From positions 1 to 49,234 of the forward strand of contig JAADDR010000188.1 in assembly GCA_013153865.1 (NCBI GenBank): a stretch of DNA of 49,234 nt. Direction: 5' to 3'. Within the stretch, counting starts at the first letter, position 1; the number at the start of each line of letters is the position of its first letter. The notes under the pieces are model-generated. The model did not search any database. It was given only the letters and a program-made list of their open reading frames with translations, and was not told the origin of the DNA. This DNA is from Chlorobiota bacterium (lineage in GTDB: Bacteria > Bacteroidota > Bacteroidia > Bacteroidales > JAADGE01). The position numbers and the translations under genes were made by a program. Shown in pieces: positions 1 to 49,234 of the stretch.

Positions 1-2013
1 ACGATAACGGGCATCAACGGATTCGCACAAAAAATAAACCTGTTGCCGAATCCCGTAAACACCGAAACAGAAAGAACAATAGCTCCTTACGTAAGCTACG
101 ACGGTAAAAGCATAGTCTTTATACGGCAAACAAAAAAATACCGCCGCATGTTCGAATCAAAAAAACAACCCGACGGCAAATGGTCCGAACCCGTACCCGT
201 AAAATCAGTCAATACATTCGACTCTCTCGGATGGTTTATTGATGCACCGACATATAATTACAATGCAACCGTAATATATTTCAGCATGATAGAAGACAAA
301 AAAGATGCAAACTTTAATATATACTACACCGAAAAAATTAACGAAATTTGGTCCGAACCGGTAAAAATAAACCTGCCTGTCAACGAATATACCGACAAAA
401 CCGACCCTTTCATAAGTTTCGACGGCAAACAACTGTATTTTGCCGGACGCACAGACGATAAAGAACTTGACGATTACGAATGCTACAACATATATGTTTC
501 ACAAAAAACAGACACAGGATGGTCGGAACCCAAAGCTCTGCCCGAACCGGTAAATTCCGGATGCGACAGAGCCCCAAGAATGGCTGCCGACGGTAAAACA
601 TTATATTTTATGTCGGTAAGAGGTGATAAAAAAACGGGAATAGACCTGTACTACGCAAAAAAAATCACAAAAAACGCTTGGCTTACACCCGTACCCGTAG
701 ACACACTTAACAATAACAGAGACGAAGCATACCCCAGCATCCCCCTTTCGGGGAAATATTTATACTACCAACAAAAATCAAAAAAGAAAAACGCTAAAGA
801 CGAAAAAGCCGTAAAATACCTGCTGCCGGCAGAACTGCAACCGGAAAAAACCGTGAGATTTTACGGATACGTTACCGACTTAAACTCCGGCAAACCCGTT
901 AAAGCAACAATAAACATCATAAACCCGAATACATCCGAAATACTTTCACAAGTAAAAGCAAACGAAAAAACAGGAAAATACAGTCTTTTCCTGCAAAAAG
1001 GAAAAAAATACAGAATAGAAGTTTTCGCAAAAAAATACTCACACTTCTTCTTCTACTTTAATGCCGGAAAACTTAAAAAATTCGAAGAAATTCAAAAAAA
1101 CATAACACTGTACCCCAAAGTTAATCTCATACTCAATGTTTACGACACGGAAATATACGAACCCGTACCGGCAACCGTTTCCGTTTACGACAAAGAAACA
1201 AACAAAAAAGAAGACGTATCCCTCAAAAAACTCGGCACCGGGCGATTCAACCTTACGCTGTCAATAGGAAAAAACTATGAAATACGCGCCGAACACAAAC
1301 ACTTCATAAGCAATAAATTCAATTTAGACCTTACGGGAACCGTACAATTCAACGAATTTGAAAGAGATCTGGAACTTCAAGTCAAAAAAATAGATTACGA
1401 AATTAACCTGTCCGACAAAGAAACCGGAGAAGGTGTCGAAGCACTCGTAGAAATTACAAACCTGTCCACAAACGAAAAAATAATAAGAAAAGTAAAAACC
1501 GGAAAAAACGGAAAACTGAAAATAAAACTGCGAGACGGAACCCAATACGAAATAAGCGTCAAACCTAAAGGATACGCATTCTACAACACAACTGTCGATT
1601 TAGTCGACGAAAACGCAGATTATACACTAACGGCAGAACTCAAACCGCTAAAAAAAGATACTAAAATAGAACTCAACGACATCAATTTCGAAACAAACTC
1701 GGCAGACTTAAACGAAAGTTCCTTCGAAGAACTCGACCGACTCGTCGAACTCCTGAAAACAAACTCAAACATGATAATAGAACTTGCCGCACATACCGAC
1801 GATGTAGGATCCGAAGCATACAACCTGAAACTCTCCTACAGAAGAGCCGAATCCGTTAAAGAATATCTGCTCGAAAAAGGAATACCCGAAGAACAAATCA
1901 TTGCAAAAGGATACGGCGAAAGCAAACCGGCTTTTCTGCCCGCAAATACCGAAGAAAACAGAGCAAAAAACAGACGCGTGGAATTAAAAGTTATTGAAAT
2001 AAAATCAATATAA
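1..2013 (+). CDS. OmpA-family protein with PD40/WD40-like propeller repeats, carboxypeptidase-regulatory-like beta-sandwiches and C-terminal OmpA peptidoglycan-binding domain (5'-truncated)
   Basis: Frame is open from base 1 (TITGINGFAQKINLLPNPVN, end of a signal peptide), so the track start at 43 is not the real start. PD40-like repeats (APYVSYDGK, DPFISFDGK, APRMAADGK, WSEP). OmpA motifs INFETNSA, HTDDVGSEAYNLKLSYRRA, GYGESKP, NRRVE. Confidence 0.9.
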   Translation, partial: TITGINGFAQKINLLPNPVNTETERTIAPYVSYDGKSIVFIRQTKKYRRMFESKKQPDGKWSEPVPVKSVNTFDSLGWFIDAPTYNYNATVIYFSMIEDKKDANFNIYYTEKINEIWSEPVKINLPVNEYTDKTDPFISFDGKQLYFAGRTDDKELDDYECYNIYVSQKTDTGWSEPKALPEPVNSGCDRAPRMAADGKTLYFMSVRGDKKTGIDLYYAKKITKNAWLTPVPVDTLNNNRDEAYPSIPLSGKYLYYQQKSKKKNAKDEKAVKYLLPAELQPEKTVRFYGYVTDLNSGKPVKATINIINPNTSEILSQVKANEKTGKYSLFLQKGKKYRIEVFAKKYSHFFFYFNAGKLKKFEEIQKNITLYPKVNLILNVYDTEIYEPVPATVSVYDKETNKKEDVSLKKLGTGRFNLTLSIGKNYEIRAEHKHFISNKFNLDLTGTVQFNEFERDLELQVKKIDYEINLSDKETGEGVEALVEITNLSTNEKIIRKVKTGKNGKLKIKLRDGTQYEISVKPKGYAFYNTTVDLVDENADYTLTAELKPLKKDTKIELNDINFETNSADLNESSFEELDRLVELLKTNSNMIIELAAHTDDVGSEAYNLKLSYRRAESVKEYLLEKGIPEEQIIAKGYGESKPAFLPANTEENRAKNRRVELKVIEIKSI

Positions 2014-2033
2014 AAAAGAAAACATTTGCGATT

Positions 2034-4241
2034 ATGACAAAAAAAATCATACCTAATATTATAATAATACTTTTAATACCGGTCATATTATCCGCATCAT
2101 CAAAACTTAAATACGAAGACGTTTACAAAGTAGTATTAAGCGGAGATAAAGAAAACGCATACACTATGCTGCTGGCATACCAAAAACAAGACCCGGACTT
2201 TGCAAACGTTTACTTCCAACTCGGACTTATTGCCGAAGATTGGGCTTTCGAATTTAACCCGTATACAGAATTTTATTACACCAAATTATTTATCTACAAC
2301 ACAAAATTATACTTTAACCTTGCAAAACTGTACCTGAAAGACGAAAAAAACAAAAACAGATCATATTACAAAAATGCTCCTGTAATACCAAAAGGAAAAA
2401 AACTGCAAATAGAAGACATAAACCAATACATAGACTCACAAGTAGAAAAAATTAAAGACTACGAAAAACACGTTATCAAAATAATAAACCTGTATAACAA
2501 AAGCAGCGACTCCTATAACGAATGCGTAAGCACATTCATGAAAATAAACTCAGACTACGCAAAAATTAAAAACATATACCTCAGCGACGACAAACAACTC
2601 GAAAAAGACATGACAAAACTGAAATCCGACTTTGACTCAACCCTCATATATTTCAAAAAATACAAAACCGCTCTCGCAGAATACCCGCTTAACAGATACA
2701 ACCAGAATTACCGCCTCAAAGACATCATAACATACCGCTTGGACGGACTTACATACTCCGGATTCTTAAACGACGACATCCTCCTGTGGAATTACGGAAA
2801 ATGGGTTGAAAACGTTCGAAACATCAAAGAAACCGTAATAAAAAACAACAGAGAAGAAATATTTAAACAAGACAAACAAATAAAACAAAAAATAAAAGCA
2901 CTCGAATACGGCGAATATTTCGACGATTACGCACACTTTAAACTGGACAACAAATTCATCTATAAAATAGAAAAATTCGACAATAACTCACTGCTCATAA
3001 AACTTTTCAAACTGAACGAAGCAAAAATAAATTTCCTCGAACTCTTCAAAAAATCAATCAATAACCCGGCAACTATTACATGCTGCCCGATAATCAAAAG
3101 AGCCGCATACTGCATAAACCTCAACAAACAAAAAAAATACGCCGACAGCATAAACAACATATTCATAAATGCAATAAAACCGGAAGAAATAAAAAAATAC
3201 AAAACATTCTACATATCCGAATACGACGGACTCAAAGGACTCAAAGAATATTCCTTCAGACAAAGCCTGTTTTTCGACGCAAAACAAAAAGATGCCATGC
3301 TGAACCTCAAAAAACACTTATACTTTACGGCTTTTAAAATTAATACCGACTCTCTGTCCTACAATAACACCCCGTTCCAAACACAAGTTACATCACCCGA
3401 AACAAACAACAACGAACCCGGCAAATACTATATAACAGACTTCAAAAACACAAAAGAAGGAACAATCTGGATAAGCGGATACACAATATCCGAAAACAAC
3501 AAAATGCAAGGATACACCGCATTCTCCGAAGATAACAAAAACATCAAATTCCTGTCACTAAACGAAAAAAACGACACCGCAAATACATGCAACCTCATAA
3601 TAGCTCCGTATAAAAAAGGATGCTATGCCGTTAAAACAACCAAAGGAACACAAATAAACAATACTCTCGTTAAATACGACAACAACGGTAAAATAATATT
3701 ATCACTAAATCTGCCATATCACAAAATACCGAGAATAATTAAATACGACGACATAAACAACAACATAATAATAATTTTCGGAGGATATAAAATGAACAAA
3801 ATATCGGACGATAACAAACAAATAATATACCATCTAAACCCCGACGACCAACTCCGAACATACGAAATCAAAATTAACGCAAAAATACAATTCTTTGATA
3901 TCGTAAAACGAAATAAAAAACTATATTTGTTCGGTAATTTCATTAACTTCGAAGACCTTTCCGGAAATACCGTTTACTCTAAAGCGGGAACATCGGAAAA
4001 TAAAACAAACATACTCGTTACAATAATTAACAACGGGATGATAGAAAAACAAATTCCGTTTTTCGACACACAACCGGTATTCGGAGTTAAAGCACTGAAA
4101 ATAAACAGTAACACAATTAACATATTAGGATACAAAACAGAACTTAAAGAACAAAATTTCGAAAACCTGAAAACAAAAGAATTATATTACCGGCTTATAA
4201 ACCCCGAAGGAGAAAAAATAAACTCCGCTTGGCACGATTAA
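2034..4241 (+). CDS. Secreted hypothetical protein (helical/TPR-like N-terminus, beta-rich C-terminus)
   Basis: 735-aa ORF with N-terminal signal peptide, 20 bp after the OmpA gene. TPR-like segment DPDFANVYFQLGLIA. No catalytic motif recognised. Confidence 0.75.
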   Translation: MTKKIIPNIIIILLIPVILSASSKLKYEDVYKVVLSGDKENAYTMLLAYQKQDPDFANVYFQLGLIAEDWAFEFNPYTEFYYTKLFIYNTKLYFNLAKLYLKDEKNKNRSYYKNAPVIPKGKKLQIEDINQYIDSQVEKIKDYEKHVIKIINLYNKSSDSYNECVSTFMKINSDYAKIKNIYLSDDKQLEKDMTKLKSDFDSTLIYFKKYKTALAEYPLNRYNQNYRLKDIITYRLDGLTYSGFLNDDILLWNYGKWVENVRNIKETVIKNNREEIFKQDKQIKQKIKALEYGEYFDDYAHFKLDNKFIYKIEKFDNNSLLIKLFKLNEAKINFLELFKKSINNPATITCCPIIKRAAYCINLNKQKKYADSINNIFINAIKPEEIKKYKTFYISEYDGLKGLKEYSFRQSLFFDAKQKDAMLNLKKHLYFTAFKINTDSLSYNNTPFQTQVTSPETNNNEPGKYYITDFKNTKEGTIWISGYTISENNKMQGYTAFSEDNKNIKFLSLNEKNDTANTCNLIIAPYKKGCYAVKTTKGTQINNTLVKYDNNGKIILSLNLPYHKIPRIIKYDDINNNIIIIFGGYKMNKISDDNKQIIYHLNPDDQLRTYEIKINAKIQFFDIVKRNKKLYLFGNFINFEDLSGNTVYSKAGTSENKTNILVTIINNGMIEKQIPFFDTQPVFGVKALKINSNTINILGYKTELKEQNFENLKTKELYYRLINPEGEKINSAWHD

Positions 4242-4294
4242 TGTTTTCAATAAATATTAAAAAATTCTAAGTCTTGAACCCTAATTCCGACAAA

Positions 4295-7200
4295 ATGAAC
4301 TTAAAAAAACAACTCATAATAACCCTGATATTCCTGCTGTTTTCAAACACATTATTTTCACAAATCGAAAGCAAAGGAATACCGTACATTAAAAACTACA
4401 CCAGAACAGATTACGACGGAAACAATGCAACATACTCGGTAATTCAAGACAAAAGAGGAATCATGTATTTCGCAAACCAAACATACATCCTCGAATTTGA
4501 CGGAAAAAACTGGCGAAAAATATTCATCCCCGGAGACCCCAATATATACTCGCTCGCAAAAAACAACGAAGGAACAATATTCGTAGGAGCATCCGTAGGA
4601 GAACTCGGATACCTCTATATCGACGACACGGGAAGCATGAAATACAAATCTCTTAAAAATAAAATCCCGGAAGACAAACAACAATTCACACTCGCACGAG
4701 AAGTCATTAAAGGCCCGGACAACGAAATGATATTCATAACACCGCTTACACTTTACATATACCAAAACGACACAATAAAAACAATAGACGTAGAAAAACC
4801 CGAAAACCGTTTCGTAAACCCGTTCGAAGTAAACGGAAAAATATACATCCAAGAAAAAGGACTCGGAATAATGGAATATAAAAACGGTAAACTCTCACTG
4901 CTCAAAAAAACAGAATTCTTCTCAAATAAATGGGTCGTGGGAATGTTCGGAATCCCGGAATCAGACAAAATAAACATTGCAACATGGCAAGACAGCGTTT
5001 ACAACTACAATAAAGGAAAAATAAAAAGCATAAACGAAAACTCCTTACTGAAAAGCCTTTATAAAACCGCAAAATACAACTCAAAATACTATGTAGGAGG
5101 ACTATACGGAAAAGGACTCATTATTTGCGATAAAAATCTCAGAGTAATAAAACATATTACAACAAACAACGGGCTGCAAAACAACACGGTATTCTCCGTT
5201 TACGTAGATGCCGACAAAAACATTTGGATAGGAACAAACGACGGAATATCAGTAATATACGCCAACCTGCCATACACCGTATTCTCATCTTTCGCAAACC
5301 TTACCGAAGCCGTTTACACATCAATAAAATTTAAAAACAACCTATACGTCGGAAGTTCCGTCGGAATATTTTACAAAAACTTCAACAAAAAAAACAGCAT
5401 CGACGGAGGCAAATTCAAACAAATACAAATCCCCCAAGGATCAGTACAAATCTGGAAAATCGATACAATAAACAACACTCTGCTCGCAGCATCATCAATG
5501 GGACTCTATCTCGTAAACAACGACAAAGCAGAACTCGTCGGACCGGACGTAAGCGTAAAAAGCTTCATAAACATCAACGGCAAAAAAAATACAATCCTCG
5601 CAACCGGCGGAAACGGACTCTCTCTGTTCAAATACGAAAACAACACATGGAAATACGAACATACCGTTAAAAACTTCAAAGGAAACTTCAGACATATCGA
5701 AGAAGACTCCGACGGCTCATTCTGGATATCAGACAGAAGCAAAGGAATATTCAGACTTAAACTCACTCCGGAACTCGACTCGGTAATTACTGAACAAGAA
5801 TTTACCGAAAAAGACGGACTGCCCTCAACATTCGGAAACTACGTATATAAAATAAACAACAGAATCGTATTCACTACAGACAAAGGAGTTTACATTTTCG
5901 ACAAAAAAACACAAAAATTCATCAAAGACCCGGAATTTCACGAAATATTCAAACGAGACATTAAAATAACAAACCTTTACCAAGCCCGAAACGGAAACAT
6001 ATGGTTTAAAGAAGAAATAAAAGACCCCAAAATAAGAACAAAAAAATACTGGGAACTCGGAGAAATAATAACAAAAAACGGTAAAACCGAAATAATAAAA
6101 AAACCATTCTACAAAGTAAAAAACAGAATTAACAGCATAAACCAAATATCCGACAACGAACTTATAGTCGGAACAGAAAGCGGCTTTGTCCTGTACAACC
6201 TTAACTCATCAAAAAAATTCGAAAAACCGTTTCTCGCATTAATCAGAAAAATAGAAATAATAAAAAACGACTCGCTTATATTCGGCGGAGCATTCAAAAA
6301 CGACTCCGGACAAATGGTATTACAACAAAACCCCGACAAAATCCCGCAAATACCGTTCGAATTTAACGACCTCAGATTCTCATTCGCATCAGTCTTCTAC
6401 GAAGAACCCGAAAAAACAAAATACAAATTTATACTCAGGCACAACGACACACAATGGTCCGACTGGAAATCAAAAACCGACAAAGAATACTCAAACCTCG
6501 ACCCCGGAACATACACATTTATAGTAAAAGCAAAAAACCTCTACAACGTCGAAAGCAAAACAGCAGAATTCACTTTCGAAATACTGCCGCCGTGGTATAG
6601 AACATTCGGAGCATACCTCGGATACTTCATACTTTTCATACTTTTCATATACGGCATAATACAATTAAGTATAGCACGACTCAAAAAACAAAGAGAAAAC
6701 CTCAAAAGAATAGTAGAAGAAAGAACAAAAGAAATACAAATACAAAAAGAAGAAATAGAAGCAAAAAACGAAACACTCTCTGCCCAAAACGAAGAAATAA
6801 GCCAAAAAAACGCATCAATTACGGCAAGCATAAATTACGCAAAAAGAATACAAGAAGCAATGCTCCCGCTTAAAGAAAAAATAAGCAAAGGACTGCCCGA
6901 AAACTTTATACTCTTTAAACCCAGAGATATAGTAAGCGGAGACTTCTATTGGTATGCCGAAAAAGACGGAAAAATTATATACACGGCAGTCGATTGCACC
7001 GGACACGGTGTCCCGGGAGCTCTAATGAGTATGATAGGAAGCGAAATACTTACTACAATAGTAAACACAAACGGTATAACAAAAGCAGACGTAATACTCA
7101 AAAAAATGAACGACTACGTAGTAAAAGCACTAAAACAAGAAAAAGAAGGTCTCTCGCAAGACGGTATGGACATGGCTCTGTGCGTTATCGACAAAGAAAA

Positions 7201-7564
7201 CAAAACAGTAGAATTTGCAGGCGCAAAAAACCCGCTTATCTACATAACCGACGGCGAACTGAAAACCGTTAAAGCAAGCCGAAACGGAATAGGAGGATAC
7301 CAAACCGAAGAAAAAGACTTTAAATCCGAAATAATACACTACAAATCCCCGACATGGTTCTATATGTTCTCCGACGGATACCAAGACCAATTCGGAGGTC
7401 CCCAAAACCGTAAATTTATGATTAAACAACTCAAAAAACTATTACTCGACATACACTACAAACCAATGGAAGAACAACACAGAATCCTGAACGAAGTAAT
7501 AGAAAAATGGATGGAAAACACTCCCCAAACAGACGATATACTGCTTATAGGATTCAAACTCTGA
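4295..7564 (+). CDS. Membrane sensor phosphatase: two-component-regulator beta-propeller + Y_Y_Y domain + TM helix + coiled coil + SpoIIE/PP2C domain
   Basis: ATG at 4295 (MNLKKQ) precedes the signal peptide. Propeller repeats (VYVDADKNIWIGTNDG, EKDGLPS), Y_Y_Y (YSNLDPGTYTFIVKAKN...ILPPWY), TM segment, PP2C motifs PRDIVSGDFY, DCTGHGVPGA, DGMD, SDGYQDQFGG, QTDDILLIG. Confidence 0.9.
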   Translation: MNLKKQLIITLIFLLFSNTLFSQIESKGIPYIKNYTRTDYDGNNATYSVIQDKRGIMYFANQTYILEFDGKNWRKIFIPGDPNIYSLAKNNEGTIFVGASVGELGYLYIDDTGSMKYKSLKNKIPEDKQQFTLAREVIKGPDNEMIFITPLTLYIYQNDTIKTIDVEKPENRFVNPFEVNGKIYIQEKGLGIMEYKNGKLSLLKKTEFFSNKWVVGMFGIPESDKINIATWQDSVYNYNKGKIKSINENSLLKSLYKTAKYNSKYYVGGLYGKGLIICDKNLRVIKHITTNNGLQNNTVFSVYVDADKNIWIGTNDGISVIYANLPYTVFSSFANLTEAVYTSIKFKNNLYVGSSVGIFYKNFNKKNSIDGGKFKQIQIPQGSVQIWKIDTINNTLLAASSMGLYLVNNDKAELVGPDVSVKSFININGKKNTILATGGNGLSLFKYENNTWKYEHTVKNFKGNFRHIEEDSDGSFWISDRSKGIFRLKLTPELDSVITEQEFTEKDGLPSTFGNYVYKINNRIVFTTDKGVYIFDKKTQKFIKDPEFHEIFKRDIKITNLYQARNGNIWFKEEIKDPKIRTKKYWELGEIITKNGKTEIIKKPFYKVKNRINSINQISDNELIVGTESGFVLYNLNSSKKFEKPFLALIRKIEIIKNDSLIFGGAFKNDSGQMVLQQNPDKIPQIPFEFNDLRFSFASVFYEEPEKTKYKFILRHNDTQWSDWKSKTDKEYSNLDPGTYTFIVKAKNLYNVESKTAEFTFEILPPWYRTFGAYLGYFILFILFIYGIIQLSIARLKKQRENLKRIVEERTKEIQIQKEEIEAKNETLSAQNEEISQKNASITASINYAKRIQEAMLPLKEKISKGLPENFILFKPRDIVSGDFYWYAEKDGKIIYTAVDCTGHGVPGALMSMIGSEILTTIVNTNGITKADVILKKMNDYVVKALKQEKEGLSQDGMDMALCVIDKENKTVEFAGAKNPLIYITDGELKTVKASRNGIGGYQTEEKDFKSEIIHYKSPTWFYMFSDGYQDQFGGPQNRKFMIKQLKKLLLDIHYKPMEEQHRILNEVIEKWMENTPQTDDILLIGFKL

Positions 7565-7645
7565 CACAATTATCAAAAACTAAAAACAATAAAAACATAC
7601 TTTTAATGTTATATACCCCGTATAAACAATCACAAAACTAAACAT

Positions 7646-8656
7646 ATGAAAATAAAACTCAAAAAAACGCTCGTAAACATAATACTCATCACCGTTACGG
7701 CAACAATAACATCCAATGCTCAAAAAGCAACCCTCAAAGGACAAGTAATAAACAACACAAAATACACAAAAATAGAACTCCAAGACCTGTCATACAAAAC
7801 ATTAGAAACACAAAAACTCGACAAAAAAGGAAAATTCAAATTCAATACCGAATTTGATAAATTCAACTTCTACATTCTGGTTCTCGACAAACAAAACTTT
7901 ACCGTATTCTTTCCCGAACCCGGAGAACAAGCCGAAATAATAATAAACGCCGATAACATACGAAACCCCGAAATCAAAAACTCCGAACAAACAAAAATAT
8001 ACTACGAATACAGTAAAAAATTCTCCGAAATAAAAAACAACAAAGACAAAATCGAATTTATAAAAAAAATGATTGACGACAACCCCTCGTCTCCGGTTTG
8101 CATATTCTTTATCGACAACCTCAACCCGAAAACAGATTACGAATACTTCAAAAAACTCGCCGACGGACTCAAAAAATACAAATACAACCCTATCGTCAAC
8201 GAATTCATTACAAAAACCGAAAACATTAAAAAATTAGAACCCGGAAAAGAAGCTCCCGACATAGCACTACCCGACCCCGACGGCAATATCATAAAACTCT
8301 CGTCACTCAGAGGAAAATATGTCCTCATAGACTTCTGGGCTTCATGGTGCAGACCATGCAGAGCAGAAAACCCCAACAACGTAAAACTGTACCAAAAATA
8401 CCGCGACAAAGGATTCGAAATATACGGAGTATCTCTCGACAAAGACAAAAACTCTTGGATAAAAGCAATAGAAAACGACAAACTCACATGGACACAAGTA
8501 AGCGACCTCAAATTCTGGCAATCCGAAGGAGCAAAAATATACAACGTAAAAGCAATACCGCACACCGTACTGCTCGACAAAGAAGGTAAAATAATAGCAA
8601 CCGGACTGAGAGGTCACAACCTGTCTCAAAAACTAAAAGAAATATTCGGATACTAA
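7646..8656 (+). CDS. TlpA-like periplasmic disulfide reductase (AhpC/TSA-redoxin fold, DUF4369-like N-terminus)
   Basis: Signal peptide; APDIALPDPDG; LIDFWASWCRPCRAENPN (CxxC); cis-Pro IPHTVLLDKEG. Confidence 0.9.
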   Translation: MKIKLKKTLVNIILITVTATITSNAQKATLKGQVINNTKYTKIELQDLSYKTLETQKLDKKGKFKFNTEFDKFNFYILVLDKQNFTVFFPEPGEQAEIIINADNIRNPEIKNSEQTKIYYEYSKKFSEIKNNKDKIEFIKKMIDDNPSSPVCIFFIDNLNPKTDYEYFKKLADGLKKYKYNPIVNEFITKTENIKKLEPGKEAPDIALPDPDGNIIKLSSLRGKYVLIDFWASWCRPCRAENPNNVKLYQKYRDKGFEIYGVSLDKDKNSWIKAIENDKLTWTQVSDLKFWQSEGAKIYNVKAIPHTVLLDKEGKIIATGLRGHNLSQKLKEIFGY

Positions 8657-8663
8657 AACAAAA

Positions 8664-8990
8664 ATGACACAACTGCCGAAAAACCCTACACTTAAAGACA
8701 TGCAAGAACACATCAAAAAACTTGCAATAAAACGAGGATGGAACAAAAACAACCACCTGGAAATATTTCTGCTGCTTACCGAAGAAATAGGAGAACTTGC
8801 AAAAGCCGTCAGAAACAAAACAAACCTATATACCGAAAACAACAAAAAATACCATAAAGAAGAACTCGAACTCGAATTTGCCGATGTCATGAACTACATT
8901 TTCGACCTGGCAAACTACTTCGACATAAACCTCGAAGAAGCTTTCAGAAAAAAAGACAAAATAAATGCCGAACGAAACTGGAAAAACTGA
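8664..8990 (+). CDS. MazG-like (all-alpha) nucleotide pyrophosphohydrolase
   Basis: EEIGELAKAVR and ELEFADV metal-binding motifs; NLEEAFRKKDKINAERNW tail. Confidence 0.85.
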   Translation: MTQLPKNPTLKDMQEHIKKLAIKRGWNKNNHLEIFLLLTEEIGELAKAVRNKTNLYTENNKKYHKEELELEFADVMNYIFDLANYFDINLEEAFRKKDKINAERNWKN

Positions 8991-9026
8991 AATACCGAAT
9001 TTACAAACACTAAAAACAACAAAACC

Positions 9027-9743
9027 GTGAAAAACAAAATTATAATTACGATAATACTGACAACATCAACGCTGCTCACACAAGCACAAAAAATTAACGA
9101 CATACAACTCCTTAAATCAGAACTCGACACAATCTCACAACAAAAACTGACCGTAAACTCCGTTGCCGTTAACCAAAACGGAAACTGGATAATTCTTTAC
9201 GGAGACATAGGATACTCATTCACGCAAATGCCGCAAAAACTGTCCGAAAAATTAGAAACACTGAACAAAAAACAAATACCCCTTAAAGACATAGACTTCA
9301 TCGGAAAATCCGGATGGCTGCTGTTAGCCGCCGAAAACGCATTCTACTCAGACTCCCTGCCCGAAAAATTCCTAAACGCACTCAAACAAGTCAACAAACA
9401 AGGACAAACAATAACATGCGCCGACACATACAAAAACAAAACCCTGCTGCTGTTCGGAAAAAACAAATACTACAAACAAAACATACCCGAAACACTCAAA
9501 AAAAAGATTATAAACCTGCAATACAGAAATCAATATATCAAAAATGCGGCACTTACAAAAAACGACGGATGGGCACTGCTATACGCAACAAAAGGATTTA
9601 CATACAAAAACATCCCGGTTGCAACCGCAGAAAAAATGAAAGAACTCGTGCAAAACGGCTCCTCTCTCGACAAAATCTTCTTCCTCCCGGACAACAAATG
9701 GATTATAATTTACGACAAATATAAATACGCAAGCAATCTATGA
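9027..9743 (+). CDS. Secreted hypothetical protein with five ~43-aa internal repeats
   Basis: GTG start, signal peptide ending TQAQ. Repeat cores GNWIILYG, GWLLLAA, KTLLLFG, GWALLYA, KWIIIYD. Confidence 0.75.
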   Translation: MKNKIIITIILTTSTLLTQAQKINDIQLLKSELDTISQQKLTVNSVAVNQNGNWIILYGDIGYSFTQMPQKLSEKLETLNKKQIPLKDIDFIGKSGWLLLAAENAFYSDSLPEKFLNALKQVNKQGQTITCADTYKNKTLLLFGKNKYYKQNIPETLKKKIINLQYRNQYIKNAALTKNDGWALLYATKGFTYKNIPVATAEKMKELVQNGSSLDKIFFLPDNKWIIIYDKYKYASNL

Positions 9744-10537
9744 CAATACAAAAAACCCTTATAATACTTACCGCAATAATAACGGCAAACTCTGTTAACG
9801 CCCAAAATACCGTATCCGCAAAACTATATTTCCCCCGGGAAATATCGGAAAAAGAACCCCTCGAAATAAAACTCGAAATACACAAACCCGAAAAACTCAC
9901 ATCATACGCAACATTCAAACAAAAAATACCCGAAGGATTCAACATCTCACCGGAAAACACCGCTGACGCAAAAATTACATTCGAAAACAACATTCTTACA
10001 CTTTCGTGGATAAGACTCCCCGACCGAAACACCGTAAACGCAAAATACAAAATAATAAACAACCGCGCAAAACCGGGAACATACAACCTCGGAGGCAACT
10101 TCTCATATATTACGAATAACAAAAAAGGCGAAATAAATATCAAAAACAAAACATTTACCCTAATACCCCGAAAAACAAACACACCGGAAAACAATAACAT
10201 AAAATGCATCAGAAAAAAAATACCGCAAAACAACAAAACACTTACAATAAAAATAAACATCAACGGATTAGAAAATATACCATGCATAATTACGGAAGAA
10301 ATCCCGCCGGGATACAAAATTAAAACCCACAACGAAGAACAAACAGCAACAAAAATCAACAACCGTATAATACAATTCTACTGCAACAAAACAAACAAAA
10401 ACCAACAAAACAAAATAATAACATACACTCTAATCCCCGAAAACAAAAACCTTAACACAACACCACTGATATACGGAAAACTATCCTTTATCAAAAAAAA
10501 CAAAATAATAAACATCCCCGTAACAGACAGTAAATAA
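9740..10537 (+). CDS. Secreted hypothetical protein with two tandem Ig-like/beta-sandwich domains
   Basis: ATGA overlap with the upstream gene; signal peptide ending VNAQ; duplicated motifs FKQKIPEGF / ITEEIPPGY and LGGNFSY / IYGKLSF. Confidence 0.7.
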   Translation: MTIQKTLIILTAIITANSVNAQNTVSAKLYFPREISEKEPLEIKLEIHKPEKLTSYATFKQKIPEGFNISPENTADAKITFENNILTLSWIRLPDRNTVNAKYKIINNRAKPGTYNLGGNFSYITNNKKGEINIKNKTFTLIPRKTNTPENNNIKCIRKKIPQNNKTLTIKININGLENIPCIITEEIPPGYKIKTHNEEQTATKINNRIIQFYCNKTNKNQQNKIITYTLIPENKNLNTTPLIYGKLSFIKKNKIINIPVTDSK

Positions 10538-10575
10538 ACACAACAAAAAATAAATGCAAACTTTTTTCACAATTC

Positions 10576-10607
10576 TTGCACAGAGTTAAAATTTTATTCT
10601 ATTTTTG
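10576..10607 (+). promoter_or_regulatory. Bacteroidota sigmaA-type promoter for the tetR-efflux operon
   Basis: TTG at 10576-10578, 21-bp spacer, TATTTTTG at 10600-10607 matching TAnnTTTG. Confidence 0.65.
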
Positions 10608-10610
10608 CAA

Positions 10611-10624
10611 AGTGAATACTCACT
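10611..10624. promoter_or_regulatory. Putative TetR operator (palindrome AGTGA-ATAC-TCACT)
   Basis: Dyad immediately downstream of the -7 element, over the expected transcription start of a TetR gene. Confidence 0.65.
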
Positions 10625-10646
10625 AACATAACATTTGCAAAACAAA

Positions 10647-11231
10647 ATGAACCTTACCGCACGACAATTAGACATAATAGGAACGGCCGGTAAACTGCTG
10701 ACATCTTTCGGACTAAGCGGGCTGACAGTTAAAAACATAGCAAAAGAAATGCACTTTGCCGAAAGCACGCTGTACAGACACTTCCAAAGCAAAGAAGAAA
10801 TAATAGTCTCAATGCTGCAATATCTTGCCGACAGCATCGACTCAAGACTAAAACAAATAAAATACACGGAAAACCCCGAAAAAAGCCTGAAAATTCTATT
10901 CAAAAACCAACTTAACTTTTTCGCGGAAAACCCGCACTTCGTAGCATCAGTATTCTCAGACGGATTAATGGAAGAAACAGAAAACATTAACAACGCAATA
11001 TCAAAACTCATAAAAATAAAAACAAAATATTTAAGCCGGATAATAACGGAAGGACAACAAAAAAAAATATTTACCGATAAAATACCTGCTGAACTGCTGG
11101 TAAACATAATTATGGGATCTTTCAAACTCCAAATGCTGAAATGGAGAATGGACAATTTCGGCTTCGACATAAAAAAAGAAGGAAACGAAATGGTCAGATA
11201 CTTCCTCATACTTATCCGAAACAACAAATAA
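10647..11231 (+). CDS. TetR/AcrR family transcriptional regulator
   Basis: HTH GLTVKNIAKEMHFAESTLYRHFQSKEEI. ATG at 10647 preferred over TTG at 10635. Confidence 0.92.
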   Translation: MNLTARQLDIIGTAGKLLTSFGLSGLTVKNIAKEMHFAESTLYRHFQSKEEIIVSMLQYLADSIDSRLKQIKYTENPEKSLKILFKNQLNFFAENPHFVASVFSDGLMEETENINNAISKLIKIKTKYLSRIITEGQQKKIFTDKIPAELLVNIIMGSFKLQMLKWRMDNFGFDIKKEGNEMVRYFLILIRNNK

Positions 11232-11251
11232 AAAACAAAAAAATATATATC

Positions 11252-12613
11252 ATGAACAAAATAAAATCAACTAAATTCAAAAAAATGTTAGTTAACACTC
11301 ACAAATTAAAATTCCTTACGGCATTAATCATAACCATGATTATATCCGTACAAAACTATGCACAAACATGGACTCTGCAACAATGCATAGACACGGCACA
11401 AACAAATAACAAAAACCTGCAAATAAGCAAAAACGAAATGCTGATAAGCTCCGAAAAAGAAAAAGAAGTAAAAGCAAACCTGCTGCCAAAAATAAAACTC
11501 GCGGCAGACTACAAATACTTCATAGACCTGCCATACCAACTAATGCCCGCATCGGCATTCGGAGGACCCGAAGGCATATACAATGCCGTGCAATTCGGAA
11601 CACCGCACAACATAAACGTAGGACTGCAAGCAGCATTACCCCTCTATAACCCGGAACTCTACGGAGGAATGAAAACGGCAAAAACAGCCGTAAAACTAAA
11701 CCAACTTAAATACAAAAAAACACAAGAAACAGTTTTTTTCGATATATCAAACTTATATTACAACGCACAAATACTGAAACACCAAATAACATTTATCGAC
11801 AGCAACCTCACAAACACAGAAAAACTGCTCAAAACAGTAGAACTGCTGTATAACCAAAAATTAGCAAAAAAAACAGACGTCGAAAAAATAAAACTGCAAA
11901 AAGCAACCCTTAACACACAACGCGAAACAGCAATGAATAACCTTACACAAATAATAAACCTGCTCAAACTTAACATGGGAATACCCGCAGAAACAAAATT
12001 AGACGTAGAAACAGAAATAAAATACAAAAACAACATCACATACGAACAAAAACAAAACATTGACATCCAAATCGCAGGAACACGAAAAGAACTCCTCGAA
12101 ACCGAACTCAAAACAATCAAAAACAGCAGACTGCCGTCAGTATCGGCATACGCAAACTACTCGCAAACAGGATTCGGATACGACGGAGAACCCGAAAGCT
12201 TCCTCGATTTCTACACAATGTCATTCGTAGGACTGCAAATAACCGCACCAATATTCAACGGAACAGTAACTAAAAGAAAAATAAGCCGAAAAAAAATAGA
12301 AATCGACAACAGCAAACTCCAAACGGAACTGCTCTCCGACCAAAACAATATACAAATCGAAAACGCCGTAAAACAACGAAACATAGCATCAAAAAACATT
12401 GCGGATACCGAAAACCAAATAAACCTTGCACAATCAATATACAACCAAACAATTCTGCAACAAAAACAAGGTGTCGCAAGCCTTACCGACGTATTAATGG
12501 CAGACGGAAAACTCAAAGAAGCCCAACAAGACAATATTGCAGCAATTATTAATTACCTTAAAGCAGACTTAGAACTGAAAAAATTAACGGGAAACATAAA
12601 TTTATCAAAGTAA
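11252..12613 (+). CDS. TolC family outer-membrane efflux protein
   Basis: Signal peptide then WTLQQCIDTAQTNNK; LLPKI and RLPSVS repeats; APIFNG; GVASLTDVL. Start is ATG 11252 or 11285; the track start at 11141 overlaps tetR. Confidence 0.9.
   Translation: MNKIKSTKFKKMLVNTHKLKFLTALIITMIISVQNYAQTWTLQQCIDTAQTNNKNLQISKNEMLISSEKEKEVKANLLPKIKLAADYKYFIDLPYQLMPASAFGGPEGIYNAVQFGTPHNINVGLQAALPLYNPELYGGMKTAKTAVKLNQLKYKKTQETVFFDISNLYYNAQILKHQITFIDSNLTNTEKLLKTVELLYNQKLAKKTDVEKIKLQKATLNTQRETAMNNLTQIINLLKLNMGIPAETKLDVETEIKYKNNITYEQKQNIDIQIAGTRKELLETELKTIKNSRLPSVSAYANYSQTGFGYDGEPESFLDFYTMSFVGLQITAPIFNGTVTKRKISRKKIEIDNSKLQTELLSDQNNIQIENAVKQRNIASKNIADTENQINLAQSIYNQTILQQKQGVASLTDVLMADGKLKEAQQDNIAAIINYLKADLELKKLTGNINLSK
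11290..11303. promoter_or_regulatory. Possible second TetR operator inside the tolC 5' end (AGTTAACACTCACA)
   Basis: 11/14 identical to AGTGAATACTCACT at 10611-10624. Confidence 0.4.
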
Positions 12614-12635
12614 ACAAATAATAAAACTAAATAAA

Positions 12636-13706
12636 ATGAATACAAAGAAAACGATATTATGGATTGTTACTCTGGCAGTAATATTAGCTGTTATGATTAT
12701 TCAACTGAAAAAAAACAGACAAGAAACACTTAACAAAGTCTATCACTACGACAAAAACGCTCCCGTCAGCATACATGCCGACACGCTGAAACTCAAATCA
12801 CTTAACGACAAAACAACATTTTCCGGAATATTTAATCCGAACAAAGAAACAAAAATAAGTGCCGATATCCCCGGAAAAGTAGAAGAAGTATTCGTAAAAG
12901 AAGGAGACTACGTAAAAAAAGGTACTCCGCTGCTGCAACAAGACAAATCTTCCCTGATGCTCGAACTGAAACAAGCCGAAGTCGCACTAAAAGAAATACA
13001 AGACGACGTAAACAGATACTCGGTATTGGCGGAAGCAGACGCAGTACAAGGCGTAAAACTCGAAAAAGCTCAACTCGGATTACAAGCAGCAAAAATTAAA
13101 CGCGAAATACTGCTCGACAAAATAAACAAAACAACCGTCAGAGCTCCCTTCTCGGGAATTATAACAACAAAATTTACCGAAAAAGGAGAATACGCAGCAC
13201 CGGGCAGACCGCTGTTTCAACTCGTTGACATAAACACGCTCAAATTTACCGTAAACGTATCCGAAAACGACCTCGTTTTATTCAAAAACAACAAAACATA
13301 TCCCGTTAAAGCAACAGTATATCCGCAAGACACACTATACGGAAAAGTAATATCAATAGGAAGCGAATCAAACAAAATGAGTCACGATTTCCCCGTACTG
13401 ATGAGCGTAAAAAACACTCCCGACCTGAAAGTAAAAGCCGGAATGTTCGGTAAAGCTCACATAAAAAGAGACAACGAAAACAACGAAAAATACATAATAA
13501 TAGAAGCATCATCACTCATAGGAAGCAATATTCACCCGCAAGTATATATAGTAAAAGACAATAAAGCTTGGTTACAAGACATAGTAATATCAAGCCGATT
13601 CAAAAACAATGTCGTCGTATCTAAAGGACTCAAAGAAGGAGACATAATAGTAACAACCGGCTTCATAAATTTATTTAACGGAGCTAATGTATCAATTAAG
13701 AAATAA
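12636..13706 (+). CDS. RND efflux periplasmic adaptor (membrane fusion protein)
   Basis: N-terminal TM; lipoyl-like GKVEEVFVKEGDYVKKGTPL; VRAPFSGII; KAGMFG; GLKEGDIIVTTG. Confidence 0.92.
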   Translation: MNTKKTILWIVTLAVILAVMIIQLKKNRQETLNKVYHYDKNAPVSIHADTLKLKSLNDKTTFSGIFNPNKETKISADIPGKVEEVFVKEGDYVKKGTPLLQQDKSSLMLELKQAEVALKEIQDDVNRYSVLAEADAVQGVKLEKAQLGLQAAKIKREILLDKINKTTVRAPFSGIITTKFTEKGEYAAPGRPLFQLVDINTLKFTVNVSENDLVLFKNNKTYPVKATVYPQDTLYGKVISIGSESNKMSHDFPVLMSVKNTPDLKVKAGMFGKAHIKRDNENNEKYIIIEASSLIGSNIHPQVYIVKDNKAWLQDIVISSRFKNNVVVSKGLKEGDIIVTTGFINLFNGANVSIKK

Positions 13707-13711
13707 GAACT

Positions 13712-16700
13712 ATGAATATAACAGAAATATCAATTAAACGACCCTCACTGATTATCGTATTATTCGGAGTACTAATACTGCTCGGAGTAATCGGATTCAG
13801 CAACCTGAGCTACGAATTACTGCCGGACTTCAGCCAACCGGTTGTAGTAATAAAAACAATGTACCCGGGTGCAGAACCGCACGAAGTGGAAAATACGGTA
13901 TCAAGAAAAATAGAAGACGCATTATCCAATCTCGAAGGCATAGACTACATGGAAACATACTCTCTGCCCAACGCATCGGTTATTATCGTAAACCTGAAAT
14001 ACGGAACAGACTTGGATAATACAATGCAAAACGCACAAAGATATATAGACAACATAAAAAACGACTTGCCGGACGACATACTCAGCCCACAAATGAGTAA
14101 AGTATCACCTAACGACCTGCCGATTATGTCCATAAGCGCAACTTCAAACCTCCCGGCAACCGTCTTTTATCAAAAAATGAAAGACGATTTCCTCCCGCAA
14201 ATACAACAACTAAACGGAGTTGCCGAAATAACAATGCTCGGAGGCGAAGAAAGAGAAATTCTCGTTAAAGTCGACCAAAAAAAACTGAAACTATACAAAA
14301 TATCGCTGCTGCAAGTCGTAGAAGCAATCAAACAATCAGACATAGACATACCCTCCGGAGAAGTACAAACAAACAAAGAATACCACTCCGTAAGATTTAT
14401 CGGTAAATTTAAAAAAATAGACCAAATAATGAACGTGCAGGTAGCAATGCCGGCACCCGGAAACCCTATTTACCTCAAAGACGTAGCATCCGTTACCGAC
14501 GGGGTAAAAGAAATAACATCGGTAAGCCGCTACAACGGAGTAAACGGAATCGGTATTCTGCTCAAAAAACAAGGCGACGCCAACGCAGTTAACGTATCCC
14601 GGTTAGTCAGAAAAAAACTCAAAGAAATAGAAAAAGAATACGCTAAAGACGGTGTAAAATTTAAAATAGCCGACGACTCCACAACAAATACCGTTGCAGC
14701 CGTAAATTCCGTGGTTGACGACCTGATTATGGCAGTTATACTCGTATCGGTAGTAATGCTGCTGTTCCTCAGAAGCTACAGAAACTCTTTAATCGTTCTC
14801 GTGGCAATACCTACATCTCTTGTTACGGCATTCGCAATGATGTGGATGCTCGGATACACGCTTAACCTGATGACACTGCTCGCAATGTCGCTGATAATAG
14901 GTATTCTGGTTGACGACTCCATCGTTATACTCGAAAACATACAACGACACCTCGACATGGGAAAAGACAAACGAACGGCAGCATACGACGGACGTATGGA
15001 AATAGGTTTCTCCGCACTCTCCATTACCCTTGTCGACGTAGTGGTATTTGCTCCGATACTGTTCCTGCAAGTATTCGTTGCCGGAATGCTAAAACAATTC
15101 TCGGTTGTGGTAATTACATCTACTCTTACAAGTCTGCTCGTAGGATTTACACTCACACCCTGGCTGGCTTCAAGAATAGGAAAAAAAGAAGAACTGAAAC
15201 CCACAAATCCGCTGAACAGATTCTTACTCTGGTTCGAAAAACAACTTAACGCATTTATTGAATGGTACGGAAACCAACTTAAATGGGTACTCGAACACAA
15301 ACTCATCTTCGGAGGAATAGTTATCGTAATCATAATCCTAACGGCAGTTATAATGAAACAAGACATCATAGGCAAAGAAATGATGTCAACAGGCGACCAG
15401 GGAAAATTCAGTCTTAACTTGGAATTCGATAAAACAACAACAGTTCAACAAAACAATATCGTAAGTCAGGAAATAGAAAACTTCATACTGCAACAACCCG
15501 AAGTCTCAACACTGTTCAGCAACATAGCCGGACCGAGTACAAGTATCGGAAGTTTGGGTATCGGTTCTCCTTACATATCCGAATTTACAATACAACTAAA
15601 ACCTTTCGAAGACAGAAAAGTTACTACCATAGCATACATGAAAAGTCTTAAAAAAGAATTGCAAAAACGATTCCCCGGAATAAACTTTTCAATGTCCGTA
15701 CTCGGACTAATACCGAGATCTGCTCCTATTAAAATAACCCTGAGCGGAAGCGACCTCGATTTAGTTATGAAAACTTCCGAAAAATTACAAGACGCAATCG
15801 AGAAAATACCCGGAGCCGATAACGTTCAACTTTCGGTAGAAGAAGGTAACCCCGAATACAAAGTTATTCCCGACAAAGACAAAATGCAACGACTCGGACT
15901 TACAAGCGCATACGTCGGGCTTAACTTAAGAACGGCTTTTAAAGGCAACGACGACGCCGTTTTGGTTGAAGAAGGTACCGAATACCCCATAGAAGTACGT
16001 TTAGACAACTTCGACAGAAGAAATTACGACGACGTAAGAAACATTATCATAATTAACCCGGCTCATGCCCCGGTTAAAGTATCTCAATTTGCCGAAGTCG
16101 TTCAAGACAATTCGCCCTCAATGCTCGAAAGAATAAACAGACAACCCGCAGTTACTCTCACATCCGAAGCATTCGGACGACCCTCTGGAAGTTTGGCGGA
16201 CGATGTAATTAAATACCTCGAAGAAAACCCTTTACCAAAAGGCATTAAATTAATGTGGGAATCGGACGTTAAAACTCAAAACGAAAGCTTCGGGGCATTA
16301 GGCTCGGTAATGCTCATATCATTCATATTAATTTATCTGATAATGGTCGCTCTTTACGACAATTACATATATCCTTTCGTGGCATTATTCGGTATCCCCT
16401 CGGCAGTAATCGGCGCATTCCTTGCTCTTAACTTATCTCTTAACGATATAACTTTATTTGCTCTGCTCGGAATGATTATGCTGATGGGACTGGTTACAAA
16501 AAATGCAATCCTGATAGTCGACTTTACCAACCAGCTTAAAGCAAAAGGTCATACATACAAAGAAGCTCTTATACTGGCAGGAAAAGAACGTATGAGACCT
16601 ATTCTTATGACAACGCTCGCAATGGTTATAGGTATGTTGCCTATCGCTTTGGCTAAAGGTACGGCAAGCGAATGGAAAAACGGTTTGGCATGGGTTATAA

Positions 16701-16807
16701 TAGGAGGATTACTGTCTTCGTTAATGCTTACCGTTTACCTTGTTCCGGTTGTATATTATTTGGTAGATTCAATTAAAGAAAAAATAAACAATCGAAAAAA
16801 TAAATAA
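13712..16807 (+). CDS. RND efflux permease (HAE1/AcrB-type)
   Basis: 1031 aa; SIKRP N-terminus; GILVDDSIVILEN proton-relay pair; GLVTKNAILIVDF; RMRPILMTT. Confidence 0.95.
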   Translation: MNITEISIKRPSLIIVLFGVLILLGVIGFSNLSYELLPDFSQPVVVIKTMYPGAEPHEVENTVSRKIEDALSNLEGIDYMETYSLPNASVIIVNLKYGTDLDNTMQNAQRYIDNIKNDLPDDILSPQMSKVSPNDLPIMSISATSNLPATVFYQKMKDDFLPQIQQLNGVAEITMLGGEEREILVKVDQKKLKLYKISLLQVVEAIKQSDIDIPSGEVQTNKEYHSVRFIGKFKKIDQIMNVQVAMPAPGNPIYLKDVASVTDGVKEITSVSRYNGVNGIGILLKKQGDANAVNVSRLVRKKLKEIEKEYAKDGVKFKIADDSTTNTVAAVNSVVDDLIMAVILVSVVMLLFLRSYRNSLIVLVAIPTSLVTAFAMMWMLGYTLNLMTLLAMSLIIGILVDDSIVILENIQRHLDMGKDKRTAAYDGRMEIGFSALSITLVDVVVFAPILFLQVFVAGMLKQFSVVVITSTLTSLLVGFTLTPWLASRIGKKEELKPTNPLNRFLLWFEKQLNAFIEWYGNQLKWVLEHKLIFGGIVIVIIILTAVIMKQDIIGKEMMSTGDQGKFSLNLEFDKTTTVQQNNIVSQEIENFILQQPEVSTLFSNIAGPSTSIGSLGIGSPYISEFTIQLKPFEDRKVTTIAYMKSLKKELQKRFPGINFSMSVLGLIPRSAPIKITLSGSDLDLVMKTSEKLQDAIEKIPGADNVQLSVEEGNPEYKVIPDKDKMQRLGLTSAYVGLNLRTAFKGNDDAVLVEEGTEYPIEVRLDNFDRRNYDDVRNIIIINPAHAPVKVSQFAEVVQDNSPSMLERINRQPAVTLTSEAFGRPSGSLADDVIKYLEENPLPKGIKLMWESDVKTQNESFGALGSVMLISFILIYLIMVALYDNYIYPFVALFGIPSAVIGAFLALNLSLNDITLFALLGMIMLMGLVTKNAILIVDFTNQLKAKGHTYKEALILAGKERMRPILMTTLAMVIGMLPIALAKGTASEWKNGLAWVIIGGLLSSLMLTVYLVPVVYYLVDSIKEKINNRKNK

Positions 16808-16833
16808 TCAAGTTAACCTTTAATAACATTTTT

Positions 16834-16868
16834 AAGTCCCGGCTTTCATACCGGGACTTTCTTATTTT
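16834..16868 (+). terminator. Intrinsic terminator after the RND gene
   Basis: AAGTCCCGG (16834-16842) / CCGGGACTT (16851-16859) stem followed by a T-rich tract, between convergent genes. Confidence 0.8.
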
Positions 16869-16941
16869 TATGCCAAAAAACAGGATACTTCAAAAAACAT
16901 TATCACTCTTATTCTTAAAACTTTAAATTTCCCGGAATACC

Positions 16942-17874
16942 CTAATAAGAATAATCTTTCGCTTTGCCCGATAACTTATAAAATGCATACATTATAAAAA
17001 TTAATACAAACACCGATATAAACAAAAACGGCAAAGACGAAGACTCAACGCCGAATTTATCGGCTTTATCGTAAACCTCGGTGCCGCCGGCAAAATAATA
17101 CAAACTTACCGCAAGAGCATTATTTACAAAATGAGCCGTAACGGGCATAAGTATATTACCCGACCAAACAAACAAATATCCGAACAATGCACCCAACAAA
17201 AAACGAGGCAAAAATCCGTAAAACTGAAAATGAACGGCACTGAATAAAACCGCCGTAATCAATACTGCGGCATGCACGCTCTTAGTCCAATCTCTCAACA
17301 ACTGCAACAAAATACCTCTGAAAAAAAGCTCCTCTCCTATTGCCGGCAATAAAGCTATAAGCAACAAATTAACAATATAACCGCCGAAAGTATTGACATT
17401 CAAAAATGCTTCGGTCATTTTTTCCGCCGACGACTCCATGGCTTTTATTTTTAACTCCAAAGACGACATACTCTCGGGCAAAGTCAGTTTTGCATTTATA
17501 AATCCCGACAAATTTATAAACGGTACGGAAAAAACAACCGCCGATGCGGCAAGCAAAAATAAAATAAAGCCGGAATCAAACCTTACTTTTAAATATTTCA
17601 ATACATTTTCCGAAAAAAGATAAGCGGCAACTATCGGCGGAATAACAAATATGCCGAAATGCTGAATAAACTGCATATACTTTATAAAAGGCATATTATC
17701 CGGATTATTGATATTTAAAGCATTACCGAAATCAGACAAATCAATACCGAATAAAGGAACGGAAATAATTATTCCTATAATCGAAAAAATCGAAATACTT
17801 GCAACAACCGTAAATAAAAAAAATATAATTTTAATACCCGGATGCGAATCTTTAAAAAAAGGCGTTCTCATCAA
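16942..17874 (-). CDS. CPBP (CAAX/Abi) family intramembrane metalloprotease
   Basis: PAIGEELFFRG, FSAVH and AHFVNN motifs; multiple TM helices. Confidence 0.92.
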   Translation of the reverse strand: MMRTPFFKDSHPGIKIIFFLFTVVASISIFSIIGIIISVPLFGIDLSDFGNALNINNPDNMPFIKYMQFIQHFGIFVIPPIVAAYLFSENVLKYLKVRFDSGFILFLLAASAVVFSVPFINLSGFINAKLTLPESMSSLELKIKAMESSAEKMTEAFLNVNTFGGYIVNLLLIALLPAIGEELFFRGILLQLLRDWTKSVHAAVLITAVLFSAVHFQFYGFLPRFLLGALFGYLFVWSGNILMPVTAHFVNNALAVSLYYFAGGTEVYDKADKFGVESSSLPFLFISVFVLIFIMYAFYKLSGKAKDYSY

Positions 17875-18935
17875 CTCTGTTTTATTTCCTGTGTAAAAAT
17901 AGTTTGCGTAGGAAAAGCAAATTCTAATCCCGACTCGTTAAAACGACTTAAAATCGACATATTCATTTCGTGCATTGCAGACCAAATATCCTCACCTTTT
18001 TTAATATAATAAATATAGCGTATATTTAACGAAAAATCACCGAAACTTTCAAATATCGCTACACAATTATCATCCGTATAAGAACTTTTGCCGTTAACAT
18101 CTTTTAAAATACCGACAGCTTTTAATATATCATCCGGACTTGTATCATAAGTTAACCCCAACAGCAAAGAAACCTTTCGACTCGGCTCCGAACTGATGTT
18201 CTCAATATAAGTTTCGGTAAAATTCTTATTCGGAATAGTAACGGTTCGCCCGGCTAAAGTTTTAAGTTTTGTCGTTCTTAAACCCATATCAAATACCGTC
18301 CCGTCATAACCGTCAATAAGAATCCTGTCGCCTATCTTAAACGGTTTATCAACAAAAACGGTAACTCCTCCGAACAAATTAGCAACGGAATCTTTGGCTG
18401 CCATGGCAAATGCCAAACCTCCCAAGCCCAAACCGGCAAGCAAAGCTCCGACATCGTAACCCGCATTATTAAGCGCTACTACAATTGCCAAAATCCAAAT
18501 TACCGCCTTCAAACTCTTACGTATAACCGGCAACAATTGATCATCCAAATTGCCCTTGGTCCTTTTTACCAACGGCGTTAAATAATCAACAATCAAAGAA
18601 TCCGTCAAACGAACTGCCAGCCACGAAACATCAAAAATAAAAGCAACATAAAATGCTTTATCCGTAAAACCCGAAACCTCTTCGGATAAATTCAAATAAC
18701 TCACGGCAAACCTTATACCCGCCAATACCAATGCCAAAATTACGGGTTCCTCAATCTGGTCAATAATAATATCATCAAGTTTAGACTTGGTCTTTGCGGT
18801 AAACTTTTTAACTATATTACCCGATATCCAATACAACACTTTGGCAAAAATAAATGTCCCGACAATTATCAACAAAGCAATACTCCAGTCTGCAACCGTA
18901 TTTCCGTAAAATGTCTTTTCAAAAAAATCTCCCAT
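17871..18935 (-). CDS. Small-conductance mechanosensitive channel (MscS family)
   Basis: LLAGLGLGGLAFAMAAKD, DKPFKIGDRI, MGLRTT, TIPN, GLEFAFPTQ. Confidence 0.93.
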   Translation of the reverse strand: MGDFFEKTFYGNTVADWSIALLIIVGTFIFAKVLYWISGNIVKKFTAKTKSKLDDIIIDQIEEPVILALVLAGIRFAVSYLNLSEEVSGFTDKAFYVAFIFDVSWLAVRLTDSLIVDYLTPLVKRTKGNLDDQLLPVIRKSLKAVIWILAIVVALNNAGYDVGALLAGLGLGGLAFAMAAKDSVANLFGGVTVFVDKPFKIGDRILIDGYDGTVFDMGLRTTKLKTLAGRTVTIPNKNFTETYIENISSEPSRKVSLLLGLTYDTSPDDILKAVGILKDVNGKSSYTDDNCVAIFESFGDFSLNIRYIYYIKKGEDIWSAMHEMNMSILSRFNESGLEFAFPTQTIFTQEIKQS

Positions 18936-19045
18936 AACTTTTAACTTTATTTTTTTTGCAAATCTATAATCTATTAAACAAAATTTATAAAAAAAACCGA
19001 AAAACTTATTACTTTTATCCTTTGAAATCTAAAAATAACTTAAAA

Positions 19046-19801
19046 ATGAAAAAAATAATATTCTTACTCCTAATCTTTTCACTTTTATCTCAATATACTT
19101 ACGCACAAAGACGCAAATCAACGGTAAAATGGTTCAGCATAGCCGCAAAAGCAGGATACGGAAACTCCGTACTCCTCAACATAGACAATATAGAAGACGG
19201 AAACGTCGAATTTGATTACCTGACGCCGAGTTTGTCGCTCGGAGGTCGTTTTACGTTCACATACGGAAACAACCTCGGTTTCGGTCTCGACATACTGCAC
19301 TCATCTTTCGGACAAAATTACACAATAGACAACAACGGAGATATTTACGAAAAAAATTTAGACCTCACCTCTCTCGATATCCTTCCTTTTTTCAGATATT
19401 CAAGCGATAAAGGAACATATCTGGAACTCGGGCTGAAATTCTCAAACATAAAATCAATCGACGTTACAAATTCCGTAGACAGAAACTTTACTCAAAATTC
19501 AGATAACATTGATGATTATTATGCCTCAAATTTCACAAGTATGGTACTGGGATTCGGAATAGCCGTTTACAAAAACGAACGACTCGACATAAACCTCGGC
19601 ACTCGCTTCTCATACTCGTTCACGGACATTACGCCCGAATACTCTTTCAACGTAGTTGACGACGGATATTACTCACCGTCAAAAGAAGTCTTGAGCGAAA
19701 CAAACCCGGTATCAATACAAGGAATTTTGGAAATAAACTATTTTTTTGCATTTTGGGGCGATGCCACATGCGGCAAAGGCCGACTCATGTTGTTTAAATA
19801 A
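19046..19801 (+). CDS. Outer-membrane beta-barrel protein (small, porin-family-like)
   Basis: ATG 19046 (MKKIIFLL) signal peptide; alternating amphipathic strands (GGRFTFTY, GTYLELG, INLGTRFSYSF, ILEINYFF). Confidence 0.7.
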   Translation: MKKIIFLLLIFSLLSQYTYAQRRKSTVKWFSIAAKAGYGNSVLLNIDNIEDGNVEFDYLTPSLSLGGRFTFTYGNNLGFGLDILHSSFGQNYTIDNNGDIYEKNLDLTSLDILPFFRYSSDKGTYLELGLKFSNIKSIDVTNSVDRNFTQNSDNIDDYYASNFTSMVLGFGIAVYKNERLDINLGTRFSYSFTDITPEYSFNVVDDGYYSPSKEVLSETNPVSIQGILEINYFFAFWGDATCGKGRLMLFK

Positions 19802-19810
19802 AAAAATCCG

Positions 19811-20782
19811 ATGCCTGAAATAAACGAAATAAGGGCTTTTATTAAGCCCGAAATGGAAAAATTCGAATCATTTTTCAAAAATGCCGTTAAAAGTAATGTC
19901 CCGCTGTTAGACATTATAATGAACTACATCATCAGAAGAAAAGGAAAGCAAATGAGACCAATGTTTGTTTTCCTTTCGGCAAAACTTGCCGGAGGAGTTA
20001 CCGAAAGCACTTACACGGCAGCAGCTCTTATAGAACTGTTGCATACCGCAACACTTATACACGACGATGTTGTTGACAATTCAGACAAACGAAGAGGTTT
20101 CCTTTCCGTAAATGCTCTCTGGAGATCTAAAATTGCCGTATTGGCAGGCGACTACCTGCTTTCAAAAGGATTATTACTTGCCGTTCAAAACAAAGAATTC
20201 AAACTTCTCGAAATAGTTTCCGAAGCCGTTAAAGAAATGGCGGAAGGAGAATTAATGCAAATAGAAAAATCCCGAAAATTAGACATAAACGAAAAAACAT
20301 ACTTTGACATAATATACAAAAAAACCGCAACACTTATAGCTTCATGTACGGCGGCAGGTGCGGCTTCGGCCGGAATAAACGGCGAAAACCTCGAAAAATT
20401 CAAACAATTCGGCAAATATGCAGGAATTACTTTTCAAATAAAAGACGACCTTTTTGATTATCAAAAAACAAACCTTACGGGAAAACCTTCCGGCAACGAC
20501 ATACAAGAAAAAAAAATGACTCTGCCCTTGATTCACGCCCTCGAAAATGCCGAAAAAAACGAAAAAAAACATATTCTTAAACTTATAGGTAAACACGACA
20601 GAAAAAAACACATTCCCGAAATAATTAACTTTGTTAAAAAGAAAGACGGACTAAAATATACCGAACAAAAAATGATTGAATATAAAAACAATGCACTCAA
20701 TAATTTAAGCAATTTCCCCGACAGCGAAGCAAAAAAATATCTCTCGGATTTAGTCGAATACATTACTTCCAGAAAAAAATAA
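19811..20782 (+). CDS. ispB: Polyprenyl (octaprenyl-type) diphosphate synthase
   Basis: GKQMRP; FARM ATLIHDDVVD..RRG; SARM FQIKDDLFD; KKTA. Ala five residues before the FARM fits long-chain products. Confidence 0.88.
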   Translation: MPEINEIRAFIKPEMEKFESFFKNAVKSNVPLLDIIMNYIIRRKGKQMRPMFVFLSAKLAGGVTESTYTAAALIELLHTATLIHDDVVDNSDKRRGFLSVNALWRSKIAVLAGDYLLSKGLLLAVQNKEFKLLEIVSEAVKEMAEGELMQIEKSRKLDINEKTYFDIIYKKTATLIASCTAAGAASAGINGENLEKFKQFGKYAGITFQIKDDLFDYQKTNLTGKPSGNDIQEKKMTLPLIHALENAEKNEKKHILKLIGKHDRKKHIPEIINFVKKKDGLKYTEQKMIEYKNNALNNLSNFPDSEAKKYLSDLVEYITSRKK

Positions 20783-20995
20783 ATCCGGACTTGTTAACCT
20801 TTCGTTACCCCTCAACACTTGCAAAAACGACTTTAATTATTATACATTTAAGGCAAGTTTTTTATTTTTTGATTAATGAGCTTTATCCTTTGACAAAAGC
20901 CGTTAAACTTTATAAAATTTGCACTAATTTTGTAAATTATATTTAGGTATGCACCTTTTTGCATAAAATATAAGTCTAAAAAAAAATCATTAATT

Positions 20996-23900
20996 ATGAA
21001 AAAAATTAACAAACCCGCATTTATCATAAAATATTTGGTATATATATCCGCAACTTTGCTGCTTTTTTCAGGCACAAGCATATTTGCTCAAAAAAAAGCA
21101 GTATATTCCAAAAATTCAATTAGAATCTTAAAAACAGGACCGACAAATACTAAAGCGGAAAGCAATAAAAACAAAACAAAATATTCATCCGCAATAACGG
21201 TAAAATCCGCAAAAGCAACATCAATATGGTCGGATGACTTCGAAACCGATAAAGGTTGGACTTTAACCGGAGAATGGGAAAGAGGAACTCCTGCAGGATT
21301 AGGAGGAGAGCACGGCAACCCTGACCCGACAAATGCTTATGACGGCAATAATATATTAGGACTTGATTTAAGCGGTCAAGGTGCTTATCCCGGAGATTAC
21401 GAACCTAATTTATCAGACAGGCAAGAAACGGCAACATCACCGGCAATAGATTGTTCGAACTATTATGATATAACATTGGACTTTCAGCGTTGGCTTGACG
21501 TGGAAAGAAACAGTTATGACCATGCATATTTAGATGTTTATGACGGAAGTGCATGGCAAAATGTGTGGGCAAACGGCAATTCAACAATTCAGGAAAATTC
21601 ATGGAACTCACAAACAATTGACGTTTCTGCTTATGCTGACGGTAACTCTGATTTCAGAATAAGATTCTCGGTAGGAGCATCAGACGGCAGTTGGCAATAT
21701 TGCGGATGGAACATAGATGCAATCTCTTTAACGGGGAACTTTTCCGGTGCAAATACCATAACCGCAGGAAGCGGCAGTGAACCTGCAACAATATCCTCAA
21801 TTACCGATGCACAAGCAGAAGCCGTTCTGAATTTTGATTTTACCGTTACCGATGACGGCTCTAATCCTGCCTTTGATGCTTCAAACACTCAATTTAATCA
21901 AATAAGTATTTTTCAAGGAACCGGAAACGATGTAACAGACTGGACTCAAGCAATAGACGGAGCCGAACTTTCCGACGGAACCAATACCGTTCTCGGCACA
22001 ATTAACAGCGACAATATTACTTTCGCATCCTTACCGGATGCCGCAGACGGAGATTTCGGATTTATAACCGATGACGGAAGCAAAACTTATTCTCTAAAAA
22101 TATGGTTAAAATCTTCTCTCGGCGGAACTCTTCCGGAAAACATAGACGGAATGAACTTCGTATTTGAAGTAACAACTTCCTCTTTTCTTCTCGAAACATC
22201 AAGCAGCAGTTTTGCAGCCGGAGAATCCGAAGAATCGGGAAGCTCTAATAACGAAGTTACGGTTGACGTAACACAATTACTCTTTACCGGACAACCTTCC
22301 GCAACGGCAACTTCGGGAACGGCTCTCGACCAACAACCCGTAGTATCGGCAACCGACGAAAACGGAAATACGGATACGGATTATTCCGGAACGGTTACCT
22401 TATCTAATACAGGAACATTAAGCATGACAAATAATTCCGTAACGGCATCCGCCGGAGTAGCCGATTTTTCGGGAAGCGGATTTCAATTTACAACCGGCGG
22501 AGAATACGTTATGCTCACTGCAAGTGACGGTACTTACAATTCCGTTTATCCTTCAAGAGAAATCGCCGTTGATATTATAGGATGTGAAATATATTCGGAA
22601 AATTTTGACTCTTTCGGAACAACATCCGATTTAGACGGATCAGACGGTTGGGCATATACGGAAAATACAAGTTCTGTTAACGATTGGGGAATAGCTGCAA
22701 GAAGCGGAAACGGAAATTGCTTAACAATATACAACGGAACTACGGCAAATCAATACAATACGGGAGATGATGCAGATATAATCGCTTATTGCACAACCCC
22801 TGTTGATGCAACCGGATATAAAAATGTTTCAATAGATATTGATTGGGAAGCATACGGAGAATCTTCCGGAAGTACCATATATGATTACGGGCAAATTATG
22901 TGGTCAACCGACGGTACCAATTGGTCAATTGCAAATGCAAATTTCTTTAAAGACGAATTGTCGTGGACCTCCGGAACTTATGACCTTTCTGTTGTTGACG
23001 GACAAACTTTTTACATCGGATTCAGGTGGGTTAACGACGGTTCTGCAGGTACAAACCCTCCTTTTGCAATTGATAACATCTCAATAAAAGGCATTCCGGA
23101 CTTCAAATATAACTTCTCATACAGAAACGATATCTTTAAACAAATTACCGGAACGGTAATAAGCGTTGATTCTAATGACGGAGCAAATATCAGCTTACCT
23201 TCGGGTTTTGATTTCCAATATGACGGAACAGCAATAAGCAGCGTAAGAGTTAATCTGAACGGATGGGTCGAAATGGGAACATCTCATACTGCAAATGCCG
23301 AAACAAACAGTTTAATAAGTACAAGCGAAGTTCCGTTTTTAGCTCCTTTTTGGGACGACCTTGATTCAGACGACCAAACTCGTATAATATACGCCGTTTC
23401 AGGAGACGCTCCCACACGCGTATTTACAATAGAATGGCTTGACGTACTTTGGGGAGGAGAAAGAGAAAATTTTCAAGTAAAACTTTATGAAACTTCGGAT
23501 ATTATCGAATTCTGGTACGGAGCAATGCATACAAACTCATCCGGAAGCGCATCAATAGGAATAAACAATGCGGGGCTGTGCATGAATAAACTTATAAGTA
23601 TCACGCCGGCAGCAACTCCCATAGCTTCTTATAATGCCGAAAATTCCGGTATTAACTCGACAACAAACCTCAGCGAAGGATTAGTTTATATCTTTAATCC
23701 TTTAAACATGCAGTCCTACTATTCGTGGCAAAATGCAACAATAGTAGTAGGACAAGTTGATTTCACGACAACAAGTACTGCCGTTGACCAATCAACAGCA
23801 TCCGGAGCAAACAGTTCCTCGGTAAGCTCTAAAGGAGTCTTAGCAGTAGGTTCGTATTACAGAAACCGTATTTTATTGTGGAATACGCTGCCTGAAACAA

Positions 23901-26900
23901 ACGGTGTTGCTGCAGATGTTGTTGTAGGACAATCGAGTTTTACAACAAGCGGATCGGGAACGTCAAGTACCGAATTGAACGGACCTTACAATGTTTGCTT
24001 CAGCCCCGACGGAGAAAAACTTCTTATAGCCGATGCAAAAAATAACAGAGTTCTGATTTGGAACTCAATTCCGACATCTAACGGAGCCGCTGCCGATGTT
24101 GTTGTCGGACAAACCGACTTCACAAGCAGTTCTTCGGGAACGGCGGCAAACAAATTAAATTCACCTACCGGAATAATAGTTTTACCCGACGGCAGACTTT
24201 TAGTTACGGATAACGGAAACAACAGAGTTCTGATATTTAATTCCATACCGGAAGAAAACGGTGCAAGTGCCGATGTTGTTATAGGACAACCGGATTTTAC
24301 AAGCAACTCATCGGGTTCAGATGCCGACGAACTGGACAGCCCGTGGGATTGCGCTTATACTCCCGAAGGCAAATTGATAATCTCCGATAACGGTGCTCCT
24401 TCTTCAGGAAATCACAGATTATTAGTGTTTAATGATGTGCCGACATATAACGGAGCCGCTGCCGATGTTGTTATAGGAAATACTGTTTTTGCCGCAAAAG
24501 AAGCGGGAACAACAAAAGATGAATTTGACCAACCCAGTGTAACATGTTCCGTAGAAGGAAAACTTGCCGTTGCAGATTTCGGAAACAGCCGTGTTATGCT
24601 GTATAATCGTGTGCCGGCATACAACGGAGCTCCTGCTGATTATGTACTCGGGCAACCTTATTTCGAAACAAAACCGGAATTTAATGACGGTTATGATAAC
24701 AGCGGCAGTGCGGATGCCAGAAATATGTATTTTCCCTACAGTATTTGTTTCGACTTAAACGGCAGACTTTATGCAAACGGCACTAATCCTCAAGGAAACG
24801 GGATGCACAGAGTAATGGTTTACGGAGAAACTCCTTCGGAAACAGCAGACTTAGAAGTTATGATTGAACCCGACCAAACAACTGTTTGTGTTTATAACGA
24901 TGTCGAATACAGCGTTATAGTCGTAAACCACGGACCCGATGATGCTTACAGCGTTACCGTAAATGCTCAATTACCTTTAGGTTTTGATGCCTCTGATTAT
25001 TCCGCTCAAGACGGTTCCACTTACAACCAAAAATCCGGTTATTGGAATATCCCTTATATTGCAAACGGAGATACGGCTCGCCTTACTTTCTCGGGAACCG
25101 TTCAACCGGATTTATCCGGAGACGGCGACGTAATTGCATATGCAAATACAGTAGCTTCAAGCCAAAAAGACAGTGATTACAGCAATAATGCCGATAATGC
25201 AACAGTTGCCGTAAGAGATTACTATGCTCCGACAATATCCGAAATAGACGACCAATATATCCCGAGAGACTCTCATACTATTCCGGTAATTGATTTTACC
25301 GTTGACGACGGAGACGGTCTGAGCGACATAACATCTTATACGGCAACATCTTCAAATACTGTGCTTATTCCGGTTGATTATACAAATAATATAATATTCG
25401 GCGGAACAGAACCGGATAAAACTCTTGACATAGTACCCGCCGCAGGAGAATACGGATATTCCGACATGTCGGTAATAGTTACGGACTCGCACGGCTGCTA
25501 TAACGAAGAACCTTTTAAAGTAATTGTCGGAAACTTCTGGGAAGGAGACGATGCAAGCTCTCCTACGGATTGGACGGTTACGGAAAATTGGTCATCAGCG
25601 GTTCCAACTTCAACACTCGAAGCCATCATACCGACTTCTCCCGTAGGAGGATTCTTTCCCGTTATAGATGTTTCGGGTGCAGAATGCGAAGACCTGCTTA
25701 TAGAACCCAGAGCATCGGTAACAATATCCGACACCTACGGATTACATGTTTACGGTGATTTTTACATCCAATCGGATGCAAACGGAACAGGTTCTTTTAC
25801 CGACTTAAATACGGCAGGATTTAATCAAGTTACAATCGACGGAGATATATTCGTTGACAGATACATTACACCGGATGCATGGCATTATGTTTCCAGCCCG
25901 CTGACCGGAGCAACAAATAAAGTCCTTACGGAAAATGTTTGCAGTAATTATAACGGAAATGTTCTGGATTATAACGAAGCATTCTCGACAGATTATGATA
26001 ATGACGGTGACATTGACTGGTTTGACGGTTGGGAATGGCCGTGGTATAACACCGTAAATAACGACGAACTGGAAGTAACAAACGGATATGCATATTATAC
26101 ATTTGCGGGAGTATGTACCGACAATGTGCAATTTACCGGCTCGGGAGTAACTTTAAATACAGGTAATTATTCTTACACCGTTACAAATAACGACGATTCG
26201 GATGATCACCGAGGCTGGAATTTGGTAGGAAACCCCTATCCTTCGGGGTTAAATGCCGACAACTTCCTTTCTTCAAATTCAAGTGTCATTGACGAAACGG
26301 TATATTTATGGGATGAACCGGGAAGTACAGGATTCGACCTCGAAGGATCCGATTACGCATCTTATAATCCGACATTGGGAGGAGCCGTCGGAACAGGTTC
26401 CGGCACGGTAATTCCGGATAAATATTTAAGTTGCGGTCAAGCATTCTTTGTTCACAGAACAAATACCGATATTCTCGGAACAAACATAAACTTTACAAAC
26501 GATATGCGCGAAACGGAAAACAGCTCTTTCTTTAAAAAAGCGGCTGTCGAAGTTCCCAAAATAAAACTCAGCTTAAGAAGCACTCAGGGCTTTTACAACG
26601 AAACGGTTATCGGAATGGTTGCAGATGCAACGTTAGGAAGAGATTCAAAATATGACGGCTTAAAAATAGAAGGAAACAGAGATTTTGCTTTTTATTCAAA
26701 AATAGGAACACGTAATTTCGTATTTCAAGGCATTCCTTTTGTAACCGGCAAAAGTTCCGTTTCGGTTCCCCTCGGATTCCATGCCGGGCTGACGGGTACT
26801 TATATACTTAATGCCGGATTAATAGAATATTTCCCCGATTCCGTAGGTTTGTATCTTGAAGATACTTATACAGGTAATTTTACGGATTTGAAAAAAGAAA

Positions 26901-27520
26901 GAACCGATACGTTTGAAATAACCGAACCCGGAAGATATGACGACAGATTTATTTTACATTTCAACCTGAATCATGCGCCGTATGCCGATTACATAGAAGA
27001 CAAATTTGTATATGCAAACGAAAGTTTTAAAATAGTAATACCCGCAGAAACTTTTAAAGACGAAGATGCAGGAAGTTCTTTATCGTTTGCGGCAAGCTTA
27101 TCCGACGGTTCTTCATTGCCTTCGTGGATAAGATTTAATAACGAAACACTGACTTTTTACGGTGCCCCCTCACAAGAAAATACAGGCACATACGGTATAA
27201 AAATAACGGCAACGGATAATGCGGGAGCCTCGGCAAGCAGCGATTTCTTACTGTCGGTATTGGAAACAAGTTCGGTTTCCGAAATAAACAACGATTTCGG
27301 AATTTATCCTAATCCTACAAACGGTATACTATTTATAAAATCTAAAGAAAATATTGTTTTTGATTATACGGTTACCGATCTTACCGGAAAAATCATGATA
27401 CATAAAAAAGCCGTTTCAAACACCGAACAGGTTAACTTATCCGAATTTTCAAACGGTATTTACTTCGTAAATATAATTTCGGATAACAATGTTTTAACTT
27501 TTAAAGTTATAAGAAGATAA
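20996..27520 (+). CDS. Large multidomain T9SS (type A CTD) cargo, adhesin-like: two MAM/lectin-like jelly rolls, Ig-like, NIDO-like, NHL-like propeller, DUF11, cadherin/He_PIG-like domains
   Basis: Signal peptide; C-terminal IYPNPTNG...DLTGK...GIYFVNI...FKVIRR; FLAPFWDDL; ADLEV...VVNHGPDDA (DUF11); GWNLVGNPYPS; DGSSLPSWIRFN...ITATD (CADG/He_PIG). Confidence 0.88.
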   Translation: MKKINKPAFIIKYLVYISATLLLFSGTSIFAQKKAVYSKNSIRILKTGPTNTKAESNKNKTKYSSAITVKSAKATSIWSDDFETDKGWTLTGEWERGTPAGLGGEHGNPDPTNAYDGNNILGLDLSGQGAYPGDYEPNLSDRQETATSPAIDCSNYYDITLDFQRWLDVERNSYDHAYLDVYDGSAWQNVWANGNSTIQENSWNSQTIDVSAYADGNSDFRIRFSVGASDGSWQYCGWNIDAISLTGNFSGANTITAGSGSEPATISSITDAQAEAVLNFDFTVTDDGSNPAFDASNTQFNQISIFQGTGNDVTDWTQAIDGAELSDGTNTVLGTINSDNITFASLPDAADGDFGFITDDGSKTYSLKIWLKSSLGGTLPENIDGMNFVFEVTTSSFLLETSSSSFAAGESEESGSSNNEVTVDVTQLLFTGQPSATATSGTALDQQPVVSATDENGNTDTDYSGTVTLSNTGTLSMTNNSVTASAGVADFSGSGFQFTTGGEYVMLTASDGTYNSVYPSREIAVDIIGCEIYSENFDSFGTTSDLDGSDGWAYTENTSSVNDWGIAARSGNGNCLTIYNGTTANQYNTGDDADIIAYCTTPVDATGYKNVSIDIDWEAYGESSGSTIYDYGQIMWSTDGTNWSIANANFFKDELSWTSGTYDLSVVDGQTFYIGFRWVNDGSAGTNPPFAIDNISIKGIPDFKYNFSYRNDIFKQITGTVISVDSNDGANISLPSGFDFQYDGTAISSVRVNLNGWVEMGTSHTANAETNSLISTSEVPFLAPFWDDLDSDDQTRIIYAVSGDAPTRVFTIEWLDVLWGGERENFQVKLYETSDIIEFWYGAMHTNSSGSASIGINNAGLCMNKLISITPAATPIASYNAENSGINSTTNLSEGLVYIFNPLNMQSYYSWQNATIVVGQVDFTTTSTAVDQSTASGANSSSVSSKGVLAVGSYYRNRILLWNTLPETNGVAADVVVGQSSFTTSGSGTSSTELNGPYNVCFSPDGEKLLIADAKNNRVLIWNSIPTSNGAAADVVVGQTDFTSSSSGTAANKLNSPTGIIVLPDGRLLVTDNGNNRVLIFNSIPEENGASADVVIGQPDFTSNSSGSDADELDSPWDCAYTPEGKLIISDNGAPSSGNHRLLVFNDVPTYNGAAADVVIGNTVFAAKEAGTTKDEFDQPSVTCSVEGKLAVADFGNSRVMLYNRVPAYNGAPADYVLGQPYFETKPEFNDGYDNSGSADARNMYFPYSICFDLNGRLYANGTNPQGNGMHRVMVYGETPSETADLEVMIEPDQTTVCVYNDVEYSVIVVNHGPDDAYSVTVNAQLPLGFDASDYSAQDGSTYNQKSGYWNIPYIANGDTARLTFSGTVQPDLSGDGDVIAYANTVASSQKDSDYSNNADNATVAVRDYYAPTISEIDDQYIPRDSHTIPVIDFTVDDGDGLSDITSYTATSSNTVLIPVDYTNNIIFGGTEPDKTLDIVPAAGEYGYSDMSVIVTDSHGCYNEEPFKVIVGNFWEGDDASSPTDWTVTENWSSAVPTSTLEAIIPTSPVGGFFPVIDVSGAECEDLLIEPRASVTISDTYGLHVYGDFYIQSDANGTGSFTDLNTAGFNQVTIDGDIFVDRYITPDAWHYVSSPLTGATNKVLTENVCSNYNGNVLDYNEAFSTDYDNDGDIDWFDGWEWPWYNTVNNDELEVTNGYAYYTFAGVCTDNVQFTGSGVTLNTGNYSYTVTNNDDSDDHRGWNLVGNPYPSGLNADNFLSSNSSVIDETVYLWDEPGSTGFDLEGSDYASYNPTLGGAVGTGSGTVIPDKYLSCGQAFFVHRTNTDILGTNINFTNDMRETENSSFFKKAAVEVPKIKLSLRSTQGFYNETVIGMVADATLGRDSKYDGLKIEGNRDFAFYSKIGTRNFVFQGIPFVTGKSSVSVPLGFHAGLTGTYILNAGLIEYFPDSVGLYLEDTYTGNFTDLKKERTDTFEITEPGRYDDRFILHFNLNHAPYADYIEDKFVYANESFKIVIPAETFKDEDAGSSLSFAASLSDGSSLPSWIRFNNETLTFYGAPSQENTGTYGIKITATDNAGASASSDFLLSVLETSSVSEINNDFGIYPNPTNGILFIKSKENIVFDYTVTDLTGKIMIHKKAVSNTEQVNLSEFSNGIYFVNIISDNNVLTFKVIRR
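23735..24830 (+). repeat. Six ~59-aa intragenic repeats (ADVVVGQxDF ... NxRVL[IV][WF]N), probable 6-bladed NHL-like propeller
   Basis: Repeat starts at 23735, 23912, 24092, 24269, 24461 and 24635 (spacings 177, 180, 177, 192, 174 bp). Confidence 0.85.
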
Positions 27521-27540
27521 TAAATACTGCGAGAATAGAG

Positions 27541-27575
27541 AAGAGTGACTTAAAACGGTCACTCTTTTTCTTTTT
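27541..27575. terminator. Terminator hairpin between convergent genes, overlapping the stop codon of the SiaC-like gene
   Basis: AAGAGTGAC (27541-27549) / GTCACTCTT (27558-27566) followed by a T-rich tract. Confidence 0.75.
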
Positions 27576-27936
27576 TAACGACTTCGAAAGGAATATTAAA
27601 GATTTCCGATAAATCGTTTCCGGTTATTTCATTATCAATATCATCTTCGTTAACCACCCATTTTACCGTAATATCTTTTCCGGATTTATATTGATTATTC
27701 AAAAATATTAAAATTCTGATAAGTTTTTTTAACGAATCACTGTTAAATATACCGTAATGAAAACGGCAAACCAACCTGTCGTTAAAATCGGAAAACTGAC
27801 GCTCTAATTCCTGCAAAGCCGTATCATACAAGTCGTTAACAAAGAATCCGTTAGAATCCCCGATTATTTCAAATATTCCGTCTTTAACGGAGATTTTGAC
27901 AAAAGGAGTATTTTTTGTTTTATCGATAATAAACAT
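27559..27936 (-). CDS. SiaC/DUF1987-like small regulatory protein (divergent)
   Basis: IDKTKNTPFV, FEIIGDS, YGIFNSDSLKKL, ITVKWVVNEDDID...G.DLSEIFNIPFEVV follow the DUF1987 layout. Confidence 0.75.
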   Translation of the reverse strand: MFIIDKTKNTPFVKISVKDGIFEIIGDSNGFFVNDLYDTALQELERQFSDFNDRLVCRFHYGIFNSDSLKKLIRILIFLNNQYKSGKDITVKWVVNEDDIDNEITGNDLSEIFNIPFEVVKKEKE

Positions 27937-27970
27937 AATGCAAGTGCCGTATAAAAATTTGTGAGTTATA

Positions 27971-27978
27971 CAAAGATA
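27971..27978 (-). promoter_or_regulatory. -7 promoter element for the SiaC-like gene
   Basis: Reverse strand reads TATCTTTG (TAnnTTTG), about 35 bp upstream of the ATG. Confidence 0.45.
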
Positions 27979-27993
27979 TAAAAAAAAATCGGA

Positions 27994-30900
27994 TTAGAAA
28001 AAAGCTCTTAAGCTCATACCTCCGGTATGAACAACTTTTTCGTCTCCGGGTTTTCGTCCGGAATAATTTAATTCGAGCTGTAAATAATCCGTCAGTTTAA
28101 CATAACGGGAAACAGTCCATAAAAAATTCTTGCCGGGCTGTAAACCTCCCAAAAATTCATAAGCCGTAAATGTATTGCTGTTACCCGAATATTCTATGTT
28201 TACAAAGTCAAATTTTACCGAAAAACGTCCTTTTTTCGTACTTGAAAATTTATATTCCGCACCTGCCGACCACGACGACATTTCTTCCTCTCCCGAAATA
28301 TTTTTATTCGATTTAACTGTGAAATTTCCCGAAACAGTATTAAAATTATCCGGTTTATAACTTAAAACACTTGTATTTTCCGAATAATCGGAAATATAAT
28401 TATTATCCGGAAAAAATTCCGACAAATATGTTTTTTCTCCGGTTTTAAAACTGTTTTTAATCATAAAATACGAAGTTTTTTTATTTATTTCGATAACATG
28501 AAACATGTTTCCTCGTATATCGGTGCCGTTTATAAGCAAATTGCGGCTTTCCGTTTTAATAAAAGTATAACTTAACCGCAAACTTAAAACGGGAATTTTA
28601 TATGATAATCTGTTTTTCAGATTTTTATTTAATCCGGTCAGCAGCGAATCCGGAACCGAATAATTAAAATAACCTGCTTTTTCGTTTATTTTTCTGTTAA
28701 TCTTAAAGAAAAAATTATTTGATAATCCGGAGAAAACTTTTTTTGTTTTACCGTTGTTTTTTTTAAAAAACCTGCCCGGTTGCATATTTAACGAGATGTA
28801 GGCATTTTGATTATATACGGTTTCGTAATTTACGGAAGGTAAAGCCACTCTCACAAAATCCGCTTCGTCGCTGAAATTTGCTTTTACAAATTCGTTTAAT
28901 TCTTTAATTCCGTTATTGTTAAAATCTTTCCATGCAAAGATTCCCTGCCCGTTTTGTACCTCAATATAAGTAAACTCTTTTGCAGGTTCGTTTCCTCCGG
29001 TATGTTCGGCAAAAACAGAGCCGTAAAGAGCTTTATTAAATATTGCAAAAGCATATTCAAAACGTGCAGACAAAGTATTATCCGGAAGGTTATCGAGATA
29101 AACATTTTTACCCGAAAGTTTTCGATAATTAAACCGCATTTTTATTTTTTGATTTTTAAAATTTGTAAAAACACCGCTCAACTTAAAATTATGAGCCGTC
29201 GCAGAATACGAAAGCTCGTTTGCATACGGCAAAAAATCTTCTCTGTTTGTATAACTTACGGAAAATTTGTTTTTAATATCTTCTGCGGTTTTTATATATA
29301 TTTTAAATTCGTTAAACCTGAAAGATGCCGGGTTCATCTCCTCGTTTGAAATATTTTTAAAAACGTTCTTTTCGCCCGAATCGGAAAAACCGTATTTTAA
29401 TTTTCCGGCACCCGCTTCTATAATCGCGTTATATCTTATAAACTCCGATCGTAAAGCGGTATCTTCGGCTGTAAGTCTGTCGGCGTTTAGGTTAAACAAA
29501 ATATTCTTTTTTTTGATATTTATCGAAACAGTATTTTTGTTCCCTTTATAAAATTCTGTTTCGCTCAAAAATTCAGAGTTAAAAGAAAATCTGCCTGTTC
29601 GTTTGTTAAAGTAACTTATTCCGGCTGAAATAAAATGTTCGTCGTAAACATTTTTAAAAAAAGGTAAATTCCAATCTCTGGCAAACTCCGGACTTTTATA
29701 CGGCTCAAAAGCCTCAAAGTGTTTTCCCGTAAATCCGTAATCGCCCGCAAGCTTTAAAAAAGTTTCGGAAGTATCGCGTTTAAGTAAGTTTCCCGACAAA
29801 CCGACTCTTAATGCTCCCGAGATATTATCCGCATCATTTTTTGAAGAAAATAAATTTTTGTCATAATCACTCATTGCTGTTTCAAAATACCAATCGGCGG
29901 ATTTTTTTATTTTACCTCTGCCTCCCGCTGTCAGCATCTGCTTCTTTTTAGGAGTTACAAGCAACCTGACAGGTTCGTATGATCCTTGTAAAATGCCGTT
30001 TTCGGGCGCTTTCCATTCAAAAACTTTACCGTTTACTTCGCTTTGTAAACGCACGTAGTTGCCTTTGCCTTCTCCGACAAAAGAAAACTGCAGACGATAT
30101 TTTGCCGTTAAACTGTCGGCTGAATAAAAGTAAATATCTTCGTAAATTACACCGTTTACAACAGTATCTTTTTTCCCGTAAAGCACCTCGTCTCCGGTAA
30201 AATCATCAACATAAACTATATCCGGTATAAATGCATTTTCCGTATCATCACCAGCATTTTCAAGTATAAGTTTTTGTTCGTCGCTTAAATCCTGCATTAT
30301 GGTCTGATTTTTTGCATCGATTTCAGAAATAAAATTCGCAAACCAAAAAGATTTTTCCGACTTAAATGATATTCCGCCGCCGTAATTAAACCTCGTATAA
30401 TTCATCTCCGAATATTCAAACTCGGCAATTATTCGACTGTCTTTGGTAATAATATGTTTTGACGTAAAAGTCAGTTCTCCGGTATTATAATTTATCACAT
30501 AATCATTTTCATTACCTCTTTTTAACAGAATACCGTCAAGATAAATACGTTCGCTGCCCGACAATACAATTATATACAATTCTCCGTTTTTACCTTTCAG
30601 TCTGTAAGGTCCCGAATCTCCTTCCCTTCCGTTAAAAGTCTCTCTGTTAAAAATACCTTTGGAAATCGATGCATTTACATGCGTTTTTGCTTTAAACTTT
30701 CCGGTGCTGAAATTTGTTTTAAAAGCCGCACCCTGAACTTTCTTTTTATAATTCAAAAAATATCCGGTTTCCGATTTAGAAACAAAATCTCCGACCGTAA
30801 GAAGACTTTTCGGAAAAAGCAACCGAATATAAACATTATCAAACTCTCTTAAATTTTGCGATGTACCGTCGGCTTGCACCGGAAGATTACTGTCGCTTAT

Positions 30901-31431
30901 ATTTGCTTGTATCTCGACATCAGGGCTTATCTTCCCGGATAATTGCAAGTTAAAATCAGAATTTAACGAAGCGTCTTGATTATTTCCGAAAGTAATCCCT
31001 CGCGATATGCTTCCCGACTTTTTCAAACCCGCGAACCTTGAATCTGAAGAATTTTCTTTTGCTTCTTTATCGACAATATAACGTCTTTTTATATTTTCAT
31101 TATTACTGTTATATGATTTATGAAAATACGATTTCGAAAAATTATACGGAAAAACTCTGTATGAAAATTCGCAGTTATTATTTTTTATTTTCTCAAAAAT
31201 ATCTTTTTTAAATACAACAATTGCTTTTGCATAATTAATTTCATAATCCGCTTTCGAAATCCGCACACCGTTTACGCTAATCTCCAAACTTTCCGGCACA
31301 ATCGATAAAGTATCGACAATAACGGTATCATTTACCGCCGAAATATCTTTACGAATAAAATTTGACAAATCCTGCCCGTAAATCGCAGAACTCAATATAA
31401 CAGACAATATGGATATTAAAGTTTTTTTCAA
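27994..31431 (-). CDS. Large hypothetical outer-membrane beta-barrel protein (Bacteroidota-type)
   Basis: TTG start, signal peptide, GSISRGITFGNNQ...NLQLSGK, GSERIYLDG..LKRG..NDYVINYNTGELTF, many amphipathic strands and a C-terminal Phe (LRAFF). Confidence 0.75.
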   Translation of the reverse strand: MKKTLISILSVILSSAIYGQDLSNFIRKDISAVNDTVIVDTLSIVPESLEISVNGVRISKADYEINYAKAIVVFKKDIFEKIKNNNCEFSYRVFPYNFSKSYFHKSYNSNNENIKRRYIVDKEAKENSSDSRFAGLKKSGSISRGITFGNNQDASLNSDFNLQLSGKISPDVEIQANISDSNLPVQADGTSQNLREFDNVYIRLLFPKSLLTVGDFVSKSETGYFLNYKKKVQGAAFKTNFSTGKFKAKTHVNASISKGIFNRETFNGREGDSGPYRLKGKNGELYIIVLSGSERIYLDGILLKRGNENDYVINYNTGELTFTSKHIITKDSRIIAEFEYSEMNYTRFNYGGGISFKSEKSFWFANFISEIDAKNQTIMQDLSDEQKLILENAGDDTENAFIPDIVYVDDFTGDEVLYGKKDTVVNGVIYEDIYFYSADSLTAKYRLQFSFVGEGKGNYVRLQSEVNGKVFEWKAPENGILQGSYEPVRLLVTPKKKQMLTAGGRGKIKKSADWYFETAMSDYDKNLFSSKNDADNISGALRVGLSGNLLKRDTSETFLKLAGDYGFTGKHFEAFEPYKSPEFARDWNLPFFKNVYDEHFISAGISYFNKRTGRFSFNSEFLSETEFYKGNKNTVSINIKKKNILFNLNADRLTAEDTALRSEFIRYNAIIEAGAGKLKYGFSDSGEKNVFKNISNEEMNPASFRFNEFKIYIKTAEDIKNKFSVSYTNREDFLPYANELSYSATAHNFKLSGVFTNFKNQKIKMRFNYRKLSGKNVYLDNLPDNTLSARFEYAFAIFNKALYGSVFAEHTGGNEPAKEFTYIEVQNGQGIFAWKDFNNNGIKELNEFVKANFSDEADFVRVALPSVNYETVYNQNAYISLNMQPGRFFKKNNGKTKKVFSGLSNNFFFKINRKINEKAGYFNYSVPDSLLTGLNKNLKNRLSYKIPVLSLRLSYTFIKTESRNLLINGTDIRGNMFHVIEINKKTSYFMIKNSFKTGEKTYLSEFFPDNNYISDYSENTSVLSYKPDNFNTVSGNFTVKSNKNISGEEEMSSWSAGAEYKFSSTKKGRFSVKFDFVNIEYSGNSNTFTAYEFLGGLQPGKNFLWTVSRYVKLTDYLQLELNYSGRKPGDEKVVHTGGMSLRAFF

Positions 31432-31505
31432 GAAATCAATTTAGAAATACAGGCAATATGCAAAAAACGAAAAAAATTATAAAATAATTACTAATATTGC
31501 GACAA

Positions 31506-32660
31506 ATGTCCGAAAAAAAGAAAATATTAATTTTTATAGACTGGTTTTTACCCGGATACAAAGCCGGCGGACCGGTAAGAAGTATTGCAAACATTACGGA
31601 ACATCTGTCGGAAGATTTTATTTTTAAGATTATAACAACCGATACTGATTATTCGGAAAATATTCCGTATTCAAGCGTAAAAAGTAACGAATGGAATACT
31701 TTATCCGAGAATGTATCCGTATATTATTTATCAAAAGACAAATTAAAAATTAAAACAATAAAAAAATTAATAAAAGATACGTCTTTTGATATTGCATACA
31801 TTAACGGTATTTACTCATTTTATTTCTCGATATTACCTCTGCTCATTTTAAGAAAATCCGAAAAAAAAATAATTGTTGCCTCGCGAGGAATGCTTTCCGA
31901 ACAGGCCTTTTCGTCAAAAAATATAAAAAAAACGATATTTCTTAAATTTGCCGGTATATTTAATCTGTATAAAAACGTAATATTCCAAGCCACGGAAAAA
32001 ACAGAAGCAGAAAATATAAAAGAAACGATAAAACAATACAAAAAAATAATTACCGTTTCTAATCTGCCTCAAAAAACCGGTTATTTAAAAAATAAACGGC
32101 GAAATAAAAAACAGGGTTCATTAAAACTCGTAAGCATTGCCAGAATATCTCCGGAAAAAAATACCCTGTACGCAATACAAATATTACGGCAACTGAAATA
32201 TGACGGTAAAATCGAGTTTGATTTATACGGTTCCGTTTATAACGAAAATTATTGGCACAAATGCAAAGAAATCATTAAAACACTTCCCGAAAATATTTCC
32301 GTTAATTACAAAAACAGTATAGAGAATTATAAAGTACACGAAACATTTTCGAAATATCATTTTTCTTTTATGCCGAGTAAAGGAGAGAATTTCGGACACT
32401 CTATTTTAGAAAGCTTTTCTGCCGGTTGCCCCGTAATTACAAGCAAAAACACTCCTTGGCAAAACCTCGAAGAAAAAGGAATCGGTTGGGACATAAACCT
32501 GAGCAACAAAGAAGAGTTTGTGAAAATTATTGAAAAATGTGCCGATATGTCCGAAAAAGAATACAATTCCATGTCTGAAAATACTTTTAATTTCGCAAAA
32601 AAATTTTCCGAAAAATCACAAGCAATAACAGATACAAAAAAAATGTTTGACGATGCATAA
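31506..32660 (+). CDS. Glycosyltransferase family 4 (GT-B)
   Basis: PGYKAGGPVRS, IARISPEKN, PSKGENFGHSILESFSAGCPVITS (EX7E). ATG at 31506. Confidence 0.92.
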   Translation: MSEKKKILIFIDWFLPGYKAGGPVRSIANITEHLSEDFIFKIITTDTDYSENIPYSSVKSNEWNTLSENVSVYYLSKDKLKIKTIKKLIKDTSFDIAYINGIYSFYFSILPLLILRKSEKKIIVASRGMLSEQAFSSKNIKKTIFLKFAGIFNLYKNVIFQATEKTEAENIKETIKQYKKIITVSNLPQKTGYLKNKRRNKKQGSLKLVSIARISPEKNTLYAIQILRQLKYDGKIEFDLYGSVYNENYWHKCKEIIKTLPENISVNYKNSIENYKVHETFSKYHFSFMPSKGENFGHSILESFSAGCPVITSKNTPWQNLEEKGIGWDINLSNKEEFVKIIEKCADMSEKEYNSMSENTFNFAKKFSEKSQAITDTKKMFDDA

Positions 32661-33207
32661 AACCGACCTCTCAAAATTCGACAACTCTTGGTATAACCCG
32701 AAAGGAAATATCGTTAAAAGAACTTTATGGTATTTCGTAAATGTTTTATTTTTTCTTAATCCGTGGAACCCGTTAAGCTCGCTTAAAATTTTTTTATTAA
32801 GACTTTTCGGTGCAAAAATAGGTAAAGGCGTTATCATAAAACCTTCCGTAAACATAAAATATCCCTGGCGTCTTTCCGTAGGAAACAATGTTTGGATAGG
32901 CGAAAAAGTTTGGATAGATAACCTTGCCGATGTAAAAATTGCCGACAATGTAAGCATATCACAAGGAGCAATGCTGCTTTGCGGAAATCATAACTACAAA
33001 AAAACATCTTTCGATTTAATTATCGGAGAAATAAAACTTGAAGAAGGAGTTTGGATAGGAGCAAAAAGTATTGTCGCACCCGGAGTTACCTGTAAATCAC
33101 ACTCCGTTCTCGCCGTTAATTCCGTTGCCGTTAAAGATTTGGAAGAATATACAATTTATCAAGGAAATCCCGCCGTAAAAGTAAGAAGCAGAATAATTGA
33201 AGAATAA
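32653..33207 (+). CDS. wcaF: WcaF-family polysaccharide O-acetyltransferase (hexapeptide repeat)
   Basis: LLRLFGAKIG, NIKYPWRL, ISQGAMLLCGNHNY, GNPAVKVR. Confidence 0.88.
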   Translation: MHKTDLSKFDNSWYNPKGNIVKRTLWYFVNVLFFLNPWNPLSSLKIFLLRLFGAKIGKGVIIKPSVNIKYPWRLSVGNNVWIGEKVWIDNLADVKIADNVSISQGAMLLCGNHNYKKTSFDLIIGEIKLEEGVWIGAKSIVAPGVTCKSHSVLAVNSVAVKDLEEYTIYQGNPAVKVRSRIIEE

Positions 33208-33268
33208 CAAAAAAACATCCTTCTTATAACACCTTTATTTTAAACAAAATACGGATACACTTTCATTT

Positions 33269-33380
33269 TAACCCGATTATTCTGAAAGTCGAGTTTCGAA
33301 ATTATCGGGTTAAATCGAAACTTCACTTTAATAATAACCCGATAATTATACAAGAATAATTTGCAAATAACCCGATAATT
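33269..33380. repeat. Four copies of TAACCCGAT(A/T)ATT on a 33-bp lattice, second copy inverted
   Basis: Direct copies at 33269-33281 (1 mismatch), 33335-33347 and 33368-33380. Reverse-complement copy AATTATCGGGTTA at 33300-33312, flanked by 13/15 inverted repeats at 33285-33299 and 33315-33329. Confidence 0.9.
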
Positions 33381-33391
33381 CAGTAAATTTG
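33360..33391 (+). promoter_or_regulatory. Bacteroidota sigmaA promoter for the AAA/DUF4143 gene, with repeat copy 4 in its spacer
   Basis: TTTG at 33360-33363, 20-bp spacer, TAAATTTG at 33384-33391; ATG at 33407. Confidence 0.75.
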
Positions 33392-33406
33392 TAAAAATTT
33401 AAACCT

Positions 33407-34672
33407 ATGGATTCCGATTATATCATAAAACGGAAAATATACGACAAAATAAAAAAACACCTCGACAAAAAAGAAATTACCATAATAAGCGGTATTCGTC
33501 AATGCGGAAAATCGACAATATTGCACAAACTCAGAACAAACCTCATAAAAGAAGGAGAAAAAACAATATTCTTAAATTTCGACTTCGACAAAGACAAAGA
33601 ATTTCTGAAAACACAAGAATCACTTGTAAACAAACTGAAATTTGAATTCGGAAGCAACAAAGGATATGTTTTCATAGACGAAATTCAAAGACGAGAAAAT
33701 GCCGGATTATATCTGAAAGGAATTTACGATCTGAGATTACCTTACAAATTCATCGTATCGGGTTCGGGAAGCGTAGAATTAAAAGAAAAAATTCAAGAAT
33801 CTCTACTCGGAAGAAAACGAGTTTTCGAAATGACACCGGTAAACTTTTCCGAATTTGTAAACTACAAAACAAATTATAAATATTCGGAAAAAATAAACGA
33901 ATACTTCGAATTCGAAAAAGAAAAAACAGAACAATTCCTGAAAGAATATCTGAATTACGGAGGTTTTCCGAGAATTGTAACCGAACGGGAAACAGATGAA
34001 AAAATCGAACTTATAAACGAAATTTACAACAGTTACATAGAAAAAGATTTAATTAATCTTTTAAACATAGGCAAACCCGAACTTTTTAAAGATATCTTCA
34101 AGATGCTGTCATACCTGTCGGGTAAGTTATTAAACCTCACAAACATCTCAAACGATACCGACACATCCGTGCAAACTCTGAAAAAATACCTGTATTTTGC
34201 CGAAAAAACATACTCGCTTACCAAAATAAGACCGTATTTTAACAACATAAGCAAAGAAATTCGCAAAGCACCCGTAATTTATTTTACGGATACCGGAATG
34301 ATGAACTACATAAGCGGTAAATACGGAAATTTAAGCACACCTGCCGACTTCGGTTTTGTTTTTCAAAACTTTATTTTCAATATTCTGAAAGATACAATAC
34401 CTAAAAACCACGAAATAAAATACTGGCGAACAACAGACAAAGCGGAAGTCGATTTTATCATCGACAAAACATCCGGAGTAACGCCGATTGAAGTAAAATA
34501 CAAAAAACTGAAAAAAACAAACATAAGTCGTTCGCTCAGAAGTTTTATAAACAAATACGAACCTCAAAATGCATATATCGTAAACCTGTCGTTAAAATCA
34601 AAAATAAAAATAAACAAAACAACGATTCACTTCATACCTTACACAAAATTATTTTCGATAAAATCACTATAA
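33407..34672 (+). CDS. AAA_14 ATPase + winged HTH + DUF4143 (PD-(D/E)xK-like) protein
   Basis: Walker A GIRQCGKST, Walker B FIDEIQ, VSGS, LLGR, YGGFP, HTH-like NLTNISNDTDTSVQTLKKYL, YFTDTG, YWRT..KAEVDFI...PIEVK. Confidence 0.92.
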   Translation: MDSDYIIKRKIYDKIKKHLDKKEITIISGIRQCGKSTILHKLRTNLIKEGEKTIFLNFDFDKDKEFLKTQESLVNKLKFEFGSNKGYVFIDEIQRRENAGLYLKGIYDLRLPYKFIVSGSGSVELKEKIQESLLGRKRVFEMTPVNFSEFVNYKTNYKYSEKINEYFEFEKEKTEQFLKEYLNYGGFPRIVTERETDEKIELINEIYNSYIEKDLINLLNIGKPELFKDIFKMLSYLSGKLLNLTNISNDTDTSVQTLKKYLYFAEKTYSLTKIRPYFNNISKEIRKAPVIYFTDTGMMNYISGKYGNLSTPADFGFVFQNFIFNILKDTIPKNHEIKYWRTTDKAEVDFIIDKTSGVTPIEVKYKKLKKTNISRSLRSFINKYEPQNAYIVNLSLKSKIKINKTTIHFIPYTKLFSIKSL

Positions 34673-35419
34673 ATGAAATTCTCAATAATAACGGCAACAT
34701 ACAACAACCGAAACACAATCGCCGATGCAATAAATTCCGTTGCTTCGCAAACATACAAAAACATCGAACACATCATAATCGACGGAGCATCAACGGACGG
34801 CACACTGTCGATAATAAAAAACACGCCCGGAAAAATCTCGAAAATTATAAGCGAACCCGACAAAGGCATATACGATGCTCTGAATAAAGGCATAAAAAAC
34901 GCAACCGGAGATATTATCGTTTTTCTGCATGCCGACGACATATTTGCCGAGACCAAAATTATCGAAAAAGCCGCAAAACTTTTCGAAAAAAAGCAAACGG
35001 ACAGCATATACGGCGATTTACGTTACGTTGCAAAAGAAAATACCGACAAAACCCTAAGATATTGGAAATCCGGAGAATACTCATTCTCGAAACTGAAAAA
35101 AGGATGGATGCCGCCGCACCCGACATTTTTTATCAAAAAAGAAATATACGACAAATACGGGATTTTCGATACCGAATTTAAAATTGCCGCCGATTACGAC
35201 ATAATACTCCGATTTCTCGGAAAACATAAAATCTCAACGGCATATCTGCCGGAAGTTATAACAAAAATGCGCATAGGAGGAGAAAGCAATAAAAATATCA
35301 AAAATATAATATTAAAAATGAAAGAAGACATAAAAGCTCTGAAAAAAAACAATATAGGAGGTTTTCACACACTCGTAATGAAAAACATCACAAAAATACC
35401 GCAATTGTTTCGGAAGTAA
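34673..35419 (+). CDS. Glycosyltransferase family 2 (WcaE-like)
   Basis: FSIITATYN, IIDGASTDGT, SEPDKGIYDALNKG, FLHADD, GWMPPHP, IAADYD, MRIGG. Confidence 0.92.
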   Translation: MKFSIITATYNNRNTIADAINSVASQTYKNIEHIIIDGASTDGTLSIIKNTPGKISKIISEPDKGIYDALNKGIKNATGDIIVFLHADDIFAETKIIEKAAKLFEKKQTDSIYGDLRYVAKENTDKTLRYWKSGEYSFSKLKKGWMPPHPTFFIKKEIYDKYGIFDTEFKIAADYDIILRFLGKHKISTAYLPEVITKMRIGGESNKNIKNIILKMKEDIKALKKNNIGGFHTLVMKNITKIPQLFRK

Positions 35420-35434
35420 ATTTTCTTAACTTTG
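35405..35434 (+). promoter_or_regulatory. Promoter for dnaG
   Basis: TTG at 35405-35407, 19-bp spacer, TAACTTTG at 35427-35434. Confidence 0.6.
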
Positions 35435-35453
35435 CTTTCCGCAAATAAAAAAA

Positions 35454-37388
35454 ATGATACCGCGAGAAACCGTAGATAAAATATTCGAAGCCGCAGACAT
35501 TTACGATGTCGTAAAAGACTACGTAAACCTGAAACGCGCAGGCGTAAACTACAAAGGAAACTGTCCTTTTCACGACGAAAAAACACCTTCGTTCGTAGTA
35601 TCGCCGGCAAAAGGCATATACAAATGCTTCGGCTGCGGTGCCGCCGGAAACTCCGTAAAATTCGTTATGGAACACGAAAAAGTATCTTTCCCGGAAGCAC
35701 TGAGAATACTCGCAAAAAAATATAATATCGAAATAAAAGAAGAAAAACTTACGGAAGAAAAAATACAGGAAAAAGAAACTCGCGACAGTCTTTTTATAGT
35801 TACCGAATTTGCAAAAAATTTCTTCAAAAAACAATTATTCGAAACAACCGAAGGTAAAAACACAGCACTAAGCTACTTCAAAGAACGAGGGTTTAACGAA
35901 CAAACAATAAAAAAATTCGAACTCGGTTGGAGCCCTTCAAAAAAAGACGCTTTTACCCAAACAGCTCTCAAAGCCGGATACAAACTTAAATTCCTGACCG
36001 AAACAGGACTTACCGTGGCAAAAAACGACGGATATAAATTCGACAGATTTGCCGAACGAATAATATTCCCGATAAGAACACTCTCCGGAAAAGTTACCGC
36101 ATTCGGAGGAAGAACACTTAAAGCCGACAAAAAAATCGCAAAATATCTCAACTCTCCCGAATCGGAAATATACAACAAATCTAAAATACTTTACGGAATA
36201 TATCTTGCAAAAAACGCAATCGTAAAACACGACAAATGCTTTATGACGGAAGGATATACCGACGTTATATCAATGCACCAATCCGGCATCGAAAATGTAG
36301 TTGCATCTTCCGGAACATCCTTAACGGTAGAGCAAATAAAACTCGTAAGACGTTTCACGAAAAACCTGAGCATAATATACGACGGCGACCCCGCAGGCAT
36401 TAAAGCATCTTTAAGAGGAATAGATTTGGCACTTGCCGAAGAAATGAACGTAAAAATAATTGCCCTGCCGCAAGGCGAAGATCCGGACAGTTTCGCAAAA
36501 AACAAAACCCGCGAAGAACTTACGGAATATTTCGACAAACACGAAAAAGACTTCATAGAATTTAAAATTAACCTCTTTGCCGGCGAGGCAAAAAATGACC
36601 CCGTAAAACGAGCAAATCTAATACGCGACATAGTAAAATCCGTATCCGTTATTCCGGACAAAATCCTCAGAGGAGAATACATAAAATCCGTATCAAAACA
36701 ACTCGGAGTAAACGAAGAAACACTGTATTCGGAAGTAACAAAACTGCTTCGCAAAAAATTCGACGACAACAGGAACAAAAATTACGGAAAATTCGGGCGA
36801 GAACCCGTAAAACCACGACTGCCAAACGAAACAACAGGCATATATTTCGAAGTAATCGAAAAAGACATACTCAATTTTTTGCTCAACTACGGAAACCAAA
36901 TAATAGAAATAGACGAAACCGAAGAAAAAATAACAGTCGCCGAATTTATAATATCCGAAATAAAAAACGACGACTTAGAATTTCATAACCTCGTTTACAA
37001 AGAAATTTTCAGAGACTACGAACGATATTTCTCCGAAAACAACGAATCGGTACAAGAATATTTCCTGAAACACGAAAACGAAAAAATAAGCGAAATTGCC
37101 GCCGAAATACTCGGTCCCAAACAAGAACTCAGCAAAATTTGGAACACATACGGATCTTCCGACGACAATATCGAAAAACGACTTAACAAAATCGTTCCCG
37201 AAATTATCGACACATTTAAGCTCAAAATAGTTCAACTGAAAACCGAAGAAATAAAAAAACAAATAGCCGAACTGCCTAAAAACGAAAATTACGACGATAA
37301 CCTTAACGAACTGCTCGAAAAACTCAAACTTTTCGACGACCTGAAAATAAAACTTACCGATATTTTGGAAAAAACAGCACTCCTCTGA
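35454..37388 (+). CDS. dnaG: DNA primase
   Basis: CHC2 zinc finger CPFHDEKTPSF...CFGC; FGGR; KYLNSPE; TOPRIM EGYTDV and YDGDPAG; EDPD. Confidence 0.97.
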   Translation: MIPRETVDKIFEAADIYDVVKDYVNLKRAGVNYKGNCPFHDEKTPSFVVSPAKGIYKCFGCGAAGNSVKFVMEHEKVSFPEALRILAKKYNIEIKEEKLTEEKIQEKETRDSLFIVTEFAKNFFKKQLFETTEGKNTALSYFKERGFNEQTIKKFELGWSPSKKDAFTQTALKAGYKLKFLTETGLTVAKNDGYKFDRFAERIIFPIRTLSGKVTAFGGRTLKADKKIAKYLNSPESEIYNKSKILYGIYLAKNAIVKHDKCFMTEGYTDVISMHQSGIENVVASSGTSLTVEQIKLVRRFTKNLSIIYDGDPAGIKASLRGIDLALAEEMNVKIIALPQGEDPDSFAKNKTREELTEYFDKHEKDFIEFKINLFAGEAKNDPVKRANLIRDIVKSVSVIPDKILRGEYIKSVSKQLGVNEETLYSEVTKLLRKKFDDNRNKNYGKFGREPVKPRLPNETTGIYFEVIEKDILNFLLNYGNQIIEIDETEEKITVAEFIISEIKNDDLEFHNLVYKEIFRDYERYFSENNESVQEYFLKHENEKISEIAAEILGPKQELSKIWNTYGSSDDNIEKRLNKIVPEIIDTFKLKIVQLKTEEIKKQIAELPKNENYDDNLNELLEKLKLFDDLKIKLTDILEKTALL

Positions 37389-37396
37389 GCATTTAA

Positions 37397-37427
37397 TTTG
37401 TCCGTTTTTAAATTATGCTTAATTTTG
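37397..37427 (+). promoter_or_regulatory. Promoter for metK
   Basis: TTTG at 37397-37400, 19-bp spacer, TAATTTTG at 37420-37427, placing the start site just before the riboswitch. Confidence 0.75.
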
Positions 37428-37432
37428 CATCC

Positions 37433-37481
37433 GGCGGAAAGATTTGATTGCTTGCAACCGCAGAAAAAAATGCTAAAACAT
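37433..37481 (+). ncRNA. SAM-II-type riboswitch aptamer in the metK leader
   Basis: P1 GCGG (37434-37437) / CCGC (37458-37461); hallmark GATTT, TTGCAA, A-rich linker and GCTAAA (37472-37477); upstream of SAM synthetase. Confidence 0.8.
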
Positions 37482-37542
37482 TAACTTCTGTAAACATTTT
37501 TCCTCCTTCTTTCTTATTGTAAAATTTTAAAACAAACCGAAA

Positions 37543-38823
37543 ATGGCATATTTTTTCACCTCGGAATCAGTATCCGAAGGACACCCCGACAAAGTAGCAG
37601 ACCAAATATCCGATGCTCTTTTAGACGAATTTTTAAAACAAGACCCCGACTCGAAAGTTGCCTGCGAAACTCTCGTAACAACGGGACTTACCGTATTAAG
37701 CGGAGAAGTTAAAACAAAAGCATGGGTTGACACCCAGGAAACGGCAAGAAGAGTAATAAGGGAAATAGGATATACCAAAGGAGAATATAAATTCGAAGCC
37801 GAATCGTGCGGAGTAATATCGGCAATACACGAACAATCGCCCGACATAAACAGAGGTGTCGAAAAATCCGAAGAAGAAGAACAAGGCGCAGGCGACCAAG
37901 GTATGATGTTCGGATATGCCGTAAACGAAACCGAAAACTACATGCCGTTGCCTCTCGACTTATCGCACAAATTATTAATCGAACTTTCCGACATCAGAAA
38001 AAAAGGTAAATTCATGACATACTTGCGACCCGACTCAAAATCGCAGGTAACCGTAGAATACGATAAAAACAACAAACCCGTAAGAATCGATACAATCGTT
38101 ATCTCAACACAACACGACGAATTTGTGCAAGCCGACGGTATTTCGCAAGAAACAGCCGACAAGCAAATGCTCGATAAAATATATGCCGACGTAAGAGATA
38201 TTTTAATACCTAACGTTAAAGCAAAATTACCCGAAAACATACGAAATCTTTTTAAAGGAGACTTTAAACTGCTGGTAAATCCTACCGGAAAATTCGTAAT
38301 AGGCGGACCGCACGGCGACACCGGTCTTACCGGAAGAAAAATAATTGTCGATACATACGGAGGCAAAGGAGCTCACGGAGGAGGTGCTTTCAGCGGAAAA
38401 GACAGCTCTAAAGTTGACCGCTCCGCAGCTTATGCCACTCGCCATATAGCAAAAAACCTTGTTGCAGCGGGCGTTGCCGACGAAGTTTCGGTGCAGGTGG
38501 CTTACGCAATAGGAGTTGCAAAACCCGTAGGTCTTTACGTAAACACATACGGAACGGCAAAAATAAATATGAACGATGATATGATAGCTGAAAAAATAAA
38601 AGATATTTTTGATATGCGACCCGCCGCAATAGTTAAACGATTCGGGCTTAAAAATCCCATTTTTCGCGAAACGGCATCATACGGACACATGGGAAGAGAA
38701 CCTTTTACAAAAGAAGTTACTTTTTCGAAAAACGGCGATTCTTACACAAAAGAAGTCGAATTTTTTACTTGGGAAAAACTCGACTATGTCGATAAAATAA
38801 AACAAAAATTTAACATCCGATAA
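37543..38823 (+). CDS. metK: S-adenosylmethionine synthetase
   Basis: [45 protein letters not shown]. Confidence 0.98.
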
Positions 38824-38864
38824 TTTTCTCTATTTTTGAAAACCGAACAATAACACGAATTTAT

Positions 38865-39983
38865 ATGCCGAAAACTGCTTTTATAACCGGAATTACCGGA
38901 CAAGACGGCGCATATCTTGCCGAATTTTTACTGAAAAAAGGATATATAGTTCACGGACTTAAACGAAGAAGTTCTCTGTTTAACACCGACCGTATAGACC
39001 ACCTGTACCTCGACCCTCATGTAGAAAATCGCAATTTTATACTGCATTACGGCGATTTAACCGATTCTACTAACCTTATTCGCATAATTCAGGAAATTAA
39101 ACCCGACGAAATATACAACCTTGCGGCAATGAGCCACGTAAAAGTAAGTTTCGAAACTCCGGAATACACCGCAAACGCCGACGGAATAGGAACCTTGCGA
39201 ATATTGGAAGCCGTAAAACTGCTCGGACTTACCGAAAAAACAAAAATATATCAAGCATCTACAAGCGAACTTTTCGGATTGGTTCAAGAAATTCCGCAAA
39301 AAGAAACAACTCCTTTTTACCCTCGCAGCCCTTACGGAGTTGCCAAATTATATGCATATTGGATTACGGTAAATTACAGAGAAGCATACGGAATGTTTGC
39401 TTGCAACGGTATTTTATTTAATCACGAATCGCCCGTAAGAGGCGAAACGTTCGTAACAAGAAAAATAACGCGCGCAACCGCAAAAATTGCACTCGGACTG
39501 CAAGACATTATGTATATCGGTAATTTATCGGCAAAAAGAGATTGGGGGCATGCCAAAGACTACGTAAAAGCAATGTGGCTTATGATGCAACGGGAAAAAC
39601 CGGAAGACTTTGTAATAGCAACCGGAAAAACAACATCGGTAAAAGATCTTATTAAAACTTCGTTTGCGGAAATAGGTGCCGAACTGGAATTTAAAGGCGA
39701 AGGCATAAACGAAAAAGGAATTATAAAATCATCGTCGGGTATTTATTCGGAAAATTTGCCCGCAGGCAAAACAGTGGTAAAAGTAGATCCGGCATATTTC
39801 AGACCCGCAGAAGTGGATTTGCTTATCGGCGACCCGTCAAAAGCAAAAGAAAAACTCGGGTGGGAACCCGAATATACTTTCGAAGAACTTATTAAAGAAA
39901 TGGTACAACACGATTTAAAACTAATGAAAAAAGATAAATTCTTAAAAGATGCGGGATATACGATAAAAAATTATTTCGAATAA
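38865..39983 (+). CDS. gmd: GDP-mannose 4,6-dehydratase
   Basis: [63 protein letters not shown]. Confidence 0.97.
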
Positions 39984-40032
39984 TTATCGTAAGACACACT
40001 CTTTGTCGCAAATCAAAGACTCTCGGAAAATA

Positions 40033-40070
40033 AAAAGATGTCCGGCAATTTTAATTACCGGACATCTTTT
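40033..40070. terminator. Bidirectional intrinsic terminator
   Basis: AAAAGATGTCCGG (40033-40045) / CCGGACATCTTTT (40058-40070) between convergent genes. Confidence 0.85.
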
Positions 40071-40091
40071 ATCAATCACTTTATATACAGC

Positions 40092-40682
40092 TTAATGCAA
40101 ACGATATATACGTTTTGCTTCTTCGGCTTCGGGCATATAATTAAAAGGTCCTACAGTCATTACCCTCATCATCAAATTTTCTTTCAAAAATACGTCAAAA
40201 TCATGATATGTGCCTGAAGCAATAGCTCCCGGCTTTCTTATTAACTGATACGAATTGGAGCGCGGTCTGCGGTTAACATGCAATACAAACCAAAAAACCG
40301 TTTGGTTTTCGTCGTAAGTAGAATCCAATTCATGGGGTTTGTCTTGTATTTTGTAAAACAGAATTGCTTTTTTGGCTTCTTCGTATTCGTTAAACGGACC
40401 TATAGCCATTTTCTGACCGTTTCCGAGATATTTCCACAATTCGCGGTCATAATCTTTTTGGCTTCCGTGCTGAATACGGTTACCTTTTAATTGTAAATTA
40501 TAGCTTACATATCCGGTTTCACTGTCTTCTTTTTCTCTAACACTTACGTAAAACCAGTAAACAAGACGATTCTCGTCCATATTATCGCTGTAATTTACTT
40601 GTGCGCGAGCCGTATTCGGAGAATAAAAAGTTCCGGCAAACATAAGTGTTAATAAAACTGATAATTTAAAGATGTTTTTCAT
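40092..40682 (-). CDS. Secreted hypothetical protein with an internally duplicated domain (SPOR-like GPF...EA motif)
   Basis: Signal peptide ending ARAQ; VYWFYVSV...AIGPFNEYEEAKKA and VFWFVLHV...TVGPFNYMPEAEEAK. Confidence 0.7.
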   Translation of the reverse strand: MKNIFKLSVLLTLMFAGTFYSPNTARAQVNYSDNMDENRLVYWFYVSVREKEDSETGYVSYNLQLKGNRIQHGSQKDYDRELWKYLGNGQKMAIGPFNEYEEAKKAILFYKIQDKPHELDSTYDENQTVFWFVLHVNRRPRSNSYQLIRKPGAIASGTYHDFDVFLKENLMMRVMTVGPFNYMPEAEEAKRIYRLH

Positions 40683-40733
40683 TGTATTTTAATTTAAGTT
40701 TACGTTTGATTTAAGGTTCGGTTATTTCATAAA

Positions 40734-41270
40734 CTACAAACAATATGCCGAAGATAGATATCTTGTTGCACATGACAACCTTTCACTTCCTTTTCCTTTG
40801 ATAATAAAATATTTAAATCCGTAATTTTCAAGTTCCGACTTATATTTTTCAAATAAAATCATACGCTCTTCGCCGCCGTTTTCTCTTACATTATCGGGTA
40901 TCCAAGGCAAATCGGGGCTGCACAACAAATAACAGTCGATTTTTATATTTTCGATTGCTTCAAGCAAATAATCCGGAACTTTTTTAAATACAATTTCAAA
41001 CCAAAGTTTTGTTATTATCAGCCCGGTATCAAAAAAAACATAGTTCTCGGTTTTTCCGTAATAATTTCCCGATAATGTTTTTATTTGTCTTTCGGCAATA
41101 TATTCCACGTCGGCATAAGTATATTTACGGTTCAAATTTTCGACATAAATTCTGGCATACTCCGGAAAAAACAATGCTCCGTAGAAACCGGCAAGTTCTT
41201 TTGTCAATGTTGATTTTCCGCTTGATTCCGGACCCGTAATTACAACTTTTTTTATTTTATTTGCAGGCAT
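40734..41270 (-). CDS. NadR-type P-loop kinase/ATPase (AAA_28; ribosylnicotinamide-kinase-like)
   Basis: VVITGPESSGKSTL, PEYAR, FFDT, YLLCSPDLPWIPDNVRE. Confidence 0.85.
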   Translation of the reverse strand: MPANKIKKVVITGPESSGKSTLTKELAGFYGALFFPEYARIYVENLNRKYTYADVEYIAERQIKTLSGNYYGKTENYVFFDTGLIITKLWFEIVFKKVPDYLLEAIENIKIDCYLLCSPDLPWIPDNVRENGGEERMILFEKYKSELENYGFKYFIIKGKGSERLSCATRYLSSAYCL

Positions 41271-41283
41271 TTTAAGTTTCGTA

Positions 41284-41775
41284 TTATCGAGCTTTGATTA
41301 TATCCGTAATTTTAGCTTCGAATATTAAAGTCGAATACGGCGGAATAATACCCGTTCTGTCGCCTCCGTAAGCTAAATCGGAAGGTATTATTATCAAAAC
41401 CGGAACATTTTTTTTCATCATGCCGACGGCTTCTTCCCAGCCGGGTATTACATCGTCTTTTAAATAAGCATAACGTGCGGGTTTATATATGCTTTTTTCG
41501 TCAAAAACAACGGAAGTATCAGCCAGCAAATAACCTTTGTAAGCAATTAAAACGGTATCGCCTTCCGCCGGAAAATCGTAATCCGGGTAACCCGAAGTGG
41601 AAAATCCGGACTCTACCAGATATAAACCGTCGGCGGTAGGTTCCTGAGTAATATTATGCTCTTTAAGATATTCGGACAATAAAGCGGCTTCGGCATCTTT
41701 TTCGTTTTTATCGCACGAATAAACGCCTGACAGCAGTATTGCCGTAAATAAGAAATATTTTACATATTTTTTCAT
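41284..41775 (-). CDS. FKBP-type peptidyl-prolyl isomerase lipoprotein
   Basis: Lipobox-like VYSC; YKGYLL...VFD; VIPGWEEAV; IPSDLAYG; IPPYSTLIFE. Confidence 0.9.
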   Translation of the reverse strand: MKKYVKYFLFTAILLSGVYSCDKNEKDAEAALLSEYLKEHNITQEPTADGLYLVESGFSTSGYPDYDFPAEGDTVLIAYKGYLLADTSVVFDEKSIYKPARYAYLKDDVIPGWEEAVGMMKKNVPVLIIIPSDLAYGGDRTGIIPPYSTLIFEAKITDIIKAR

Positions 41776-41782
41776 ATTCGAT

Positions 41783-41816
41783 AAAAAAAAAACGATTCCG
41801 GTAAAGAATCGCTTTT
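41783..41816 (-). terminator. Intrinsic terminator after the SUMF1-domain gene
   Basis: Minus strand GCGATTC-loop-GAATCGT followed by a long T run (A run at 41783-41792 on +). Confidence 0.7.
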
Positions 41817-41832
41817 AAATATTTTGCGGTTT

Positions 41833-42714
41833 TTATTTGTTCTTTGCTAATCTGAAACCGAAATTATAATTTGTTTTACCGGCTTTAGGTCCGTCGCGAC
41901 TCGTAACTTTGGCAAGCTCCGCTCTGTAATGCCACGAACCGCCTCTTATTACTCTGTAAGGCATTGGAGTTGCACAAAAGGGGTTATCTTCCGGCGAAAC
42001 CGAATAATAATTTGTTTTGTAATAATCGCTGCACCATTCCCAAACGTTTCCGCTCATATCGTAAATTCCGAGTTCGTTAGGTTTTTTTGTTTTAACGTTT
42101 TTAGGTCCGGAAAGTTTAGATGTTTCGTCATACCACGCAACTGCATTTATGTCATTACTTCCGCTGTATTTAAATTTTTGGCTTTTATTTCCTCCTCTTG
42201 CCGCAAATTCCCATTCGGCTTCGGTAGGTAAGCGATAACCGTTTTTGCTTCGGTCTAAATCCCAACCTCCGTCGGCATTTTTTACGTAACATTTTTCCAA
42301 ACCGTTTTGTTTGCTTAGCCAATTGCAATATTCTATTGCATCATACCAGTTTACGTGTTGCATAGGCAAATTCGGTTCCCATCCCCACCAGCTTTTTCCG
42401 GATGATACATAAAACATTTGAGTATATTTATGAGAATCCATCCACTCTTTGTCCGGAGGTTCGGGCATTTTTTTACCGGTAGCCGAAGCAAACTTTTTAT
42501 ATTCGCCTACGGTTACTTCGTGTTCTCCGATATAGAAAGAATTTACCGTAACTTTATGTGCGGGTTTTTCTTCGGGTACTCCCGTGTTGGAGCCCATGGT
42601 AAATGTTCCGCCCTCAACCAATATCATCTTAGGTGCCTGCGCAAATATTCCGACATTGCTAAATAGTACAATTGATAAAATAAGACCGGATATTCGAAGA
42701 ATATGCTTTTTCAT
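41833..42714 (-). CDS. Secreted FGE-sulfatase/SUMF1-domain protein (probably non-catalytic)
   Basis: VEGGTFTMG, HEVT, YRLPTEAEWEFAARGG, PNELGIYDMSGNVWEWC, RGGSW, GFRL. Confidence 0.9.
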   Translation of the reverse strand: MKKHILRISGLILSIVLFSNVGIFAQAPKMILVEGGTFTMGSNTGVPEEKPAHKVTVNSFYIGEHEVTVGEYKKFASATGKKMPEPPDKEWMDSHKYTQMFYVSSGKSWWGWEPNLPMQHVNWYDAIEYCNWLSKQNGLEKCYVKNADGGWDLDRSKNGYRLPTEAEWEFAARGGNKSQKFKYSGSNDINAVAWYDETSKLSGPKNVKTKKPNELGIYDMSGNVWEWCSDYYKTNYYSVSPEDNPFCATPMPYRVIRGGSWHYRAELAKVTSRDGPKAGKTNYNFGFRLAKNK

Positions 42715-43093
42715 GTGTTTAACTTTTTATTATCTGTTCCGTAGTATAATGCCGTAAATTTAAAGCAAAATTTATGATTATACAAATTAAAACAACGGCA
42801 CGTTTTCAATATGTAAATTTATAAATGAATTATGTTTTGACAAAATTTATTTATTTTATATCGTATTTATTTTTCTGAAACTTATATTTTTTCGTTTTTT
42901 TCATTTTTTTTAAACATTTTTTCACATTATTTATAATCAGGTTTTTATAAAATAAATTGTTCTGTTAAAGGTAAATAATTTTTTATATGTTGTAATATTA
43001 ACATTACAGAATGTATGGTAATACAAAGTTTACAAAGTATATGCCGGCACAAAATATGCAATTGTATTTTCGTCCGAAATAATTTCAATTTAA

Positions 43094-43498
43094 ATGACAA
43101 AAAAGGGAAAAAAGATATTATTGGCGGAAGCATTTGAACCGAGTCGTAAAATAATGACTCAGATTTTGGAAATGCTCGGATGGAACTACGCCGCCGCCGA
43201 TAACGGTTTTGACGTTATTTTAGCTCTTAAATCGGAACCTTTCGATTTGCTGCTGCTGGATTTGGAATTATCTCAGCTCGACGGATTTGAAACAATTGAA
43301 CATATACGCCGGAATTTAGACTTTCCGGTAAACACAATACCCGTATTGGCAATGATAAACAGCGATTTTGCTTCGGAATTTAACAAAACATATAAAAACG
43401 AAGGTTTTGACGACATAATAATAAAGCCCTTTTCAATAGACGAGTTAGATTCTAAAATTAAAGAAATTCTTTATCGCAAAAATCCTCTGTTCGCCTGA
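43094..43498 (+). CDS. Single-domain response regulator receiver (atypical)
   Basis: KILLAE, DLLLLDLELSQLDGFE, IPVLAM, IIKPF. Confidence 0.85.
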   Translation: MTKKGKKILLAEAFEPSRKIMTQILEMLGWNYAAADNGFDVILALKSEPFDLLLLDLELSQLDGFETIEHIRRNLDFPVNTIPVLAMINSDFASEFNKTYKNEGFDDIIIKPFSIDELDSKIKEILYRKNPLFA

Positions 43499-43546
43499 AA
43501 CCGATACTGAAATTGTTTTATTCGGTTAAATATTCAGATATTCGAA

Positions 43547-44059
43547 TTACTTATTTAAAATATTAAGAATATCTTTTTCCAATGATTCTCTCGGGCTCTC
43601 GACAATACGCCCCGTTTCCTCTCCGTTGCGATAAAAAATAAATACCGGAATACGCGTAAAACTTATACCGTCAAGACTTTTGTTTCTCGAAGACTTTTTT
43701 GTATCAACAGCCGTTAAACTTATAATATTTTCGGGTATATGCGCAGCATCGACAATTCTAAAAAATCTCGGTAACTCTCTCCTGCTGTCGCCGCACCATG
43801 TTCCGAAAATAATTTTTATGTTAATATCTTTATACAAATCAGAATTGCCAAGCAAATCAATAACCTCTTTATCCGGATTATAAGAAGAATAATTCTTTTC
43901 AAACCATGTCTTAAACTCGTCTTTCAAAAAACTTTTACGGTTTACATCTCCTATTAATATTTTTTCATGCTTTTTTTCGTCCGTAACAATCTTATTTTTA
44001 GTAAAAACACATGAACTTAAAATTAAAGCAAAAAGAAATAAAACATAAAATCTTTTCAT
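43547..44059 (-). CDS. Thioredoxin-family lipoprotein (WCGDS, CxxS)
   Basis: Lipobox LSSC; FGTWCGDSRRELPRF; RIPVFIFY...GRIVESP..SLEKD. Confidence 0.85.
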   Translation of the reverse strand: MKRFYVLFLFALILSSCVFTKNKIVTDEKKHEKILIGDVNRKSFLKDEFKTWFEKNYSSYNPDKEVIDLLGNSDLYKDINIKIIFGTWCGDSRRELPRFFRIVDAAHIPENIISLTAVDTKKSSRNKSLDGISFTRIPVFIFYRNGEETGRIVESPRESLEKDILNILNK

Positions 44060-44161
44060 AATATTTATTATTTTTGTTATATTGTCTGTTGCAAATCAAA
44101 CATTACAAATTTACATATTAAAAAACGGAAATTAAATAAAATAACATTAAAAAAAACGATT

Positions 44162-44821
44162 ATGAGCAAATCTCCAAAAACAGCAATTATTCTTGCCGGC
44201 AGCGGCGTGTTCGACGGTGCCGAAATTCACGAAGCAACCATGACAATGTATGCGGTAGTAAAAAACGGCGGGAGCTATCAAATTTTTGCTCCCGACATAG
44301 AGCAACATCACGTAATAAACCATATTACCGGCGAAGAAACAAACGAAAAAAGAAATGTTATGGTTGAAGCGGCACGTATTGCCCGAGGTAACATAAAACC
44401 GCTTTCGGAACTTAATATGGAAGATTTTGATGCTTTAATGATGCCGGGAGGATTCGGCGTGGCAAAAAATCTGTCCGATTTTGCCTTTAAAGGACCCGAT
44501 TGTAACGTGCTGCCCGATGTAGAAAGGGTTATAAAAGATGCGGTTGCTCAAGGTAAGCCCATAGGAGCTTTATGCATATCGCCGGCAATAGTGGCAAAAG
44601 TGCTGAAAGGCGTAAGCGTAACGATAGGACAAGACAAAGATACGGCACAAGCAATAGAAAAAATGGGATCTAAACACGAAATTACAAACCACGGAGAAGT
44701 TGTTATCGACAAAACTTTTAAAACGGCAACAACTCCCTGCTATATGCTCGACGCTACAATTGCCGACATAGCCGAAGGAGCGTTAAACGTAACGGCAGCA
44801 GTTTTTGAAATGATAAAATAA
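44162..44821 (+). CDS. elbB: Glyoxalase ElbB (DJ-1/PfpI superfamily)
   Basis: GVFDGAEIHE, RNVMVEAARIARG, PGGFGVAKNL, ALCISP, TTPCYML. Confidence 0.93.
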   Translation: MSKSPKTAIILAGSGVFDGAEIHEATMTMYAVVKNGGSYQIFAPDIEQHHVINHITGEETNEKRNVMVEAARIARGNIKPLSELNMEDFDALMMPGGFGVAKNLSDFAFKGPDCNVLPDVERVIKDAVAQGKPIGALCISPAIVAKVLKGVSVTIGQDKDTAQAIEKMGSKHEITNHGEVVIDKTFKTATTPCYMLDATIADIAEGALNVTAAVFEMIK

Positions 44822-44832
44822 ACGAAAAAAAC

Positions 44833-44890
44833 TAAGCTTGTCCGGAAAACACAATTTTAAATCTCGAAAACAAATTCCCGGGCAAGCTTA
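44833..44890. repeat. Intergenic inverted repeat with long loop
   Basis: TAAGCTTGTCCGG (44833-44845) pairs with CCGGGCAAGCTTA (44878-44890), one G-T pair, 32-nt loop. Confidence 0.7.
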
Positions 44891-44922
44891 ATTTATTTGC
44901 AAAACCTCAAGAAAGACAAAAC

Positions 44923-46392
44923 ATGCCCGAAAACAAAAAATCTCCTACCCTTTTACAATCATTAATTCCGATTATTTTTTTAATTATATTACTGTCATTA
45001 AACGTAATTATTTGGGGCGACGAAACTTTAGACGGTTCAAATCAAACGGCATTATTGCTTGCCGCGGCTTCGGCTTCGATTATAGCTTTTAAACTCGGTA
45101 TCGGCTGGGTAAAACTGCGAAAACGCATAGTTAAAACAATAGGTAAAGCCATGCCCGCCATATTAATTTTGCTTTTAATAGGTTCTTTATCCGGAACATG
45201 GCTTTTAAGCGGAGTTATACCGGCATTTATTTACTACGGACTTGAGGTATTGCACCCTTCAATATTTTTATTTGCAACCGTTGTTATTGCCGGGCTTATA
45301 TCTTTGGCAACCGGCAGTTCGTGGTCAACCGTTGCAACGGTAGGAGTTGCACTGCTTGGTATAGGTCATGCCGTAGGCATTAACGATGCCGTAACTGCGG
45401 GAGCAATTATTTCCGGCGCTTATTTCGGCGATAAAATGTCTCCGCTGTCGGATACTACAAATCTTGCTCCGGCAATGGCAGGAACCGATTTATATACTCA
45501 CATCCGATATATGATGATTACCACCGTGCCGTCGATGTCCGTTACTTTAATAATATTTTTGATTATAGGATTTACATATGATTTTAAAGCCGATGCATCC
45601 GATGTTGCGGAAGTTCAAAAAGCAATAGCCGATACTTTTAACATAACACCTTGGTTGTTTCTTGTTCCGGCATTTTTGATATTCATAATAATAAAAAAGG
45701 TAAAACCATTACCTTCCATGTTACTCGGAACACTTGCAGGCGGCTTGTTTGCAATAATTTTTCAGCCCGATATAATAAAACACATTTCGGGAATAAGCGA
45801 TAACTATGCCGAAGCATCTTACATAAGCGTAATGAAAGCAATGTACGGAGAAATAAAGATAACAACGGAAAATCAACGCATAAACGATTTATTCGGAACA
45901 GGCGGAATGGCAGGCATGCTCAATACCGTTTGGCTTATTTTATCGGCAATGGTATTCGGAGGTGTTATGGAATCCGGAGGCATGCTCAAAAAAATAACTT
46001 TATCGATAATGAAACTCGTAAAATCGGATGCTTCTCTTATTGCCTCAACGGCTGCTTCGTGCATATTTTTTAACGCAACGGCATCCGACCAATATATTTC
46101 CATAGTAGTTCCGGGAAGAATGTATAACAAAGCGTTTAAAGAAAAAGGACTTAAACCGGAGGTATTAAGCAGAACCCTTGAAGATGCGGGAACGGTTACT
46201 TCGGTTTTAATTCCGTGGAACACCGGAGGCGCAACTCAAGCGCGCGTGCTGGGCGTTGCCACCGTTGATTATTTGCCGTATGCTTTTTTTAACCTCATAA
46301 GCCCTTTAATGACTGTTCTTACGGCTTTCTTAAATTATAAAATAAGAAGATTCTCAGACGACAAAAAGAAAAACATTACCGAAAACAAATAA
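44923..46392 (+). CDS. nhaC: Na+/H+ antiporter NhaC family
   Basis: ATGSSWSTVATVG, GAIISGAYFGDKMSPLSDTTNLA, LSRTLEDAGT, LIPWN. Confidence 0.92.
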   Translation: MPENKKSPTLLQSLIPIIFLIILLSLNVIIWGDETLDGSNQTALLLAAASASIIAFKLGIGWVKLRKRIVKTIGKAMPAILILLLIGSLSGTWLLSGVIPAFIYYGLEVLHPSIFLFATVVIAGLISLATGSSWSTVATVGVALLGIGHAVGINDAVTAGAIISGAYFGDKMSPLSDTTNLAPAMAGTDLYTHIRYMMITTVPSMSVTLIIFLIIGFTYDFKADASDVAEVQKAIADTFNITPWLFLVPAFLIFIIIKKVKPLPSMLLGTLAGGLFAIIFQPDIIKHISGISDNYAEASYISVMKAMYGEIKITTENQRINDLFGTGGMAGMLNTVWLILSAMVFGGVMESGGMLKKITLSIMKLVKSDASLIASTAASCIFFNATASDQYISIVVPGRMYNKAFKEKGLKPEVLSRTLEDAGTVTSVLIPWNTGGATQARVLGVATVDYLPYAFFNLISPLMTVLTAFLNYKIRRFSDDKKKNITENK

Positions 46393-46556
46393 TACCGGAT
46401 ACCGGACGGTAAATTTCTAAATATCGTAATATCTTTTCCGGTAAACAAATATTATTATTTTTGCAATCTGTTCGGTTGCCGGTTTTAATTTTAACAAAAA
46501 AACACATACCGAAAGCCGAAAACAGATTTAATTTTAAATTTAAAACATAAACAAAC

Positions 46557-47699
46557 ATGAAAAAGCTGATTTTAATTTTAATACCGGTTTTAGCATTATT
46601 TGCTTGTAAAAATTCCGAAAAAGAAGGTTTTACCGTTTCCGGAACCGTAAAAAATGCCGGGGGCAAACAATTGATTTTAAATAAATTTTTACCGAACAAA
46701 ACAGAACCCTTGGATACCGTAACATTAGGAGAAGACGGCAAATACAGTTTTACTGAAACTACCGCTGCTCCTGAGTTGTTCGGTTTGCAACTCGAAGGAC
46801 AAAACGGGCAAATTATATTTATTGCAGATTCTTTAAGCAAAATAACAATAAATGCAGACACATTAAATTTCAGAACAAATTATACGGTAAGCGGCTCTAA
46901 AGACTCGGAATTATTACAACAACTTTACAATCAACTCGATAAAGCTTTCGACAAATTAGATTCGCTTAACAAAATTTATATTACGCAAAAAGGAAAAGTT
47001 GACACCGATTCTCTTGTTGCAAGTATTACCGCCGCATCGCAAAATATAATAAACGAACATAAAAAATACTCCGAAAAATTTATAAACGAACACAGCGATT
47101 CTCCGGCAGCCATTATTGCCTTATACCAACAGTTCGGAAGAGGAATGAATGTTTTTGACATTAATGCCGACCGCGAATTATTTACAAAAACCGATGAAGC
47201 GCTTTATAAATTATATCCTAAATCGAGTTTTGTAAAAGGACTTCACGAATATATAGCCGGAAATCCGCCCATGCCTACCATAGGAAGTATTGCTCCGGAT
47301 ATAGATTTGCCTTCGCCCGACGGCAAAAACATAAAATTATCTTCTTTAAGAGGAAACTACGTTTTGCTTGATTTTTGGGCTGCATGGTGTCGTCCTTGTC
47401 GTGCGGAAAATCCGAATGTGGTAAAAAATTATCATAAATATAAAAAATCCGGATTTACGGTATATCAAGTATCTTTAGATCGTAATAAAGAAGATTGGGT
47501 AAAAGCCATAGAAGCCGACGGGTTAGGAGAATGGAATCACGTAAGCGATTTAAAATACTGGGACTCTGCACCTGCCGCACTTTACGGAGTAAGAGGTATT
47601 CCGGCTAACTTTTTAATTAATCCGGAAGGAAAAATAATAGCCGTAAATTTAAGAGGTCCGCTTCTCGGGCAAAAATTAAGCGAAATTTACGGATACTGA
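46557..47699 (+). CDS. TlpA-like disulfide reductase lipoprotein (DUF4369 + AhpC/TSA-redoxin)
   Basis: Lipobox LFAC; APDIDLPSPDG; LLDFWAAWCRPCRAENPN; IPANFLINPEG. TATTTTTG -7 element at 46456-46463. Confidence 0.92.
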   Translation: MKKLILILIPVLALFACKNSEKEGFTVSGTVKNAGGKQLILNKFLPNKTEPLDTVTLGEDGKYSFTETTAAPELFGLQLEGQNGQIIFIADSLSKITINADTLNFRTNYTVSGSKDSELLQQLYNQLDKAFDKLDSLNKIYITQKGKVDTDSLVASITAASQNIINEHKKYSEKFINEHSDSPAAIIALYQQFGRGMNVFDINADRELFTKTDEALYKLYPKSSFVKGLHEYIAGNPPMPTIGSIAPDIDLPSPDGKNIKLSSLRGNYVLLDFWAAWCRPCRAENPNVVKNYHKYKKSGFTVYQVSLDRNKEDWVKAIEADGLGEWNHVSDLKYWDSAPAALYGVRGIPANFLINPEGKIIAVNLRGPLLGQKLSEIYGY

Positions 47700-47718
47700 A
47701 ATACCGGACGCAAAAAAG

Positions 47719-47752
47719 AAGAAGTTGTTGAAAAAGCAGCTTCTTTTTTTTT
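47719..47752 (+). terminator. Intrinsic terminator
   Basis: AAGAAGTTGTT (47719-47729) / AGCAGCTTCTT (47735-47745) with two G-U pairs, followed by a T run. Confidence 0.75.
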
Positions 47753-47773
47753 GTAATTTCGAAATAATTAACT

Positions 47774-48586
47774 TTGCCGACAGTGAACGGGAAATTTACA
47801 TATTTTTTATCCGATATTCATCTCGGGCTGCCGGACAGGAAAAAAAGTTTGCAACGCGAACTTAAACTGGTAAAATTTCTTGACGAAATAAAAAACAGTG
47901 CCGAAAGTATTTATTTTGCGGGCGATATATTCGATTTTTGGTGGGAATACAAATCGGTGGTTCCGCGCGGATATGTTCGTTTTCTCGGCAAAATTGCCGA
48001 ATTGTCGGATTCAGGCGTAAAAATATTCTTTTTTACGGGTAATCACGACATATGGATGAAAGATTATCTGAAAGAAGAACTCGGAACGGAAATTCTGCAT
48101 AAAGAATTAAAAACCGAAATAAAGGGCAAAAAGTTTTATATTGCTCACGGCGACGGTTTAGGACCGGGAGACAAAAAATATAAATTCTTAAAAAAGATAT
48201 TCACAAATCGTTTTTTGCAAAAATGTTTTTCGCTTCTGCATCCCGATACGGCTTTCGGTATTGCAAAAAAGTGGTCGCACAGCCGGCGCAAAAAAGAAAC
48301 ATCTTACGACTTTAAAGGCAAAGACAAAGAACTGCTTTTTTTGCATTCAGAAGATATTCTGAAAAAAGAACATTTCGATTATTTAATTTACGGGCACAGG
48401 CATTTTCCGGTTATGCTAAGTGCCGGTAAATCGTCAGTGCACATAAACCTCGGCGATTGGCTGGTAAATTTTACTTACGGAATATTCGACGGTAAAGATT
48501 TTCGTTTAAAAACTTATAAAAACAATAAACAGGAAGATTTTATCGTTGATTTAAATCATACAATCCGCATCAATTTATTTAACTGA
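47774..48586 (+). CDS. lpxH: UDP-2,3-diacylglucosamine diphosphatase (calcineurin-like metallophosphoesterase)
   Basis: SDIHLG, GDIFDFW, GNHD, HGDG, GHRH, NLGDW. True start may be GTG at 47783. Confidence 0.88.
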   Translation: MPTVNGKFTYFLSDIHLGLPDRKKSLQRELKLVKFLDEIKNSAESIYFAGDIFDFWWEYKSVVPRGYVRFLGKIAELSDSGVKIFFFTGNHDIWMKDYLKEELGTEILHKELKTEIKGKKFYIAHGDGLGPGDKKYKFLKKIFTNRFLQKCFSLLHPDTAFGIAKKWSHSRRKKETSYDFKGKDKELLFLHSEDILKKEHFDYLIYGHRHFPVMLSAGKSSVHINLGDWLVNFTYGIFDGKDFRLKTYKNNKQEDFIVDLNHTIRINLFN

Positions 48587-48591
48587 TTTTT

Positions 48592-49233
48592 TTATTTGTA
48601 ATAATCGAATTGCCACAAAGACATGTTAAGAACCGATTCTATTTCATCTTCCAAATCGTCGTCGAGTGCCGGAAAGAAATCCAAGCCTGTAACCGCTTCG
48701 ACAGAATCTACCGATACGGCATAATTTTTAAATGTATCGCTTATATATTCGTTGGGCATTAAAAATCCTATTGCTTTTTCGTTGTCTAAATCCAGTATTA
48801 CTTTGTAAAACATTTCGGGCACACTTACTTTATGCGGTCCTATGGTCGGTAATCCGTCTTTTAATACCGGACCCGTTACCACTATTACACCGTTGTATAT
48901 TATTGCCCAATGTCTTACTTCCATTTCGAGATACATCCATTTGCCTTCGTTAAATTCGTGCAGTTGCGGAGATATGTTGCTCATATAGAAACTTTCGGAT
49001 TCTGCTTTTTCCGACCATCTGAAGTCCGCAGCCGGAGCCATATGACCTCTTGCATAAGTATCTTCGGTAGGTTCGTAGTCGCTTAAGTCGGCGCTTCCCG
49101 TAGGAACGAGAGGGTCAGGTCTGAAATCGTCTGTTCTGTCGTATTCGGTTGCTTCGGCTTCTTCTTTGGTAAGTTCATATGCCACCCAATCGGCTTGCTC
49201 GTGTTGTTCGTTGTAAGACAGTGTATATGCGTA
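48592..49233 (-). CDS. DNA/RNA non-specific endonuclease (NucA/EndoG family), 5'-truncated
   Basis: Frame stays open to the window edge (YAYTLSYNEQHEQADWVAYE); YARGHMAPAADF; SFYMSNISPQ..FNEGKW; VPEMFYKV. Confidence 0.92.
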   Translation of the reverse strand, partial: YAYTLSYNEQHEQADWVAYELTKEEAEATEYDRTDDFRPDPLVPTGSADLSDYEPTEDTYARGHMAPAADFRWSEKAESESFYMSNISPQLHEFNEGKWMYLEMEVRHWAIIYNGVIVVTGPVLKDGLPTIGPHKVSVPEMFYKVILDLDNEKAIGFLMPNEYISDTFKNYAVSVDSVEAVTGLDFFPALDDDLEDEIESVLNMSLWQFDYYK

Positions 49234-49234
49234 A

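What the first reader, a model, noticed from the sequence alone, without database searches (positions are those of the whole stretch)
33269..34672. 33-bp-phased repeat array coupled to an AAA_14/wHTH/DUF4143 ATPase-nuclease cassette (top candidate system)
Seen: TAACCCGAT(A/T)ATT starts at 33269, 33335 and 33368 (offsets 66 and 33), and a reverse copy fills the missing slot. Copy 4 lies between the -33 TTTG and -7 TAAATTTG of the ATPase promoter. The gene has Walker A/B, an HTH-like segment and EVDFI...PIEVK, and its stop abuts the GT2 ATG. Established: AAA+/wHTH proteins such as Orc1/Cdc6 bind DNA repeats; the function of DUF4143 proteins is not established to my knowledge. Inference: an autoregulated cassette whose protein oligomerises on iteron-like sites about 3 helical turns apart, possibly a defence or selfish module. 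A short repeat-spacer RNA (13-nt repeat + 20-nt spacer) is an alternative. Its promoter would also drive the downstream GT2.
Basis: partly seen in the sequence, partly recalled or inferred. Interest (0 to 1): 0.85.

Follow-up and report, generated by a model that had tools for sequence, protein, structure and literature searches.

The report
Phased operator repeats of mobile ATPase-nuclease
A 1.5-kb single-gene cassette encoding an ATPase-nuclease of a very common but uncharacterised candidate phage-defence family has been inserted into a sugar-polymer operon, and it carries its own promoter inside a set of regularly spaced DNA repeats that travel and change with the gene across bacterial phyla, so they are most likely the protein's own binding sites.

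Summary
TAACCCGATWATT occurs four times (33269+, 33300-, 33335+, 33368+). No shuffle of 100 reached four, and this is the only cluster of the motif in the 2.5-Mb genome.

The gene (33407-34672) is AAA_14 + wHTH + DUF4143 (PD-(D/E)XK). It matches PADLOC candidate PDC-S01, a family with no validated function.

Window 33208-34672 is an insertion. In five same-genus genomes the acetyltransferase and GT2 genes overlap directly.

- **Orthologs, 40-81% identity, many phyla:** they keep the same motif. One copy sits before the -35 and an inverted copy between -35 and -10, 32 nt apart. Bacteroidota have arrays of 2-7 copies at 33 nt.
- **Covariation:** copies within a locus change together (0 of 5000 permutations).
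- **Distant Bacteroidota paralogs:** each has a different repeat at the same period, 42 of 64 at 31-33 nt against 13 of 588 controls.
- **Reverse search:** 9 of 12 metagenome contigs with the phased pair have an ortholog adjacent, and one more has a truncated remnant.

Best reading: cognate autoregulatory operators of a horizontally mobile cassette. Protein binding, oligomerisation and a defence role are not shown. The RNA alternative is rejected. I found the cis-architecture in none of the papers my term searches returned.

The parts
33208..34672 (+). Inserted single-gene cassette of 1465 bp: repeat/promoter region plus ORF, ending at the ORF's stop codon
   Evidence: In G003, G008, G001, G004 and G002 the hexapeptide-transferase stop overlaps the GT2 ATG with nothing between them. 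G012 and G005 carry the ortholog at the same place.
33267..33282 (+). Repeat copy 1 (TTTAACCCGATTATTC; 13-mer 33269-33281)
33299..33314 (-). Repeat copy 2, inverted (TTTAACCCGATAATTT on the minus strand; 13-mer 33300-33312)
33333..33348 (+). Repeat copy 3 (13-mer 33335-33347)
33366..33381 (+). Repeat copy 4 (13-mer 33368-33380), inside the promoter spacer
   Evidence: The same position relative to TAnnTTTG is seen in orthologs L037, L066, L115 and L116.
33360..33363 (+). TTTG, putative -33 promoter element
   Evidence: Read. The Bacteroidota promoter consensus is recalled, not tested.
33384..33391 (+). TAAATTTG, putative -7 promoter element, 15 nt before the ATG
   Evidence: Read. TAnnTTTG-like boxes lie in the same place in Bacteroidota orthologs.
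33261..33320 (+). Imperfect 30+30-nt palindrome formed by copies 1 and 2. It would be a hairpin if transcribed by read-through.
   Evidence: I3, 80% complementary; -21.5 kcal/mol, z -4.5, no U tract. It is not conserved in orthologs with all-direct arrays.
33407..34672 (+). AAA_14 / wHTH / DUF4143 ATPase-nuclease gene (421 aa), PADLOC PDC-S01
33491..33514 (+). Walker A (residues 29-36, GIRQCGKS)
   Evidence: Translation. G29, R31, Q32, G34 and K35 are invariant in 73 sequences.
33668..33682 (+). Walker B (residues 88-92, VFIDE)
   Evidence: V88, F89, I90, D91 and E92 are invariant.
34073..34291 (+). Predicted winged helix-turn-helix (residues about 223-295)
   Evidence: AlphaFold2 model: helices 224-237, 244-250 and 255-267, strands 271-274 and 290-293. 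The domain limits are my reading of the secondary structure.
34445..34498 (+). PD-(D/E)XK motif: E347, D349 ... E362-V-K364
   Evidence: E347, D349 and E362 are invariant and K364 is at least 90% conserved. DUF4143 is listed as a PD-(D/E)XK family in PMC3424549 (passage).
32647..33207 (+). Left flank: hexapeptide-repeat transferase gene
   Evidence: Hexapep, E 1.6e-8
34673..35419 (+). Right flank: GT2 glycosyltransferase gene. Its ATG abuts the cassette's stop codon.

Best explanation
Window 33208-34672 is a horizontally acquired, self-contained single-gene cassette. It encodes an AAA+ (AAA_14) ATPase fused to a winged helix and a PD-(D/E)XK nuclease (PADLOC candidate PDC-S01).

The four phased copies of TTTAACCCGATWATT are the cassette's own operator. 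I infer that the encoded protein binds them, probably as a cooperative oligomer with protomers about 32-33 bp (three helical turns) apart. Because the proximal copy fills the promoter spacer, binding would shut off the protein's own transcription (negative autoregulation) and keep a potentially dangerous nuclease at a low, buffered level.

Shown: the insertion; the conservation of motif, phase and promoter position across phyla; the concerted change of copies within a locus; lineage-specific repeats in paralogs; and the tight motif-to-gene association.

Inferred: that the binder is the encoded protein, that binding represses, and that ATP controls oligomerisation.

What the nuclease is for (defence or selfish maintenance) remains open.
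For: (1) Insertion. Five same-genus genomes have the two flanking genes overlapping.

(2) Conservation at 40-81% protein identity in many phyla.
- 54 of 81 ortholog loci have TTGAY-N16-18-TANNNT.
- Within these 54, 38 have an inverted site at about -24 and 26 a direct site at about -56.
- 19 have both, and in 17 of those the two sites are exactly 32 nt apart.
- 23 of 28 other, mostly Bacteroidota, loci have chains of 2-7 sites at 31-35 nt steps. L066 has 7 copies at exactly 33 nt, with a conserved motif and diverged spacers.

(3) Copies within a locus covary. Mean core identity is 6.2 within loci against 5.6 of 9 between loci, reached by 0 of 5000 permutations. Whole-site switches are seen in L140, L131, L130/L092, L127, L086 and L126.

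(4) 64 Bacteroidota paralogs (27-35% identity) carry different repeat sequences at the same period. 42 have their best 14-nt direct repeat at 31-33 nt (33 of them at 32), against 13 of 588 control upstream regions of the own genome; Fisher p about 1e-38 on all regions.

(5) Reverse test. Of 12 metagenome stretches with the exact phased pair, 9 have an ortholog (44-81% identity) starting within about 140 nt, and one has a truncated remnant.

(6) The protein has a confidently modelled wHTH (pLDDT 91.8). Its nearest solved folds are the archaeal AAA+/wHTH ATPases 2fna and 2qen, then DNA-bound Orc1/Cdc6, 2v1u and 2qby.

(7) The only cluster of strong sites in the genome is here.
Against: - No binding, footprint or expression data exist for any member that I could find.
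- Mutual information between motif bases and protein columns did not point to the wHTH. An ortholog-versus-paralog entropy contrast did not either.
- Site orientation is mixed: inverted pair in sigma70-type loci, direct arrays in Bacteroidota, and + - + + here. A single rigid binding mode does not predict that.
- Among 28 paralogs from five non-Bacteroidota genomes, none had a direct repeat at or above 12/14. Their promoters instead hold short palindromes, so the 32-33-nt phase is not a constant of the whole family.
- Orphan arrays without the gene exist (L236; a paralog's operator scar in G014 and G009). They could mean the sites have a use without the protein.
- The 33-nt units look like degenerate copies of a whole promoter-plus-operator unit, so part of the period in arrays may reflect tandem duplication rather than protein geometry.
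- Kin are not independent, so the p-values overstate.
Confidence: 0.65

Rival explanations
1. The encoded protein does bind the repeats, but regulation is secondary. The phased sites would be a cis-acting assembly or 'self' platform: an origin-like or centromere-like nucleation site on which the AAA+ nuclease polymerises. They could be used to hold the nuclease inactive, to mark the element, or to help the cassette spread or persist (homing or addiction).
For: - Arrays of up to 7 copies extend 250 nt upstream, far beyond what promoter occlusion needs.
- The exact phase is kept while the spacers diverge.
- The closest DNA-bound folds are the origin binders Orc1/Cdc6.
- The cassettes are clearly mobile: two insertion sites within 2 kb in one genus, orthologs of about 50% identity in many phyla, and distant homologs on 544 of 72,556 plasmids.
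- The nuclease residues are invariant.
Against: - The repeats lie at one end of the cassette only. The other end is the stop codon itself.
- In most orthologs there are just two sites, and these exactly bracket or overlap the promoter. That is the classic operator layout.
- No recombinase or second end was seen.
- No direct evidence exists for any such activity.
Confidence: 0.17
2. The repeats are bound by some other factor (a host regulator or RNA polymerase), or are simply tandem promoter duplications. Their link to the gene would be co-inheritance only.
For: The 33-nt units in Bacteroidota resemble degenerate promoter-plus-motif units: TTTx at the unit start and an AAGT-like box after the motif. 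Orphan arrays occur without the gene.
Against: - The same motif is kept with two different promoter types, and in phyla as far apart as Bacteroidota, Desulfobacterota, Nitrospirota, Gammaproteobacteria and Patescibacteria. No shared host factor is expected across these.
- Paralogs in one genome have different repeats.
- Copies covary within loci.
- Neutral co-inheritance cannot keep a 13-16-mer at 40-50% protein identity.
Confidence: 0.08
3. The element acts as RNA: a short repeat-spacer transcript, or a hairpin (copies 1 and 2) that terminates or attenuates read-through from the upstream polysaccharide genes.
For: Copies 1 and 2 form a stable hairpin if transcribed (-21.5 kcal/mol, z -4.5, 0 of 200 shuffles as stable). 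The cassette sits inside an operon, so read-through transcripts are likely.
Against: - In sigma70-type orthologs both sites lie upstream of the predicted start of transcription.
- Many arrays are all-direct and cannot pair.
- There is no U tract, and no terminator-like site was found.
- Rfam gives only far-sub-threshold microRNA-hairpin matches.
- In several arrays the 'spacers' are near-identical between units (L115, L116, L123).
Confidence: 0.04

Closest known systems
PADLOC candidate defence system PDC-S01 (AAA_14 + DUF4143; COG1373)
   Same: The protein matches seven PDC-S01 profiles; the best is E 7.8e-80 over residues 7-393. It is a single gene with an ATPase fused to a PD-(D/E)XK domain, as described in PMC12988326 (passages).
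   Different: - PDC-S01 is only a candidate. [quoted passage not shown]
- The one representative tested in E. coli B against T7, T5 and T4 was not among the four protective systems (bioRxiv 10.1101/2024.09.26.614923, passages).
- None of the passages I read mentions upstream repeats, an operator or a promoter. That cis-architecture is what this locus adds.
Archaeal Orc1/Cdc6 initiators with origin recognition boxes; by recall also DnaA with DnaA boxes at its own promoter
   Same: AAA+ ATPase followed by a winged helix. Foldseek places 2v1u and 2qby (Orc1/Cdc6 on origin DNA) among the top hits, at E about 1e-6. In both cases repeated, oriented sites sit next to the protein's own gene.
   Different: Global TM-score is only 0.28-0.33, and no Cdc6 or Orc Pfam family matched. 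This protein has a C-terminal nuclease domain. There is no sign of an origin. The sites sit on a promoter. The Orc1 and DnaA biology is recalled, not tested here.
Archaeal AAA+ ATPases SSO1545 (2fna) and PAB2304 (2qen)
   Same: These are the best structural matches over about 376 columns, TM 0.47-0.58. They share the ATPase plus helical plus winged-helix layout.
   Different: Sequence identity is 14-16%. They lack the PD-(D/E)XK domain, and the entry titles give no function.
Plasmid iterons with Rep initiators
   Same: Short, directly repeated, phased protein-binding sites that also autoregulate the binder's gene (recalled).
   Different: There is no Rep-type protein and no replicon context. 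The period is 32-33 nt rather than about 22, and the sites are often inverted.
Autoregulated wHTH controllers of defence or restriction systems, such as C proteins and BrxR/CapW-type regulators (recalled)
   Same: An operator overlapping the system's own promoter, which would keep a toxic effector low until needed.
   Different: Here the regulator, ATPase and nuclease would be one polypeptide. The half-sites are three helical turns apart rather than adjacent.

Membership tests
PADLOC PDC-S01 | Match to the PDC-S01 profile HMMs over most of the protein | tested here: met
   PDLC04789, E 7.8e-80, residues 7-393 of 421; six further PDC-S01 profiles with E 7e-62 to 6e-24
PADLOC PDC-S01 | Single gene with AAA_14 ATPase plus DUF4143 (PD-(D/E)XK) | tested here: met
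   (PF13173, E 1.5e-30; PF13635, E 7.1e-35). The neighbours are unrelated sugar-polymer genes and differ between genomes.
PADLOC PDC-S01 | Protects against phage | not testable with these tools
Literature passages: validation pending; one representative tested was not among the protective systems.
PD-(D/E)XK nucleases | Conserved acidic residues and lysine of the D...(D/E)xK motif | tested here: met
   E347, D349 and E362 invariant, K364 at least 90% conserved, in 73 sequences. DUF4143 is listed in the superfamily in PMC3424549. I did not test the fold of the C-terminal domain separately.
Orc1/Cdc6 initiators | Sequence membership (Cdc6/Orc Pfam families) | tested here: not met
   only AAA_14, DUF4143 and a sub-threshold nSTAND3 match
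Orc1/Cdc6 initiators | AAA+ plus C-terminal winged helix that binds repeated origin boxes | tested here: inconclusive
   Fold resemblance: E about 1e-6, TM 0.28-0.33. Repeats are present, but binding and origin function were not testable.
Autoregulatory operator of the encoded protein | Sites overlap the gene's own promoter | tested here: met
   Copy 4 lies between TTTG and TAAATTTG. 38 of 54 sigma70-type orthologs have a site in the -35/-10 spacer.
Autoregulatory operator of the encoded protein | Sites are specific to, and change with, the protein lineage | tested here: met
Autoregulatory operator of the encoded protein | The protein binds the sites and represses | not testable with these tools
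   No protein-DNA prediction tool or expression data were available. Two covariation tests did not localise the determinant.
CRISPR-like repeat-spacer array | Transcribed array of repeats with unrelated spacers | tested here: not met
   The sites lie in or upstream of the promoter. Spacers are near-identical in several arrays. No Rfam match reached its threshold.
Plasmid iteron/Rep system | Rep-type initiator and replicon context | tested here: not met
   The protein families are AAA_14 and DUF4143. The locus is chromosomal, between sugar-polymer genes and dnaG.

The most novel reading that the evidence does not exclude
PDC-S01 proteins, counted in the literature among the commonest candidate defence genes of prokaryotes, would be sequence-specific DNA-binding AAA+ nucleases, each with a private recognition code written next to its gene. 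The phased sites would then be more than an operator. They would be the cis half of a two-part element on which the ATPase-nuclease polymerises with a 3-turn register. That would set its dose and hold it inactive, so that loss of the cassette, titration by foreign DNA or a trigger releases the nuclease (defence or addiction). The thousands of lineage-specific repeat/protein pairs would form a natural library of orthogonal DNA-binding modules with a readable code.
Probability: 0.2. Interest if true: 0.85.

Novelty: new variant of a known kind. Interest (0 to 1): 0.66.

Why it matters
[quoted passage not shown] PMC13356809 (passage) reports it as the most frequent single locus in rumen genomes. 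Yet it has no known mechanism and no validated phenotype.

Members appear to carry a private, phased set of sites on their own promoter. This holds for the ortholog group in many phyla and for 64 Bacteroidota paralogs. It gives the family its first concrete molecular handle:
- a predicted sequence-specific DNA-binding activity with known target sequences;
- a predicted regulatory logic;
- a fixed 32-33-bp geometry that any structural model must explain.

It may also bear on heterologous tests. A tightly autorepressed gene may stay silent under its native promoter, and behave differently if over-expressed without its operator.

The near-consensus promoter placed 4-9 nt before the start codon in 51 of 54 sigma70-type orthologs suggests leaderless expression. 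That would suit a gene that moves between phyla.

Tried and rejected
- **Motif-protein mutual information.** I compared four variable motif positions with the alignment columns of 65 orthologs. The top columns were scattered over all domains, so there was no localisation to the wHTH. Inconclusive.
- **Entropy contrast.** I contrasted orthologs (73 sequences) with 25 Bacteroidota paralogs. The wHTH did not stand out as conserved in orthologs and variable in paralogs. The largest contrast was in the AAA core, which is probably just because that region starts from low entropy. Inconclusive.
- **Homodimer prediction.** No verdict (score 0.00, controls not run). This is not evidence either way.
- **Expression.** No RNA holder was listed: 7 DNA holders from 4 studies. 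I therefore did not use read laying. This says nothing about expression.
- **Rfam.** Only three microRNA-hairpin matches, far below their gathering scores.
- **Terminator/promoter scan.** No terminator-like site. The sigma70 scan is not suited to Bacteroidota.
- **Small ORFs in 33208-33406.** Only a 37-aa TTG ORF on the minus strand across the repeats; I did not pursue it.
- **PDB sequence search.** No relative (best E 0.32).
- **NCBIfam.** Nothing above threshold.
- **Viral contigs.** No exact phased pair.
- **Strict core search.** It found the motif in only 22 of 80 loci. The weighted scan and promoter-anchored reading showed that many of the others carry variant cores.
- **Own-genome paralogs C97 and C158.** They lack this motif. 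C158 has a weak 33-nt repeat of its own (12/14).
- **Literature.** Term searches found DUF4143 in 4 papers, COG1373 in 8 and PDC-S01 in 7. The AAA14/PF13173 search gave 795 papers, mostly unrelated. Hma-embedded/PDC-S gave 526, mostly unrelated. I read passages only, in PMC12988326, 10.1101/2024.09.26.614923, PMC13356809, PMC3424549, PMC4406477 and 10.64898/2026.10.19.760177. None of these passages mentions upstream repeats. The paper that defined the PDC candidates was not found in the library. Supplements are closed, so a description there cannot be excluded.
- **Masked stretches.** Runs of N interrupt the arrays in L037, L112, L115 and L116. Copy numbers there are lower bounds. I did not try to read them.
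Full report
**1. The observation**

The sequence and a pattern search show four copies of TAACCCGATWATT, at 33269 (+), 33300 (-), 33335 (+) and 33368 (+). Chance expectation is 0.42, and none of 100 shuffles reaches four. Centre-to-centre distances are 31, 35 and 33 nt.

The repeat finder adds two points. The motif extends to about 16 nt (TTTAACCCGATAATTT). Copies 1 and 2 are the core of a 30+30-nt imperfect palindrome.

Copy 4 lies between TTTG (33360) and TAAATTTG (33384), 15 nt before the ATG at 33407. In the whole 2.5-Mb assembly the exact 13-mer occurs five times, four of them here. A weighted 16-mer scan finds no other cluster.

**2. The gene**

The ORF 33407-34672 (421 aa) is AAA_14 + DUF4143. 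It matches seven PADLOC PDC-S01 profiles, the best at E 7.8e-80. NCBIfam and PDB sequence searches give nothing.

An AlphaFold2 model built on 73 orthologs is confident: pLDDT 91.8, pTM 0.91. It shows four parts:
- an AAA+ core;
- a helical region;
- a winged helix at about residues 223-295;
- a C-terminal alpha/beta domain.

Walker A and B and the E347/D349/E362 (K364) nuclease residues are invariant or nearly so.

Foldseek ranks the archaeal AAA+/wHTH ATPases 2fna and 2qen first (TM 0.47-0.58). DNA-bound Orc1/Cdc6, STAND proteins, RuvB and clamp loaders follow. DUF4143/COG1373 is listed as a PD-(D/E)XK family of unknown function in PMC3424549 (passage).

**3. It is an insertion**

I searched the GT2 protein in 14 other genomes of the genus; 12 have it.
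- **Empty sites.** In G003, G008, G001, G004 and G002 the hexapeptide-transferase stop overlaps the GT2 ATG.
- **Same insertion.** G012 (80% identical protein) and G005 (gene split over two contig ends) have the ortholog immediately upstream of GT2. In G012 the left flank is a different gene, one that abuts GT2 in G014.

So window 33208-34672 (1465 bp) is a cassette of repeat/promoter region plus ORF, ending at the stop codon.

A second insertion point lies 750 bp away, between GT2 and dnaG. G013, G006 and G010 carry a different paralog there (26-28% identity) with its own palindromic operator. G014 and G009 keep only that operator/promoter scar.

**4. Orthologs elsewhere**

A scan of one genome per species returned 80 loci with 40-74% identical proteins. 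They come from Bacteroidota, Desulfobacterota, Nitrospirota, Gammaproteobacteria, Patescibacteria, Omnitrophota, Clostridia, Anaerolineae and others. Three more came from relatives.

I excluded L124 (gene at the contig edge) and L139 (mis-anchored). In the remaining 81 loci:
- **Promoter.** 54 have TTGAY-N16-18-TANNNT close to the start codon. In 51 of these the -10 ends 4-9 nt before the start codon (28 at 6 nt), which suggests a leaderless mRNA.
- **Sites.** Within these 54, 38 have an inverted motif copy at about -24, in the spacer and running into the -10. 26 have a direct copy at about -56, just upstream of the -35. 19 have both, and in 17 of those the distance is exactly 32 nt.
- **Other loci.** Of the other 28 loci (mostly Bacteroidota, window included), 23 have chains of 2-7 sites in steps of 31-35 nt.
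  - L066 has seven copies at exactly 33 nt, with a conserved motif and diverged spacers.
  - L067 has six.
  - L115, L116, L123, L137, L111, L071 and L037 have three each.
  - The five singletons include two with little upstream sequence. A third, L126, has a variant inverted repeat that the consensus scan missed.

**5. Covariation between copies**

I took each locus's proximal site and the best 16-mer 31-35 nt upstream of it.
- Within-locus identity at nine core positions is 6.2, against 5.6 between loci. None of 5000 permutations reached 6.2 (70 loci).
- Several loci have switched both copies together:
  - CCCCAC in L140;
  - CGTGAT in L131;
  - CCCGGT in L130 and L092;
  - CCCAAT in L127;
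  - TACGAT in L086;
  - AACTTAGTTAT in L126;
  - CCGAG in many.

**6. Paralogs**

I examined 64 Bacteroidota paralogs at 27-35% identity: 26 loci, and 38 upstream regions usable from the 40 fetched. One of the 40 had no start codon found, and one upstream stretch was too short.
- The best 14-nt direct repeat in the 200 nt upstream reaches at least 12/14 in 52.
- Its period is 31-33 nt in 42 (33 of them at 32 nt) and 64-66 nt in 4.
- All 35 that reach at least 13/14 have one of these periods.
- The repeated sequences differ between paralogs.

As a control I used 588 non-coding upstream regions of the own genome. 206 reach 12/14, and only 13 of them at 31-33 nt. Those 13 include this locus and the paralog on C158. 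Fisher p is 3e-27 among the high-scoring regions. Kin are not independent, so this overstates.

The result does not extend everywhere. Among 28 paralogs from five non-Bacteroidota genomes, none reached 12/14. Many have a near-consensus promoter abutting the ATG, with short palindromes in the spacer.

**7. Reverse test**

The exact pair (motif, 19-21 nt, motif) occurs in 12 metagenome stretches and in no viral contig.
- Nine of the twelve have an ortholog (44-81% identity) beginning within about 140 nt. In one of these the motif is in the opposite orientation.
- One has a truncated remnant of the gene.
- One (L230) has only a distant paralog, 1.06 kb away.
- One (L236) is an orphan pair in front of an unrelated secreted-protein gene.

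**8. Reading**

A 13-16-nt motif survives, with its phase and its position on the promoter, at 40-50% protein identity, across phyla and across two promoter types. Its copies change in concert, and paralogs have their own versions. Such a motif must be recognised by something encoded in cis.

The only product of the cassette is the ATPase-wHTH-nuclease. I therefore take the repeats as its operator, and negative autoregulation as its effect (confidence about 0.65).

The 32-33-nt spacing puts the sites about three helical turns apart. That suggests contacts between neighbouring protomers of an oligomer. This is inference.

Several things argue for caution:
- two tests failed to tie the specificity to the wHTH;
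- site orientation is mixed;
- orphan arrays exist;
- the arrays could have grown by tandem duplication of a 33-nt promoter-operator unit.

The RNA alternative is rejected, because the sites lie in or upstream of the promoter and many arrays cannot pair. The local hairpin of copies 1 and 2 is not conserved.

**9. Function of the protein**

PDC-S01 is a candidate found by association with defence genes. [quoted passage not shown] One representative tested in E. coli B was not among the systems that protected against T7, T5 or T4.

A table in PMC4406477 lists a Thermus thermophilus AAA_14/DUF4143 gene among those raised (6.6-fold) in the presence of plasmid DNA (passage). That fits a repressed, inducible gene, but it is one distant member.

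Distant homologs lie on 544 of 72,556 plasmids and in 21 of 50,697 phage records. Whether the cassette defends, or merely maintains itself, is open.

**10. Novelty**

The gene family is known and catalogued. The cis-architecture is not mentioned in any passage I read, and my term searches found no paper on it. That architecture comprises private phased operator repeats, a portable near-consensus promoter with a probable leaderless start, and one-gene cassettes inserted at stop codons. Supplements and the original PDC paper were not available to me.

I rate the finding a new variant of a known kind (an autoregulated defence or selfish gene), with interest 0.66.

Noticed in passing
window 35420-35453 (GT2|dnaG spacer); L147, L149, L150, L154, L156: There is a second insertion hotspot 750 bp downstream. 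G013, G006 and G010 carry a different AAA_14/DUF4143 paralog (26-28% identity) between GT2 and dnaG, with its own palindromic operator right after the GT2 stop. G014 and G009 keep the operator/promoter sequence but no gene, which looks like a scar of a lost cassette.
   Followed up: partly
L236:5105-5190: An orphan pair of the same motif (two copies, 33 nt apart) lies directly upstream of an unrelated gene for a secreted protein, with no ATPase gene. It is either a scar or a co-opted site.
   Followed up: partly
L068-L145 (sigma70-type orthologs), last 40 nt before the start codon: These loci have a near-consensus promoter, TTGACT-N16/17-TAAAAT. Its -10 ends 4-9 nt before the ATG in 51 of 54 loci (28 at 6 nt). 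This predicts leaderless mRNAs in many phyla, a layout that would suit a gene moving between hosts.
   Followed up: partly
L058, L059, L197, L200, L201, L204, L208, L209, L211, L215, L224 (upstream regions): A sub-group of Bacteroidota paralogs has palindromic repeat units built on a common xxGATTGTAATCxx-like core. The outer arms differ by 2-3 bases between loci, and the units repeat at 32 nt. This looks like specificity swapping on one scaffold.
   Followed up: no
G000:C189:5310-5507 (-) and G000:C91:4207-4371 (-): Two further DUF4143 matches in the own genome are fragments. The C189 copy has its N-terminal ATPase part in another frame, and the C91 copy is cut by the contig end.
   Followed up: no
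L037, L112, L115, L116 (upstream arrays): Runs of N interrupt the repeat arrays in four loci, so copy numbers there are lower bounds. I did not probe them.
   Followed up: no
window 33229-33243 and 33257-33271: ACACCTTTATTTTAA and ACACTTTCATTTTAA lie 28 nt apart at the left edge of the cassette. The first may be a degenerate fifth unit out of phase.
   Followed up: no
L066-L145 record titles: Orthologs of about 45-55% identity occur in genomes labelled Bacteroidota, Desulfobacterota, Nitrospirota, Gammaproteobacteria, Patescibacteria/CPR, Omnitrophota, Clostridia, Anaerolineae, Caldisericota and others. That patchy spread points to frequent horizontal transfer.
   Followed up: partly

Follow-up and report, generated by a model that had tools for sequence, protein, structure and literature searches.

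The reversed repeat at 33300-33314 of the window (the whole stretch of DNA analysed, 49,234 nucleotides from a Chlorobiota bacterium) belongs to an array of four boxes that we interpret, with a probability of roughly two in three, as a fixed, phase-locked and orientation-tolerant operator, likely bound by the ATPase encoded downstream, which likely represses its own gene there. Judged from sequence comparison, the arrangement with one reversed box is likely an orientation-tolerant variant of a probable self-operator and not a switch.

The array (33267-33380) occupies the whole space between two genes, one for a hexapeptide acetyltransferase and one for a 421-amino-acid AAA_14 + DUF4143 protein. 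Box 1 (33267-33281, plus strand, centre 33274) is a forward 15-bp site, box 2 (33300-33314, minus strand, centre 33307) is reversed, and boxes 3 (33333-33347, plus strand, centre 33340) and 4 (33366-33380, plus strand, centre 33373) are forward, the last lying between predicted -33 and -7 promoter elements. In the assembled sequence the four 15-bp boxes stand 33, 33 and 33 bp apart, centre to centre. The original prediction had read box 2 as a micro-inversion that, when flipped back, restores 33-bp phasing; there is nothing to restore, since the box sits on the 33-bp grid as assembled, and reversed boxes in other genomes occupy the same offset. The pairings on which that prediction was built were confirmed: the arms 33285-33299 and 33315-33329 are complementary at 13/15 positions around the 15-mer 33300-33314, copy 1 matches reversed copy 2 at 14/15, and copies 2 and 3 form a perfect 13-bp inverted pair. 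The three resulting hairpins are real, each more stable than its shuffled versions (z from -2.8 to -4.0). The left arm is the last 15 bp of spacer 1 (33282-33299, plus strand, 18 bp), which is of the family type and weakly palindromic, and the right arm is the first 15 bp of spacer 2 (33315-33332, minus strand, 18 bp), likely itself a reversed spacer; spacer 3 (33348-33365, plus strand) contains the predicted -33 element TTTG (33360-33363). Self-symmetry of the box is weak (6 to 10 self-matches of 15). Sites of at least 20 bits number four genome-wide and are the four array boxes, which the matrix included; the exact 13-mer has three genome copies, all inside the array, and no second array of the box was found elsewhere in the genome. 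A REP-like palindrome interspersed through the genome was considered and rejected on account of this confinement.

The downstream ATPase-winged-helix-nuclease gene (33407-34672, plus strand) encodes a 421-amino-acid protein with the Pfam domains AAA_14 (PF13173) and DUF4143 (PF13635), assigned to COG1373. PADLOC places it in the defence candidate PDC-S01 on matches to seven profiles (best E 7.8e-80). Residues G29/R31/G34/K35, D91/E92 and E347 are invariant and D349/E362/K364 near-invariant among 48 sequences, and we take these to be the Walker A/B ATPase motif and the acidic/lysine motif of a PD-(D/E)XK-type nuclease. The structure was predicted with a pLDDT of 91.9. Closest to it in fold are two archaeal ATPases, 2qen (Z 17.6, rmsd 4.3) and 2fna (Z 17.5, rmsd 4.0), each with about 270 residues aligned; other whole-protein neighbours include Cdc6/Orc1 on origin DNA (Z 13.0, rmsd 9.6) and STAND filaments. 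In the model, residues 218-298 (34058-34300, plus strand) form a winged-helix domain, the predicted box-binding module. Winged-helix proteins fill the list of fold matches to this domain, the best being 3r0a (Z 9.7, rmsd 2.8, 75 aligned), a likeness in the modelled fold that by itself shows no function. Foldseek gave no match to the domain at E 0.001, the top rows being winged-helix proteins nonetheless; Pfam returned nothing but DUF4143 for the middle domain, and a sequence search of solved structures gave no match at E 0.1. DUF4143 appears as of unknown function in a table row of PMC3424549. In the available text of PMC12988326, PDC-S01 ranks fourth in frequency among the defences of prokaryotes, and most candidates of this kind are said to await validation. 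The protein is a candidate anti-phage ATPase-nuclease: it matches PDC-S01 profiles and has ATPase and PD-(D/E)XK-type motifs, whereas an upstream operator array is not among the features described in the accessible parts of that literature.

The locus is a chromosomal polysaccharide locus, syntenic in two congeners. Upstream of the array lies the hexapeptide-repeat acetyltransferase gene (32647-33207, plus strand), presumably WcaF-like and syntenic in one congener (L036). A family-2 glycosyltransferase gene (34673-35419, plus strand), syntenic in another (L038), starts directly after the ATPase stop codon and is likely co-transcribed with the ATPase gene. In this second congener (G012, L038:2155-3897), a 580-amino-acid gene, carbamoyltransferase-like by eye, replaces the acetyltransferase between conserved flanking glycosyltransferases, so that the position ahead of the array is variable.

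An unbiased view of box orientation comes from 16 orthologues chosen on protein homology alone; a further order-wide search with a different query brought up essentially the same genomes. Five carried reversed boxes (L164, L165, L169, L196 and L197), eight were all-direct and three degenerate; G017 (L009), with its upstream region missing, stands outside this count. Every scoring reversed box in the five lies on the 33-bp grid. With offsets of -2 to +2 tried, each of the six grid positions of L196 scored best at offset 0, whichever way its box points, and L197, with a 68% identical ATPase, has the same forward-reverse-forward order as the window. The arms around the reversed boxes are 7/15 at L196 and 5/15 at L197. 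In the census and in the trees, each set of duplicates (L007/L038/L060, L052/L195, L067/L163, L036/L047, L010/L037 and L084/L085) entered as a single locus; L084 and L085 nevertheless make up 2 of the 19 gap-20 loci described below.

Two scans extended the census, each with a bias of its own, as a direct-pair scan favours direct arrays, a forward-reverse scan favours reversed ones, and these arrays also supplied the seed of the box matrix. The direct-pair scan of species genomes returned 30 loci, nine with a 46-80% identical ATPase directly downstream and one further locus with a distant ATPase. The forward-reverse scan of metagenome contigs, in which the gap was free between 8 and 38, returned 93 loci, of which 39 were ordinary short hairpins with gaps of 8-9. 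Its peak fell at the gap of the window, 20 (19/93 loci, 14 distinct cores), with none at gap 18, two at gap 19 and none at gaps 21-23. All 11 ATPase-linked forward-reverse loci had a gap of 20, and in nine a 44-52% identical ATPase lay directly downstream. Around the reversed boxes of the gap-20 cores, arms reached 1-8/15 (13 measurable of 14 cores). Reverse-forward pairs at the 33-bp phase were found in 1 of 400 other genomes of the phylum, unlinked to an ATPase, against 3 control matches. The exceptions to the grid are spacings of 31 (L067) and 32 (L062) and a weak reversed match 197 bp from the next box (L059). Loose contig ends in runs X3 and X4, of 30 letters only, suggest further mixed arrays at the same phase with other flanks.

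The box follows a single ATPase clade through hosts that differ in promoter type and in the neighbouring genes. Box clusters were absent upstream of all 25 distant ATPases searched (L011-L035, at most 36% identity); five upstream regions of such paralogues that were examined carry other repeats or palindromes, three of them with a spacing of 32-33. Two full-length paralogues in the same genome as the window likewise have unrelated upstream repeats, spaced by 33 bp (L003:670-733, C158) and 23 bp (L002:833-884, C97). An intact clade ATPase directly downstream was missing at 10 of the 19 gap-20 loci (eight with no hit, one with a distant paralogue 691 bp away and one with a gene remnant), so another trans-acting protein is possible. 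The eight are intergenic pairs at the 33-bp phase without an ATPase hit in the flank fetched (L070, L078, L079, L089, L124, L136, L153 and L155), and at L162 a forward-reverse pair directly abuts the 3' portion of an ATPase gene; these nine may be scars left after gene loss. Direct pairs at 33 bp without a nearby ATPase hit also occur (L055:626-669, L066:2001-2044 and L048:1302-1345), one of these records being titled uncultured archaeon. At L037 (G019:C34:11682-12910), both boxes persist although the clade ATPase is broken into two matching frames, covering residues 7-172 and 166-416; at least four members of the ATPase family lie on that contig.

The array overlaps a predicted promoter (33360-33391) that lies outside the arms. 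By motif matching, TTTG at 33360 and TAAATTTG at 33384 fit the Bacteroidota -33/-7 consensus, as given in the available portions of PMC7366714 and PMC8748976, and straddle box 4. The predicted -7 element, TAnnTTTG (33384-33391, plus strand), is of the Bacteroidota primary-sigma type and lies 11 bp past the centre of box 4 and 15 bp before the ATG. An octamer search that allowed offsets of 5-14 from the box centre placed a -7-like octamer at 11 bp in 15 of 25 arrays, 13 of them with strict TAnnTTTG. In four arrays (L071, L072, L084 and L149), a TTGAC-like hexamer and a TAAAAT or TATAAT hexamer overlap the reversed box in a sigma-70-like layout, and six arrays fit neither pattern. The spacer between the hexamers is 16 bp in all four; the usual sigma-70 promoter spacer is 17 bp. 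The octamer at offset 11 and the sigma-70-like pair over the reversed box suggest that the gene-proximal box is fitted to the promoter of the host. The operator-like character originally proposed for the boxes was supported.

We hypothesize that the ATPase would bind each box in either orientation through its winged-helix domain, as a two-fold symmetric protein unit repeated once per three helical turns on the same face of the DNA. A symmetric unit on one face would leave box direction free and spacing constrained. The bound ATPase would block its own promoter, and such self-repression would suit a nuclease-bearing protein that must stay at a low level. The box nearest the gene would be constrained by the host promoter, in Bacteroidota as a forward box between the -33 and -7 elements and at the four sigma-70-type loci as a reversed box running into the -10 hexamer. 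Reversed box 2 is distal, two periods upstream of the promoter box (box 4), and its orientation would not move the promoter. Binding by the ATPase, repression and the symmetric unit are inferred from these patterns. The weak dyad of the box together with its strongly conserved asymmetric core is not fully explained by a simple symmetric-dimer model. A more far-reaching form of this mechanism, which we put forward as a speculative possibility only, is that the ATPase polymerises along the array, using it as a loading track of two-fold symmetry with one unit per three turns, and thereby silences its own gene. Boxes would flip repeatedly without a recombinase and keep register because boxes and spacers carry dyad axes, and this freedom would allow the operator to be adapted to sigma-70 or Bacteroidota promoters when the gene passes between phyla.

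Spacer shuffles reached 13/15 arms in 0 of 200,000 trials, and 0 of 1,560 family spacer pairs did so; 13/15 arms around a 15-nucleotide loop occur in 43 sequence windows of the 2.55-Mb genome. Interior forward boxes in the family have arms of 3-9/15 (n = 16). That the arms merely follow from a palindromic family spacer was rejected, family spacers averaging 6.6/15 with a maximum of 12. Spacer 2 matches spacer 1 at 14/18 positions as an inverted copy and at 9/18 as a direct copy, while among 15 other pairs of adjacent spacers seven match at 13-18/18 directly and none exceeds 10/18 inverted. On the family spacer matrix, spacer 1 scores 14.8 bits forward and 12.5 reversed; for spacer 2 the values are 4.7 and 11.0. 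Most simply, spacer 2 would be a sibling of spacer 1 in reversed orientation, an argument kept modest by the 4 of 27 true forward spacers that also score better reversed.

Because spacer 2 scores better reversed, an inversion of the 15 bp alone is doubtful, and the arms look like the product of a rearrangement rather than its pre-existing cause. Template switching, as originally proposed, stands as a fair explanation of the arms, whereas the accompanying idea of pre-existing arms and a 15-bp flip requires an ancestral state that is absent among the family arrays seen. The arms are likely the scar of a past, rare template-switch event that also reversed or overwrote spacer 2. One intermolecular switch, the type of event that the available sections of PMC8604942 describe for REG2, could have written the reverse complement of spacer 1 and its box over box 2 and spacer 2; alternatively, box 2 could have been inherited reversed, with spacer 2 inverting afterwards while looped out by the perfect 13-bp hairpin between copies 2 and 3. 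The 33-bp grid would survive such events because box and spacer both have a weak dyad axis.

Phylogenetic trees of the family require four to five orientation changes, and a single clade of all-direct arrays was rejected (AU p 0.0002); the trees show that orientation changed more than once in family history. A clade of the window with L196 and L197 was not rejected (p 0.138). The case for a clearly derived reversed box in the window lineage weakened once L196 and L197 appeared; the box may be shared with these two by descent or may have arisen in the window lineage. The two syntenic orthologues of the same genus (L007 and L036) have direct boxes only, where sequence is available; L007 is the closest orthologue, and a gap of N in its array covers the second box. 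The nearest relatives are either all-direct or forward-reverse, in both cases with other spacers, and no relative with the same arms and the opposite loop orientation was present among the loci fetched.

These observations bear on the proposal that box 2 is a live two-state switch, flipping between its arms by template switching or through a distant recombinase, with states that differ in operator strength. In its favour, 13/15 arms lie far beyond the family background; variant G33291A in run X3 raises the match to 14/15, as homogenisation of the arms would; spacer inversions can be reversible, in the cases covered by the accessible part of PMC8604942; and four tyrosine-recombinase matches (PF00589) occur in the genome, on C74, C94, C159 and C160, contigs other than that of the array. 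The right arm, however, has no second genome copy within one mismatch. The original remark that the window has no recombinase gene was upheld, with neither PF00589 nor the resolvase family PF00239 matching on the contig, and PF00239 had no match in the 92.5%-complete genome. Contigs from three sequencing runs (X1, X2 and X3; 5, 3 and 5 letter differences from the window) span the array in the assembled orientation only and contain no loop variants or strand-change joints; they come from one study, one run is possibly the source of the genome, and rare variants drop from contigs, so that a rare flipped allele could be missed. Runs X5 and X6 yielded no contig on the array. The only TAnnTTTG, at 33384 with TTTG at 33360, lies outside 33285-33329 and is unchanged by flipping the segment in silico. 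Homologous arrays also have reversed boxes at the same phase, without arms where these were measured, and both geometries are stable in relatives, which argues that the two states are probably near-equivalent. The original prediction had suggested comparing orientation in relatives, with homologous arrays built around an inverted site pointing to a fixed operator, and that is largely what we observed. We therefore regard a live switch as very improbable. Misassembly of a direct array into one with a reversed copy we regard as extremely improbable: the genome was assembled from a metagenome, and arrays in relatives do break assemblies (N gaps in L007, L041 and L044), but independent contigs of the three runs, with their own point variants, agree on orientation across the array, and relatives have the same arrangement.

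A fixed array could also serve something other than self-repression. The same boxes might be recognised by a different protein, of the host or of a mobile element, or might be a place where the ATPase loads, as at an origin, without transcriptional effect. In favour are the 10 of 19 forward-reverse pairs at the same phase that lack an adjacent intact ATPase, and the Cdc6/Orc1 and STAND neighbours of the fold. Against these readings, the box tracks one ATPase clade over hosts with differing promoters and neighbours, the genome holds no second array, the register of box to promoter elements is fixed, and the chromosomal locus is syntenic in congeners; we consider them unlikely. It is improbable that mixed orientation is selected for RNA or cruciform structures, as in an attenuator or riboregulator, and not for binding of a protein to the DNA. 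Forward-reverse pairs are hairpins by construction, and the assembled allele folds better than the flipped one (DNA, -15.3 versus -12.1 kcal/mol; RNA, -23.5 versus -17.9 kcal/mol). Yet the hairpin is impossible in 8 of 16 orthologues, whose boxes are all direct, spacing is constant at three helical turns whatever the loop, and the boxes lie upstream of the transcription start, which is predicted a few bases past 33391. Rfam gave three weak hairpin matches of 14-25 bits, against gathering cut-offs of 51-211, and no intrinsic terminator pattern was found.

The preferred operator reading can be set beside several known systems. Plasmid iterons with inverted half-iteron operators and the origin boxes of archaeal Cdc6/Orc1 are helically phased and lie beside the gene of a winged-helix protein. 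The boxes of the window resemble them in being helically phased by a winged-helix gene, and the encoded protein has a Cdc6/Orc1-like fold (2qby, 2v1u); unlike them, the window array is chromosomal, its protein has a C-terminal nuclease-like domain, and orientations mix freely on one grid. The nearest folds, 2qen and 2fna, are also not those of initiators. An iteron replicon was rejected as a candidate, given a chromosomal locus syntenic in two congeners and identities of only 25-30% to the ten plasmid homologues listed. Invertible promoters of Bacteroidales share with the window inverted repeats upstream of a gene, a polysaccharide locus and a Bacteroidota genome. In those systems, according to the available text of PMC8748976, the invertible region contains the promoter and has an invertase gene next to it, whereas in the window the promoter motif lies outside, the contig has no recombinase, and contigs show one orientation.

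Intermolecular template switching that inverts a spacer has been seen with arms of more than 9 bp, and in one case the same event turned a 5-bp arm into one of 16 bp (available sections of PMC8604942). The arms of the window, at 13/15, exceed 9 bp and the background and are alike in this respect. The inverted spacers in those sections are 2-5 bp long and in yeast coding DNA, in contrast to a 15-bp segment with imperfect arms in an intergenic region, and the window shows no flipped allele or direct ancestor among the sequences compared. No description of arrays of this kind was found in the mainly open-access papers searched, and look-ups gave no other case of free box direction at constant phase or of a tie between it and promoter type.

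The locus gives a precise candidate DNA target for PDC-S01, a system that is common and largely unvalidated according to the accessible text of PMC12988326. Its natural variants constrain the binding mode, in that box direction is free and the 33-bp centre spacing is not, and this combination predicts a symmetric binding unit on one helix face. For genome scans, a reversed repeat between arms in arrays of this type should be taken as an operator variant and not as evidence of phase variation. Elsewhere in the window, 20996-27520 encodes a 2,174-amino-acid protein of repeated modules with a C-terminal tail that is likely of a secretion type, judged by eye, and positions 1-13000 show a strong AT skew of 0.33-0.44 over a run of plus-strand genes.
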